The position numbers and the translations under genes are program-made. 64,000 nucleotides of DNA from Eledone cirrhosa (taxonomy: Eukaryota): the NCBI GenBank assembly GCA_964016885.1, contig OZ024741.1, positions 225,432,001-225,496,000 on the forward strand, given 5' to 3'. This document shows positions 1 through 64,000 of this stretch, one piece after another. The notes beneath the pieces are model-generated. The model was not told the DNA's origin, did not search any database, and saw only the letters and a list, made by a program, of their open reading frames with translations. Within the stretch, counting starts at the first letter, position 1, and every line of letters starts with the position of its first letter.

Positions 1-126
1 TCGACCCCGTAAGGATGAAAGGCAAAGTTAACCTCAGCAGGATTTGAACTCAGACCGTAAAGGGCCATAATTCTATGCTGCAAAGCATAGTGTCCGACTC
101 TCTACCGACACTGCCAATCCACCGCC
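1..126 (-). mobile_element. tRNA-derived SINE family A (partial, cut by window edge)
   Basis: Reverse complement matches the copies at 4066 and 20753 (A-box-like TGGCAGTRTCGG, B-box-like GAGTTCAAATCC, core GCCTTTCATCCTTACGGGGTCGA). Confidence 0.85.
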
Positions 127-128
127 CT

Positions 129-159
<31 letters not shown>

Positions 160-375
160 TAATAAACAACCTTCAACCACCAAGACGCATGGTAACATTT
201 TTAGACTTATTTGAGGGGAAAAAAATAGCGTCTTCGACGCCGGGAAATACGGTAGATATAGACGCATGCATAGAATTGAACCTCACATCTCTCAGTGAAG
301 TGCAATAACCATTACACTAAGGAATATACAGACACTGATTGCCGATTTTTAGAAGATTTTAATGCTGTAGCTAGG

Positions 376-376
<1 letters not shown>

Positions 377-454
<78 letters not shown>

Positions 455-456
455 AA
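377..456. repeat. (GAAA)n microsatellite
   Basis: Direct inspection. Confidence 0.95.
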
Positions 457-1736
457 AATGGAATGAAAAAAATGGTAGAAGTGTGGGTGATGAAATAAAG
501 GCTGGATCTGAGGGAGTGCGAAGGAGATAAATAAGACAGGATAGATAATGAGAAATACCTTCAGATCGACAGAGAGAAAGTGACAGCGCTAAAGAAAAAG
601 AGACAAATATAGAGAAAGACTGAGTTATTGGCGTGTGTGTGGGTGTATATACGTGTATATGTGTACGTGCGTGTGTATATGCATGTGTGGTTTTGTGGGT
701 GTGTGTATTTGTGTGTATGTTCTGTGGGTGGGTGTTTGTATATGTGTATGTATGTATGTGTGTGTGTGCGTGTGTATGTATGTGTACGTATAGATGATAG
801 CTGTATTGCATGTGATTTAATCGAGCTTCCAAGGGCCGGTGTTGTCAACCATGAGAAAAGACATGACAAGAGCACTAGATAAGATCTTTAGTTGCATGCC
901 GTTTCTTGAGTCACGCACGAACACTTCTGTCCTACATATTTGAATATCTAAACGTCTGGGTGAAATATCCTTGTAAGTTGAATACACAAGCATGCAGCTC
1001 CAGTTAGCGGCGTCGCTGTCAACATTGCATGCCTCATCTGTCATGAAAATTTAAAGACAAATTCATATTTCAGTAGTCATATAAGACGACAGAAAGCAGA
1101 AAACCAAAAGTCATACAGAGGCTGCTGATTGCGACAAAAAAGAGGGTTTACTTGGATTCGAGTCAACGATCGCACTATATATACATCAGACCTGTCAACT
1201 CTCCCCCGTCCGACGTGGATACCTCCCACCCTCCTTTGGAGTGAGTGAGGGATGTCTTTCCTTGTGAAAATGGGTATAGCTTTCATTCTGTAATCTCCCC
1301 ATTTTGCCTAATTTCCCCCGTTTTGGGGCGCTTTTTATCGTTTGAGTTTTTAGAGGTTGGCAGGTCTGATACACGTATTTACATACATATACGAATATGA
1401 ATAAATAAATAAATAAATATATACATGCATACATACATATATACATATGTACAAACACGCGCACACAAACATATACACGATATGTTTATGTACGATGAAC
1501 TTATATAACTGAGACTATGGAAATTCGAAGCTATGATTATGTGACAGCGACTCAACAGCTATGTGAGAGCGCTATACACTAGTGCTTCAAGATTTTTATC
1601 CATCATCAATACGGATCCCACCAATTAATCCTAGCCTGGGAAGCATGCACTATATACAAATGAACATCTCCAATATATATTTTATGCACAAAATATATAC
1701 AAGCTTATTCTTGTCCCAGTACAGAGTTAGTAAATG

Positions 1737-1777
1737 TCACAGATGACGGATAAGAATCCCGAAACACTAGTGTCTGG
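1737..1777 (+). ncRNA. Degenerate minimal type I hammerhead motif (core CAGAUGA)
   Basis: tca-CAGATGA-c-gga-taagaa-tcc-c-GAAAC-actagt-GTC-tgg; palindromic stem III; core has U4A, so probably inactive. Confidence 0.5.
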
Positions 1778-1920
1778 TGTCCTCACACGACCATTGAGAT
1801 AACTGTGACATGATCGCAGCTTAAAACATTGATAGCGAAAGTTTTATATTTATTATACATAAATGTTAGTGCAACTGCCTATATACACACACACACACGC
1901 ACATATATATATATATATAT

Positions 1921-1989
<69 letters not shown>

Positions 1990-2170
1990 ATAATAATGAT
2001 ACTATTTATAGTTATGTATATACTATAAACAACTATAAACAGGAAAGGTCAGTAATTTATTACTATCTTATTACCAGTAAGAGAAATACCTCAATGTAAG
2101 AACATCAGGTGTTTTACAGAGCAGGAATATAAATTACACAATAATCAAAGTTATGTTCAAATCATTTTAT

Positions 2171-2217
2171 TGCTGACAATCGTTTCTTCCAAACTTTCGT
2201 TTGGAGTCATCGGAGCA
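2171..2217 (-). ncRNA. Minimal type I hammerhead ribozyme in PLE1 3' terminal repeat (CCGAUGA core variant)
   Basis: tgct-CCGATGA-c-tccaaac-gaaa-gtttgga-a-GAAAC-gatt-GTC-agca; stems I, II and III all pair. Confidence 0.75.
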
Positions 2218-3519
2218 TTAGCAATGTTTGTACATATAATTAACCTCCTATTCAACTGAACAATCATATAAATACATATATATTGATGTTGTGAACAACA
2301 GTTTCATATTTACAGGGTGGGATGGATGCGACATATATTATACGAGAATTGTACAATAATTCAAATTAAAATTAAAAGCACAGAGTGTAATACATGCAAC
2401 AGATAATACAAGGGAATAGTCTAATAATTAGAGACGCATTGAGGAAGAATGAGGACACTAGCAGTACATATGCAAGCGTGTAGAGAGTGCACATGCGTAT
2501 GAAGGAAACAAGCAAAGGTATTAGGCATAAATAAATACTGTATGGCAAAGGTATCACATAAAATAACACAGGTATACATGCATATCAAGCAAAGGTGTTA
2601 GTGTATTAAAATGATGGTGGATGTAATGTGATGGTAGTTTCTGTAGTGTTTAAATGTTTATGTGTTGAGAGTATCAAAGTTATTGGTATCTTTTCCGTTA
2701 CATATGTTAAATTATATTTTAGTTAATGTTTATATTGAATGTTTTTAGTTAGTTACAGCAATGTATTGTAAATTGGTCTTATTGTATTCTTATCCATGGA
2801 TTAGAGTTGTTCTACGGCGAGTTTTTCTAACGGTTTAATTTCCGGAAGTGAGTATGAGATCCAAAAGTAAGGGGAGCTAATGCGTAAGGGGAGGTAATTA
2901 CCTAATTAAATTAAATTAAATTAAATTATATAGGAAACTATCAATTATTTAAATTCTTTGCTCTAATATACAATATATTTTGTTACAAGTGAATCCCTTC
3001 TATATAATGTTATTTATTTATATTTAATTTTAAATACAGTCTATTTTCCTATAATACATTAAAGGTCTCATTACATTGTTATCTATCCATTACTAGACAA
3101 GATATAAGTTATGGAAAAGTGTATAGCTTTTTACAGGTCCAATTAGTTAAATCTCTTGTCTTATTAATATACATTATATTATGTTAAAAGTTAATCCCTT
3201 ATATACAATGCTATTAATTTATATATTTAATTATAAATGTATATATAATTTATTATCACATATTACATTAAATGTCTCTACATATTATATATCCATTACT
3301 GTATATAAGTAAGCTATAGTAGTTATATTATAAGGTGTTTATTTCTAATAGTTATTGTAGAGTTTAAGGTTTGAGATAAATAGGAGTTATGTAGAGGAAA
3401 GAGCTGATCAAAGATTGTGATGATGTGGGGGCTGATAAGTCCTAGAGGTAAAGTGTTAATGGTGGTGACGAATTCAAATCTGACATTGTTATATACTAGC
3501 AGCTAGGTTTAAAGTTATG

Positions 3520-6110
3520 TAACGAGTGTCGGTAGTGGTGCTGGCATGAGGAAAACACCTCTGTTTTTCTATTTAGGAGGTCCAGTTTCGAAAAGATTAT
3601 AGTACGGGTCTCTATAAGACAGAGGTTACACAATTTATTCGGCGGTTTATACGATGCGGTCCCACCTACTACTTCCCAGTGAAGTGTATATGGTCTATTC
3701 CTAGTTTTCAGAGAGTGTATGTAGCTAAATAAATAAGTGGAGTTGTTTAGATTGCGATTTTTGAAAGAGTGGAGGTGCGAGTTGTATCTCGTCTTGAAGC
3801 AGTTCGAAGTTGAGCCAATATATGTTTTAGAAGAGTTGTTTGTGTTGACCGTGCATGAGTAAATGATGTCTTAGATTAAGCAATTTTTACCTAAGGGGCA
3901 AGTTCTATTTGTTCTACAGTTACAGTTATTCTGGTTGTTTGCTTGCCGGTTACTATGTTGTGTAGAAGTCTGGTTGTTAGGGCTAGCATTAGGGTAATGA
4001 TGGTTGTCGTTCCTATTGTTATTGATTTCATTAGTGCTATTACCATTATTATTATTGCTACTAGGGCGGTGGATTGGCAGTATCGGTAGGCAGTCGGACG
4101 CTATGCTTTGTAGCATAGAGTTACGCCCCTTTACGGTATGAGTTCAAATCCCGCCGAGGTTAACTTTGCCTTTCATCCTTACGGGGTCGATAAATCAAAG
4201 TACCAGTAATGCACTGGCTAATTACTGGCATTGTGCCAAAAGTAGAAACAATTATTGCTACTAGGATTTACAGGTACTATGTTGTTCTGTAAGTTTACCC
4301 CCTGTTGTGTTTTAATTAGTTGGAAATAATTATTAATCTTCCTTTTATTACTACTAGCTATATGGTATGCATGCAATGCTAGGTGTGGTAGAGTATGAGA
4401 TTTTAATGGTATTTTTTATTGATAGACTATGGTATTTGTGCCCGGTTGGGAAGTTTTTTTTTAAGATTGAGAAGAAAGCCTTAGGTAAGTTGGTAGAGAC
4501 GTTTAGATTGAAAGGGGGGATTGAAGAATGTATTAGTTCTTCTTCTATTTTTGTTTTCTGAGGTATTTGTATTTCTGTTTATATTATTATTGTGGTGTTA
4601 ATGTTGGTGCGAGTTAAGTTTGATATTACCCTTCGTATTAGAGTTAGTACTTTTATTATTTTTCCTCATGGCCATATTGTGAGAAATAATGTTGTAACTA
4701 TGTGATTTTATAGGTAGAAATTCAATCTCATTTTTATGGCCTGATTTAGCTAAGGCCCCATTATAGTATTGGGAATTATTGTTAAATATGATTTCGTTAA
4801 ATGATAGATTAGATATTCTATTAGATATTCCTTTAGTAATTGAGTTTAATATGGATTTAGGGTGGTTAGAGTTGGTATCCACATAAATTAGTTTTTCGTT
4901 TGGTTTATGAAAGGGTGTATATATTTTAGAGTCCAGGCAAAGGAAGTTTACTTAAGTTGAAGTTTTTCAAAATTTTATGTAATTGTTTCCTAGTTCTTTC
5001 TCTATTAAATTTGTTATAGTCTATAAGGAGTAGTGCATCATCGCGGTATAAAGCACCATTGAGGTAGGGTAGGTCCTTATGAATTTCATTTAGTAGATAT
5101 AGGCCCACCAAATCAGTGACCTGCGCCGAGTCACTAGATCCCATAGTTATGTCAAAGTTGTTATGTGTATCCTTGCGGGTCCATAATTGATCTTCAAATG
5201 TAATTATGGTTTTTCGGGCCGCAAGGATGATATCAATTTGGGATCTAGTCAGGTCACTATTGTTCAAGGCCATAATTAATGCCTTATTTAATAGGATAGG
5301 GGAAATAAAGATGTAGTATGAATTGATATCAAATTGTATAATTTTTTTTAAAATTCTCTTTAATATCCTTGAACCATTCAATAACTTCACCTGTATTTCC
5401 CCATTGGTTAAGATATATTTTGTGCTTAAACTGTAGGATGATTCTATCTAATATTTTTTTGCTGATAATACCAAAGTCAGATTTGGAAGGGCAAATTAGT
5501 CTTATCGAAGGGTTACTAATGAAGTCTTCTTTATGGTCCTTCAGAGAGAATCTTGGGGGGTTAGGGATGTATGGCTGTGTATGTCTCTGAAGTCCTAATT
5601 TACACACTATACTACGGCCTTCTATATTTATATCTTCTAGGTTTTTAATAGTGGTTTTCTTATAGCTCCTATGTAGTTCTTTATATATAAATTTTCTATA
5701 TGTATCGTAATCTAAGCTATATATATTATTAGTTTTATCTGCATGTACTAGAATTTTTTTTTTATTAAATCCTTTAATAATGGAGTTAAGGTTGTTTAAG
5801 AAGGTTGTTACTATTACGATGTTTTTTGTACCTTATGTTATTAACTAGTTTTATTAGATCATTTTCAAAAGGGTTTAATAAGGTTTTGTGAGGGGGGCTT
5901 TTAAAAGTGTTAAAGCCGTAAGAGTCGAAATTATTTGTATCTCTGTTTTTGTCTGATCGGTTTCTAGCGTAATGGGATGTCCTCCATCTCACTCTATTGA
6001 TAAAAGAGTTGACACTATTAATCAATAATTTTTCATATGTATCTCTGGATGGTATTGGTATGTTCTTAGTAGATATAGGGAGGTAATCTTTGATTAGAAT
6101 ACTGGTAATT
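3520..6110 (-). pseudogene. Disrupted PLE RT/GIY-YIG polyprotein
   Basis: ORF pieces 5786-6025, 5329-5607, 4926-5390, 4598-4882 and ~3530-3900 (CPLGKNCL, CNLCLIE) broken by frameshifts, stops and a SINE insertion. Confidence 0.9.
4066..4250 (+). mobile_element. SINE family A inserted into PLE1, 15-bp TSD
   Basis: ATTATTGCTACTAGG duplicated at 4051-4065 and 4251-4265. Confidence 0.93.
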
Positions 6111-6317
6111 TAATGTATGTTAGCTCAACAGTATGGAGCAGTTAATAATAATAATGATACTATTTATAGTTATGTATACACTATAAACAACTATAAACAG
6201 GAAATGTCAGTAATTTATTACTACCTTTTAACCAGTAAGAGAAATAGCTCAATGTAAGAACATCAGGTGTTTTACAGAAATTACACAATTATCAAAGTTA
6301 TGTTCAAATCATTTTAT

Positions 6318-6364
6318 GGCTGACAATCGTTTCTTCCAAACTTTCGTTTGGAGTCATCGGAGCA
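6318..6364 (-). ncRNA. Hammerhead motif in PLE1 5' terminal repeat
   Basis: Same motif as 2171-2217 with one stem I change. Confidence 0.7.
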
Positions 6365-6662
6365 TTAGCAATGTTTGTACATATAATTAACCTCCTATTC
6401 AACTGAACAATCATATAGATACATATATATTGATGGTGTGAACAACATTTTCGTATTTACAGGGTGGAATGGATGCGAAATATATTATACGAAAATTGTA
6501 CAATAATTAAAATTAAAATAAATGCACTGCATGTGTACTGCTAGTGTCCTCAAATTAAAATATATGTACTTGCATATATACTGCTAGTGTCCTCATTCTT
6601 CCTCAATGCATCTTTAATTATTAGACGATTCCCTTGTATTATCTGTTGCATGTATTCCACTC

Positions 6663-6775
6663 TGTGGCTGAGTGGTTAGAGAATTGGATTCGCAATCGTG
6701 AGATGGTGAGTTCGATCCCCGGACCGGGCGATGCGTTATGTCCTTGAGCAAGACACTTTATTTCACGTAGCTCCT
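6663..6775 (+). mobile_element. tRNA-derived SINE family B (CORE-like), partial
   Basis: TGGCTGAGTGGTTAGAG A box, GAGTTCGATCCC B box, TGTCCTTGAGCAAGACACTT; homologous to 60507-60840. Confidence 0.8.
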
Positions 6776-8354
6776 TCTACCTGGAGTTGCGACCGATAGA
6801 TAGTACTAGCAATTGGAAAGACCAATGGAAACATTGTTTCCTCGGTCTGATTTGACGAAAGTCGATCGTTCCTGATATATATACTATAAAGCTGACGGCC
6901 GTATGTAAGTAATAAACTTTCCGCCAAGCGGCTGGACCAAACAGCGCCAAATTTGCACCATAGATGTAACTTTTTCCAAGTATAAAGTGAGGGTATTGTT
7001 GTCTACTTAATTTTGTTAAAAGATTAAAGACATTATTTAAATATTCACTTCTTTAAAATTTTCAAATGTCAACACTTCCGGTTATACGGCATTCCTAACA
7101 TCTTCACGAACCAAAGTATCATCTTCCTGTTTTCTTTCGGCTGCAATGTTTTTCGAAATATTTACTTCTGCGTTCACAGATTGATTATTTTAGTTTCAGA
7201 AGATCCCGTTAAGGGTGAAAGCAGCGATTATTTGCTTAAACTTTAATCTGTTATTTTACTATATATATATATAATTATATATTCGTGTACAGATATATTT
7301 GCATACACAAAAACAAAATATAAACAAACGTATTTATTTCACGAAAGCACTGACGGCTTATCGTCCTGGTTACTGCCGAGATGCCACCCAAAATGTCCTC
7401 GCCTGGTCGCAAGATCAGATTTTCCAGAAGAAAAAATGTTACTAGAGCAACAGAGAGACTAAGCTTCGTGATTACCATCAACAAACCCTAAAAGTGGCTG
7501 GCTTTCATCTGGGAAACCATGGTCAAGTGTATGTAAGATGCTCTAGGTTGAGCTCGCCAAACAATTTCTTCATCTTTGCTCCCGAAGGCCGAACAGAAAA
7601 TATTGTATACTCTGAGGCTCTAACAATGTAATTTATGTATTTTCTTTTACTTGGAATTCCCATTATTGTTGTACAAATTATTGTAAAGTTTGTTGAAAAA
7701 TGTGTTCTCTGTTCAACCTTTATTGTTGTAACTATCAATTTTCTTTAACGAACTAGCTGAGAAAAGAAACTTACCCAAGCCAAATGTTGTATTTATTAAC
7801 ATTTCTATCTGCAGGTTCTGAGCAAGCTTACTGGCGCTTTAGTATAGTATTCAATTCTCATATCGTTTTTGATTTATTTGGTGCATATATCGCAGCTATT
7901 CATATGTTTTAAACATTTAGTTAACGATTGCTGATGTATATTGTACGACAGAATTAGCTGAAAAATATTTTGAATGAACAAATAAAAGAGATAATAAAAG
8001 AGAGATGTTTGTTGGTTGGTTCCTTCGCGTATCACACGAAAAAAATGGAAAGTGACAATCGAAAAGTATGTACAGGATTAGGATAAGAGTATATCCAGGA
8101 AAGTTTATTGATACTAATTTTATAACACCAAAGAAGAAGAAAGACGTATGCTAACCAACCTGACTGCTATATCTAGCAGGCTGGGAATCAACCATAAGGG
8201 ATTCTCTCTGCGACTTCGTTGACAGTGATGATCGTGCTTCGCGCCCTATGTCTCCGATTCCAACGGTGGTTTACACACACACACACGCACACGTACACAC
8301 ACGAACACTCACACAGGCACACACACACACACAATCATATATATACACACACAC

Positions 8355-8415
<61 letters not shown>

Positions 8416-8985
8416 AACACTCACACACACACACACACACGCACACACACACACACACAGTACACACACACTGTAAACAAGACAATGCATTCAATACAGA
8501 CGTTTTCACTTCTGTCGTTTTTCTCTTATCATTTGTTAACCTTGGCGAAGCTGGGTACCTCAGCGTAGTGTATCGTGTATTAAAATAATTCGAAATTCAA
8601 AATATATATAACATCAAAGGAAAATGAAGAAAAAGTGAACATATACATGTAATGCCATACATTACATCAAGCGTTGAATATGCATGTGAATTTGTTTTTC
8701 AGTAGGAGTATCTAGAAACACAGAGGACTTTTTTTAAACTTTGCGTCATTTTCGAGAAACTAGAAACTATAAGATTTCACAAAAGGAACGAAAATTGAGA
8801 GAGATAAAATAAATAATAAGAGAAAGAAAAGCATCAGAATTTGCATTCTTCACTGTGAATAGAAATTGTTTGTCATGAACAATGAAGTATAATATCTCTG
8901 AAGAACTGTTGACACCTGTTCGTGTATTAACAATACTAAATGTAATGTACAGTTATTTATTATTCATACATAAAATAATGCGCGA

Positions 8986-9275
8986 CTCGTACTTTATTTT
9001 ATCGACCCCGCAAGGATGACAGGCAAAACTAACCTCGGTGGGATTTGAACTCAGAACGTAAGGTTCCGTAAAAGATGCTGCCAACCCATCGCCCTAAACT
9101 GTATAATAATTGTTTTTACTTTTAGGCGCAAGCCAGCAATTTGAAGGGAAAGGGGAAAGTTGGTTAAATCGGCCCTAGTGTGTTACTGGTGCTTATTTGA
9201 TCGATCCTCACCCCCTAAGGATGAAAGGCAAAGCTAACGCTGGCGAGATTTGAACTTTGAACGTAAAGAGCCGTC
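8986..9275 (-). mobile_element. Two diverged SINE family A copies
   Basis: TCGACCCCGCAAGGATGACAGGCAAA / AAGGATGAAAGGCAAAG and GATTTGAACT motifs, each present twice. Confidence 0.75.
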
Positions 9276-9739
9276 AATTTGCGACACATCAAAACTGACA
9301 TTTCAGATGTTTATCAGGTAACCACAATACAATATTTAACAAATCTGAGCACAACTGTGGTTGCGTTTGACGAGTATTTAGCTGCGTGGTACTGTAGTTA
9401 AATGTGGAAGTAATGAATTTATATAAAGTTCCTCAGTATTTTGTTATCCCGTGACTTTACTATCGCGAGTTTATTTAAACCGGAAATGCGGGTCAACCTT
9501 CATTTAATTCTGGCTATATTTTTTATCAACTCCGCCAATTTCCAGAAACACGTTATACACCGGAAATATAAATGTGTGTATGTTTTGAACTGTTTCTAAT
9601 TAGATTTGTCTACATAGTGCACGGCTCTAAACAGTTTGCTGAACACTTTTCTAGACTAGGAATAGATTTCGTCATGCAATTGGAAAAATTACACACACAC
9701 ATACACGCACATATACACACATACATCTAAGTGCAAATA

Positions 9740-9778
<39 letters not shown>

Positions 9779-9789
9779 TCACCTGCCAA

Positions 9790-9833
9790 CTGCAGACACT
9801 AATGTTTCTGGGAATCACCCTTCATCAGTACAG
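9790..9833 (-). ncRNA. Type I hammerhead ribozyme
   Basis: ctgta-CTGATGA-aggg-tgat-tccca-GAAAC-attagt-GTC-tgcag. Confidence 0.85.
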
Positions 9834-10393
9834 CTCACTGTTCACCTTCCAACTGTCAGAGCTAGTGAAAATATATACTATTTTCTAAAATATACAGTGA
9901 CTGATAGGCCTGATTTGCATATTAGCAGACCGGCTGATCAGTCAGATCTGCATATTAGCAGAACAACTGATTAGCCAGATTTGCATATCAACAGACTCGC
10001 CAGTCAATTTCCTGTATACGAGCGATAAATAGCCGGCTTTGCCACATTCAAATAAGAAAAAAAAGAAAATTTTCGCTCTACATGGCTGAATACAATAAAT
10101 GTAATCTGAGTTTTTTGAATATTAATAATAACATTTAATTCGTTTGCAGTTATGCAAACAATCCTCATTTTTATAGCCATGTCAGTAGAATGAACACTTT
10201 TTTTTTTATTGAATGTGACAAAGCCGGCCATTTATCGCTCGTATACAGGAAACTGACTGGCCAGTCTGCTGATATGCAGATCTGACTGGTCAGCCAGTCT
10301 GCTAATATGCAAATCAGCCCGACCAGTCACTGTATATTTTAGAAAATAGCATATATTTTCACTAGCTCTGACAGTTGGAAGGTGAACAGTGAG

Positions 10394-10437
10394 CTGTACT
10401 GATGAAGGGTGATACCCAGAAACATTAGTGTCTGCAG
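10394..10437 (+). ncRNA. Type I hammerhead ribozyme
   Basis: ctgta-CTGATGA-a-gggt-gat-accc-a-GAAAC-attagt-GTC-tgcag. Confidence 0.85.
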
Positions 10438-10692
10438 TTCTGTTTACATGCCAAGACAAGAGCAAGAATGAAGACTTCATTCTACTGACATGGCTATAAA
10501 AATGAGGCTTGTTTGCATAATTGCAAACGAATCGAATGTTATTATTAATATTCGAAAAACTCAGTTAACATTTATTGTAATTTATAGAGCGAACATTTTC
10601 TTTATATATATAAATAGCTAATTATAGTGGAGTACTATACTATTATTTTTGGCATAACAAGAGGAGCTCTAGGCAAACTAAAATCCTCATCT

Positions 10693-11540
<848 letters not shown>

Positions 11541-11693
11541 CCCAATCTCAAATATATTCTCCGCCAGCTCCATTCTACTCTGAAACGCTCCTTCCAACCT
11601 CTTCCCCCTATAATGGACGTGTTATTTTTATCTAAAGACATTTTTTCCAATTCCATCCCGCCCGTCCCCTCAATCTATCTATTTCTCATTCTT

Positions 11694-11729
11694 TCTTTAG
11701 ATGAAGGACTATCGTCCGAAACGTTAAGA
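11694..11729 (+). ncRNA. Degenerate minimal hammerhead motif
   Basis: tctt-TAGATGA-a-ggac-tatc-gtcc-GAAACGTT-aaga; core mutated. Confidence 0.45.
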
Positions 11730-11832
11730 CCCTCTTCCAGCTATATCAAGCGTTAACCTAATATATCCCTTCCATATACTGTACCGATTGTGTTGTTATT
11801 TCTGTTTACCTGTTACACACACACACACACAC

Positions 11833-11880
<48 letters not shown>

Positions 11881-12032
11881 GTATGTATGTATGTAACAGG
11901 TAAACAGAAATAACAAAGTCCTCAGATATGTTTATCGTTTTCAAGGCATTTCTTCAGAGTATGAAGATATGTCTTGAAAACGATAATCATATCTATAAAC
12001 ATATATATATATATATATATATGCATATATAA

Positions 12033-12063
<31 letters not shown>

Positions 12064-12075
12064 TATAAATATATA

Positions 12076-12107
<32 letters not shown>

Positions 12108-12193
12108 GTACGTTATTCCGGGTTGAATCGGAGGTAACCACAGTAAGTAAGGTACTCAATATATTGCAGAGTATAAAAGTTTTAATATAGATG

Positions 12194-12244
12194 AGATTCT
12201 ACAGGACTAGAACTGTTTCATTCTTTAGAAATCATCAGGAATCT
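12194..12244 (-). ncRNA. Type I hammerhead ribozyme with canonical core
   Basis: agattc-CTGATGA-t-ttct-aa-agaa-t-GAAACAG-ttctagtc-CTGTA-gaatct; 6-bp stem I, 4-bp stem III, GUA site. Confidence 0.88.
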
Positions 12245-12734
12245 GGGTATCAAAAAATAAGTATGGTATTTATAGGTCTCTACAAGTGGTAGGAGAGGGT
12301 GGGGAGTGGGATGGGTGTAGGTCATTGGTTGATAGAATAGGGAATTCATTAAAAGCTAATTCTACAAAGCTATAGTTTATTTTTATTTATTTTTGTTTTT
12401 AGAGTAACAAAGGCAGACAGAATTCTATAAACAGGTTCAGGATGGCATGCCACTCCTTGTCATTAAGTTTCTCTTAAGCTAACAGGTGTCTATAAGATCA
12501 GTGGGGGGTCAGTCATGGTAGATAGATTTAAAGGAAAGGGAGATTCTTTAAAAGCTAAATTCATTAAGGTTCTACTAAGTGACAAAGGTTTAGAGAATTC
12601 TGTAGACAAATTCAAAATATTGAGTGCATATCTTACAATTATCTTTAAATTTCTCTTAAACTATTCAACTATATGCCAAAAATCAACAGACAAATTCACA
12701 AAACACACTCACTCACACACTAGCGCGCATCCAT

Positions 12735-12912
12735 AAACACATAAACACACATACACATACACATATACACACATATATACACACACACACGTATAAATAT
12801 ATTTATATATATATATATACATATATACATATACATACACATGCATACACACATATATATGTATATATATATATATATAAATATATATATATACATACAT
12901 ATACATACACAC

Positions 12913-12943
<31 letters not shown>

Positions 12944-13101
12944 TATACACATATATAAGGAAAAATTGAACGGGAACAAAACAGAGGGGCAGAACAAACA
13001 AATGTTTATTAATTTCACGCTCTTGAGAGTGGGGTCACACATACACACACATATATATATAGACACGCACACATATATACACCATACATACATATATTTA
13101 C

Positions 13102-13135
<34 letters not shown>

Positions 13136-13141
13136 ATATAT

Positions 13142-13187
<46 letters not shown>

Positions 13188-13273
13188 TTATATATATATA
13201 TATATACATACACACACATATATATATATACATATATATACATACACACACATATATATATATACATACACAT

Positions 13274-13338
<65 letters not shown>

Positions 13339-13355
13339 TACACACACACATACAT

Positions 13356-13432
<77 letters not shown>

Positions 13433-13455
13433 TACACACATACACATATACATAT

Positions 13456-13494
<39 letters not shown>

Positions 13495-13655
13495 TACACA
13501 TATATACATATACACACATATATACATGTATATATATATATATACATATATATACACACATATATACATATATATACATATATACACATACACACACACA
13601 TATATACACACTCACACACATATATATACACACACACGCACACACACACATATAT

Positions 13656-13725
<70 letters not shown>

Positions 13726-13890
13726 ATATATATACCTACATATACACATATACACACACATATACACATATACATATATACACATATACATACACATACA
13801 TACATATACATATACATATATACACATACACACGAATATACAGACACATACGTACACACATACACACATACGTATACATAAATAAATACG

Positions 13891-13926
<36 letters not shown>
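12735..13926. repeat. (TA)n/(CA)n compound microsatellite with a short dispersed-repeat island (12958-13020, also at 42315-42372)
   Basis: Direct inspection. Confidence 0.9.
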
Positions 13927-13929
<3 letters not shown>

Positions 13930-14376
13930 TTAAAATGTATGATAAACACGAAATTTGTTTATATTGCAACAGACAAAGTTAGCTATTAATGAAATAAACT
14001 AATTAAAGTGAATACAATTTGTCTGTCTCGATATAAGTCAATAAAGACAAGCTTATATTGGCAACGGCCATGGTTCCTGGACAGAAAAAATATAGAGAAT
14101 CGAAATGGAATATTCGATTGTCTTTATTTTTCAATTCACATACCACCGTTGCGAAACTTATTTAGGTTTCGAGGTTCAAATTCGTCTACAGAACAGGTTT
14201 GAATTTTGAAATTTAAATCTGTCCAGGAATCATGGCCGTTGCCAATATAAGCTTGTCTTTATTGACTTGTATCGAGACAGACAAATTGTATTCACTTTAA
14301 TTAGTTTATTTCATTAATAGCTAACTTTGTCTGTTGCAATATAAACACATTTCGTGTTTATCATATATTTTAAATG
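13927..14376. mobile_element. MITE/foldback element with ~158-bp TIRs and TA flanks
   Basis: 13927-14084 is the near-perfect reverse complement of 14218-14376; TA on both sides. Confidence 0.85.
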
Positions 14377-14451
14377 TATTTAACTGCTCGGAAGAGCCCC
14401 TTCCTGGAGCTTAATTATTGTAAACGACTGAGAGTTTATTCTCAAAATATA

Positions 14452-14456
<5 letters not shown>

Positions 14457-14529
<73 letters not shown>

Positions 14530-14623
14530 CGTATATATATATACACACACACACACGCGTACATACATACACCTACATATACACATATACACACATGCAC
14601 ATATATACATATATATATACTTA

Positions 14624-14656
<33 letters not shown>

Positions 14657-14663
14657 TTATATA

Positions 14664-14751
<88 letters not shown>

Positions 14752-14765
14752 CATATATATATATT

Positions 14766-14804
<39 letters not shown>

Positions 14805-14809
14805 TTATA

Positions 14810-14840
<31 letters not shown>

Positions 14841-14845
14841 TTATA

Positions 14846-14876
<31 letters not shown>

Positions 14877-14908
14877 TTATATATGCATATATATATATAT
14901 ATATATAT
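14457..14908. repeat. (TA)n microsatellite
   Basis: Direct inspection. Confidence 0.95.
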
Positions 14909-15216
14909 GTTTATAGATATGATTATCGTTTTCAAGACATATCTTCATACTCTGAAGAAATGCGTTGAAAACGATAAACATATCTGAGGACTTTGCGAGT
15001 GCAGAATCAGGTCCGATCTGTATTAGATCCTGCCTTGAGCTGATCGTCGGAGAAACATATGTAATATGTTAATAAATTGTGTTTTAATGCATTTCTGATT
15101 CCTCGATATCTATAAGTATATACTCTGCTCCGCGTGAGCATCGAATGCTCCAACAGCTTACCGCCTACGGACACATTTATCGCAACCTTATAACAACAAC
15201 TATATATATATATATA

Positions 15217-18200
15217 TAAAAGTGAAAAATAACATGGTTGACAGTAGAAACAAGGAAATTTATTTACAGTCTTACAATTGTTTCCATGATAGAATTGTCT
15301 ATAAATTGCTAAATACTGGAGACAATATAACTCAATTTACAATACATCCAAGTACAATCATTTCATCAGAGACTATTAAGAAATATAAAATATATGCGTA
15401 ACGGTAAACTTAAAAATTCAAATTACTACATCAATAATAGTATCAATGATAAATAAATAAAGGAAGGGGGACAAATGGAAATGAGAGAGAAAGAAAGAAA
15501 ATGACGAAAGAAGGAACGAAGATATAGTTAAATGTATAACCGGCAAAAGTTACGAAATCAAACTATCACATCAAAACAAATATAATTTTAATAATAATAA
15601 AGATATATATAGAAAGAGAGAAGGGGGGGGGGGTATAGCATAGGCAAAGGGGAAGGATAAGTAAGGAAGATGAGAAAGAAATAGAGGAAGATTAAGAAGG
15701 ATGAGGGAGCAGAGGAGGATAGAAATTAATCATGAATATGGGGATATGAAGAAGAGAGAAAAGAAAATACGGACGAATATACATTACTATGTAAAATAGC
15801 TAGTTTGAGATGTATTATATTATAGGATAAAATTATCAAGATAAAGTATGTTTAAGTGGAGAAATACAAAGACAAATGGTGAAAGGGTTATATATATGAG
15901 ATAATAAATGATGTAAGCACAAATAAAAATAAAAATAATGATGTTAATACAAATGTTTTTAAGTTATTCTTACGTAATTATGAAGCTTGTGATAATTTGA
16001 TATCGTAATAAGTGCTAAAAGTATAAAAAGGAATAAGGAGTAGAAAATGGAGTTAAGTTGGTCTAAAGTTCAGGAACTTCGATGCTGATTAGTGCCGGCA
16101 AAAGATAGTTCGCTCAATTCAGCTGTTAAGAAGGATTTTGCTAAAATTAAGAATTTGGAAGAGCTCCATATTACAGAGCCTACAATGGGACATACCAGTT
16201 TAATAGGCTTTAGCAGCTGATAGTATTTTCCAGCTGATCTCGTATTTAATGCCTGCAATCTTGAGTTGCCATATTTTATTGGCAAAGGTTGTTACATTTG
16301 ATTGATTCTTATTAATCATAGAATGTCTGTGCACGTATCGCCGTTTTTTTTAAAACACCAGCTATGGAACCATGCCAAGCTATCTGAGTTGATAGTACAC
16401 AAGTATACTACGTTTTTCTCAAGGCATCTGTTTAGTAGAGCGAAACTGTCGGGTAAGTGGCAATTGCATAGAAATGCCTTCCTATGCGCCGGTTCTACTA
16501 TATGATTTTGAAGATTGTTATGTATGGGCTGCGAATTAAGTTTGTTGGTGTATTGTGATGGTGTTCTTTGGCGTGTATTTGGTTGCGATGATGTAATGTG
16601 TGTGTTCTGTATTTGGTGATATGGAACTTATCTGGGGGCTACATTGATTATGGATTCTTATGTAGTTAATTTTGTGAATGTGCGATTCTATGTTGTTAGC
16701 AGTGGAGTATGATAGATAGTTTTTCTATTAAAGATTTTATGATATTTATGTATTTTAGGGAAGTGTTTGTCAACTAATTAAAAGAAAGTGAGAGGAAGCT
16801 TAGTTTTAATAGAGGAGTTAAACATTGGATTAAACCATAAGTAGTTTCTATTTCTGTATCTCCTATGTCCGCTAGTGGTATTAGAATTAGCATTGTGTTT
16901 ATTTAAATTAGGTATATGCTGCCTATTTATGCGTTTAGACCTAGGTTTGTTGATTCTATGGTTGTGGGATGTATCGTTAACATTAAGTGTCTTGTTATTT
17001 TTTGTATCAGGTATGTATTTGAGTCGTTCTTTATGGCCTGCCTTAAGTAAAGCTAAGTTGTACTAGCTAGCGTGTTCATTAAAACTTTCATGGTTAGAGG
17101 ATAGGCGCGAGAATCGAAGGGATATACTATGCGCTATGGAGTTAATATGGATCTAGGATGGTTCGAGTTATAGTCAATGTAAGCTAAATTTTCATTATTT
17201 TTATGGAAGGGTTCTATTAGTCCTGCGTTAAGGTTAAACGATACGTTCAAGAAGTTGACTTTTTTAGAGTTGGGTTCAAAAGTAATGCTTAGGCCTAAGT
17301 TATTAAAGAATTTTCTAATCTTCTTCCTTAATCTTTCTAAGTTTTGGCTATTTACGTTTCTAGGTAAAAGTAGAGTATCATCTCTATAGATTCCACCTTG
17401 TAAGTTACCAAATTTCCTATGTAAGAAATATGCTATATAAATTCCAACCAAGTCTGTGATCTGGGCTGAGTCGTTCGATCCCATAGTAATATCGAAGTTA
17501 TTCAGTCTATTTTTTTCTCTCCCAGCAGTTGTTGTCGAATTTAATGATAGTTCGTCTAGCGGCTAGTATTATTTTAATTTCATCTGCTGAAAGATCCGAA
17601 TGATTTTGGGCAAAGGATAATGCCTTATTAAGGGTGACTGGGGAGATAGAAGAGTAGTAGTCATTTATGTCAAATTGTTTAAAGTCGGACGATTCTTTAT
17701 TGTCTAATGAGTTGAACCAGTCTATTGCTTCACTTGTGTAACCCCAGAGCTTGATAGTTAGTTGTTTCTTAATTTGTGGTAATATTCCATCTAGTATAAA
17801 CTTACTAATTCTACCTATATCTGATTTTGAAGGACATATCAATCTAATAGTAGGGTTGGTTTCGAAGTTACATTTATGATCTTTCAGATTAGAAGTGGGT
17901 TCACAAGGTGTAAGAGGCTCGGTTCTATCGGATATTTTAATTTTTTTTACTATGTTAAGACCTTCTATGTTAATGGTGTTAAGTGTAGACTCTGTAGTTT
18001 TCTTGTATTTTTTATGTAATTTGAGGCGTATAAAATTGTTGTATATGGTGTATATTGTTGTATATGGTGTATATTAGATGTTTTATCTGCTTTTACAATG
18101 ATACCATTAGTGGCACATAATTTTCTTATAAGTACATTGATGTTGTTCTGTAGTTTGTTGTGGTGGGTACGTTTTTTTAATTAAATTTCCTTTATCATGT

Positions 18201-18835
18201 TCATGAGAGCAAGTTCAAAGGCATCAAGATGTGGATTGCCTGGTGGGTTTTTGCAGGATTTGAATCCATATTTTTCGCTGGTAGATCCGTTAATTCGATC
18301 ACTATTATTATGTCCTTTATCGTAATGATATGCTTTACATCTGATTCCACGGATAAAGTCATTAGTTCTTTGTATCATACCGAACATATATTCTTTATTT
18401 GTAGGTATAGGTATGTTTTTTAAGGACATACCTATATAGTGTTTTTCCATGTTAATGCCGTGCGCAAAATTGGTTGCTCAACCCGATGGGAGCTTGGTAT
18501 GTAGGATAACGATAAATCGTTAAAGGTAATCCGATAAGAGTCTATAAAAACTACTTATTATGGACAGTTTAAGCGTACGGTGCTGTGTGACTCAACAAGA
18601 GGTTTACGTTGGTGACGATTTTATGACTTCGCTTGTATTCCTATGTAAATATATCTTGGAGTAATAAAAAAGTGAAGAATAACATGGTTGACAGTACAAA
18701 CAAGGAAATTTATTTGCAGTCTTACAATTGTTTCCATGATTGATTGAACTTGGATGTATTGTAAATTGAGTTATACTTTCTCCAGTATTTCGCAATTTAT
18801 AGGCAATTCTATCATGGAAACAATTGTAAGACTGT
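15217..18835 (-). mobile_element. Penelope-like retroelement 2 (decayed RT + GIY-YIG) with terminal repeat and inverted 5' tail
   Basis: ORF pieces 18181-18450, 17507-17842 (FDINDYY), 17134-17484 (TMGSNDSAQITDLVG, YRDD) are homologous to PLE1; EN remnant ~16080-16470; 15217-15290 is repeated at 18667-18740 and then inverted. Confidence 0.9.
15268..15374 (-). ncRNA. Hammerhead ribozyme with ~70-nt stem II loop in PLE2 terminal repeat
   Basis: agtct-CTGATGA-a-atgat-[long loop]-atcat-g-GAAAC-aatt-GTA-agact; palindromic ACAATTGT stem III. Confidence 0.8.
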
Positions 18836-19021
18836 CAGTTTTTTGAACGATTGAAGGTATATACTTTCCTTATGCATATCAACGGCTGAGCAGCCTAATT
18901 TGCATATCGAGTGAGTTAGTCGGCCGGGGGTACCGAAAGCACTAAATGGAAAAAATAAAATTTCATTTCTCACTCTTAGTACGGCTGATACTTAAATATA
19001 ATCAACTGACAGGAAGGTATA

Positions 19022-19062
19022 CGGTGCTGATGACAGCTAATAAGCTAGAAACTAGTTCATCG
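19022..19062 (+). ncRNA. Minimal type I hammerhead ribozyme
   Basis: cggtg-CTGATGA-c-agct-aata-agct-a-GAAAC-ta-GTT-catcg. Confidence 0.8.
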
Positions 19063-19441
19063 TTCCTTTGTCAGTGTTGAACAAAAGGGCAATGATGGTC
19101 GCCGAACTCTGTACGGCTTAATTCGGGCTGTTTGTTTACAAACAAACCGAACATTATAATAAATGTTCGGTAAACCTATACGTACACATATATATATGTG
19201 TGTATGTATGTATATACATCCTACTGTACGTCTGTATACATATATGTATGTACGTATACATACTTATATTTAAGTATCAGCCATACTAAGAGTGAGAAAT
19301 GAAATTTCATGTTTGCATTTATCGTTTTCGGTACGCCCGGTCGACTAACTCACTCGATATGCAAATTAGGCTGCTCAGGCGTTAATACGCATAAGGAAAG
19401 TATATACTTTCAAACGTTCAATCAACTGACAGGAAGGTATA

Positions 19442-19482
19442 CGGTGCTGATGACAGCTAATAAGCTAGAAACTAGTTCATCG
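19442..19482 (+). ncRNA. Minimal type I hammerhead ribozyme (second tandem copy)
   Basis: Identical to 19022-19062. Confidence 0.8.
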
Positions 19483-19697
19483 TTCCTTTGTCAGTGTTGA
19501 ACAAAAGGGTAACGATGGTTTGCGAACACTGTATGGCTTAATTCGGGCTGTTTGTTTACAAACACACCGAGCATTATAATAAATGTTCGGTAAACCCATA
19601 CGTACATATATATATGTGTGCATGTATGTATATATATACACATACTACTGTACGTTTGTATACATATATGTATGTACGTATACATACTTATACACAC

Positions 19698-19808
<111 letters not shown>

Positions 19809-19932
19809 AAAGTATGTCCATAGAATCATTTGATAAAATATATACATTATTTCATCTCCCAATCAGCATATATATATATATATATGTGTGAAAAAGAACA
19901 AAGGAACTATTATGACATTATAACAAGTTTAT

Positions 19933-19979
19933 TGCCGACAGCCGTTTCGTCCGACCCCATGGTGGGACTTATCAAGGCA
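19933..19979 (-). ncRNA. Hammerhead ribozyme, U3-A8 core variant
   Basis: tgcc-TTGATAA-gtcc-caccatggggtc-ggac-GAAAC-ggct-GTC-ggca. Confidence 0.78.
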
Positions 19980-20109
19980 TAAAAAGAACCCCCCTTAGAA
20001 TATTGACCACAACTATACAAGCGGAGTTGCTGATGTATACAACAATTTCAAACTGCTAGCCTTGAGTGATACGTTGATGTAAACAATGATCTTGCAATCA
20101 CATGTTATA

Positions 20110-20152
20110 TGCCTTGATAAGTCCATGGGGTCGGACGAAACGGCTGTCGGCA
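20110..20152 (+). ncRNA. Hammerhead ribozyme, U3-A8 core variant
   Basis: tgcc-TTGATAA-gtcc-atggggtc-ggac-GAAAC-ggct-GTC-ggca, followed directly by AATAAA. Confidence 0.78.
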
Positions 20153-20337
20153 ATAAACTTGTTATAATGACATAATAGTTCCTTTGTTCTTTTTCACTAA
20201 TATTTCTGCTCTGCGTATACGCATAGAGCTTAACTAGTTACCGTCACATATTTGGTAAGTCAGACGTGATCATCGCGATTCACATACGACCTACCATACA
20301 TCTTACTTATATATATATATATATATAGAAAGGATAA

Positions 20338-20407
<70 letters not shown>

Positions 20408-20436
20408 TGTGTGTGTGTGCATGTGCGATCAAAAAG

Positions 20437-21238
20437 AAGAGCTCAGGTTTCCTTTTCCTTCGAGCACATAATTTACAGGGAATAATGCAAGTCTTTGACT
20501 CCGTTAATATTTGTATATTTTGCTACTTATAACAGTCTGTCCCCTCTGTTTGGTTGAGCACTTTTCTTTGAGTGGTTTCGGGCTGCCATTTCTAGCAGCT
20601 CGTCCGTCAAGGGCCGCTGGTTCACTGTCCCACGCATGCTATCATTTCTCTCTACTGCGTGGTGTAGGACGGTTATCTTAAGTATTTTAGAGTTGTCTGG
20701 AATCTATATACTAAGCACACACTGATGACCCATTGGTATTTACATTCCAGTCGGCGGTGGATTGGCAGTATCGGTAGAGGGTCGGACGCCATGCTTTCAA
20801 GCATAGTTACGTCCCTTTACGATCTGAGTTCAAATCCCGCCGAGGTTGACTTTGCCTTTCATCCTTACGGGGTCGATAAAATAAAGTACCAGTAATGCAC
20901 TGGGTAATTGCTGGCCTTGTGCCTAAAGTAGAAACAGGTATTTACATTCCAGTCAATAATATAGTGTCGAAACGAATCCTTTTGGATTTGTACGTGTGTG
21001 ATATATAGTTATAGAGGTGATTTATATTTTTAATTATTATCTGTATACCGTACCTTCCATAGTTTATAGATTCCATACACTGGTGGTTTCCCTGGTTTTT
21101 GATCGCCCACACACACTCTCTCTCTATCTAGTGTGTTATCCTTTCTACACATTGTATTTTGAAGAGCTCAGGATTCCTTTTCCTTTGAGCACATAATTTA
21201 CAGGGAATAACGCAAGTCTTTGACTCCGTTAATATTTG
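20437..21238 (+). mobile_element. Terminally redundant non-coding hammerhead element (~520-bp unit after removing the SINE)
   Basis: ~78-bp direct repeats at ~20437-20513 and 21161-21238 around an HHR (CTGATGA at 20722; GAAAC-gaatcc-tttt-ggattt-GTA at 20969-20992). Confidence 0.7.
20753..20936 (+). mobile_element. Full-length SINE family A, 18-bp TSD
   Basis: GGTATTTACATTCCAGTC duplicated at 20735-20752 and 20937-20954. Confidence 0.95.
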
Positions 21239-21239
21239 G

Positions 21240-21319
<80 letters not shown>

Positions 21320-21321
21320 GT

Positions 21322-22627
21322 GTAAGTATGTATGTATTATACGTACATACATATATGTATACAGACGTACAGTAGTATGTATATATATACATACATGCAC
21401 GCATATATATATATGCACGTATCGGTTTACCGAACATTTATTATAATGCTCGGTTTGTTTGTCTGTAAACAAACAAACAGCCCGAATTACGCCGTACAGT
21501 GTTTAGGCAACCACGTCACCCTTTTGTTCAACACTGACACAGGAACGATGTACTAGTTTCAAGCTTATTAGCTATCGTCAGCATCGTATACCTTCCTGCC
21601 AGATGGTTGAACGTCTGAAAGTATATACTTTCCTTATGCATATTAACGGCTGAGCAGCCTAATTTGCATATCGAGTGAGTTCAGTCGGCCGGACACACCC
21701 AAAACGATAAATGGAATAGAATGAAACGAAATTTCAATCCTCACTCTTAGTACGGCACTTACTTAAATGTCAGTATGCATGTATGTATACGTACATACAA
21801 ATATGTATACAGACGTACAGTAGTATGTATATATATACATACATGCACACATATATATATATGCACGTATCGGTTTACCGAACATTTATTATAATGCTCG
21901 GTTTGTTTGTTTGTAAACAAACAAAAAGGTGACGTGGTTGCCTAAACACAGTACGGCGTAATTCGGGCTCTTTGTTTGTTTACAAACAAACCGAGCATTA
22001 TAATAAATGTTCGGTAAACCGATACGTGCATATATATATGTGTGCATGTATGTATATATATACATACTAATGTACGTCTGTATACATATTTGTATGTACG
22101 TATACATACATACATACTTACATTAAAATAAGTGCCGTACTAAGAGTGAGAAATAAAATTTCGTTTCATTCTATACCATTTATCGTTTTCGGTGTCCGGC
22201 CGACTTAACTCACTCGATATGCAAATTAGGCTGCTCAGCCGTTAATATGCACAAGGAAAGTATATACTTTCAGCCGTTCAACCATCTGGCAGGAAGGTAT
22301 ACGATGCTGACGATAGCTAATAAGCTTGAAACTAGTACATCATTCCTGTGTCAGTGTTGAACAACAAGGTGACATGGCTGCCTAAACACTGTACGGCGTT
22401 ATTCGGGCTGTTTGTTTACAAGCAAACAAACCGAGCATTATAATAAATGCTCGGTAAACCGATACGTGCATATATATATATATGTGTGCATGTATGTATA
22501 TATATACATACTACTGTACGTCTGTATACATATATGTATGTACGTATACATACATACATACTTACATTTAAGTAAGTGCCGTACTAAGAGTGAGAAATGA
22601 AATTTCGTTTCATTCTATTCCATTTAT
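21322..22627. mobile_element. Further copies of the 420-bp retrozyme-like family in inverted (head-to-head) arrangement
   Basis: Minus-strand copy ~21322-21910 with HHR 21546-21586; plus-strand copy ~21925-22627 with HHR 22302-22342 (cgatg-CTGACGA-tagct-aata-agctt-GAAAC-ta-GTA-catc). Confidence 0.85.
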
Positions 22628-22637
22628 ATATATATAT

Positions 22638-22661
22638 ATATTACACTTATATGTATGTATA

Positions 22662-22693
<32 letters not shown>

Positions 22694-22893
22694 ACACTTA
22701 TATGTATGTATATATATATATATAAATAAATATATATATATATATTTATATATATATTACACTTATATGTATGTATATATATATATATATTACACTTATA
22801 TGTATGTATATATATATATACATATATTACACTTATATGTATGTATATATATATATATATTACACTTATATGTATGTATATATATATATATAA

Positions 22894-22983
<90 letters not shown>

Positions 22984-23002
22984 CACTTATATGTATGTAT
23001 AT
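22638..23002. repeat. Minisatellite TATTACACTTATATGTATG separated by variable (TA)n
   Basis: About 7 copies visible. Confidence 0.85.
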
Positions 23003-23360
23003 ACATATGTGTGTGTGTATGTGTGTGTGTGTGTATGTGTATGTATGTGTGTATAATCACTATATATCATCATTAGAGCTATAATTGTTATTGTGCCGCA
23101 TACGAATTTTATTTATTTTCTTATCTCATCCCTTTCTCATTTGGAGCAGAACAACAGGCATGTTTGGCCAACAAACATATTTTTAGAAAACTTCATTACT
23201 GAAAATTAAATCAAACTTTCAAAGAATGGATTCAGCCAGCTAAGAATTGAAGATAAGGACAAACATGTTAATCTCTCACTTACATTAATCTTTTTAGTAT
23301 GTACTCTATTCATTTTTTTAAAAACCACTCTACTACAATACTAACTTATACATTCTTATA

Positions 23361-23598
23361 ACAAAACAGCAACAGCAGCAGCATCAACAACAACAGCAAC
23401 ACCAATAGCAACAACAACAACAACAACAACAGCAATATCATCATCAACAACAACAGCAGCAGCAGCAGCAGCAGCAGCAGGAACAGCAACAACAACAACA
23501 ACAACAACAGCAACAACAACAACTGCAACAGCAACAACAACTACAACAACAAGTACAACAACAACATCAACAACATCAACAACAACAGCAGCAGCAGC

Positions 23599-23629
<31 letters not shown>

Positions 23630-24182
23630 GCTGCAACAACAACTGCAACAACAACAACAACAGCAACAACAACAACAGCAACAACAACAACAGCAACAAC
23701 AACCGCAACAACAACAACAGCAACAACAACAGTAACAATAGCAACAACAACAGCAACAACAACAGTAACAATAGCAACTACAACAGCAACAACAGCAACA
23801 ACAACAACAGCATCAGAAACAACAACATCAACACCAACAGTAACAACAACACCAACAGCAACAGTAGCAACAATAACAGTAACAACAACACCAACAGCAA
23901 CAGCAGCAACAATAACAGTAACAACAACGACAGCAACAACAGCAATAGCAACAACAGCAACTACAACAACAGCAACAGCAACAACAACAACAATAGCAAC
24001 AACAACAACAATAGCAACAACAACAACAACAACACCAACAGCAACAACAATAATAATAGTAACAACAACAACAACAGCAACAACAACAGCAGCAACAACG
24101 ACTACAACAACAGCAACAACAACAACACTAACAACAGCACCAGCAACAACATCAACAGCAACAACAACAACAACAACAACAA
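23361..24182. repeat. ~820-bp (CAA/CAG)n trinucleotide tract
   Basis: Direct inspection; no ATG-led ORF on the plus strand. Confidence 0.95.
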
Positions 24183-24665
24183 ATATCAGTGTTATATGTT
24201 CTATAACTCTACAGCTAATGTTTTCCCCTTTTCGTTACAATACCTCACGTGTTTATTGATTAAAAAAACTATTGAAAAGAAAATGGTGAGTGTAATTTTT
24301 TAGACTTAAATTTGATGTTTAAATTATGCAAAGATAAATTGATGGGGAATAGATTCCGAAACGAGCGTCTTATTTGTATTGTGAAATTGATCGTCGGCAG
24401 ATAAGACGTGAAAAGACAATTCAGATCTGGGCAGGCTTTAAAAGAGTGATCTCTATATTACAATATATAATGGTGCAACATATGTAAACGACATGACATT
24501 ACCGATAAACAATTAGAAAGAACTGTTTCAGGAGATAGGGGGTGGGGCGACACACAGAGAGAGAATTCAGGAAGCTGTGTGGGCTTTGACATGTGCGTGA
24601 AATTAAGTGAATTATCGACATCATAGACATAACCATTTATATATATGGAAGTTGAGGACAAGTTG

Positions 24666-24829
24666 AGCAAAAATTGAAAATTAGAATTGTCCTCTGAAAT
24701 AGCGATGTATATATGAATGTATATATAGTAGATTTGGCAATATGCTGTGTATATTGCCAAATATACTATATATACATTCATATATACATCGCTATTTCAG
24801 AGCACCAATTCCAATTTTCAATTTTTGCT
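24666..24829. repeat. Near-perfect palindrome (~78-bp arms, ~6-nt loop)
   Basis: agcaaaaattgaaaatt...tttggcaatat gctgtgt atattgccaaa...aattttcaatttttgct. Confidence 0.9.
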
Positions 24830-25092
24830 GGACCGGCAACCGCTCTGTATAATCAGTTCCTGATTATTACTGGAATTCTATAAGAATCCAACATTTATAA
24901 TTTTCAACATATAATTTATGATTATTAGTTGTTGCAAATTTGTTCATAATATAATATTTTTCTTCTGTTATAAGTAGATAAATAAATAGATAAATAAATA
25001 AATAAATAAATAAATAGATGGGTATATCATGTTATAGATAATTGTAGTATGTATATATATATACATACATGCACACATACATACATTCACGT

Positions 25093-25303
25093 ATAAGCTT
25101 GAAACTAGTACAGCGTTCCTTTGTCAGTGTTGAATAAATGAGCAACGATGGTTGCTAGACACTGTACGGCTTAATTCGGGATGTTTGTTTACAAACACAC
25201 CGAGCATTATAATAAATATTCGGTGAATCCATACGTGCATGTATGTATATGTATATACATACTACTGTGCGTCTGTATACATGTATGTATGTGCGTATAC
25301 ATG

Positions 25304-25305
<2 letters not shown>
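25093..25305 (+). mobile_element. Truncated copy of the 420-bp family starting inside the HHR
   Basis: ataagcttGAAACtaGTAcagcgttcctttgtcagtgttgaa... matches 22320-22560. Confidence 0.75.
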
Positions 25306-25362
<57 letters not shown>

Positions 25363-25509
25363 AGGAGTTGACGGACGCAGCATATTTATCAATGCCAGGA
25401 CCGGTTGTATCTCTACGTACTCAATAGGCAATGTAAGATACATTCCCAGAGTATACACATAGTTATTCGCTTCAACACAACACACGTAAAACGCGTGCCT
25501 ATAATAGTT

Positions 25510-25620
25510 CCCGGACTCAAGTTTCGGCCACGTTTAATGCAGCAGCAGGCTGCACTGCACCCCCTGTATGCATATATTATGCAACAATGCATAATCGGCG
25601 TATGTGGCTTCATCAGCGGG
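25510..25620 (-). ncRNA. Hammerhead ribozyme with long structured stem II insertion
   Basis: cccg-CTGATGA-a-gccac-[~70 nt]-gtggc-c-GAAAC-ttga-GTC-cggg. Confidence 0.75.
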
Positions 25621-26164
25621 TTTCGCCTAATCAATAATCAATCGATCGACAGAATCCAAACATGCCGGCTATGACTGTTTGTGACGGTCGACACAGTAAA
25701 GTGATTAACAACTGGAATCCGATACAATTCCGTCCACCGACCAGCCACCGATTTACAAACTTTACGTGGTGGCGGGATATAGAAAACAAATATTTTCGTG
25801 TCCGTCAAAACCTCTCAGCCAACGTGTCTCATATATATGCGCGCACGCGCGTGCGTCTGTGTGTGTCTGTCTTATTGTAAGTGTGACGGGATCACAATTT
25901 AGTCAGAGAAATATTTTTAGGGAGAGAGAGAAAGAAAAAAAAGAAATAAAAGGTTTTATGTATATTGTATATATATGAATTTTTTGTTTGCTTTTGTAGT
26001 GGTGTGTGTGTGTGTGTGTTTTAGTTTGTTTGTTTGTCACAGGTCTTTTTGTGGTGGGTAATTAAACAGACAGAGTATAGTATTAGTGTTGTCTTTCAAT
26101 CAGAAATTTGGATAGAGGTTATTTTTGGAAAATTTGTGTATGAATAATTTCTTTTTTATTTCGT

Positions 26165-26218
<54 letters not shown>

Positions 26219-26329
26219 TGAGAGAGAGTATATGTATATATATATATATATACACGCGTGTGAGTGCAAATGTATCAACCTGTCTGTATATGTGTATGTG
26301 CTTAGTCAATAGGTCCTTATGAATAATCT

Positions 26330-26830
26330 AATGGCGGTGATTACATATTTAATTTTCGTTTAAATTTGTTAATAAATAGTTTTTCTTTATTTATTCTTTG
26401 TTGTCGTGTGAAAGAATCTGACTTTAAAGTTGGGTAGGGGCATTCCTGCACAATCTGCAATGTGGCTACTTAAGGGATTTTCTTGTGTTTACGTCTCGGA
26501 TTTGTTGGCGCTGGATGGTCATTCTTTTGTGTAATGACACCCCCGTCTGTCCTATATAGTTATGTCAACACCCGTCGGATGTGATTACATAGATCAGGTT
26601 CTCTGAGTTGCAGTGAAATTATCTTTCACTGTAAAAGTTTGGCCATCTTTAAATGTCAATCTTTGTCCTTCAGTTAAGTATAGGCATATGCCACAGTTTG
26701 TTCTTCTGCATTTTGTTACCATGGATTGGAGATTGTTTTGTGTTTATTTGTGTATCGGTGTTTCCCGGGCTGAAGGTGGATACGTCTTGGTTCTATGTTT
26801 TGGATTGTTAAGTTAATTGTTAAGTTGTGA
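26330..26830 (-). mobile_element. Neptune-like PLE GIY-YIG endonuclease fragment (decayed)
   Basis: Manual translation CNSENLIYVITSDGC*HNYIGQTGVSLHKRMTIQRQQIRD, homologous to ORF 44942-45307. Confidence 0.8.
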
Positions 26831-27026
26831 CACAAAAAACAAGATGGTTTAGGACAGAACAAATGAGAGGCACAAAATAAAATCCCAGTCAGTGAGGAGG
26901 TCACAGACTGTGACGAAAGAAGTGCGTGTGTTTTTATTGACAGCATGACCCTCCCAAAATATAACAATATCTGTTTCAACACATGTTTTCACATAATAAA
27001 TCCTACAAAACAAATTCAAAAACGAA

Positions 27027-27066
<40 letters not shown>

Positions 27067-27242
27067 CTGAACAAAAAGGAAAAAACGAACACAGACATAT
27101 ATATATATGTGCGTTCAAATCGTAATGGATCAAAATCGCTAAGGTGAAAAAAATACTAACTACAGACTATAGGGTTTGCTGGACTCAATTTAAAAACAAA
27201 TTAAGAAAAATGAATACAAACCAGTATTGTGGTAACTACCGT

Positions 27243-27323
27243 CACCCAGACGGTCTTTGATATAACCGTTTCGCAATATTATTTGTGAAGAGAAATACCA
27301 CAATCCAGGCTCATCAGTGGGTG
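27243..27323 (-). ncRNA. Type I hammerhead ribozyme with canonical core
   Basis: caccca-CTGATGA-gc-[~35 nt]-gc-GAAACGGT-tatatcaaag-ACCGTC-tgggtg; 6-bp stem I, 5-bp stem III. Confidence 0.85.
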
Positions 27324-27485
27324 TTGAAATTAGTATACTCCTCACTTCTACTCCTAAATCAAATAGAAAACTGGAAAGTGTGTGTATATATAACGCACAT
27401 GTATCATAATATATATATTATGCATGATATTTGTGCTTCTCAGTAGAAAAGCTGAATGGACATTAGTTCAGAGCATTAATAATAC

Positions 27486-27500
27486 AGAGAGAGAGAGAGC

Positions 27501-27577
<77 letters not shown>

Positions 27578-27600
27578 GGGAGGGAGAGAGAGAAAGAGGG

Positions 27601-27631
<31 letters not shown>

Positions 27632-27638
27632 GAGAGAG
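27486..27638. repeat. (GA)n microsatellite
   Basis: Direct inspection. Confidence 0.95.
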
Positions 27639-28519
27639 ACGGGCCATATATCTTATGAGAACACACAGTATTTTGTACACACTAAAAAACAATATTTAGA
27701 AAAATACGCAATTCATGGAGAACCATAACTTAAAATAGATCTAAGCAATGGCTCATTGACCACCAACTATCGATTTTGGTTAAGATTATGGGAGACGCGA
27801 ATCAATCATCAGAAGAGTTACGTCAATGAAATAAAATTGCAATAAAGTATTGTACAAAACACCTGTCTATATCTACCAGGATTCACGAGTTATCCCAACA
27901 GTAAATACAGCGTCGTGTAATAACGTTTACATCCAAAATCTTTATTTGTTGAGCTGCTGACTGCGGCTAATATTTCGCACCTCTTTCTAGCGGTAATGAA
28001 ATCCAGTTTTGTTTGTATCTGCAGTCTCCCCCCCCCCCCCACATCTATCTCTATCTCTCTTTATCTCTGTCTGACTTACAATGATATTATAAAGGGTCCT
28101 AATACCATATTGGCACTCAAATTTGTACGAAAGGTGCATAAAATTATCGATTAGAATATCAGAAAGTCAATTAGCTTCATTGCTAAGGAGTTCAAGGTTT
28201 CAAGGCAGACTATCCGAAGAATTGTACATGAGAACATTCTATAGAAATCATATGTGGTGCGGAGAGACCAACTCATGTCTGCAAAGACAAAAGGCAGCAG
28301 TTTGATTCGCGCAAAGCACTTGTTGGGCAGCCCTGTATATATGGTGGCCTATAAATATAGATTAAGTTGAGAGAAAATTAGGAAATAAATCGATTTCTAA
28401 AAGGAGAATTTGAAACTAACATTTGATGCCACAAACGTATCGTTTATTACCATGGTCATAGCCATCGCGTTTCTTGTGATAACCAAGATCCTCATCAACG
28501 TTGACTTCATAGCCTTTAT

Positions 28520-28915
28520 ATCATCTTCATCATCACCATTGACATCATCATCACTATCATCATCATGTATACCATCACCACCACCACCACCACAATCACT
28601 ACCACCACCAACACCACAGCAACCATCAAAACCACCACGGCAACCAGCACAACGATCGCCGACACCACTACCATCACCCACACCACCACCATTAACACCT
28701 CCACTAACAACAACAGCATCAGCCCGCAACACCACCACCACTACCATCACCATCATCAACATCATTAACGCCTCCACTAACAGTAACAACAGCACCCCAC
28801 CCCCACTACTACCACCACCACCATCACCCCCGCCCTCATCACCACTACTAACACCCCTAATAACAACAGCAACAGCATCACCCCACTACCACAACAATCA
28901 TCACCACCACCATCA
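28520..28915. repeat. Degenerate (CAC/CAT/CAA)n low-complexity tract
   Basis: Direct inspection. Confidence 0.8.
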
Positions 28916-29274
28916 TAAACAAAGTATATTTTCAGCACCACCCATATTACGTAGCTGGAAGTCTTCTGGTAATTTTACTTTCCATATAAGAAAGGTTTAG
29001 GTCGTCCGACATTATGTCTTGTTGATTAGATGTTGGACATATACGAGTAAACTATCTTTCCTTTTTTCCTCCTTAACGATTTCCACAGACCTTAAACCAC
29101 TTAAATCTGTCGTTCCTCAGATAGAACTAAAGATATATGGCATCACTATGTACAGGGAAATTCAACAGGATGTAATTCTTCAGAGAAGCCATATTACCAA
29201 CTGCATCTATCTTCATATTCTAGTTCGAAAATAAAACCAATTCATAATCTTTACGCATGTGTATGTTTGTGATA

Positions 29275-29392
<118 letters not shown>

Positions 29393-29809
29393 ATATATAT
29401 ATCAATCTAGCTGTCGTCTGTTCGACAGCGTAGACGTAATTCACTTCGCGCAGAAGCTTTGTTCCAATTTATTGCGGAAATTTTGTAAATTTAATTTTAA
29501 TTTTGATACTATTGTGTAGCTTGACGCCCCCCGTCTGAACTGTCAGGCGGTGGGTCAGCTCATCTTCGCCCCTCCCAGGGGTGAAAAACCTGTTTTTAAA
29601 AATTCTGTGCATAAAATTTCAATCGTCTGGCAGAAATATTAAACGAAGCTAACGAAAATAGTGGTGGGGGGACAGCGGTAAGAGTTGTAAGCTCGCACGC
29701 TTTAGTCCCCCCTTCCTTCCCAACTAACGTCATAGAGAAGGAAAGAAAAAATAAAATAAAAACAGACGAATGTGCGGAGAAAAATGACGAAAACACAAAT
29801 CTGGAGATT

Positions 29810-31519
29810 GTGTCCAACAACAAACAAAATTTGAAAGAATTGCATGACAATATTAATACCACAAACAAAGAAACAACGAACACAAAAATAACATTTGAAA
29901 ACAACATCATAACAGAAAGCAAAACAGACGACAAAGTCAACACCAATAGTTTTTCATTTGCACAAACAACAAAAAAATCATTAACATATATACCTGAAAA
30001 TATTTCAGATGTGGCACAAAGAATAAAAAACGCCAAACAATACATAACTCAAGGGGAAAATGGAACCTTATCGGTAAAAGATATTGAAAGTCGGACGGTC
30101 GTTTTCCGCACCATCAACAAACATCTCAAAAAAACCTCAACAACCAACCCAAGCAGAAATTAAAGCAATACTTACAGAAGTACGTAATGAAGCCACTTTC
30201 ATAAGAAGAGACAGGCTGTATGGAAGCCTAGCCATTATTATGAAGAACGAATCAGCGGCAAAAAAATATGCTTCGTCGCCGATTCGTTCGACAAATTTTA
30301 CCTTTTATCCATCTTATATGGGTAAAAGAACTCAGCGCATATGGCTGGATGCGATGATGCCAGATGTGGACTACTGCTGGCTCATAGCTGGCTTCATCGA
30401 TCCAGCGAATGACAACGTGATTTCCATTGGGAAAACCACAGGCAATGCGTTCAGTGGAACAGGTATAGAACTTGTAGTACAAATGAAGCCTGAACGCATC
30501 ACCCAAATACCCGACAGAATCCTATTAGAGGGCCACGGGTATATAGACATTAGCGTGGAGGGGAGAAGGCCATCCTATCATATCTGTGCAGGCAGAGGGC
30601 ACCTCAAGGCGGCTTGTCCACAACTCAACAAGAAGAAAACCATGCTACCAACACCAGCTCCACCACCACCACAACAGATAAACAAACAACAAAACTCAGT
30701 CCCACCCAACCCGTCCCTCAGTAAAACTACACCACCACCACAGCACAAACAGACACAACACATTAACCAAAAACAAAACACAGTCCCACCCAACCCCTCA
30801 CTCAATAAAACAACACAACCACCGCAGCCACAACACACAACACAGTCTAACATAGTGACATCCATCTCCCCCATAAAGAAAACCAACACGGAAACATTAC
30901 CAGCAAACATACCTCTTCCCTCCAACACTGAAGATAACCCAATGAATTCGGAGACGGAAACGGAGTCCTTCAGACAGATTAAAAGGAAAAAAAGAAAACA
31001 TGTGCAAAACACACAAGGCCAAACAGCCCTACCCAAATGTCAACACAATCCAACAAAACACAAAACACCCCTCCAGAAACAAACAAAACCAAACCTGCCA
31101 CTCCCCTCTTCGAAACACTCACACCATCCGAAAAAAAGACATTACACTATACTTACATCAACAGAAACAATAATAAATTAAATGAACTCATAAACAATAA
31201 CCCTTCGGTACAAACCGAAGGGGTAAACTTTGTTTCTTCAGAAAACTACCCACATTTAAAATTAATAAAGATCCCAATGAACCTCTACCAAAAACTAAAA
31301 AAGGAGTTTAAGGAGGACGTAGGACCACCCTCTGTCAAACCCATAAACCGCGTCCTCCTAAAAAGCTTTCCCCCTCCCCTTCCCCTCCCCAACACAACTC
31401 CAAACACCCCAACCCCACCACACACTGACGACCCCACACCACCACAAGACACCCCTTCACCCAACACCTCCGACCCCATGGAAGTCGTGCGACCCGAACC
31501 CCGGGAAGCAGAAAGGTAA
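29810..31519 (+). pseudogene. LINE ORF1 (gag-like, zinc knuckle), frameshifted
   Basis: ORF pieces 29810-30163, 30084-31181 (xHICAGRGHLKAACP knuckle), 31037-31519. Confidence 0.8.
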
Positions 31520-31552
31520 GTCTCTACACTCTCCTTTGGCTTTGCCGCCCAC

Positions 31553-34500
31553 ATGGATGTGTTAAGAGTAGGATGTTTGAATGCACGTGGCCTGGGCTCA
31601 ACTTGGAAGCAAGCAAATCTTCTAAATGACCTCAGGTCACGTGGTATAAATGTAATGGTTATCTGTGAGACTCGGATCAGCGTCGTGCGGCAGCTGGCCA
31701 CTACCTTCGATGACTTTGAGGTGCACGCATCTCTCTGTCAACCTGGAGGTGGGGGTGGGGTTGTCGTACTGCTGGAAAAACACCTGGGTCTCGCCGTACA
31801 GGTTGTTCACTCGGACCCGGAGGGTCGTTTGTTGGTGCTAGACGTTGGCAGTAGTGGAGGTGCGGCCTTGAGACTGGTCGCCGTCTACTCCCCTTTCGGA
31901 GCTGAACGACCCGACTTCTTCCAGCGTCTGGAGACTTTTCTGGGAACGTCGCGTTCCCTGCTTCTAGCGGGGGACTGGATTGACATCCTAGATGCACGTT
32001 GGGACTATGCAGGAACATGCCCTAATAGAGGGGGGAGGGGGTAACAACCTCAAGGGGTTACTCGACCGTTTTAACTTGGTCGATAGATATCGACTAGATT
32101 TTTCCAACTGTGCCAACCTGGACTTGGACGAACCACAGTGGTCAATCTAAATCGTACTTAGATAGATTCTTAGTTAGAAGTAAGGATAGGGACATATTAA
32201 GCTGTCCAGAAATGCTCACAGTTGGCTATACAGATCACAAATTAGTGACCTGTGTAGTCAACCTTGAGAGAACACATAGACAGGGTCCCGGTTACTGGAA
32301 ACTTAATTTGTCTTTACCGGCAAAAGAGGCTTACAGAGACCGAATTAGCAGATTAGTTAAGGAGAGGTTGACGGGTGCAATCGTCAACAACCGATGGTGG
32401 GCCTCTCTCAAAAGAGAGATTATAACAGAATCAATAAGTTATAGCAAGATGTTAGCTGCCGATAGGAATAGGAACGAGAAAGAATTAACAGGTAAATTAG
32501 AAGAGGCAATCAAGAGCGAAGATGTGGCCAGAGTGCTGGCATCGAGGACGGCCTTGAGCCAGTTTTTCGATGCAAAGCACGAAGGCTGCGTCATTCGAAG
32601 TAAAATACGAGCTCTAGGTAATGAGGGGGCCAAAGCCGTTGGCTGGGCCCGCGTGACAGAAGCTAAGAGTGGAAATCGATCCACCATCCGGTCTTTGCAA
32701 GACGAGGATGGATGGGTGATCCGGGAGCCTAAGCAGTTGTGCGAGGCCTTTCAAAGGCACTTTGCCCGATTGTTCGGGGGAGGCGGGGGTCCGGGCGGGG
32801 ACGTGGATTTCGGTCCATACTTTGACGGCCCGCCGCGTCTCTCGAGCGAAGAGGCAGAATCCTGCGAGGGACCAATCTCGGCTGATGAGATCGGGGATGC
32901 GCTGAGCCAATGCAGCAAACGCAAATCTCCAGGTCTCGATGGTATACCTTACGAACTTTATTTGGCAATGCCGGTCTTCTCCGAACTCCTCGAAGCAGTC
33001 TACTGCAATTGGCAGCAGAACGGGAGAATTCCTTGTTCTGTAGCCAAGGGCGTAGTCTCGCTGGTGAGGAAGGACGAGAACAAGGGGGATAGTATAAATA
33101 ATTTTCGGCCCATAACCCTGCTAAACACAGAGTTAAAGATTTTGGCCAAGGTGTTAGCAAAGAGGTTGGCGCTTGTCGTGGGTAACCTGGTGGGAGATGC
33201 GCAGGCATGTGCTATCCCATCCAGGTCCATTCACGACAACCTCCACCTCATGCGATACATCATAGAGAGGGTTGGCAACAAACCCGGCTTCGGTGGGGCC
33301 CTGATCAACTTGGATCAGTCTAAGGCGTTCGATAGAGTCGACCATGGTTACCTAGATGCGGTGCTAGCGGCGGCTGGGTTCGGCCCTGTTTTCAGAGGCT
33401 GGATCACTGCCTTACATAGCAACCACATCTGTTCTAGGATCAAGGTGAACGGCTACATTTCGAAGCCGTTCGAAATCATACGATCCATTCGACAGGGGTG
33501 CCCTCTCTCCTCCCTTCTGTACGTATTGACTCTCTAGCCTTTACTGAAGAAGTTGGAGTTGTTGTAGGGTATCCCCCTGGAACCAGGATTGAGCAAAGCG
33601 GTGTCGGCCTACGCCGATGACGTAACAGTAATGGTATCGACCGACTCGGAGATCGAGGCGATCGGTACCTTACTGGAGGAATACGAAAGGTTGTCAGGAG
33701 CGAAACTGAACAGGGAAAAAACCATCGGGCTGCAACTCGGAACGTGGAGAAGCAGACCGATGCCTCCCGACGGTGTCGTCGGACACTGGACGGAGGGCCC
33801 GGTGAAGTTGTTTGGGGTCTGGTTTGGACCGGACCTCCAGGTGGAAAAGAACTGGGGCGAGGTTACGAGCAAGGTGTTTGCACTGACCCAGAAATGGGCC
33901 AAGTGTAAGCTGTCCCTGAAAGGTCGGGCGGAGGTGGCGAACATTTACATAGCGTCCGTCACCTACTACCGCCTGACTGTCGTGCCTTGCCCTAAGGAAA
34001 TACTCACCACCATGGAACGCATGCTCTTTCAATTTCTTTGGAAAAAGCGCCCTCCTATGGTGAGAAGATCCATCTGCTGCCAACAACCTTCGAAAGGAGG
34101 GCTGGGGATGCCGTGGTTGATGATGCGTAGGCACGCATTAAGGCTACGGCACCTACAGGTATTCCTCACTGGTCAACCGGTGTGGGCTCCGTTCGTGAGA
34201 CGAGCCTTTCCGAGACTCGTCTCGCTCACCGAGCTGCAGTCCTGGGTCAAGCAAAGATCCGGAAAACTGGGCGACTGGCACACTGAGTGTGCCTAGGTGC
34301 TCAGTGCTCTCTGGCAAGCGGACCCGGCCATCGGTGGAGAATCCACCTCGTCATTCTATAGAGGGCTGGTGGCTAGCAGGGGCGATGACACCCTTGGAGA
34401 GTCGCTGGACATGGAAGAGGACGAACTGGCCAGCCTGTTCGGTAGGACTTTCGGCCCGGGACCAATGGACAACTTCCAGAAGTCACTGGCCTGGCAGTGC

Positions 34501-34991
34501 TACCGGGAGCTCTGCCCGTTCGAGAAAAGCTCTACAGACACGGGCGCCCGGGCAGGGATCCCTCGAAAAAGATTTGCCCTAGATGCGTGCGTCACGAAGA
34601 AACCGTTGCGCACGCATTGGTGCACTGTCCGGGCGTGGCTGATCTGTGGGGCTACGCCGAACGACTGCTGTCGCGGGTGGCGCCGATTCGATTGACCGCC
34701 GAGTCCCTGATGACAATCAAGCCGCCTCCCCTCTTCACAAAGGAAGCAAAGGCGGTTTTTCTGTGCGTAATAGCCATGTTGAAAGAGGTTGTTTGGTGGA
34801 CACGATTGAAAGGTCTGAGGTCAGGCAACTTCCTCTCTGGCCATAGTCTGGTCTACTTCTTCCGATATCACTTCGGAAGAAGGATAAGAATGGAGAGAGA
34901 GGTGCTTGGCCACAGGCAGTTTTATGAAAGGTGGGTGATAGTGGCGAGAATGACTCGTGTAAATGGGCCTTCTCTGTATACCATCCCGTAG
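31553..34991 (+). pseudogene. LINE ORF2 (APE endonuclease + reverse transcriptase + zinc motif), disrupted
   Basis: LNARGL, AGDW, SYLDRF, TDH (APE); KSPGLDG, FRPITLLN, LDQSKAFDRV, RQGCPLS, AYADD (RT); CPRC..ETVAHALVHC. Confidence 0.95.
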
Positions 34992-35301
34992 GTAAAGAAG
35001 TGAAGCAGAGGGGAGCACCTCTTCCATGTGCTCCCCGGGCAAAGGATTGCACACTTTTTCGGGGGTGTGTGCAAGCCCCATTACGTCCCCTCCCTTTTGA
35101 GGTTGTTTTTGATTATTTTCTTTTTATACCCTTTTTACTCGGTTTTATGTAAACTCCCCCTTTGTATTTGTCCCTTCTTTTTATGCCTTTATGGTAAATA
35201 AAGAAATATATCTATCTATCTATCTATCTATTTATTCATTCATTTATCTATCTAGTACTTTTCCTTTCTCTCTCAGTATATGCACAAACACACACACACA
35301 C

Positions 35302-36030
35302 TCAGACTCAGAAGCTCCCGCGTCTTGCGACGCATGAGGCAATCATAGTGTTCCATTGCGTTCGGTCAGCAGCCAGTTGCACAGCGTCCCGTCATTTGTC
35401 GCTCGCAGGTCCCGCTCAACTGTCTGGCGCCAGTTCATTTTGGGTCGCCCTCTCCGTCTGCTTCCCTGCGGGCTCCATTTAAGTACTTGGTTCGCCAGTC
35501 TCTCCGGGGGATGTCTCAAAGCGTGTCCAAACCAGCCCAGGCGTCGCTTGCAGATGGTAGAAGAGACTAGCTGCTGGTTGGTGCGGTTCCTGACTTCCTG
35601 GTTTGTTACATGGTCACTCCATTTAATCCCCAGGATCTTTCGCAGACACCTGGAATCGAATGCGTCCAACTTCTTCTCTTGATATTGTGAACAATATCAA
35701 TGTCGAAGCAGAAAGCTTAGGTCTCAATATCAGTGCCAAGAAGACCAAAAGCATGTTATCTGGGACACACTCACCACCAACCAGTGTCTTCATTGAACAG
35801 GGGGAGGTGGAGATAGTGGACAACTTCACCTACCTAGGAAGCTCCATTAACAATGAGGGCACCATGGACAGTGAACTGCAATGTAGAATGGGAAAGACTT
35901 CAGCAGCATTTAACCAGCTTGACAAGATCTGGAAGAGCAGGAAGTTCACCCTCAAAACAAAGATGAGATTCTACAACAGCAACGTGCTGTCCACACTCTT
36001 GTACGGAAGTGAAACATGGCACCTTAAGAC
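35302..36030 (-). mobile_element. RTE-like LINE 3' fragment with inverted 5' segment
   Basis: Minus 35343-35675: DAFDSRCLRKILGIKW...RRLGWFGH...RRRGRPK; plus 35676-36030: GLNISAKKTK...FTYLGS...LLYGSETW. Confidence 0.9.
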
Positions 36031-36075
36031 ACACACACACATATATATAAGTATATATTTATATATGTATGCACA

Positions 36076-36147
<72 letters not shown>

Positions 36148-36447
36148 CGTACCCATAGAGGTAATAACAGCACTGTACATACACACAGACGCATACACAC
36201 ACATACATATATGCATACAGATATCGATATTTCTACATCTATGTATACATCTGTGCAGACTGTGTGTGTGTGTGTGCGCGTTCGTTCACCAAATTATCTT
36301 ATCCAGTACTGGAAGCAAAACATTAAGTCTACAACTGCTGTGCTAGAAATAGTGCATTATGTTGATAATTTGCGAATATATATAAAGGATCTTTCATTTC
36401 AGTGAAAGCACGCAATAAAAAAATGATGCTGAAATATTATTATTATT

Positions 36448-37753
36448 CGCCGAGGTTGACTTTGCCTTTCATCCTTACGGGGTCGATAAAATAAAGTACC
36501 AGTAATGCACTGGGTAATTGCTGGCCTTGTGCCTAAAGTAGAAACAATTATTATCATTATTATAAAGGGGCGTGGATTGGCAGTATCAGTAGAGGGTCGG
36601 ACGCCATGCTTTCCAGCATAGTTACGTCCCTTTACGATCTGAGTTCAAATCCCGCGGAGGTTGACTTTGCCTTTCATCCTTACGGGGTCGATAAAATAAA
36701 GTACCAGTAATACACTGGGTAATTGCTGGCCTTGTGCCTAAAGTAGAAACAATTATTATAAAGGGCCGTGGATTGGCAGTATCAGTAGAGGGTCGGACGC
36801 CATGCTTTCCAGCATAGAGTTACGGTCCTTTACGATCTGAGTTCAAATCCCGCCGAGGTTGACTTTGCCTTTCATCCTTACGGGGTCGATAAAATAAAGT
36901 ACCAGTAATGCACTGGGTAATTGCTGGCCTTGTGCCTAAAGTAGAAACAATTATTATCATTATTATAAAAGGGCGTGGATTGGCAGTATCAGTAGAGGGT
37001 CGGATGCCATGCTTTCCAGCATAGTTACGTCCCTTTACGATCTGAGTTCAAATCCCGCGGAGGTTGACTTTGCCTTTCATCCTTACGGGGTCGATAAAAT
37101 AAAGTACCAGTAATACACTGGGTAATTGCTGGCCTTGTGCCTAAAGTAGAAACAATTATTATAAAGGGCCGTGGATTGGCAGTATCAGTAGAGGGTCGGA
37201 CGCCATGCTTTCCAGCATAGAGTTACGGTCCTTTACGATCTGAGTTCAAATCCCGCCGAGGTTGACTTTGCCTTTCATCCTTACGGGGTCGATAAAATAA
37301 AGTACCAGTAATGCACTGGGTAATTGCTGGCCTTGTGCCTAAAGTAGAAACAATTATTATCATTATTATAAAAGGGCGTGGATTGGCAGTATCAGTAGAG
37401 GGTCGGATGCCATGCTTTCCAGCATAGTTACGTCCCTTTACGATCTGAGTTCAATTCCCGCCGAGGTTGACTTTGCCTTTCATCCTTACGGGGTCGATAA
37501 AATAAAGTACCAGTAATACACTGGTTGATTGCTGGCCTTGTGCCTAAAGTAGAAACAATTATTATAAAGGGCCGTGGATTGGCAGTATCAGTAGAGGGTC
37601 GGACGCCATGCTTTCCAGCATAGTTACGTCCCTTTACGATCTGAGTTCAATTCCCGCCGAGGTTGACTTTGCCTTTCATCCTTACGGGGTCGATAAAATA
37701 AAGTACCAGTAATACACTGGTTGATTGCTGGCCTTGTGCCTAAAGTAGAAACA
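36448..37753 (+). repeat. Head-to-tail tandem array of SINE family A (6 full + 1 partial copies)
   Basis: Units start at ~36567, 36763, 36971, 37166, 37373, 37569, joined by ATT-rich linkers. Confidence 0.95.
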
Positions 37754-37889
37754 ATTATTATTATTATTATGGTTCAGTCTTTCAAGACATGGATCACATC
37801 GCTCCTGTAAGTTTGTTCTATTTTCCCTGATATTCAACCTTTTGCATTGAAATGTTGATATTTATTTGAAGCTAAGCAAACCTATATCC

Positions 37890-39500
37890 TTGTGAGCTGG
37901 TTCGTGTAGTTCCACTTGAAGCCCTTAGGGGCCAAATCTGTGTTTGTTTTTGAAACACGGCCCTCAATTTTCTGTGAAAATTATGATGGCGGACAAAAAT
38001 GTTGCGTCCGCTAAACGGAATGGCGGGTTATTCATAGAGTGGAACAGCCAAAATTCTGAAAACAATAGCAGCAGCAACAGCGACCAAAATTTATCTGGAA
38101 AGCAGACTTTCCAGCTCTGTCAATGTTTACCACGGTGAATCCCACCACTACAACGGTAAGCGTGACCAACACAACAGATACCTTCCCCACCATTCCCACT
38201 ACTGAAACAACGGAAACGAAAAACAAAATTAAAATGAATACATAAATCATAACATAAATCATAACATGAACAACAATAACAACAAACCACCATCAGCACC
38301 GGATGCCAATAGACAAAACAATTAGGGAGAGCTTCCCCAACAACATGAGAACACCCAATGTAAAAGCCTCAAATAGGTTTTTAAAGAGGTTCCCAAAGGA
38401 ACTCCAGCAACGAGTAATGGACGTCGAACCACTTTGAAATATCTACCCATCCCTTAGTCGGCCTGGAATGGGAGACGGGGTGGCAGTGCTGTTTAGGAAA
38501 GACCTGAGTCTCAGGTACGGACGATCTTCCTGGACGCGGACGGTAAGCTCGTGGTCCTAGATGTGAACAATAGTTAAGGTAGTACTTTTAGATTAGTGGC
38601 TGTCTGGGGAGGACGGCCAGATTTCTTTAGGCGTCTGGAGGCCTGTCTAGGAACGCTTCGCCCTTTGGCGTTAGTGGGGGACTGGAACGGCATCTTGGAC
38701 ACACGCTGGAACTGTGTGGGAATAGCCGATAGAAGAGCGGGTGCAAAAGCCTCAAAAACCTGCTCAGCCACTTTCAACTCTCTGACAGGTACCAACTAGA
38801 TTTCCCTAATGCACCAGTGTGGACCTGGACAAAAAGCTTAAGGACATCTAGATCGTACTTAGGTTAGTGGATAACGATGGTATGTCCACAATTGCATACT
38901 GTGGCCTATTCAAACCACAAGTTTGTGATCTGCATGGTCGACCTAGATAGAACATATAGACAGGGACCCGGTTACTGGAAGCTTAACGCGTCGTTCCCAG
39001 TGATCTGAATAATAAATTAGTTAAGCGGCAGTTTAGGGGAGCCATCGTCAATAACAGGTGGTGGGGCGTTATCAAGAGAGCGATTAGAGTAGAATCCATA
39101 GTATTCAGTAAAGAAGTAGCGATAGGAAAAAATAAAACGGAGGGGGAGTTAGTAACTAAATTAGCGATTAAGAGTGGCATTGCATTTTGAAACACGAAGG
39201 TTACATTGTCATAGCTAAGGTGCGTGCTCTAAGAAACGAGGGAACTAAAGCTATTCGATGGGCCCGCGTGGTGGAGGCGCAACGTGGTACCAAAACCTCA
39301 ATTCGGTCTTTGACGGAGCGAGACGGACGCACGCTAAACGATTCCAGGCAGATGTGTAAGGCCCTTCACCAGCAATTTGCTCGGGTGGCCACTCTCACCA
39401 AGAAATGGGCCAAGAGGTAGTTATCCATGAGAGGTCGGGCTGAGGTGCCGAAAGTGTACATCGGATCCGCCATCTATTAACCCCTGATCTTCGTGCAGCT
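37890..39500 (+). mobile_element. Decayed, internally deleted L1/Tx1-like LINE
   Basis: RPDFFRRLEACLGT..VGDWNGILD, GPGYWKLN, HEGYIVIAKVRALRNEG; joins the pre-RT region directly to post-RT LTKKWAKR. Confidence 0.85.
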
Positions 39501-40463
39501 GTTGGAATTTAGTTTTTTTTACCCTGGATATTATTCGGCGGGGCTATTGGAGAGACATGGACTACCAAATTTGAACGTTTCGATTCGTTTTCTGGTGCTA
39601 TACTAATATTGACTCCTCGCTGCCTGGTCAAATAAAAAGAAATAGAAAAGTACAGGTGTTTCCACATCTGATTGAATTATTGCGTATTTACTGAACAGAA
39701 ACTATATGTGTATGGCATATCTTGAATTGTATAGGTAGGGGCCGATGGAAGCTAAATGAAATACCATTCAAGTGAAAATAAAAAGTGGTTTAAAAGGGAG
39801 AAAAAGTGGACCAGTGGACCAGCATGCCCAAACACACACCACAACAAAGGGCATTGGAGTTTCCCACTTATAATTGTTGCAACAAACCAACACATTAGTA
39901 GCATTGTTGTGGGGGATAGCGAGGCTAAGATGCTAGAATAACCAAGCACCGTCGCGAGGATGTAACACCTGATACATCGGTAAGAGGAGCCGCCAGCATG
40001 GGCAAAAACCTCCCAGCTGCCCGAAACGTCCCGGACACCACAGACTGAAAAAAAAAAAAAAATAGCTTGCCGATAATTTCTGTATTTTAAAATCTTATTC
40101 CGTTTAACTACGGATGTAGTGGCCTTCACCTTCGCCGCAACACTCAGGATATGGGAAAGAGGTAATTACTCGTTCCTCGGGGAAGCAATAACTATGTCAG
40201 TGTTTAAATGTCAAGAGATTACTCAATATATAGATGAAGTGAATAGTAGCAATGTGGAATCAAGTGAACGCTAACTGCATATTGATGTCATTCAGTGTGT
40301 ATTATATAGACAGCCTCAAGTTCCTCTCACAGCGAAACACTGCTAATATCAACTGCCTAGGGTATTGTTCTGCCATCTGAGCTGTGGTGAATAGTCCTGC
40401 TTTGTCATTGTCTGCTTTGGGAACAATTGAGAACGTCGACGTTGTGAGGTTGCTTTTGATAAT

Positions 40464-42920
<2,457 letters not shown>

Positions 42921-42984
42921 TTGCCACTCGTTCATATGCAACGCAATGTCACTGAAGGAAAAAATATATTATAACTAATTGACG

Positions 42985-44205
42985 CACACAGACCCCCCCC
43001 CCCCACACACACAGAGACACACACACATATACCCCCACACACAGAGACACACACACATACACCCCCACACACAGAGACACACACACAGACCCCCCACACA
43101 CAGAGACACACACACAGACCCCCCCACACACAGAGACACACACAGAGACCCCCCCACACACACACAGATCCCCACACACAGAGACACACACACAGACCCC
43201 CCCCACACACAGAGACACACATACAGACTCCCCCCACACACACAGAGACACACACACAGACCCCCCACACACAGAGACACACACACAGACCCCCCACACA
43301 CAGAGACACACACACAGACCCCCCGCACACAGAGACACACACACAGGACCCCACACACAGAGACAGACACACAGACCCCCCCCACACACACACACACATA
43401 GCCCCCCACAGACCCCCCCGACACACAGACCCCCCCGACACACAGAGACACAGACACAGAGCCCCTACACACAGAGACACACACACAGACCCCCCACATA
43501 CACAGAGGCACACACACAAACCCCCCACACAAAGAGAGACCCCCTACACACACACACACATACCTCCCACACACAGAGAGACACAAACGGACCCCCCCCC
43601 CCACAACAGACCCCCCACACACAGAGAGACACACACACAGACCCCCCACACACACAGAAGAGACACACACACAGACCCCCACACACAGTGAGACACACAC
43701 GGACCCCCCACACACACAGCCCCCCCCCCACAGAGAGACCCCCACCACCACCACACACACACAGACACCCCCACACACAGAGAGACACACACGAACCCCA
43801 CACGCACACATACCCTCCACACACAGAGATACACACACAGACCCCCCACACACACACAGAAACACACACACACACAGAGACACACACACATACCCCCCAC
43901 ATACATACCCCCCCAGACCCTCCACACTCATATACCCCCCACATACCCCTCACACACAGACCCCCCCACACACAGACCATCCACACACACAGACCCCCCA
44001 CACGCAGACCCCCCACACACAGACCCCTCACATACCTCCCACACCAGATCCCCCACACACAGACCCCCCACACGCAGACGCCCCACACACAGACCCCACA
44101 CAGACCTCCCCACACAGCCCTACACACAGACGCCCCACACAGACCCCCCAGACACAGACACCCCACACTGAGACCCCCCCCCCCCACATACAGACCCCCA
44201 CACAC
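42985..44205. repeat. C/A-rich minisatellite, ~26-28-bp unit ACACACAGAGACACACACACAGACCCCCC
   Basis: Direct inspection; unit degenerates to ~18 bp at the right end. Confidence 0.9.
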
Positions 44206-44311
44206 ATATAAAGGCACAAACATACATATGCACACACATCTTCATTATGTGTGTGTGCGTGCGTAAGTACGTGCATACACTCACACCCACAACCTCCCAT
44301 TGCATATGTAT

Positions 44312-44514
44312 ATATATATATAACGCAACATATGTATATATATATAACGCAACATATGTATATATAACACAACATATGTATATATATATAACGCAACATA
44401 TGTCTATATATATAACGCAACATATATATATATAACGCAACATATGTATATATATATAACGTAACATATGTATATATATATAACGCAAAATATGTATATA
44501 TATAAAACGCAACA
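44312..44514. repeat. Minisatellite TATATAACGCAACATATG
   Basis: About 9 copies. Confidence 0.9.
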
Positions 44515-45533
44515 TCCCATACTGCCTAGCCAGAAGAATTTGTACCATTGTAGAAGATACGAATACCAGGAACAAACGCCTAACAGAAATAAGAGAATTT
44601 TTGCTCAAACAAAAATACCTATCTCTACTTATAGAAAATGACATACAGCGGGCTATAAAAATATCTATACAACTTAGGACAACCCAAGGAAGAAGAAACC
44701 AAGAACTGGTCATACCATTTATAATGACACACAACCCATGTCACTAGAATATCTTCAACACTGTCAAAGCAAACCTACCGATCATTGCTCAAAGTAATGA
44801 ATTAAAAGGTTTAATCACAGACCGATCTTTGACTCTTAGTAAAAGACAGCCGAAAAATTTGAAGTAATTACTAACAAAGGCAAAGTTTGACCTTAACAAC
44901 AAAGACCAATCATTCACTGTATCTAAATGCAATGATAGTCGATGTGGCACATGTCAATCCATACACACTGGTCAATATATGAAAACAAAAACTGGAAAAA
45001 TATTCCCAAATGCAAATATGAACTGCAAATCAGAAATCTAATTTACTGCATTAAATGCCCGAATTGTGAAGAACTATATGTCGGTCAAACTGGAAATACA
45101 CTATCGGAACGTGCACGGGTACACCGTCAGCAAATCAGAGACCCAAATGTCCGTCAGATACCCCTAAGTAACCATCTAGCAACATGTGGTCAGGTAATAT
45201 TTATAATATTCCCATTCTACAAATTACACAGCCCAAGTGAAATCAAGAGAAAAATCAAAGAAAAGAATTTTATTGATAAATTCAAACCCAAGCTAAATGA
45301 ACAATAATAACGCTTAGCGGTATTACTTCTACTATGACTATGACTACGACCATGTCGACTACGACCACTAACAACAACAACAACAACAATAATAATAATA
45401 ATAAAAGTGATGTTGATGGTGATGATTACTAGAAAATGCTATTTTCATCATTTCTAAAAATAGCAAAACAATTGATGCTTTGGATAGGATCAATTAGTGG
45501 TCGTTAGACATGCTCAACCAACCGTGACGCTTA

Positions 45534-45633
45534 AACCAATCAGCTTTAGTAATTCAGTGAAACTACACACCGATTGGTCGAAATACAGTTTGCAAGATTT
45601 AGCATTCTGGAGCCACTTTTCACTGTATATAAG
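45534..45633 (+). promoter_or_regulatory. Putative Pol II promoter of PLE terminal repeat (CCAAT, inverted CCAAT, TATA)
   Basis: AACCAATCAG at 45534, GATTGG at ~45572, TATATAAG at ~45626, ~65 nt upstream of the HHR. Confidence 0.45.
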
Positions 45634-45695
45634 GTACAAAATTTACCCATCTCATTACAGTTGAAAATTGCAAACTTGACTGTCAGCACACATTA

Positions 45696-45734
45696 TGAAC
45701 CTGAAGATTGCGAAAGCATGAAAGTACTTGTTCA
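45696..45734 (+). ncRNA. Minimal type I hammerhead ribozyme
   Basis: tgaac-CTGAAGA-t-tgc-gaaa-gca-t-GAAAG-ta-CTT-gttca; palindromic AAGTACTT. Confidence 0.75.
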
Positions 45735-45936
45735 ATTAACACTTATCATTTAATATTCTATCATTATAATATATTTCATTATAATATATATAATATATAT
45801 CATTATAATATATTTCATTATAATACCATTATAAATTTTAAAGGATTGTAAATAAAACGAGTAAATCAGACAAAGTTGAAATTCCTCTTATTAATATATA
45901 ATCTTCTATACACAATCATACACACCCGTGTATATG

Positions 45937-46023
<87 letters not shown>

Positions 46024-46084
46024 TTATCTATCTATCTATATATATATATATATATATATAAATATATTTATATTTGTATATATA

Positions 46085-46146
<62 letters not shown>

Positions 46147-46195
46147 TATTTATATATATATATATATATACACACATATATATATATACACACAC

Positions 46196-46274
<79 letters not shown>

Positions 46275-46322
46275 TATGCATATATATATATGTATATATA
46301 CATATGTATATATAAATATATG

Positions 46323-46377
<55 letters not shown>

Positions 46378-46881
46378 ATATATACACGCACGTGTGTCTA
46401 AGTGTGTGTGTATATATGGATACGTACTTAAATATACGCTCATATGTGTGTACAGTAACACATAAATCAATCCAGTTCTCAACAACCTTTTCCTGCGAGG
46501 ACGTGCGTGTGCTCCTGCGTCTGTGTGCATGTGTCTATGTGTGTTTGTATGTGTGCATGTGTATGTGTATGTATGTGTATGTGTGTGTGTGTGTGTGTAC
46601 GCGCTTTAGTTCTTGTGTGTGTGTATGTCTCGTTAAGTGAATTCTCTGGTATATTTTATAGTAACTTACAAATAATAGATTCCCGCTTTCATCTTTTATA
46701 AAATTCCTATCCATATTTTTTCTCTCTCATATATTCCAATACAATTTACTCAGCTTCAGACTTGCCTCTTTTGCACTTATTGTGTAACATGTATATGTAT
46801 GTATATGTGTATTATCTTTCTTTCTCTCTCTCGCCCCCCCCCACTCTCTCTCTCTCCTTCTCTTTCTCCACACATATACAT

Positions 46882-46927
<46 letters not shown>

Positions 46928-47016
46928 TGTATACATACATACATTCATACATACATACATACATGCATTTATTCTTACATACATTCAAAGATATAAATAT
47001 ACATGTATACACACGC

Positions 47017-47100
<84 letters not shown>

Positions 47101-47386
47101 TCTGTGTGTGTATGTATGTACATATATATGCGTGTGTTTGTGAAAGCGTTTGTATGGATGTTTGAAAGAGCCTATACTTGTTCGTGAGAGGGGGGAGAGT
47201 TAGAAAGAGAAAAACAGAATGAGAAAACATGTTTGCGTATACGCATATCTGTATATGTGTGCATGTATGTATGTGTCTATGAACCACCGAGTGTGTATTT
47301 CTCTGAATATTGTAGTGGCAATATTCAAAAGCATTTGAAAAGTTTTGGCATAGATTACAAGTATGTATTGGCGAAAATATGCATTG

Positions 47387-47459
<73 letters not shown>

Positions 47460-47461
47460 CA

Positions 47462-47490
47462 TACTTGAGTGTGTTTTTGTGTGTGTAAGA

Positions 47491-47525
<35 letters not shown>

Positions 47526-47552
47526 CTTGAGTGTGTTTTTGTGTGTGTAAGA

Positions 47553-47644
<92 letters not shown>

Positions 47645-47670
47645 TTGAGTGTGTTTTTGTGTGTGTAAGA

Positions 47671-47709
<39 letters not shown>

Positions 47710-47734
47710 CTTGAGTGTGTTTTTGTGTGTGTAA

Positions 47735-47786
<52 letters not shown>

Positions 47787-47810
47787 TTGAGTGTGTTTTT
47801 GTGTGTGTAA

Positions 47811-47856
<46 letters not shown>

Positions 47857-47885
47857 TTGTGTGAATGTGTGAGTGTAAGAGTATG
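47462..47885. repeat. Minisatellite TACTTGAGTGTGTTTTTGTGTGTGTAAGAA separated by variable (TA)n
   Basis: 5 near-identical copies plus 1 degenerate copy. Confidence 0.9.
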
Positions 47886-48183
47886 TATATGTACCCATAT
47901 ATTTATGTATGTATATATATGTATATATGTATGAACGTCTGTATGTGTATCAAAACAACTAGACCATATCATAATACTGCAAATATACCACACACATTCA
48001 AGACTACAACAAACAAAAAAATAACACTCTAGCACCAACTGAAGTAGCTATGACATGATTAAAAGACTCATAGTGAGACATATATATGTTTAATATACAT
48101 CATCATATCGTATATGCCGCCATATACACTTCTATTATGAATCATGTTATGTTAGTGCTAGTGTGAATCACGTTGTCTAAGTT

Positions 48184-48330
48184 AAGGCCCTTTACAGTCT
48201 GAGTTCAAATCCCACCGAGGTTAACTTTGCCTTTCATCGATAAAATAATGTACCAGTAATTCACTGGGGTAGATTTAATCGACTATCCTCTCTCCCACAA
48301 TTGTTGGCCTTGTGCCAAAATCATAAACTA
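48184..48330 (+). mobile_element. Partial SINE family A relative
   Basis: GAGTTCAAATCCCACCGAGGTTAACTTTGCCTTTCATC. Confidence 0.75.
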
Positions 48331-48339
48331 TTATTTTAT

Positions 48340-50108
48340 ACATTTTCAATAATAAAGAGAACCGGTTTCTAACATAGAAACAGGACTCTTTCATTGGAAT
48401 TTAGTCAGCATCAACTAAGTAAATATTTATGTACGTCTGTATGTGTTTGTTTGTGTGTACATGATTGTGTGTGCAGATATGGATGTTATTGCATGTGTGG
48501 ATTTGTATGTTTTTAGTTATATGTACACACGGGCATATGTTTATGTAGCTATACATGTGTATATGCAGTTATTACACGCCAACTTTTTGAAATGCTTTAC
48601 ATATTTTACAGTTCCATTAATGAACTGTACTTGCAACTTCCTAACTGGCCATGCACTTTCTGTCTTGAGAAGCCCAGCTTCTCAAGATTTGTACTAAGGC
48701 GCTTTAATAACATATCCAAGCGCCTCAAAAACGATCACAGCTACAATTCTAAAGGTTTTATCAGAGTTGAGTAACTGCAGATTTCCCGTTATTTCGTTTT
48801 CCTTTTTACTAATCTTTAGCATTATATCATCTGGGCAGCTGATTTCCACTTCTGTGCATGCCTTCATTTCTCTGTCCCATATCACTCTGTCTGGTCTGTT
48901 ATGTTTACATTTTATTGGGGTTTTGATTGGAACATTTCATCTGTACTCATTCATATTATGTATGCATATGCCTTCCACATCACTGTAACTTTTCATATGT
49001 TTATTCCCAAGACTATCATTTCTACGGATTGCATTGTATAATGTTTTGGCTACTGCATCATGTCTCATAGGCAGATAGTATCATGATGATATCTTTGGAT
49101 GGCTGCTTATGACGTGGGTGAGATCCTCGATATTTATTCCGCAGAATCTGCATCTGTTGTCACATATAAGTATTTTGCCTGCATTCCTATCTCTTTTGTG
49201 AATCAGGTATTTTGTTGTTATTTCTTATTCTTGGATTACAAAAGAGTTCCGGCAACATAGACATGAATGATGTTTTTACTGATAAACATGCAGATTTTCA
49301 TCCATGGTTTCATTACGGTTTTGCTGTGCAATTTCTCTGGGTGTGTTTTTAGATATCTTTCAAGGAGCATCTATGAAGGAGCTCTTTCCTAACTCTCATG
49401 ATATTATCTGCTTCATGTATACAGGCTTGTTCATTAGATGGGCTTCTACTGTGGTTCATAAATGTCGGAGGTATATAATGCGAAACATAAATGCCGTTTG
49501 GATTGATGTTAACCCTCTGCCCCCCCTCCCCCTGTTTATACTTCATGTAGAGGCAATCTTTATTGCTGTTGATGTGGAAATTTCCGGTACCCATTAGAAA
49601 CTTTTGGGTTTTAACATCAATTACTTGGATCTCATCTACCGACTAGTACTTCATATGTTGCTATCAGCACAGGGACAGCAAACACATTGTGGGCCCCTAA
49701 TTTATTGTGCACAGAGAGTTCCGAACACCTTATTTTTCTTAGTCGCGTGTTATATTCTCTGGTTACTCGTTTCATGTTACAAATTCTATCATAGGATATA
49801 CAGGGTGTCGCCAAAAATGAATACATACTTCAACAGCATTCTAATGAATATTGCCTGTACAAGTGATCAAAGTGTATGTACATTTTTGGGGGGCACCCTG
49901 TATTTCCATCTATACTTTAGTATCTGTAGCAGTTCTCCCAATATACCAGTGAAGAAGTCAGGCCATTGATAGAGGTATTGCTAGATTCTCATCTAGTTTT
50001 TCGTCGTTTTACAATCATAAAGGAACGTTTGTCCTGGTCAAACCCCATTCCTATATCTTTCGAGAACGTCGTAATCAGGTCAAGGTTTTTCTTCATACCA
50101 TTTATATT
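48340..50108 (-). mobile_element. R4/Dong-like RLE LINE, decayed 3' part (copy A)
   Basis: RPDRVIWDREMKACTEVEISCP RLE-type motif; MKKNLDLITTFSKDIGMGF thumb; 3' UTR shared with copies B and C. Confidence 0.82.
49801..49900. mobile_element. 100-bp Tc1/mariner-type MITE with TA TSD
   Basis: TA-CAGGGTGTCGCCAAAAATG...CATTTTTGGGGGGCACCCTG-TA, inside LINE copy A. Confidence 0.85.
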
Positions 50109-50122
50109 CATATGTATGTATG

Positions 50123-52535
50123 TTCTTCTGGTTTTACCAATAGAGAGAGAGTCGGTTTCTAACCTAAACACAAGACTCTCTCATTGGAATTTACACAACA
50201 TCAACTAGGTAGATTATGTATGTATGCATGCATGTGTAGATATGGATGTTACTGTATGTGTGGATGTGTATGTTTTGAGTTGTATATGTGCATGTGTATA
50301 TGCTTTGCATCTGTACATGTGTATATGCAGTTAATGGATGTAACATTTTTGGAATGTTTTTCATATTTTTACTGTTCCATTAATGGATTGTACTTGTAAT
50401 TTCCTAACTAGTTGTGTTCTTTCTGTTCCTGTGAAGCCTAGCTTCTCAAGATTTGTATTGAGGCAGTTACTAACATACCCCAGTGCCCCAATAATCACAA
50501 GCATAAATCTGATGGTGTAATCAGGGTGGAGTATCTGCACATTTCTCATCAGTTCTGCATAAATATTCTCCTTTTCACTAATCTTTGATATTATATTGGC
50601 ATCTGCTGGGCAGCTAATTTCCACTACTGTGCATGCTTTCTTCTCCCTGTCCAATATCATAATGCCTGCATTTTATTGGGGTTTTTACTGGAACATTCCA
50701 CCAGTACTCTTTCATATTATGTACATGGATGTCTTCCACATTGCTGTAGCTTTTAATGTGTTTATTATCGGAGCTATCTTTTTTACGAACTGCATTGTAC
50801 AGTGTTTTGGCCAGTACATCATGCCTCATAGGTAGATAGTACCGCGATGACATCTTTGGACAGCTGCTGATGACATGGGTAATATCCTCGATGTTAGTTC
50901 TGCAGAGTCTTCACTTGTTATCACATCTAGGTGTTTTGCCTGCATCCCTATCTCTTTTGTGAATCAGGTATTTCGTGTTAATCTCCTGTTCCTGGATTGC
51001 AAAAGCGTATCCTTCAAAGTGGGAACCAATATAGCGGTTGTTGGTCCAAGATAGACTACTTTCCTTATCTATATTACTCTCACTCTGGACTTCCTGGCAA
51101 CATATCCATGCATGATTTTTTGCTGATAGGCATGCAGTTTTTCATCTTATTCGTTTCATCTTATCCGTTTCATGCAGATAGACTTGCTCGAGAAACGGGC
51201 TCCTACGCTTCGAGGTTCGTAGATGTTGTCAGAGAGATATGATGCGACATTCAAATGCTGTCTGGACTGATGTTAGGCCTCTGCCTCCCTGCTTAAGTTT
51301 TCAAGTAAAGGCGGTCTATGTCACTGTTGATGTGGAGGTCTCCGTTGTTGTTCAGTATTTTTCGATTCCGACATCAACTGCTCGGATTTCGTCTATCGTC
51401 CAATTGAGTATTCCAAACGTTGGTGTTAGGACAGGCACAGTAAACACATTATGAGCCACTGTTTTGTTTTACGCAGAGAGTTCCGATGACCAGATCTTTC
51501 TTAATCGGGTGTAGTATTCCCTGGTTACGCGTTCTTTATTACAGATACCATTATTGGATATGTTCTAATCTATCCCCAGGTATCATTAACAGTCCTCATC
51601 AGATATCGGTGAAACAGTTAGGCTATTGATGACAATGTTGCTAGATTGGGTTGTTGTTTTTCCCCGCTTTACAGTCACGTATGAGCCTTTATCTTGGCCA
51701 AACTCCATTCCTATATCCTTCGAGAAAGTTGTAACCAGGTCAAGATTTTTCTTCATCCCATCCATGTTCTTGGCATAGAGTTTCAGATCATCTACAAAGA
51801 AATTATAGGTTAGGTTCGTATTTCTGTCCTCCTGTGAGCCAATGATGTATCGCTCACAGAATCCCTTGAGCAGAAAGGACAAGGGGTTTAATGACATTAT
51901 GAGTAATATCACAGAGAGACTGTCCCCCTGAAATATACCCCTGCAATATTTTATTTTATTTTATCAGTGAAAATAGAGTCCTCCCTTTCTGTCTTTAACC
52001 TTAGGATAGGAGCCCAAGAAGAAGACAGCATCTCTATGGCTCTGACAATAATGTCTGGGACTTTAGCAAGTTGGAGGGCCTCTATCATCCAAGAGTGGGG
52101 AACAGAATCGAAAGCTTTCTTGTAGTCCAGCCAGACTGTAATCGTATTCCTCCTAAGTTGTCGAAGCTCCGACATCGCAGTTTTGTTGATTAGGAGTTGT
52201 TCAGCACATCCCCAAACCCTTTTCTTTCCAGCTGCTTGTTCATCTGTGATGATGTTATTATTTTCACAGTGATCTTGGAGGAATAGGTTCAGGCAGGCTG
52301 TATACATCTTATACATCAGTTTCTGGCATGCAATGGGTCGGTAGTTTTTTGCCAAGTGGGTGTCTTTGTTCTTGGGGACCAGTAATGTTTGTGCTAATGT
52401 CAACCATCCTGGTATAAGTGTATCTCCCTTAAGAACTTTTTGGTAGAGTTCAGTAAGATACCTCCGATAGAATATCAGTTTTTTGTACCAGTAGCTCAGT
52501 GCACAGTCTTTCCCCACTTTAAAAATATTCGTCAC
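50123..52535 (-). mobile_element. R4/Dong-like RLE LINE (copy B: RT, CCHC/RHD, RLE)
   Basis: NYRPIAC, WLDYKKAFDSVPHSW, FFVDDLKLY, RHDVLAK, ILDREKKACTVVEISCP..EKENIY..IIGALG. Confidence 0.9.
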
Positions 52536-52556
52536 GCACAGGCATTTATTAATAGT

Positions 52557-52612
<56 letters not shown>

Positions 52613-55600
52613 GAATGCCATGGTTGACGGAGGCTCGGCTCTGTAAGGTATTGTAAATTTTGACCGCTATAACAATTGTAAATTGTTTAAAATTTTAACC
52701 AAATTGTAGACAAAAACACCCTCATCCTCGTGAGAGGGGTCTTTCTGCCCGTTATTTGGCCCTTCGGGGTTAAATAACCGCTTATTGGGGTTTTGTGCCC
52801 AATATTTATTTTAAACCAAAAAGAAACATGGCTACGAAAAAGAATTTTCACAAGTCACTCCCACTCATTCCGTCTTCTTCTTCCTCGATCGTCACTACAG
52901 CAGAGAGAAGATTGTCTCTCTCCCTCCCTTCTCTAAATGTGTCTCTCTCCCTCCCTTATCTTTCGCAAGCGACGCCAGTAAAGAAAAATAGTTTACAAAA
53001 TCACGTGAAAAACATGGAACATTTCTCAACGACGACGACAACGACGAAAAAGGTGTGCGGTAAATACGAAAACCCATTTCATTCGTCTGACGTCATGAAT
53101 AATAGCATTAGCAGCCGTAATAACAGCACCAGCAGCAACAGTGACAAGGAAAACAACAGTAGCAGCCGCAACAGCATCAGCAGCAGCATAAACAACAACA
53201 GCATTAGCAGCAACAGCAACAACAACAGCAGCAGCAGCAGCAACAGCAACAACAACCACAGCAACAGCGGCGGCGGCAGTCGTAGTACCAGCAGAAACAA
53301 CAAAAGTAACAGCAGCTCTGACGACAACAACAACAACAACAAGAAAGAAAACCAATCTCGTTTGCAGGTATCGCAAAGAACCTGGAAACCATCCGTATAA
53401 CAAATGAGGAATTACAGGAAGCAAAGAAGATGGTGACGAAAACCGGACACCGAGCAATCTGCAAGGCAGCCGAAACCTTTTTCGAAACCCAACAGCACTG
53501 TACAGTCACGTACCGTACAGTAAGCACAACATCCTGTAGGGTTGAAAGAGTCACAGAGGCTCAAATACAAAAAGCCTTAGGGTCTGTGTGACAGCGTAAA
53601 ACGCATATCACCCGAGGCAAGAAATATGCCACCGTGGACGTGCTTTTTGCCACAACCCAGGAGACAAAGGCTCAATCCTTAGTGACCCTAAGGAGCGAGG
53701 AAATGGTGTTGGTGCCCTCCTACTGCGGATAAAATATTGTGAGGGTCAAACTGACCCACGCCCCCCCCCCCCCCCCCCCCCCCCGGGATGGCCCCTTTTG
53801 GCTGGCTGCGTCTGTCCTCGTCGGAATCGAGGACAAAACAACTGTACTGCAAGTACAGAAAAAAGTACGAGAAGATTGGGTCGGCACCTCCATTGAGATG
53901 TTAATCCAAACCAACCAGGAGTGCATCAAAGCTATCCCGGATGTGATAGACTTCGATAACGGCACTCAACTGTCCATAAGTGTTGAGGGCAAACGCCTGA
54001 AATGCTTTCGCTGTAGATCGAAGACTCACCTCAGGGCCTTCTGCAATGAGAAGACCCTGAGAAAGGAGAAAACCCCCTCCTTCCGAAACCGGCTCCACTG
54101 CTACCAACAACAGGACAGGCGGCAACCAGGAAGGATAGGTCCGTGGCACCTATGCCCAGGCCACGGAAATCAAGAACAGCAGCAGCAGTGGAAGTATTAA
54201 CAACAACAACAGCAATACCAACTAAAGCTGCAACAGAGACTCCACTGCAAACACCACCAACAACAACAAGTGAAAGTGTGGAGCTGGTACCCATCCCCGA
54301 CCTCACACAATCGGACATGGAGTGTGAGGTGAGGAGGGATGGCAAAAGGTCGCAAGAAGGCACAAACGCAGAAGCAGCGCATCGTCGCCTTCGAAAAGGG
54401 AGGAAAGAAACGAAAACAGGGTAAAGGCTACTGCAAAGAGACTTACAGCAGCAACACCACCCACACCATCACCACCCACACTAGCACCACCATCACCACC
54501 GAAGGCAACCTCACCGCCAACAATAACAACACCTTCAACACCACCACCACAAGCACCAACATCGCAAACACAACAAAACACACACACCCAGCAACAACGA
54601 CAAGAAAATAGCAGAACCACACCCCACCCCCAGAAAAACAAATGCACAGCAATAAATACACACAACAAGAAACTAATGACTTACATAATTGAACACACAG
54701 ACATTTCACAGCACGTCTACATAATACCAGCACCAATCAAAACACCAACGAACATAAGACTGGTACGAATAGCACAGAAACAATAGACAAACATTAAAAC
54801 GAAATTCCCCAACGCAGTTGGTGATTTCAGAGACCTAGGAGGGACTCTCAACCGGAGAGTATATTCGGATATACTCACAGAAGAGCCGACGACCAGCCGA
54901 ATGGACGATTCAACGGTCCCTTCACCAGACGATCAAGTGAAAAGGGATGGAGAAACCATCCTTCCTCTACGAGAAGTAAGGTAAGTGGTCTTTCCCATCT
55001 TTTCCACTCCATTTCAACATGACCTCACTCAGAATAGGCAGCATAAATGCGCGTGGCTTGGGGTCGTCATGGAAGCAGGGCCACCTGATCAACGACCCCA
55101 GATCACTAAACATAGATGTAGTGGCCATCAGCGAGAACAGAATCTCCGAAGCACGGGCCTTCGCACCGATCTCCGGCGGCTACGATGTGTACGCATCTCC
55201 CTGCCGTCCCGGATCGGGGAGTGGAGGTGCTGTGCTTTTTCGGAGAGGTTTGGATCTCGCCATACGGTCTATCTTCCTGGACCCAGAAGGTAAATTGGTG
55301 GTGCTGGACGTGACCAGCGGAGAAGGGCAAGCTTTCAGGCTAGTGGCCGTCTATGCCCCCACAGGAGCAGGGCGGCCTGATTTCTTCCGGCGTCTGGAGA
55401 CCTTTCTAGGAACGTCCCGCCCTTTAGTGTTAGTGGGCGACTGGAACGGGATCTTAGATGCACGCTGGGACTGTGTGGGATTAGCGGATAGGGGAGGAGG
55501 GTGCAAGAGCCTCACCAACCTGCTCAGGCGTTTTGAACTGTCTGACAGGTACCGATTGGATTTCCCGAATGTGCCAATGTGGACTTGGACAAATCGCATA

Positions 55601-58088
55601 GGGTCATCCAGATCATATCTAGATAGAGTATTTTGTAGGGAAATAGATAGGTCTAGCATAGGCTGTCCACAATTCAAGATAGTCAGCTACACGGACCACA
55701 AATTCGTGATCTGTATGCTTGACTTAGATAGGCTTCATAGACGAGGACCCGGCTACTGGAAGCTAAACGCGTCTTTACCAGCGCGCAAGGCCTACAGAGA
55801 CCGGATTAGCGAACTAGTTAAGCGAGCGTTGACGGGGGCCATCGTCAACAAGTGGTGGTTTGCTCTGAAAAGAGCGATTAGAATAGAGTCCATTAGGTTT
55901 AGTAAGGCTTTAGCTATAGAGAAAAATAGAGCAGAGGGAATATTAGTTAGAAAATTAGACGAGGCGCTTAGCAAAGGCTTCGCGACCGATGTACTTGCGG
56001 CGAAATTGGCCCTTGAACAATTCTTCAATGCAAAGCAAAAAAGGCTACGTTGTCAGAGCTAGGGTGCGTGCTCTCAGAAACGAGGGGACGAAAGCCATTC
56101 AATGGGCCCGAGTGGCGGAGCCGCGTCGTGGCAACAAAGCCACGATCCGGTCTTTGGTGGACCACGACGGGCGCATGCTACTCGATCCCGGGCAAATGTG
56201 TGAAGCTTTTCAGCGACACTTCGCTCAAATGTTCGGGAGCAGCGGCGGGCCGGATCGAGGGATGGACTTTAGTATCTACCTCAACAGACGGCCGCGGCTC
56301 TCAGCCACTGAGGCGGAGTGTTGCGAAAAGCCGATAACAGCAGCTGTAGTACGGGAGGCAATGACTGGCTTCACAAGGGGTAAATCGCCTGATTTGGATG
56401 GTCTGCCCTATGAACTTTACGTGCAGATGCCAGACTTGTTCGGAGGCCTCTGGGCGGATGTCTACTGCAACTGGCAACAGAACGGGAGAATTCCCAGCTC
56501 TGTGAGCAGAGGAGCGGTGGCGCTGCTGAGAAAGGATCCGAACAAGGGGGATAACAGATAATTTGAGGCACATAACTCTGCTTAAAACAGAGTTCAAGAT
56601 TTTGGCCAAGGTGCTACTCGGCACCTGGAGAGGCAGGTCCATGCCGTCCAACAACGTCGTCGGGCGCTGGACGGACGGTCCGGTTAAATTGCTAGGGGTC
56701 TGGTTCGGTCCGGACCTCCAGACGGACAAAAACTGGGACGAGGTGACGAGCAGGGTGGCTTCTCTCACCCAGAAATGGGCGGAAAGGAAGCTATCCCTGA
56801 AAGGTCGAGCGGAGGTGGCTAACGCGTACTTTGCGTCCGTCATCTGCTACCGCCTGACCGTCGTACCTTGTCCTAAGCCCCGCCTGACTGCGCTGGAGCG
56901 TTTGCTCTTTCGCTTTTTGTGGAAGGGACGCGCTCCGATGGTCAGGCGGTCCATCTGCTGTCAACACCCGCTTCGTGGAGGGCTGGGAATGCCGTGACTG
57001 ATGATGCGCAGACACGCGCTCAGGCTACGACATCTCCACCTCGTGATCAGGTGTGGTCGCCGTTTGCTAGACACGTCTTTCCCCAGCTCGTCTCCTGGAC
57101 GGAGCTGCAGTCCTGGGTCAAGCGAAGACCGAGAGGGAGCGCTTGGAGACTGGAATGTCTTCAGGCGCTCACAGCCCTCGACCAATCGGGCAATGTGATC
57201 GGTGGAAACTCCACCTTGGCGTTCTATAGAGGATTAGTGGAGTGGAATAGCTACGACGTACTTGGAGAAACTCTAGGCGTCGACGAAAATCAACTAGCCA
57301 ATCTCTTCGGAAGGACTTTCGGGCCGGGGCCTATGGACAACTTCCAGAAATCCCTGGCCTGGCAGTGCTACCGGGGAGCTTTGCCAGTTTGGGATAAACT
57401 CTACAGGCATGGAGGTGCCGTCAGCCGGGCATGTCCGAGATGCGCGCAGGGCGACGAAACCGTCCTGCACGCACTCGTCCAGTGTCCGAGCATTGCTGAC
57501 TTGTGGGTTTATATCGAACACCTGCTGTCGGTTGTAGGACGGATCCGGCTATCAGCTGAGTCCATCGTGAGGATTGCCCCGCCCTCTCCCTTTAGCCGGG
57601 AAGGGCAGGCAGTTTTTATCTGTCTGTGGCCATGGCGAAAGAGATAGTATGGTGGACACGTTTGAAAGGGCTGAAGACGAGCACTTACCTCTTCGGTGAT
57701 GCCCTGATTAACTTTTTCAAATTTCATTTGAAAAGGAAAATCAGGGTAGAGAGGGAAGTGCTCTCTTCCCAGCATTTTGTTGAAAGATGGGTGAGAGAGG
57801 CAAGAATGGCCCGAGTGAATGGGCCTACTCTGAGTATGTGTCTGTAAATTAAAGGTGGAAGAGGGCACTTGCCCTGGTGGTCAGGGTCACTGAGGCTTTT
57901 TAATGGGCTTTCTCTACGAATGTCCCTCGGAAGTCTCCCCCTATTAGGGAATTTTTTCATTGTTCTATTATTACATCCTCTGTTTCTTGTTTTTTACACG
58001 CAGAAATGCCCATTTGTACTGCCCTGTATTGTCCTGTACTGTCCTTAATGTCTACTTTGTATAGACCCTTGTGGTTAATAAAGAAAGC
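52613..58088 (+). mobile_element. L1/Tx1-like LINE (second family) inserted in (TTA)n, RT core deleted
   Basis: ORF1 remnants with knuckle CFRCRSKTHLRAFC; ORF2 APE 55019-56062; post-RT and zinc regions; AATAAA at 58077; ATT repeats on both flanks. Confidence 0.92.
55019..57847 (+). pseudogene. LINE ORF2 (APE region open, RT catalytic core missing)
   Basis: INARGL, VYAP, VGDWN, SYLDR, TDH; KILAKVL fused directly to LGTWR; CPRCAQGDETVLHALVQC. Confidence 0.9.
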
Positions 58089-58230
58089 ATTATTATTGTT
58101 GTTTTCGTTATTATTATTGTTGTTATTATTATTGTTATTAATATATATATATATTGTTTTTTCCTCGTGCAATGGCCATACTCGATAACGAGGGGGTAGC
58201 CATCATCAAGTATGTATATATGTATGTATG

Positions 58231-60404
58231 TTCTTCTGGTTTTATAATTTCAAAAATGTTTCCCAATAGAGAGAGAGTCGGTTTCTAACATAGACACAAG
58301 ACTCTCTCATTGGAATTTACACAACATCAACTAGGCAGATTATACATGCCTGCACTTGTTATCACATCTAGTTGTTTTGCCTGCATACCTATTTCCTTTG
58401 TGAATCAGGTATTTCGTGTTAATCTCCTGTTCTTGGATTGCAAAAGCGTATGCTTCAAAGTGAGAGCCAATATAGCGGGTGTTGATCCAAGATAGACTAC
58501 TTTCCTGATCTATATTACTCTCACTCTGGAGCTTCCTGGCAACATATCCATGCATGATTTTTTGCTGATAGGCATGCAGTTTTTCATCCATGGATTCACT
58601 GCGATACTGCTGAGCGACATCCCTGGGTGTGAATCTTTGATTATCACACAGGGAATATCTCTCGAGGAATTCCTTCCCAACTCTCATGATCTTATCTGTT
58701 TCATGCAGATAGATTTGCTCGAGAGACGGGCTCCTACGCTTCGAGGTTTGTAGATGTTGTCGGAAGGGTATGATGCGACATTCACATGCTGTCTATGTCA
58801 CTGTTGATGTGGAAGTTTCCGGTGTTGTTTAGTATTTTTCGAGTTCCAACATCAACTGCTCGGATTTCGTCTATCGTCCAATTGAGTATTCCAAACGTTG
58901 GTGTTAGGACAGGCACAGCAAACACATTGAGAGCCAGTGTTTTGTTTTGCGCAGAGAGTTCCGATGACCAAATTTTCTTAATCGGGTGTAATATTCCCTG
59001 GTTACGCGTTCCTTATTACAGATACCATTATAGGATATGTTCTCATCTATCCCCAGATATCGGTGAAACAGACCATTGATGACAATATTGCTAGATTGGG
59101 TTGTTGTTTTTCCTCGCTTTACAGTCATGTATGAGCCTTTATCTTGGCCAAACTCTATTCCTATATCCTTTGAGAACGTTGTAACCAGGTCAAGATTTTT
59201 CTTCGTCCCATCCATATTCTTGGCATAGAGTTTCAGATCGTCCACAAAGAAATTATGGGTTAGGTTCGTATTTCTGTCCTCCTGTGGGCCAATGATGTAT
59301 CCCTCACATTTCTTGAGCAGAAAGGACAAGGCGTTTAATGACAAGATGAATAATATCACAGAGAGACTGTCTCCCTGAAATATACCCCTGCTATATTTGA
59401 TTTTATCAGTGAAAATATAGTCCTCCCTCTCTGTCTTTAACACTTCATCAATAACACGTAATATTTCATTATTTATTTTTTTTTTTTTATTAAACATTGT
59501 CGTTTAATACGTTCAGCAAGAGAGATATTTATACATGAATTAATTTCTCTCAGGAAGATTTCGTTGGGGGAAATTTTAAATTGTTTATACTTTTGATTAT
59601 TATCATTATCGATAGTATTTTCCACAGCAGTCGAGGTAGACTGGGATGGTACATGTGGTGTCAAATTTTTTCGATTATTATTATTTCTTCGATTGTTATT
59701 ATTATCGATAGTGTTTCCCCAGCATTCAAGGTAGACTTAGATGGTACAGGTGGGGGTCAAGTTTCTTACAGGTATAGTTGTTTCAAGGCACTGTTCGACC
59801 TGGCTGCTAGGAAGTCTAGTAGCAAGGCGACCTGTAGCACGTGTTGTTGATCCCATGTTTGTTGTGGGGGACTTACAATTAATACTATTTATCTTATTTT
59901 TACGTTCAGCAAACGTCGCTTGTTGGCGTAATTGTTTCTCTGTGAAATAATTTAGCTCTGGGAGCATTTCGTCCCAGTGTAGCTTCATTCTGTTCATATA
60001 GCCAATGGAGGGATTGTTTTTTGCCATTTTATAACAATTAAATAAATCATCATTAAGTTCGCAACTCCAAGAGAAATGCGATTCATAATTTCAGTTTTTT
60101 CTGTAGCTACAACCGAATAAAGTTTGTTTACCTTTCTCGTTGTTTGTCTTCGATACTTCCTTAATTTTGTTGTTGATGTTGTGTTCAGCCATGCTGTTTG
60201 TAGCAAATCCTTGTAAAATGGATTATGTATTTAATCGGATATCTCTACGACTTCGAATAAAAGATGTCTTCAGAGGATATAGTTAGAAGAATAACCAGTT
60301 ATTCAACATGACTGTAGTTGTGGCATTACTGTCGGGGATAGTATTCATCTTAAATTTAATAAATAGTCTCCCACGCCAAATTATGCGACTGATCGCGTTG
60401 ACTG
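58231..60404 (-). mobile_element. R4/Dong-like LINE (copy C), both ends apparently present with large internal deletions
   Basis: N-terminal GYMNRMKLHWDEM..TEKQLRQQ; GIFQGDSLS, FFVDDLKLY; same 3' end as copy B; TATG repeats on both flanks. Confidence 0.85.
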
Positions 60405-60436
<32 letters not shown>

Positions 60437-60500
60437 TGTATGTATGTATGTATGTATGTATGTATGTATGTATGTATGTATGTATGTATGTATGTATGTA
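60405..60500. repeat. (TATG)n microsatellite
   Basis: Direct inspection. Confidence 0.95.
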
Positions 60501-60506
60501 TAATGT

Positions 60507-60840
60507 GAAGGCACATGGCTTAGTGGTTAGAGCATTGGGCTTGCAATTGAGAGGTTGTGAATTCGATTCTCGGACCGGGTGATGCGTTGTGTCCTTGAGC
60601 AAGACAGTTTATTTCACGCTGCACCATTTACTCAGCTGTGGAAATGGGTTGCGACGTCACTGGTGCCGGGCTGTATCGGCCATTGCCTTTCCCTTGGACA
60701 ACATCGGTGGCGTGGAGAGGGGAGACTGGTATGCATGGGTGACTGCTGGTCTTCCACAAAACAAACCTTGCCCAGGCTTGTGCTTAGGATGGAAATTTTC
60801 TAGGTGCAAAACCATGGTCATTCGTTACCGAGTGGTGCCT
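60507..60840 (+). mobile_element. tRNA-derived SINE family B (CORE-like)
   Basis: TGGCTTAGTGGTTAGAG, GAATTCGATTC, TGTGTCCTTGAGCAAGACA. Confidence 0.8.
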
Positions 60841-62074
60841 GATGTATAATGTAAGAATGTATTTATGTATCTCTCTCTCTTATATTGGAGCATAGACAGC
60901 AAGAACATCAGATAGTTCTTCATTTTTCATCAGGTATTCTCTGGGTATCATCATGATTTCTGTGATATGGATAGTATTCTTTTCCTCAGTGCAGCATCTC
61001 GTGGAAATTAGTTGCTAGCAATTGAAATACAAGACGCCACACAACCTACACAGGGAATAGAACTACAGATTAGTTGGTAAATTCCTTATGAACCATACCA
61101 TAACTGACTTACGCTTCAATTACTGTTTCACATGAAGGAGCATGAACATTATAATAATCATTGTCACATCCCTTGAAATCAATAAGACTGATAACATATT
61201 CATGGGCACTTCCGATCACCAATGATTAAATATTCAACTGTCTCTACAGCAACATTGTGCAGGTTAATTAAATATTTATTCTGTTATTTCAATTAACTTA
61301 TTTCACTCTGTAAAAATCAACGATCACAGCTGAATTTTATTTCATAACTATTATCTATTTATATGAAACCATATATTTAAATTATACGAAGAAAATAAAC
61401 ACCAAAAAACAGATTTGTTTCAAAATCATCATATATGAACATAAAGAGAAAGTTTTATTTCACAACGTATATTTATATAAAAAACAACTTATATTTGATT
61501 TCAAAACGCCCATATATTTTCCAAAAGTCACATTTTATTTGAAAACAATCATATATAATAAAACAATACAATATTTAATAGAAAATAACCCGGTATTCAC
61601 TATCTTTCAATGGAACATTAAATTTATCAGCATTGTTTTCATCTTGTGACTTCATTCCAGTTTTGTTGGTGGAATAAATATGTATATATATTTCATATTA
61701 GATATTTTGGGAGAAATATTATTCCATGTTATCTCAAAAGCTTTGTCCCAGACTTACTTTGTATTTCATATTTTTTTCTATTTTTCAAATAAACTAGTGC
61801 TGAATGCCATCTTTAATATGGAAACATAAATACTAAATCATTATATATGTATGGACTCGTAACTCCTGATGGAGTCGTAGGGGTGCCGTAGTGACATAAA
61901 GCGTGTCTAGAGCTAAAACTGGGGTAACCTTACCATTTTCCAGGTTTGAGCAAAGAAGAAGAAGAAGAAGAAGAAGAAGAAGAAGAAGAAGAAGAAGAAG
62001 CGGGAGAGAGAAACAGTGATAGAGAGTGAAAGAAGCAAAAATAGGGAAAGAGATATAGAGGAAGAATATATATC

Positions 62075-62190
62075 AGTATTAGACTGGTACTTTTTTATCG
62101 ACCTCAAAAGGATGAACGGCAGAGCTGATCAGAAAGCCGGAACGTTTATCGCACGACGTTCTATCGACTTTGCGAATTCGCCGCCCTTCT
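62075..62190 (-). mobile_element. Highly degenerate SINE family A relic
   Basis: CTGGTACTTTTTTATCGACCTCAAAAGGATGAACGGCAGAG ... CCGCC. Confidence 0.55.
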
Positions 62191-62393
62191 CATTCATTAA
62201 ACCTAATATTAATTCATACATTATATATACATTAAAGGATACTGTATTCAGGTATTTGGAGATGTTATTTTATTAAGAAAATTAGTGTATGCCTATCTAA
62301 AAGGACTTATTAGAAAACCAATGAAATAAAATTTCCAAATTCCAGAACACAATATCACCTATTATTCTTTCGATTGGCAATATCGGACGGGCG

Positions 62394-62424
<31 letters not shown>

Positions 62425-62477
62425 TGTATGTATGTATGTATGTACGTATGTATGTATGTATGTATGTATGTATGTAT

Positions 62478-63899
62478 GTGAACCAAATATCTATGTGTAT
62501 GGTAAACGGCTTGGGGTGGTTGATCAGTTTGTCTACCTGGGAAAGACTGTCAATCGATACAGCAACCTTAATAGTGAAATCTCACTTAGGATTAGGAAAG
62601 CAAGTGATGCTTTCAGAAAGCTAGAAAGGCGACTCTGGGGTCGGCGAGACATATGCAAGAAGACAAAGGTAAAGGTGTACAAGGCATGTGTGCTCTCTTC
62701 TCTTCTTTATGCCTACGAGACCTGAGTCACATATCGACACCACCTTAAGCAATTGGAGCGTTTCCATCAGATGTGTCTCAGACGCATCCATGGCGTTCAC
62801 TGGAGGGACCACATCTGTGATCTCGAGATTTTGGAAAGCTCTCTGTGTGACAGTATAGAAGCTCTTGTGCTTAAGCATCGACTCTGTTGGGGTAGTCACC
62901 TTGCCAGGATTAAGGATTCTAGAATACCAAAACAACTCTTTTATGGAGAGTTAGTTAAAGGAAAACGACCGCCACATTAGCCAAAAAAGAGGTATAAGGA
63001 TTCCTTGAAAGTCTCTCTGAAAGACGCTAACATCTCTGCTGATACATGGGAAAATATTGCTGCTGATCGTAATAAATGGAGAAAGACTGTATATGAGGGA
63101 AAAGTTGCCTTTGAGGCATCTCGAATCGTATACGAGAAAGTAAAGCGGGATGTGAGGAAGAGCATTGCTGTTGCACTTCCAGACGGCGAGGGTCCTCCTA
63201 TGGTGCTGACATGCAGCGTCTGTGCGAGACTCTGCCTAAGCAAAGCTGGACCCGAAAGTCATCTTTGCAGTCATAAAGTAGGACCAGTGGTTGACTACCA
63301 GGCTGCTGTTGGAGGTGCTACTCATCATGCTTGCCAAGCATGTGGTAGAGAATGTAATTCAGCAGGAGGGCTCAAATGACATGCAAAAGTACACGAACTC
63401 CAACCACAGCCGGCTATTCCCAGTGAATGTTTTGGTTGCCGAGTCTGTGCAAGACATTTCAGATAATTGGCTGGGCTAAAAAGCCACATTCGATCGCAGC
63501 GCTGTTAATTGCTATCGTGTGTGTATAGATATGTTTATGTGTGTGCGTGTATGTGTATATATATATATATGTATATTATTATTGGGGGATTAGCAGTATC
63601 GCTAGAGGGTCGGATGCCATGCTTTGACGCATAGAGTTACTGCCCTTGCCATTCTGAGATCAAACCCCGCCAAGGTTAACTTTGCCTTTCATCCTTACGG
63701 GGTCGATAAAATAAAGTACCAGTAATACACTGGGTAGTTGCTGGCCTTGTGCCAAAAGTAGAAACAATTATTATTGTTGTTATCGTTATTATTAGTGTTG
63801 TTATTATTATTATTATTGTTATTAATATATATATATATATTTATATTTTTCTTTCTCGTGCAATGGCCACACTCGATAACGAGGGGGTAGCCATCATCA
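62478..63899 (+). mobile_element. 5'-truncated RTE-like LINE with C-terminal C2H2-like fingers and SINE-interrupted 3' UTR
   Basis: FVYLG, RIRKASDAF, VYKACVLSSLLYAYET, RIPKQLFYGEL, CSVCARLCLSKAGPESH; ends in GCCATCATCAT; TATG repeats on both flanks. Confidence 0.88.
63584..63768 (+). mobile_element. SINE family A copy
   Basis: Matches 20753-20936; inserted in an ATT repeat. Confidence 0.9.
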
Positions 63900-64000
63900 T
63901 GTATGTATGTATGTATGTATGTATGTATGTATGTATGTATGTATGTATGGTCGGGTCGTTGTCGAGTAAACTGGCAACCCCACCAAGGTTTCTTGGTGAG

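Follow-up and report, generated by a model that had tools for sequence, protein, structure and literature searches.

We propose that the LINEs of Eledone cirrhosa described here carry, at the end of ORF1, a motif that is very probably under selection as a U1 site in some capacity, and we tentatively interpret it as a conserved U1 snRNP site that may give rise to an ORF1-only RNA, control polyadenylation, or both, with ORF2 being translated from its own AUG. The initial annotation of the window (the whole 64,000-nucleotide stretch of DNA that was analysed) had placed a perfect splice donor over the ORF1 stop of one LINE copy, and this is borne out in both of the decayed copies in which the junction survives. 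The ORF1 stop overlaps AG/GTAAGT in each (GTAAGT at 31516 in copy 1, with AG before it) and, when scored against the donor consensus MAG/GTRAGT, where 9/9 is perfect, this is the sole 9/9 match in either element; the consensus 5' splice site expected of a U2-type mini-intron is therefore present in both. Perfect donors are expected by chance at 0.07 per element, or about 0.0005 per 40 nt. The octamer is identical at 8/8 positions between the two copies, compared with 11/30 positions in the flanks and 115/233 fourfold sites, and a third junction with the identical octamer is found in a public contig of run X4. The elements are made up as follows, in window coordinates.

30078..31519, + strand: central and C-terminal portions of copy 1 ORF1; decayed, in two frames, with a decayed zinc knuckle
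31513..31521, + strand: copy 1 5' splice site, perfect and complementary to U1; cut before 31516, with the ORF1 stop (31517-31519) inside
31522..31552, + strand: copy 1 inter-ORF spacer; pyrimidine-rich, 77% C+T
31553..31555, + strand: copy 1 ORF2 start codon; position the same in relatives
31564..31566, + strand: copy 1 candidate acceptor, a weak AAG, within ORF2 codons 4-5
31553..34991, + strand: copy 1 ORF2; endonuclease, reverse transcriptase and C-terminal zinc finger, the frame broken by stops and frameshifts
34992..35207, + strand: copy 1 3' UTR; weak resemblance to a donor at 34992, AATAAA at 35197
54978..54986, + strand: copy 2 counterpart, again a perfect 5' splice site; the ORF1 stop (54982-54984) overlaps it, and the cut falls before 54981
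54987..55018, + strand: copy 2 inter-ORF spacer; pyrimidine-rich, 78% C+T
55019..57847, + strand: copy 2 ORF2; start at 55019, first AG (55031-55032) in CAG, reverse transcriptase mostly deleted near 56612
57974..58003, + strand: copy 2 3' UTR, pyrimidine tract and CAG forming a candidate distal acceptor
37990..39640, + strand: copy 3, same clade, internally deleted; ends approximate, ORF1/ORF2 junction lost

These elements have the ORF2 layout of the L1 clade (L1/Tx1), with an N-terminal apurinic-type endonuclease, a reverse transcriptase and a C-terminal zinc finger. The Pfam matches are PF03372 in copy 2 (E 5.8e-13) and, in copy 1, PF00078 (E 2.3e-15) and PF13966 (E 7.3e-5, below the curated cut-off), and intact relatives match all three. 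The decayed window ORF1 gave no Pfam match of its own, and it aligns with ORF1 of the L001 and L048 relatives across a CCHC zinc knuckle that matches PF00098 in those relatives, so that the separate, knuckle-containing ORF1 of the L1 clade is also present; copy 1 ORF1 at 30126-30623 in addition matches ORF1 of intact relatives (tblastn, E 5.5e-8 and 1.2e-6). The Tx1 label of the initial annotation is presumably appropriate, and the closest named protein, from Argonauta hians, is 51% identical. Each 3' end has AATAAA and a few A (35197 in copy 1, 58077 in copy 2). The TAA at 31517-31519 can be taken as the true ORF1 stop because an extra base at 31026 in other copies brings the upstream ORF1 piece into frame, and in copy 2 the frame continues from the main ORF1 piece.

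Conservation of GTAAGT across further copies, which had been put forward as a check, extends well beyond the window and the X4 contig, to relatives whose endonuclease is about 39% identical to that of the window family. In the intact L001 family the donor lies just after the ORF1 stop in 28/28 distinct junctions, located with an anchor independent of the donor, these copies being tandem and hence not independent of one another. Among the 25 junctions without indels, the seven motif columns past the stop are invariant while 11/17 nearby ORF1 fourfold sites vary. L047 also has its donor after the ORF1 stop, with an 8/9 match. In a tree built on the endonuclease region, without a named Tx1 or L1 reference, the L001/L047 group is the sister group of the window family (support 100/99), at a path of about 1.8 changes per column. 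The sister family L048 is intact without an ORF1 donor, which makes the site dispensable in one lineage, and has instead a TAATG stop-start overlap. The clade thus shows three junction designs: a TAATG overlap, a donor after the stop, and a donor through the stop. The relatives are arranged in head-to-tail arrays; the 3 loci searched of 46 gave no Rfam match, and neither metagenome scans, viral contigs nor a first genome scan with P0009 revealed a relative. That the motif has no function and is inherited sequence matching the donor consensus by accident is very improbable indeed. In its favour, the carriers are all of common descent, three of the bases in the window family come from TAA, L048 has no GT here, and the decayed copy L050 has a broken one; however, even the two window copies differ at about half of their neutral sites, and the motif, with its low chance expectation per 40 nt, has been kept across a deep split.

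The relatives carry a second donor 15-40 nt past the ORF2 stop, in which GGTRAGT is invariant in 5/5 aligned relatives and such variation as there is stays within the U1 consensus. This bears on whether the octamer might be a translation signal that merely resembles a donor, i.e., a termination context or a ribosome tether for reinitiation, with the spacer perhaps binding an RNA-protecting protein past the ORF1 stop. We regard this as quite improbable. The motif does always sit either on the stop or in the gap separating it from the restart codon, 5-38 nt ahead of the ATG, and the family that lacks it has the TAATG overlap in its place, but the U1 consensus is matched on both sides of the cut, the register relative to the stop shifts between families, and the motif recurs past the ORF2 stop, where nothing restarts.

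How might a U1 site at this position be used? Under the explanation that we tentatively favour, a fraction of transcripts would be spliced from the ORF1-end donor to a downstream acceptor, removing the ORF2 start or the whole of ORF2 and leaving an ORF1-only message. An exon junction close to the stop codon does not trigger exon-junction-dependent decay, and since only a few bases would separate the predicted junction from the ORF1 stop, this message would be expected to escape it. The unspliced RNA would serve as the transposition template, with ORF2 produced from its own AUG by termination-reinitiation, and ORF1 protein would then be made in excess of ORF2 protein, much as Gag is in Ty1/copia elements; U1 bound at the end of ORF1 may also restrain early polyadenylation. 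Pointing to ORF1-only use, if tentatively, is the position of the sole perfect donor on the ORF1 stop, together with its conservation in relatives in which the stop precedes the donor. In L001 and L047 this order means that splicing cannot fuse the frames; it would leave ORF1 whole and take out the ORF2 ATG. A start at the AUG of ORF2 itself is supported by retention of that ATG in 28/28 L001-family junctions and by TAATG in L048, an arrangement known for reinitiation (PMC5972666). Against ORF1-only use, no distal acceptor is common to one position: copy 1 has nothing to match the 3' UTR acceptor of copy 2, and among the relatives a distal acceptor is common only to L001, L031, and L050. LINE 3' UTRs are T-rich in general (PMC5381506). 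Also counting against it are the lack of AATAAA or ATTAAA soon past the donor, the lack of retrotransposed copies spliced at the donor among the loci and window copies, and the intact state of L048 without the site.

A somewhat unlikely alternative is that U1 binds without splicing, the donors at the ends of the ORFs suppressing cryptic or early polyadenylation or aiding elongation, with full-length RNA as the result. The donors are conserved where neither near nor distal acceptors are, the inter-ORF spacer is the sole non-coding place within the element for such a site, the second donor of L001 lies about 430 nt ahead of the poly(A) signal, and U1 blocks premature termination in the retrotransposon EVD (PMC5580714). 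On the other hand, little that would need suppressing is visible: in 4/4 elements checked for the canonical hexamers AATAAA and ATTAAA, neither occurs from the ORF1 donor as far as the 3' UTR. Where AGs follow a perfect donor, moreover, it is usually spliced at some rate. Copies retrotransposed after splicing at the donor were not found among the loci or the window copies, which speaks for this alternative, and none of the internal deletions of copy 2, copy 3, L051, and L052 begins at the donor.

The initial annotation had gone further, proposing a mini-intron that fuses ORF1 to ORF2, and of this proposal the donor is real and is conserved beyond two copies, while the purpose of fusion is unsupported, given that the stop precedes the donor in L001 and L047, that the ORF2 ATG is kept, and that the acceptor Arg codon is found also in the donor-less L048. 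The geometry itself was described correctly. The next AG past the donor in copy 1 (31565-31566) forms bases 1 and 2 of ORF2 codon 5, beyond the ATG at 31553, and removal of 51 nt, ending in a weak AAG, joins the two frames; in the divergent copy 2 the segment from the donor (54981) to the first AG (55031-55032) measures 52 nt and terminates in CAG, and here too the frames join, since both cuts are in phase 2. The AG-free, pyrimidine-rich spacer is likewise present in the window copies, but the absence of AG is at chance level (65% and 71% of shuffles lack it) and is not kept in L001 or L047. The relatives with the donor after the stop have a spacer of 14 nt that is not pyrimidine-rich and no good nearby acceptor in common, and the first AG in L001 (n = 25) is a CAG at 33 nt in 15 junctions, a GAG at 45 nt in nine and a GAG at 9 nt in one.

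It is unlikely that, in the window family only, an intron of 42-52 nt is removed from some transcripts to give ORF2 as an ORF1-ORF2 fusion, as in the plant Ogre elements, and equally doubtful that one LINE lineage turned an ancestral U1 site into a true intron of this length, with unspliced RNA as template. The frames join in 2/2 window copies despite 51 versus 52 nt, copy 2 has a good CAG, and the stop inside the donor and the longer pyrimidine-rich spacer are found only in the window family, including the X4 contig; by eye, L001 also has a weak overlapping GT 5 nt upstream in a phase able to fuse the frames. An in-frame join is, however, a one-in-three outcome that a single inherited Arg codon fixes. 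Roughly a third of ORF2 AGs fall in the phase of the acceptor, and AGR makes up 53% and 48% of ORF2 Arg codons, so that an AG within an Arg codon is not beyond chance. This position is Arg in 14/27 close protein relatives and Lys in six. The acceptor is not conserved as YAG, being AAG in copy 1 with an out-of-frame TAG 5 nt on. Animal branch points are degenerate; by eye, no YTNAY stands at a usable branch distance, the one in copy 2 being a few bases from the AG. The ORF2 ATG and a hydrophobic residue before the Arg would be intronic, yet both are kept, the hydrophobic residue in most of the 27 proteins and Met three to four residues before the Arg position in 18/27, a count weakened because gene callers write Met for any start.

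Intron-less copies would be expected under fusion because L1 proteins mobilise the RNA that encoded them (PMC5860796). Among the six joints listed from the contigs of four runs, contigs of unknown kind that drop rare variants, none joins 31515 to 31567, the listed joints including some of depth 5-9 against summed depths of 30,000-41,000. The alignment of one X4 contig (record 27) begins exactly at 31565, as a spliced form would; judged by its length, it could just as well be an unspliced form 9 nt shorter. No fused ORF1-endonuclease protein was found among 188 candidates or the best 150 representatives, a negative weakened by length limits and candidate caps. P0126, which has a long N-terminal extension, was set aside as it crosses a spacer-like stretch and retains the ORF2 Met, and is not a clean fusion. 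Stop-codon readthrough was rejected since the ORFs share a frame only in copy 1, as was evasion of HUSH-type silencing, splice sites around a stuffer being described as not protective (PMC8770142).

The favoured use of the site for an ORF1-only RNA resembles that of Ty1/copia elements (Arabidopsis EVD, Drosophila copia, and barley BARE1), in which splicing gives a structural-protein-only RNA, the unspliced RNA is the template, and a strong U1 site where the structural ORF ends, as found here, also suppresses early termination (PMC5580714). Those are single-ORF LTR elements in which splicing creates the stop, whereas ours are two-ORF LINEs with a stop of their own and putative splicing, and unlike copia they have no early canonical poly(A) hexamer soon after the putative intron. 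In the Ogre Ty3/gypsy elements of legumes, which the fusing intron of the initial annotation resembles, an intron between two ORFs is spliced in a subset of transcripts to give the whole polyprotein, as demonstrated experimentally (PMC6317226). Ogre is an LTR element with a spacer of about 274 bp, in contrast to 42-52 nt and a retained ORF2 ATG here, and the in-frame join, present in 2/2 window copies, does not run through the lineage, being absent from the L001 family and L047. Human L1 RNA likewise has splice signals, located in the 5' UTR and ORF1, and its spliced forms can retrotranspose in cis, the resulting SpIREs being dead-end copies that make up about 2% of full-length L1 (PMC5860796); in the present LINEs, by contrast, deep lineages retain a perfect donor where ORF1 stops. 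In SART1, through UAAUG coupling, and in L1, through termination-reinitiation, ORF2 is translated from its own AUG after ORF1 termination, and the TAATG of L048 is of the SART1 kind, although the excerpted account mentions no U1 site for either element (PMC5972666). Thirteen recently active L1-Tx1 families are reported from Octopus vulgaris, compared here by description, and the excerpted report does not mention splice signals in them (PMC13282606).

In the literature searched, no such donor site is described for a LINE, nor was an Ogre-like spliced fusion found described for any LINE. Splice signals in LINEs are usually taken as accidental because a spliced template gives dead copies. A perfect donor at the ORF1 stop over deeply split lineages, with a second past ORF2 in the relatives, suggests instead that a LINE makes purposeful use of U1 snRNP, and offers an answer to how the ORF1-to-ORF2 ratio is set in two-gene LINEs outside mammals. 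It also means that sense-strand copies carry strong cryptic donors into the host introns of repeat-rich cephalopod genomes.

The junctions of the two decayed LINE copies in the window share one geometry, and the coordinates from which the initial annotation had proposed a mini-intron fusing ORF1 to ORF2 were right when rechecked. The positions, read from the sequence (the third copy from sequence comparison), are:

31516, + strand: GT of the copy 1 donor (5' splice site)
31517-31519, + strand: copy 1 ORF1 stop
31553, + strand: copy 1 ORF2 ATG
31565-31566, + strand: first AG 3' of the copy 1 donor
54981, + strand: copy 2 donor
55031-55032, + strand: first AG 3' of the copy 2 donor
near 37990-39640: third copy, junction lost

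Taking out the 51 nt from donor to first AG in copy 1 joins the frames, and removal of the 52-nt segment of the divergent copy 2 is likewise in frame. Both copies contain endonuclease, RT and zinc-finger domains, their ORF2 sequences are about 66-69% identical, and the closest named match is an Argonauta hians protein, from which the window is probably octopod. In both, an in-frame CAG also lies ~120 nt 3' of the donor, in the same place within ORF2 (31635 and 55101), and its use as an acceptor would remove the first endonuclease motif. Elsewhere in the window a tandem array at 36420-37760 (unit ~210 nt, about six copies by eye) repeats a sequence resembling a SINE fragment, and there are further decayed retroelement fragments, which by their motifs we take to be Penelope-like, Dong/R4-like and RTE-like:

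3496-5832, 17134-18073, 51586-52559, 58340-59503, 35627-36030 and 62330-63379: decayed fragments of other retroelements

Judged from its sequence, the donor at the ORF1 stop is a perfect 5' splice site under selection. Neither window element has another sequence that matches MAG|GTRAGT at 9/9, where shuffles predict about 0.07 per element, and the donor octamer is identical at 8/8 positions between copies 1 and 2, against 11/30 in the flanks and 115/233 at fourfold sites; an octamer present by chance is thus the least probable explanation, and a very improbable one. The weak parts of the original claim are the spacer without AG, the AG in an Arg codon and the fusing phase, because composition and codon use give them often: an AG-free spacer is expected in 65-71% of shuffles, AG begins about half of the ORF2 Arg codons, and roughly one ORF2 AG in three falls in the fusing phase.

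The donor is more widely conserved than the initial annotation knew. In a scan of bacterial genome assemblies, two metagenome-assembled genomes proved to contain animal-like contigs that bear LINEs, with 47 loci between them; 46 of these belong to one intact family, arranged head to tail and about 39% identical in the endonuclease. In a tree built from ORF2 residues 1-350 (22 rows) the window family, on its own long branch, and the relative families form one clade (support 100/99). The intact-family junction reads ORF1 stop, G, GTAAGT, 7 nt, ORF2 ATG, and both donor and ATG are kept in 28/28 distinct junctions (from 68 matches in overlapping loci; the copies are tandem, not independent). Across the 25 indel-free junctions all 7 motif columns are invariant; of the 7 spacer columns that follow, 3 vary, as do 11/17 fourfold sites in ORF1 and 5/17 in ORF2. 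The separate decayed family L047 has the stop, 3 nt, GTAAGT, 5 nt including an AG, and ATG; L050 retains the motif with a broken GT, and L051 has lost its junction. No donor is present in the intact family L048/L049, whose two ORFs overlap through TAATG and which nevertheless carries AGG at the supposed acceptor codon; its SART1-type stop-start lies at L048:6063-6067 and 12622-12626. Hence the seven lineages with readable junctions comprise five with the donor, one with a broken donor and one with none. That the octamer acts as a translation signal we regard as improbable, given its match to a 5' splice site.

The arrays themselves (L001-L046, L048 and L049 in G001, a bacterial metagenome-assembled genome) comprise two intact LINE families in head-to-tail order on contigs of up to 94 kb, with 69 endonuclease matches, and are host contamination of the assembly. 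They are possibly telomeric or site-specific; no Rfam match was found between array units in the 3 loci searched. L047, L050 and L051 lie on one animal-like contig of 539 kb (G002:C16), which has microsatellites and decayed LINEs and is likewise part of a bacterial metagenome-assembled genome.

The evidence speaks against a fusing mini-intron as the donor's general purpose. In the intact array family and in L047 the stop lies 5' of the donor, and therefore splicing cannot fuse the frames and can only take away the ORF2 start, which is kept. The intact-family junctions have no acceptor in common: of 25, 15 have their first AG at 33 nt as a CAG, 9 have it at 45 nt as a GAG and 1 has it at 9 nt, again as a GAG. 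The AG-free, pyrimidine-rich spacer is confined to the window family. Among the 27 closest proteins reaching the acceptor position (leaving out 2 cluster duplicates, those of <35% identity and 3 later starts), the acceptor codon encodes Arg in 14 cases, Lys in 6 and some other residue in 7, is preceded by Leu, Val or Ile in 20, and has a Met 3-4 residues N-terminal in 18; this comparison is supportive and not decisive, because many copies are decayed and any start codon is entered as Met by gene callers. No fused ORF1-ORF2 protein was found among the proteins searched.

Contigs of four public runs (one study, at most two samples) were aligned on window 30800-32300. A third junction, at a loose end before 31551 in the run X4, repeats the octamer next to a pyrimidine-rich spacer of another sequence, with ~42 nt from donor to the same AG provided the remainder is colinear. 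The predicted intron-less joint was absent among the 6 joints listed, although joints of depth 5-9 do appear there and summed depths over the spacer are 30,000-41,000; because contigs drop rare variants and 24 of 564 loose ends were listed, this is no proof of absence. Among 40 of 229 letter differences listed, none fell in 31511-31570. One X4 contig begins aligning exactly at 31565; by its length it would be an unspliced form shortened by 9 nt, and it may instead be a spliced one. Fusion within the window family, with its in-frame segments on one side and the missing protein and joint on the other, ranks third and is unlikely.

A second donor occurs in relatives 15-40 nt 3' of the ORF2 stop (L048 and L050 match at 9/9, L001 and L047 at 8/9; L001:6748, L047:6487, L048:9573, and 15 nt after the ORF2 end in L050), with GGTRAGT invariant in 5/5 aligned sequences; the window copies have weak matches only. 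Strong pyrimidine-tract acceptors occur in the 3' UTRs, with no single shared position when aligned between elements, and in L048 a very strong tract plus TAG ~140 nt beyond the second donor resembles a 3' UTR intron. Between the poly(A) signal and the ORF1 of the next unit lie ~250 nt (L001:7180-7450, L048:9970-10270), which in both families close with C-rich motifs resembling each other plus a second AATAAA and may be a terminal repeat or a target sequence common to the two. Two strong donor-like motifs also lie in the 5' UTR (L001:1010 and 1048), 260-300 nt before the ORF1 start.

The reading we tentatively place first is that U1 would bind the donor, that a share of the RNA would be spliced from it into an ORF1-only message with its junction close to the stop, and that unspliced RNA would serve as template and make ORF2 by reinitiation. 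The closest working likeness is the Gag-only strategy of Ty1/copia, where one U1 site both permits splicing to a short RNA and prevents premature termination (PMC5580714); unlike Ty1/copia, the LINE elements examined yielded no early poly(A) hexamer. U1 binding without splicing and acting on polyadenylation, which would need no shared acceptor, ranks second, and we consider it rather doubtful. The counterpart of fusion is found in plant Ogre elements (PMC6317226). In the portions available, splicing of human L1 gives dead-end copies in cis (PMC5860796), TART has antisense introns (PMC1636488), a survey of vertebrate L1 spacers treats IRES and lacks 'splic' (PMC5381506), and an octopus LINE paper covers RTE and Dong and lacks 'Tx1', 'intron' and 'splic' (PMC9115989). 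The literature searched, which lay outside Repbase reports and most subscription journals, described in its available text no conserved donor at the ORF1 stop of any LINE. In a class of elements for which we found no earlier description of it, the donor would represent a variant of a strategy of a known type.

What the first reader, a model, noticed from the sequence alone, without database searches (positions are those of the whole stretch)
54976..55036. Same splice geometry in a second, divergent Tx1-like family (52-nt spacer, different frame, same fusion codon)
Seen: ORF1 (frame read manually from 54790: NIKTKFPNAVG...PLREVR*) ends GTA AGG TAA with AG|GTAAGT at 54981. A polypyrimidine-rich tract follows and the first AG is a canonical CTCAG at 55028-32, again inside the AGA Arg codon 5 of ORF2. 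The spacer differs in sequence and length from copy 1 (52 vs 51 nt), so ORF1 and ORF2 are in different frames here, yet splicing still restores frame. This argues against stop read-through and favours splicing. An alternative is a U1-binding site that suppresses premature polyadenylation.
Basis: partly seen in the sequence, partly recalled or inferred. Interest (0 to 1): 0.85.

Follow-up and report, generated by a model that had tools for sequence, protein, structure and literature searches.

The report
Splice signal between retrotransposon genes
Two distantly related jumping-gene copies, probably from an octopus-like animal, both carry a perfect splice signal exactly where their first gene ends; the signal looks kept on purpose, but whether it really cuts out a tiny intron and fuses the two genes remains untested.

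Summary
In this decayed Tx1/L1-like LINE, AG|GTAAGT overlaps the ORF1 stop (GT at 54981), a U/C-rich AG-free tract follows, and the first AG (55031-32) lies in ORF2 Arg5. Removing 52 nt fuses the frames; copy 1 has the same layout (51 nt).

The donor is not chance: it occurs once per ~5-kb element, at the stop (about 9e-4 per copy), although ORF1 tails are 23% identical and the spacers do not align.

The frame argument is weak. The stop forces the donor phase, Arg/Lys is the usual endonuclease residue there, and a null model restores the frame in 59-70% of trials and hits Arg5 in 26-35%. ORF2 keeps its own AUG inside the supposed intron, and genomic copies keep the spacer. Splicing is untested.

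Best reading (0.4): a conserved U1-binding site on a mostly unspliced bicistronic RNA. Bold reading (0.27): a retained, alternatively spliced intron making an ORF1-ORF2 fusion, which my searches did not find in print for LINEs.

The parts
52558..52612 (.). (TAT)n microsatellite on the 5' side of copy 2
   Evidence: sequence
53420..54984 (+). ORF1 of copy 2 (decayed; 5' start uncertain): RNA-binding region, CCHC knuckle, low-complexity linker, small C-terminal domain, stop TAA 54982-84
   Evidence: tblastn to copy 1 ORF1 28% identity, E 5e-15; the copy 1 homologue resembles CCHC and ZCCHC3-type RNA-binding clusters, 0.92; frame supported
54003..54044 (+). CCHC zinc knuckle of ORF1
   Evidence: C-x2-C-x4-H-x4-C read from the translation
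54979..54986 (+). AG|GTAAGT, 5' splice-site (U1-binding) consensus overlapping the ORF1 stop
   Evidence: only occurrence in the element
54987..55018 (+). U/C-rich, AG-free spacer; one-base T insertions occur in family members
   Evidence: insertions behind 54999, 55005 and 55011
55019..55021 (+). ORF2 start codon, inside the supposed intron
   Evidence: same position as the Met of homologues
55028..55033 (+). CTCAG|A, first AG after the donor, in ORF2 Arg5 (candidate acceptor)
   Evidence: null model
55019..57847 (+). ORF2 of copy 2: APE-type endonuclease, RT with about 575 nt of the core deleted near 56616, zf-RVT; frameshifts and stops
   Evidence: Pfam PF03372 E 5.8e-13 and PF13966 E 3.2e-08; deletion
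58077..58082 (+). AATAAA at the 3' end, followed by (TAT)n-like flank
31514..31567 (+). the same layout in copy 1: donor GT at 31516, stop 31517-19, ATG 31553, first AG 31565-66 (51 nt)
29440..35205 (+). copy 1, a divergent family (endonuclease 57% identical to copy 2) within (TATC)n

Best explanation
The locus is a dead copy of a Tx1/L1-like LINE of an octopod-type genome. Its lineage keeps, under selection, a perfect U1-binding 5' splice site written into the last codon and stop of ORF1, followed at once by a U/C-rich tract. The working RNA is the unspliced bicistronic transcript: it is what gets copied into the genome, ORF1p ends at the TAA, and ORF2p starts at its own AUG 33-35 nt later, probably by termination-reinitiation. 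The site recruits U1 snRNP (the tract helping it, or blocking the very near acceptor) to keep the full-length RNA from being cut and polyadenylated early or otherwise mis-processed; splicing to the Arg5 AG is at most a minor side product. Shown: the motif, its uniqueness, the kept AUG, the retained spacer in genomic copies. Inferred: U1 binding, its purpose, reinitiation.
For: Donor unique and at the stop in both families, about 9e-4 each, while ORF1 tails are 23% identical (no significant BLASTP match) and spacers align at 41%, with 489 of 500 shuffles doing as well. The tract lies directly behind the donor; branch point and 3' site are weak. The AUG is kept in both copies and is seen in 2 of the 18 loose ends shown; among 20 close endonuclease relatives a Met lies 7-9 residues before the conserved Asn in 13 (gene callers bias this). 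Contigs carry the spacer unspliced: X6 record 10 (depth 77.7) bridges the donor, X6 record 11 bridges the acceptor. LINE proteins prefer their own mRNA (listing of PMC3852968) and spliced L1 RNAs do insert, as about 2% of full-length L1s (PMC5860796, passages), so an ORF2-making spliced RNA should have displaced the intron. A5' splice site at a gag/pol boundary that protects full-length RNA is shown for Arabidopsis EVD (PMC5580714, section 8). Reinitiation is the accepted route for L1 and SART1 ORF2 (PMC2881922, passages).
Against: Neither copy has AATAAA or ATTAAA in ORF2 downstream of the donor; the nearest signals lie about 190-340 nt upstream in A-rich ORF1, where they are expected by composition, so the target of protection is unclear. 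Donor plus pyrimidine tract plus no AG plus a near-constant 51-53 nt to an in-frame AG is also what a minimal intron looks like, and both further subfamily loose ends that show the codon have AG in it (2 of 2). One review calls reinitiation improbable after a long ORF1 (PMC3894237, section 5). Only two independent donors were read directly.
Confidence: 0.4

Rival explanations
1. A real, regulated 51-53-nt intron. Unspliced RNA makes ORF1p and is the template for new copies; a spliced fraction removes the ORF1 stop and the ORF2 AUG and makes an ORF1-ORF2 fusion that supplies the endonuclease and reverse transcriptase, so splicing sets the protein ratio. It needs the spliced RNA to be a poor template, or intronless copies to be rare dead ends.
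For: Perfect donor, pyrimidine tract, AG-free stretch (0.029 by element-wide AG density), canonical CAG in copy 2, in-frame join in both copies. One-base insertions in the spacer are tolerated in a high-depth variant (behind 55011: 77.7 of 127.4 in X6, 16005.8 of 245287.7 in X1). Two more subfamily loose ends have AG in the Arg codon. P0071 reads Q-G-E 12 codons before its ORF2 Met, which is compatible with a donor whose stop is TGA (inference from protein only). Introns under 30 nt exist in some animals (PMC13644364, passages) and a 56-nt human model intron is listed (PMC8363638, listing). Penelope-like elements keep introns through retrotransposition (PMC8557442, passages).
Against: Frame restoration and the Arg5 position are likely by chance. 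The AUG inside the intron is conserved. Among 20 close relatives picked by a W-K-Q type motif (2 probably misassigned, 2 from one cluster) the position is Arg in 7, Lys in 5, Cys 2, Gly 2, Ile 1, Asn 1, absent 2; Lys cannot give an AG in this phase, though many are decayed copies. One X6 loose-end consensus (3 contigs, agreement 0.8) shows a pyrimidine tract and CAG about 5 nt before the AUG, which would break the frame if that subfamily has the same donor (uncertain). Cis preference predicts intron loss, yet the copies seen keep the spacer.
Confidence: 0.27
2. A translation signal. The octamer is a strong stop context and the unstructured, purine-poor spacer lets the 40S subunit scan to the ORF2 AUG; the match to the U1 consensus is incidental.
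For: Kept AUG, short spacer of free length, no stable fold (z -0.89 and 0.12), no Rfam family at gathering score. ORF2 translation depends on ORF1 translation in L1 and SART1.
Against: Stop context explains one or two bases, not an 8-base match to the U1 consensus in families with 23% ORF1 tail identity. The human L1 inter-ORF sequence is described as dispensable.
Confidence: 0.18
3. The donor is used with a distant acceptor near the 3' end, giving a short ORF1-only mRNA, as Ty1/copia elements do for Gag.
For: Copy 2 has acceptor-like sites at 58003 and 58064, just before the poly(A) signal; precedent in PMC5580714 (abstract and section 8).
Against: Copy 1 has no such site in its 3' UTR under the same filter. 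The unspliced RNA already makes ORF1p, and this splice would remove its stop.
Confidence: 0.07
4. An inherited or convergent coincidence without present function.
For: Only two donors were read; the window holds 2 more AGGTAAGT sites with no such role; conserved L1 splice sites can be by-products of other constraints (PMC5860796, passages).
Against: About 9e-4 per copy at a fixed position, with the flanking sequence fully diverged.
Confidence: 0.08

Closest known systems
Tx1 clade (L1-Tx1) non-LTR retrotransposons, such as Kibi and Koshi; 13 recently active L1-Tx1 families (421 insertions) in Octopus vulgaris (PMC13282606, passages)
   Same: Two ORFs, CCHC knuckle in ORF1, APE endonuclease, RT and zf-RVT in ORF2, insertion in microsatellites (PMC4494074, passages); nearest solved RT is human L1 ORF2p, E 4e-25, against 1e-12 for R2.
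   Different: No splice donor at the ORF1 stop was found described for them in my searches.
Arabidopsis Ty1/copia EVD intron (PMC5580714; abstract and section 8 read)
   Same: A conserved U1 site at the border between structural and catalytic genes; unspliced RNA is the genomic RNA; U1 binding also blocks early termination.
   Different: LTR element with packaging; there splicing makes the short Gag product and the unspliced RNA the fusion, the reverse of this layout; here no splice is shown and no poly(A) signal follows the donor.
Human L1 SpIREs (PMC5860796; abstract and passages)
   Same: Splice sites inside a LINE RNA.
   Different: Those lie in the 5' UTR and ORF1, lower retrotransposition and give dead ends; the human inter-ORF spacer is 63 nt with two stops.
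Penelope-like elements with retained introns (PMC8557442; passages)
   Same: A retroelement that keeps an intron through copying.
   Different: Other class, introns mostly in the 5' UTR, unusual copying mechanism.
Foamy-virus pol mRNA; HIV-1 major splice donor (both recalled, no call)
   Same: Spliced RNA for the polymerase; a donor that silences a poly(A) site upstream of it.
   Different: Retroviruses select the unspliced RNA by packaging; LINEs have no such step.

Membership tests
L1/Tx1-type LINE | APE-type endonuclease at the N-terminus of ORF2, then RT and C-terminal zinc motif | tested here: met
   Pfam PF03372, PF00078 (copy 1), PF13966; RT core deleted in copy 2
L1/Tx1-type LINE | RT closer to L1 than to other clades | tested here: met
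   copy 1 RT against PDB: L1 ORF2p E 4e-25, R2 9.6e-13; only these families have solved structures
Tx1 clade | RT phylogeny placing it with Tx1 rather than L1 | not testable with these tools
   no named Tx1 reference proteins were available; no tree built
Tx1 clade | ORF1 with RNA-binding domain and CCHC knuckle | tested here: met
   knuckle in translation; Atlas hits 0.92 to CCHC clusters, a lead only; no Pfam hit
Tx1 clade | Target preference, often microsatellites | tested here: inconclusive
   2 of 2 full copies lie in microsatellites on both sides; too few insertions, and the window is rich in such repeats
U2-type spliceosomal intron | GT..AG ends with 5' consensus | tested here: met
U2-type spliceosomal intron | Branch point and pyrimidine tract next to the 3' AG | tested here: inconclusive
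   tract lies next to the donor; no CTRAY; copy 1 ends in AAG
U2-type spliceosomal intron | Removal seen in RNA, or precise loss in retrocopies | tested here: inconclusive
   only contigs of runs of unknown kind could be laid; such contigs show presence, not absence
U2-type spliceosomal intron | Length within the host's intron range | not testable with these tools
   no host genome held; no octopus figure found
U1 site that suppresses early polyadenylation | A cryptic poly(A) signal nearby whose use rises without U1 | tested here: inconclusive
   none downstream in ORF2; signals about 190-340 nt upstream; use not testable

The most novel reading that the evidence does not exclude
Octopod Tx1-like LINEs express ORF2 through a retained, alternatively spliced mini-intron that deletes the ORF1 stop and makes an ORF1-ORF2 fusion, while only the unspliced RNA is copied. 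This would be a LINE that breaks cis preference and answers the ORF2-translation problem by splicing.
Probability: 0.27. Interest if true: 0.8.

Novelty: new variant of a known kind. Interest (0 to 1): 0.45.

Why it matters
How LINEs make ORF2 protein from a bicistronic RNA is called an open question in the review read here (PMC3894237, section 5), and that text never mentions splicing (0 occurrences). A conserved U1 site on the ORF1 stop would be a new control point for LINE RNA in either reading. If the intron is real, it would add a route to ORF2p and show how a LINE can keep an intron despite copying through RNA. O. vulgaris has 13 recently active L1-Tx1 families and public RNA data, so the test is cheap.

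Tried and rejected
No RNA holder listed among 24 runs; this says nothing on expression. Four runs were laid as contigs on 54650-55400 (X1 3708 contigs, X6 40, X7 8, X14 1): no joint from 54980 to 55033 among the 15 shown of 27 joints (12 weaker ones hidden), and no loose end behind 54980 among the 18 shown of 292; contigs drop rare forms, so this is no proof of absence. X6 could be RNA or low-depth DNA; its A>G share equals that of X1 (15 of 153, 8 of 82), which does not decide it. None of the 40 shown substitutions falls in 54972-55087, but 129 were hidden. No host genome. Related-locus scans found nothing: metagenomes, viral contigs (28, 29, 72), prokaryote genomes (33, 73). Search for longer proteins holding the ORF1 tail: 0 of 1171 candidates (weak). 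Endonuclease searches gave no protein with the ORF1 tail joined at Arg5; of the four with long N-terminal extensions among the 150 listed, P0071 keeps its Met and pyrimidine-coded residues, and P0095, P0118 and P0163 show no recognisable match to this ORF1 by eye. The O. vulgaris transcriptome file of PMC9115989 was unreadable (84 characters; 4 of 8 files not searched); the bivalve LINE library of PMC10294476 is cut to short stretches; the O. vulgaris library is on Zenodo, out of reach; PMC4494074 supplements unavailable. These unseen files bear directly on donor conservation and splicing. Stop read-through rejected for copy 2 (frames differ). A structured recoding element rejected. Copy 3 lacks the junction and its deletion does not follow these sites. 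Earlier scan notes: nothing.

Full report
What is there. The finding lies in a decayed LINE at about 52610-58090 on the + strand. ORF2 carries an APE-type endonuclease and a zf-RVT domain, and has lost about 575 nt of the RT core relative to copy 1. ORF1 has a CCHC knuckle and is 28% identical to the ORF1 of copy 1 over 172 residues. Copy 1 (about 29440-35205) belongs to another family, 57% identical in the endonuclease; its RT is nearest to human L1 ORF2p among solved structures. Both copies sit in microsatellites, as many Tx1 elements do (PMC4494074, passages). The only named homologue is from Argonauta hians (51%), so an octopod host is likely (inference). Placement in the Tx1 clade proper rests on resemblance; no tree with named Tx1 references could be made.

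The observation. The ORF1 frame it read by hand is supported, because the in-frame stop at 54784-86 is not shared by family contigs in three runs.

What is beyond chance. AGGTAAGT occurs once in each element, and there on the ORF1 stop; given a TAA, the other five bases have an iid chance of about 9e-4 per copy. The ORF1 tails before it are 23% identical with no significant BLASTP match. The spacers after it align no better than shuffles (41%; 489 of 500 shuffles as good), yet both are 76% pyrimidine and free of AG. In copy 2 this is the only such window in 4.4 kb. A high-depth X6 contig with 32 differences over 397 nt has 26 of them listed upstream of the donor and none listed in it; that it keeps the donor is an inference, since 129 rows were hidden. 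The motif and the tract therefore look selected.

What is not beyond chance. If the TAA of GTAAGT is the stop, the donor phase is fixed. The acceptor must then be an AG at codon positions 1-2, which AGR Arg supplies. Arg or Lys is the usual residue at this place of the endonuclease's first strand (30 of 43 proteins with the motif; among 67 more distant ones Arg 21, Asn 18, Lys 15), and 79 of 149 Arg codons of these ORF2s are AGR. With shuffled spacers and codons drawn by usage, the first AG restores the frame in 59% and 70% of 20,000 trials and lies in Arg5 in 35% and 26%. The length difference excludes read-through but says nothing between splicing and reinitiation.

Family data. Contigs of four runs were laid on the junction. 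Unspliced contigs bridge the donor and the acceptor. One-base insertions occur in the spacer, making 53 nt in a high-depth variant. Two loose ends from other subfamilies again have AG in the Arg codon, one with a pyrimidine tract and its own ATG. One loose-end consensus shows a pyrimidine tract and CAG about 5 nt before the ATG, which would break the frame; it rests on 3 contigs at 0.8 agreement. Among 20 close endonuclease relatives the position is Arg in 7 and Lys in 5 (many decayed, 2 probably misassigned, 2 from one cluster). P0071, a three-member Logan cluster, runs from ORF1-like sequence into ORF2 while keeping pyrimidine-coded residues and the Met, and has lost the catalytic Glu, so it is most likely a decayed unspliced copy. 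Its Q-G-E twelve codons before the Met would fit a donor with a TGA stop, but its DNA could not be read. The search for spliced RNA is set out under tried and rejected; it neither shows nor excludes splicing.

Mechanism. Two facts weigh against splicing as the normal route to ORF2p. The AUG inside the supposed intron is kept at the standard position. And LINE proteins prefer the RNA that made them (listing of PMC3852968), so spliced RNAs get inserted (PMC5860796, abstract and passages); an ORF2-making spliced RNA should replace the intron-bearing form, yet the copies seen keep the spacer. The tract also lies next to the donor and not next to the AG, with no clear branch point; U-rich tracts behind a donor are known to help U1 binding (recalled). 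I therefore rank first a U1-binding site acting on the unspliced RNA (0.4), as shown for the EVD donor (PMC5580714, section 8), with ORF2 made by reinitiation (PMC2881922, passages). Its weak point is that no poly(A) signal follows the donor within ORF2; an upstream target, as in HIV-1 (recalled), is possible. A true regulated intron is second (0.27), a translation signal third (0.18), a distant acceptor (0.07) and coincidence (0.08) last.

Novelty. Ten literature searches (open-access library only) gave no report of an intron or conserved donor at a LINE ORF1 stop; two reviews of non-LTR expression have no occurrence of 'splic'. Repbase reports and subscription journals were not searched. Papers seen: PMC5580714 abstract and section 8; PMC3894237 passages and section 5; PMC5860796 abstract and passages; PMC13282606, PMC8557442, PMC2881922, PMC4494074, PMC13644364, PMC7140322, PMC9115989 and PMC10294476 passages; supplement lists of PMC13282606, PMC7140322 and PMC8967140; parts of the supplements of PMC9115989 and PMC10294476; PMC3852968 and PMC8363638 listings only.

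Verdict. The element is ordinary; the conserved donor and tract at the ORF1 stop are real and unexplained; the fusion splice is plausible and untested. Interest 0.45, new variant of a known kind; 0.8 if the intron is confirmed.

Noticed in passing
window 38000-39500 +: A third, more decayed copy of the same LINE group; a deletion runs from the ORF1 tail into about endonuclease residue 55 and removes donor, spacer and acceptor; a second deletion removes the RT.
   Followed up: partly
window 56616: Copy 2 lacks about 575 nt of the RT core; the junction does not follow splice-site rules.
   Followed up: partly
window 54655-54870 and 31145-31400: A small ORF1 C-terminal domain of about 80 residues, similar by eye in all three copies and P0071, with no Pfam hit and no usable Atlas hit.
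   Followed up: partly
P0071 cluster (Logan, 3 members): ORF1-like sequence in frame with the ORF2 start; Q-G-E twelve codons before the Met would fit a donor with a TGA stop. DNA not available.
   Followed up: partly
X6 loose end before window 55015: A related subfamily seems to have a branch-point-like motif, pyrimidine tract and CAG just before the ORF2 AUG; it could be an acceptor for an ORF2-only mRNA, or break the fusion frame.
   Followed up: no
window 57981-58066: Two acceptor-like sites in the 3' UTR of copy 2, not matched in copy 1.
   Followed up: partly
window 29290-29400, 35205-35250, 52558-52612, 58090-58140: Copy 1 sits in (TATC)n and copy 2 in (TAT)n, suggesting different microsatellite targets for the two families.
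   Followed up: no
window 35627-36020 +, 58340-59503 -, 51800-52560 -: Fragments of other LINEs (DUF6451 and RVT_1 hits for the first two; the third by eye); copy 2 lies between the two minus-strand pieces.
   Followed up: no
window 36448-37770: Head-to-tail array of a roughly 200-nt dispersed repeat also found at 1-129, 4042-4256, 20753-20948 and 63584-63772, probably a SINE.
   Followed up: no
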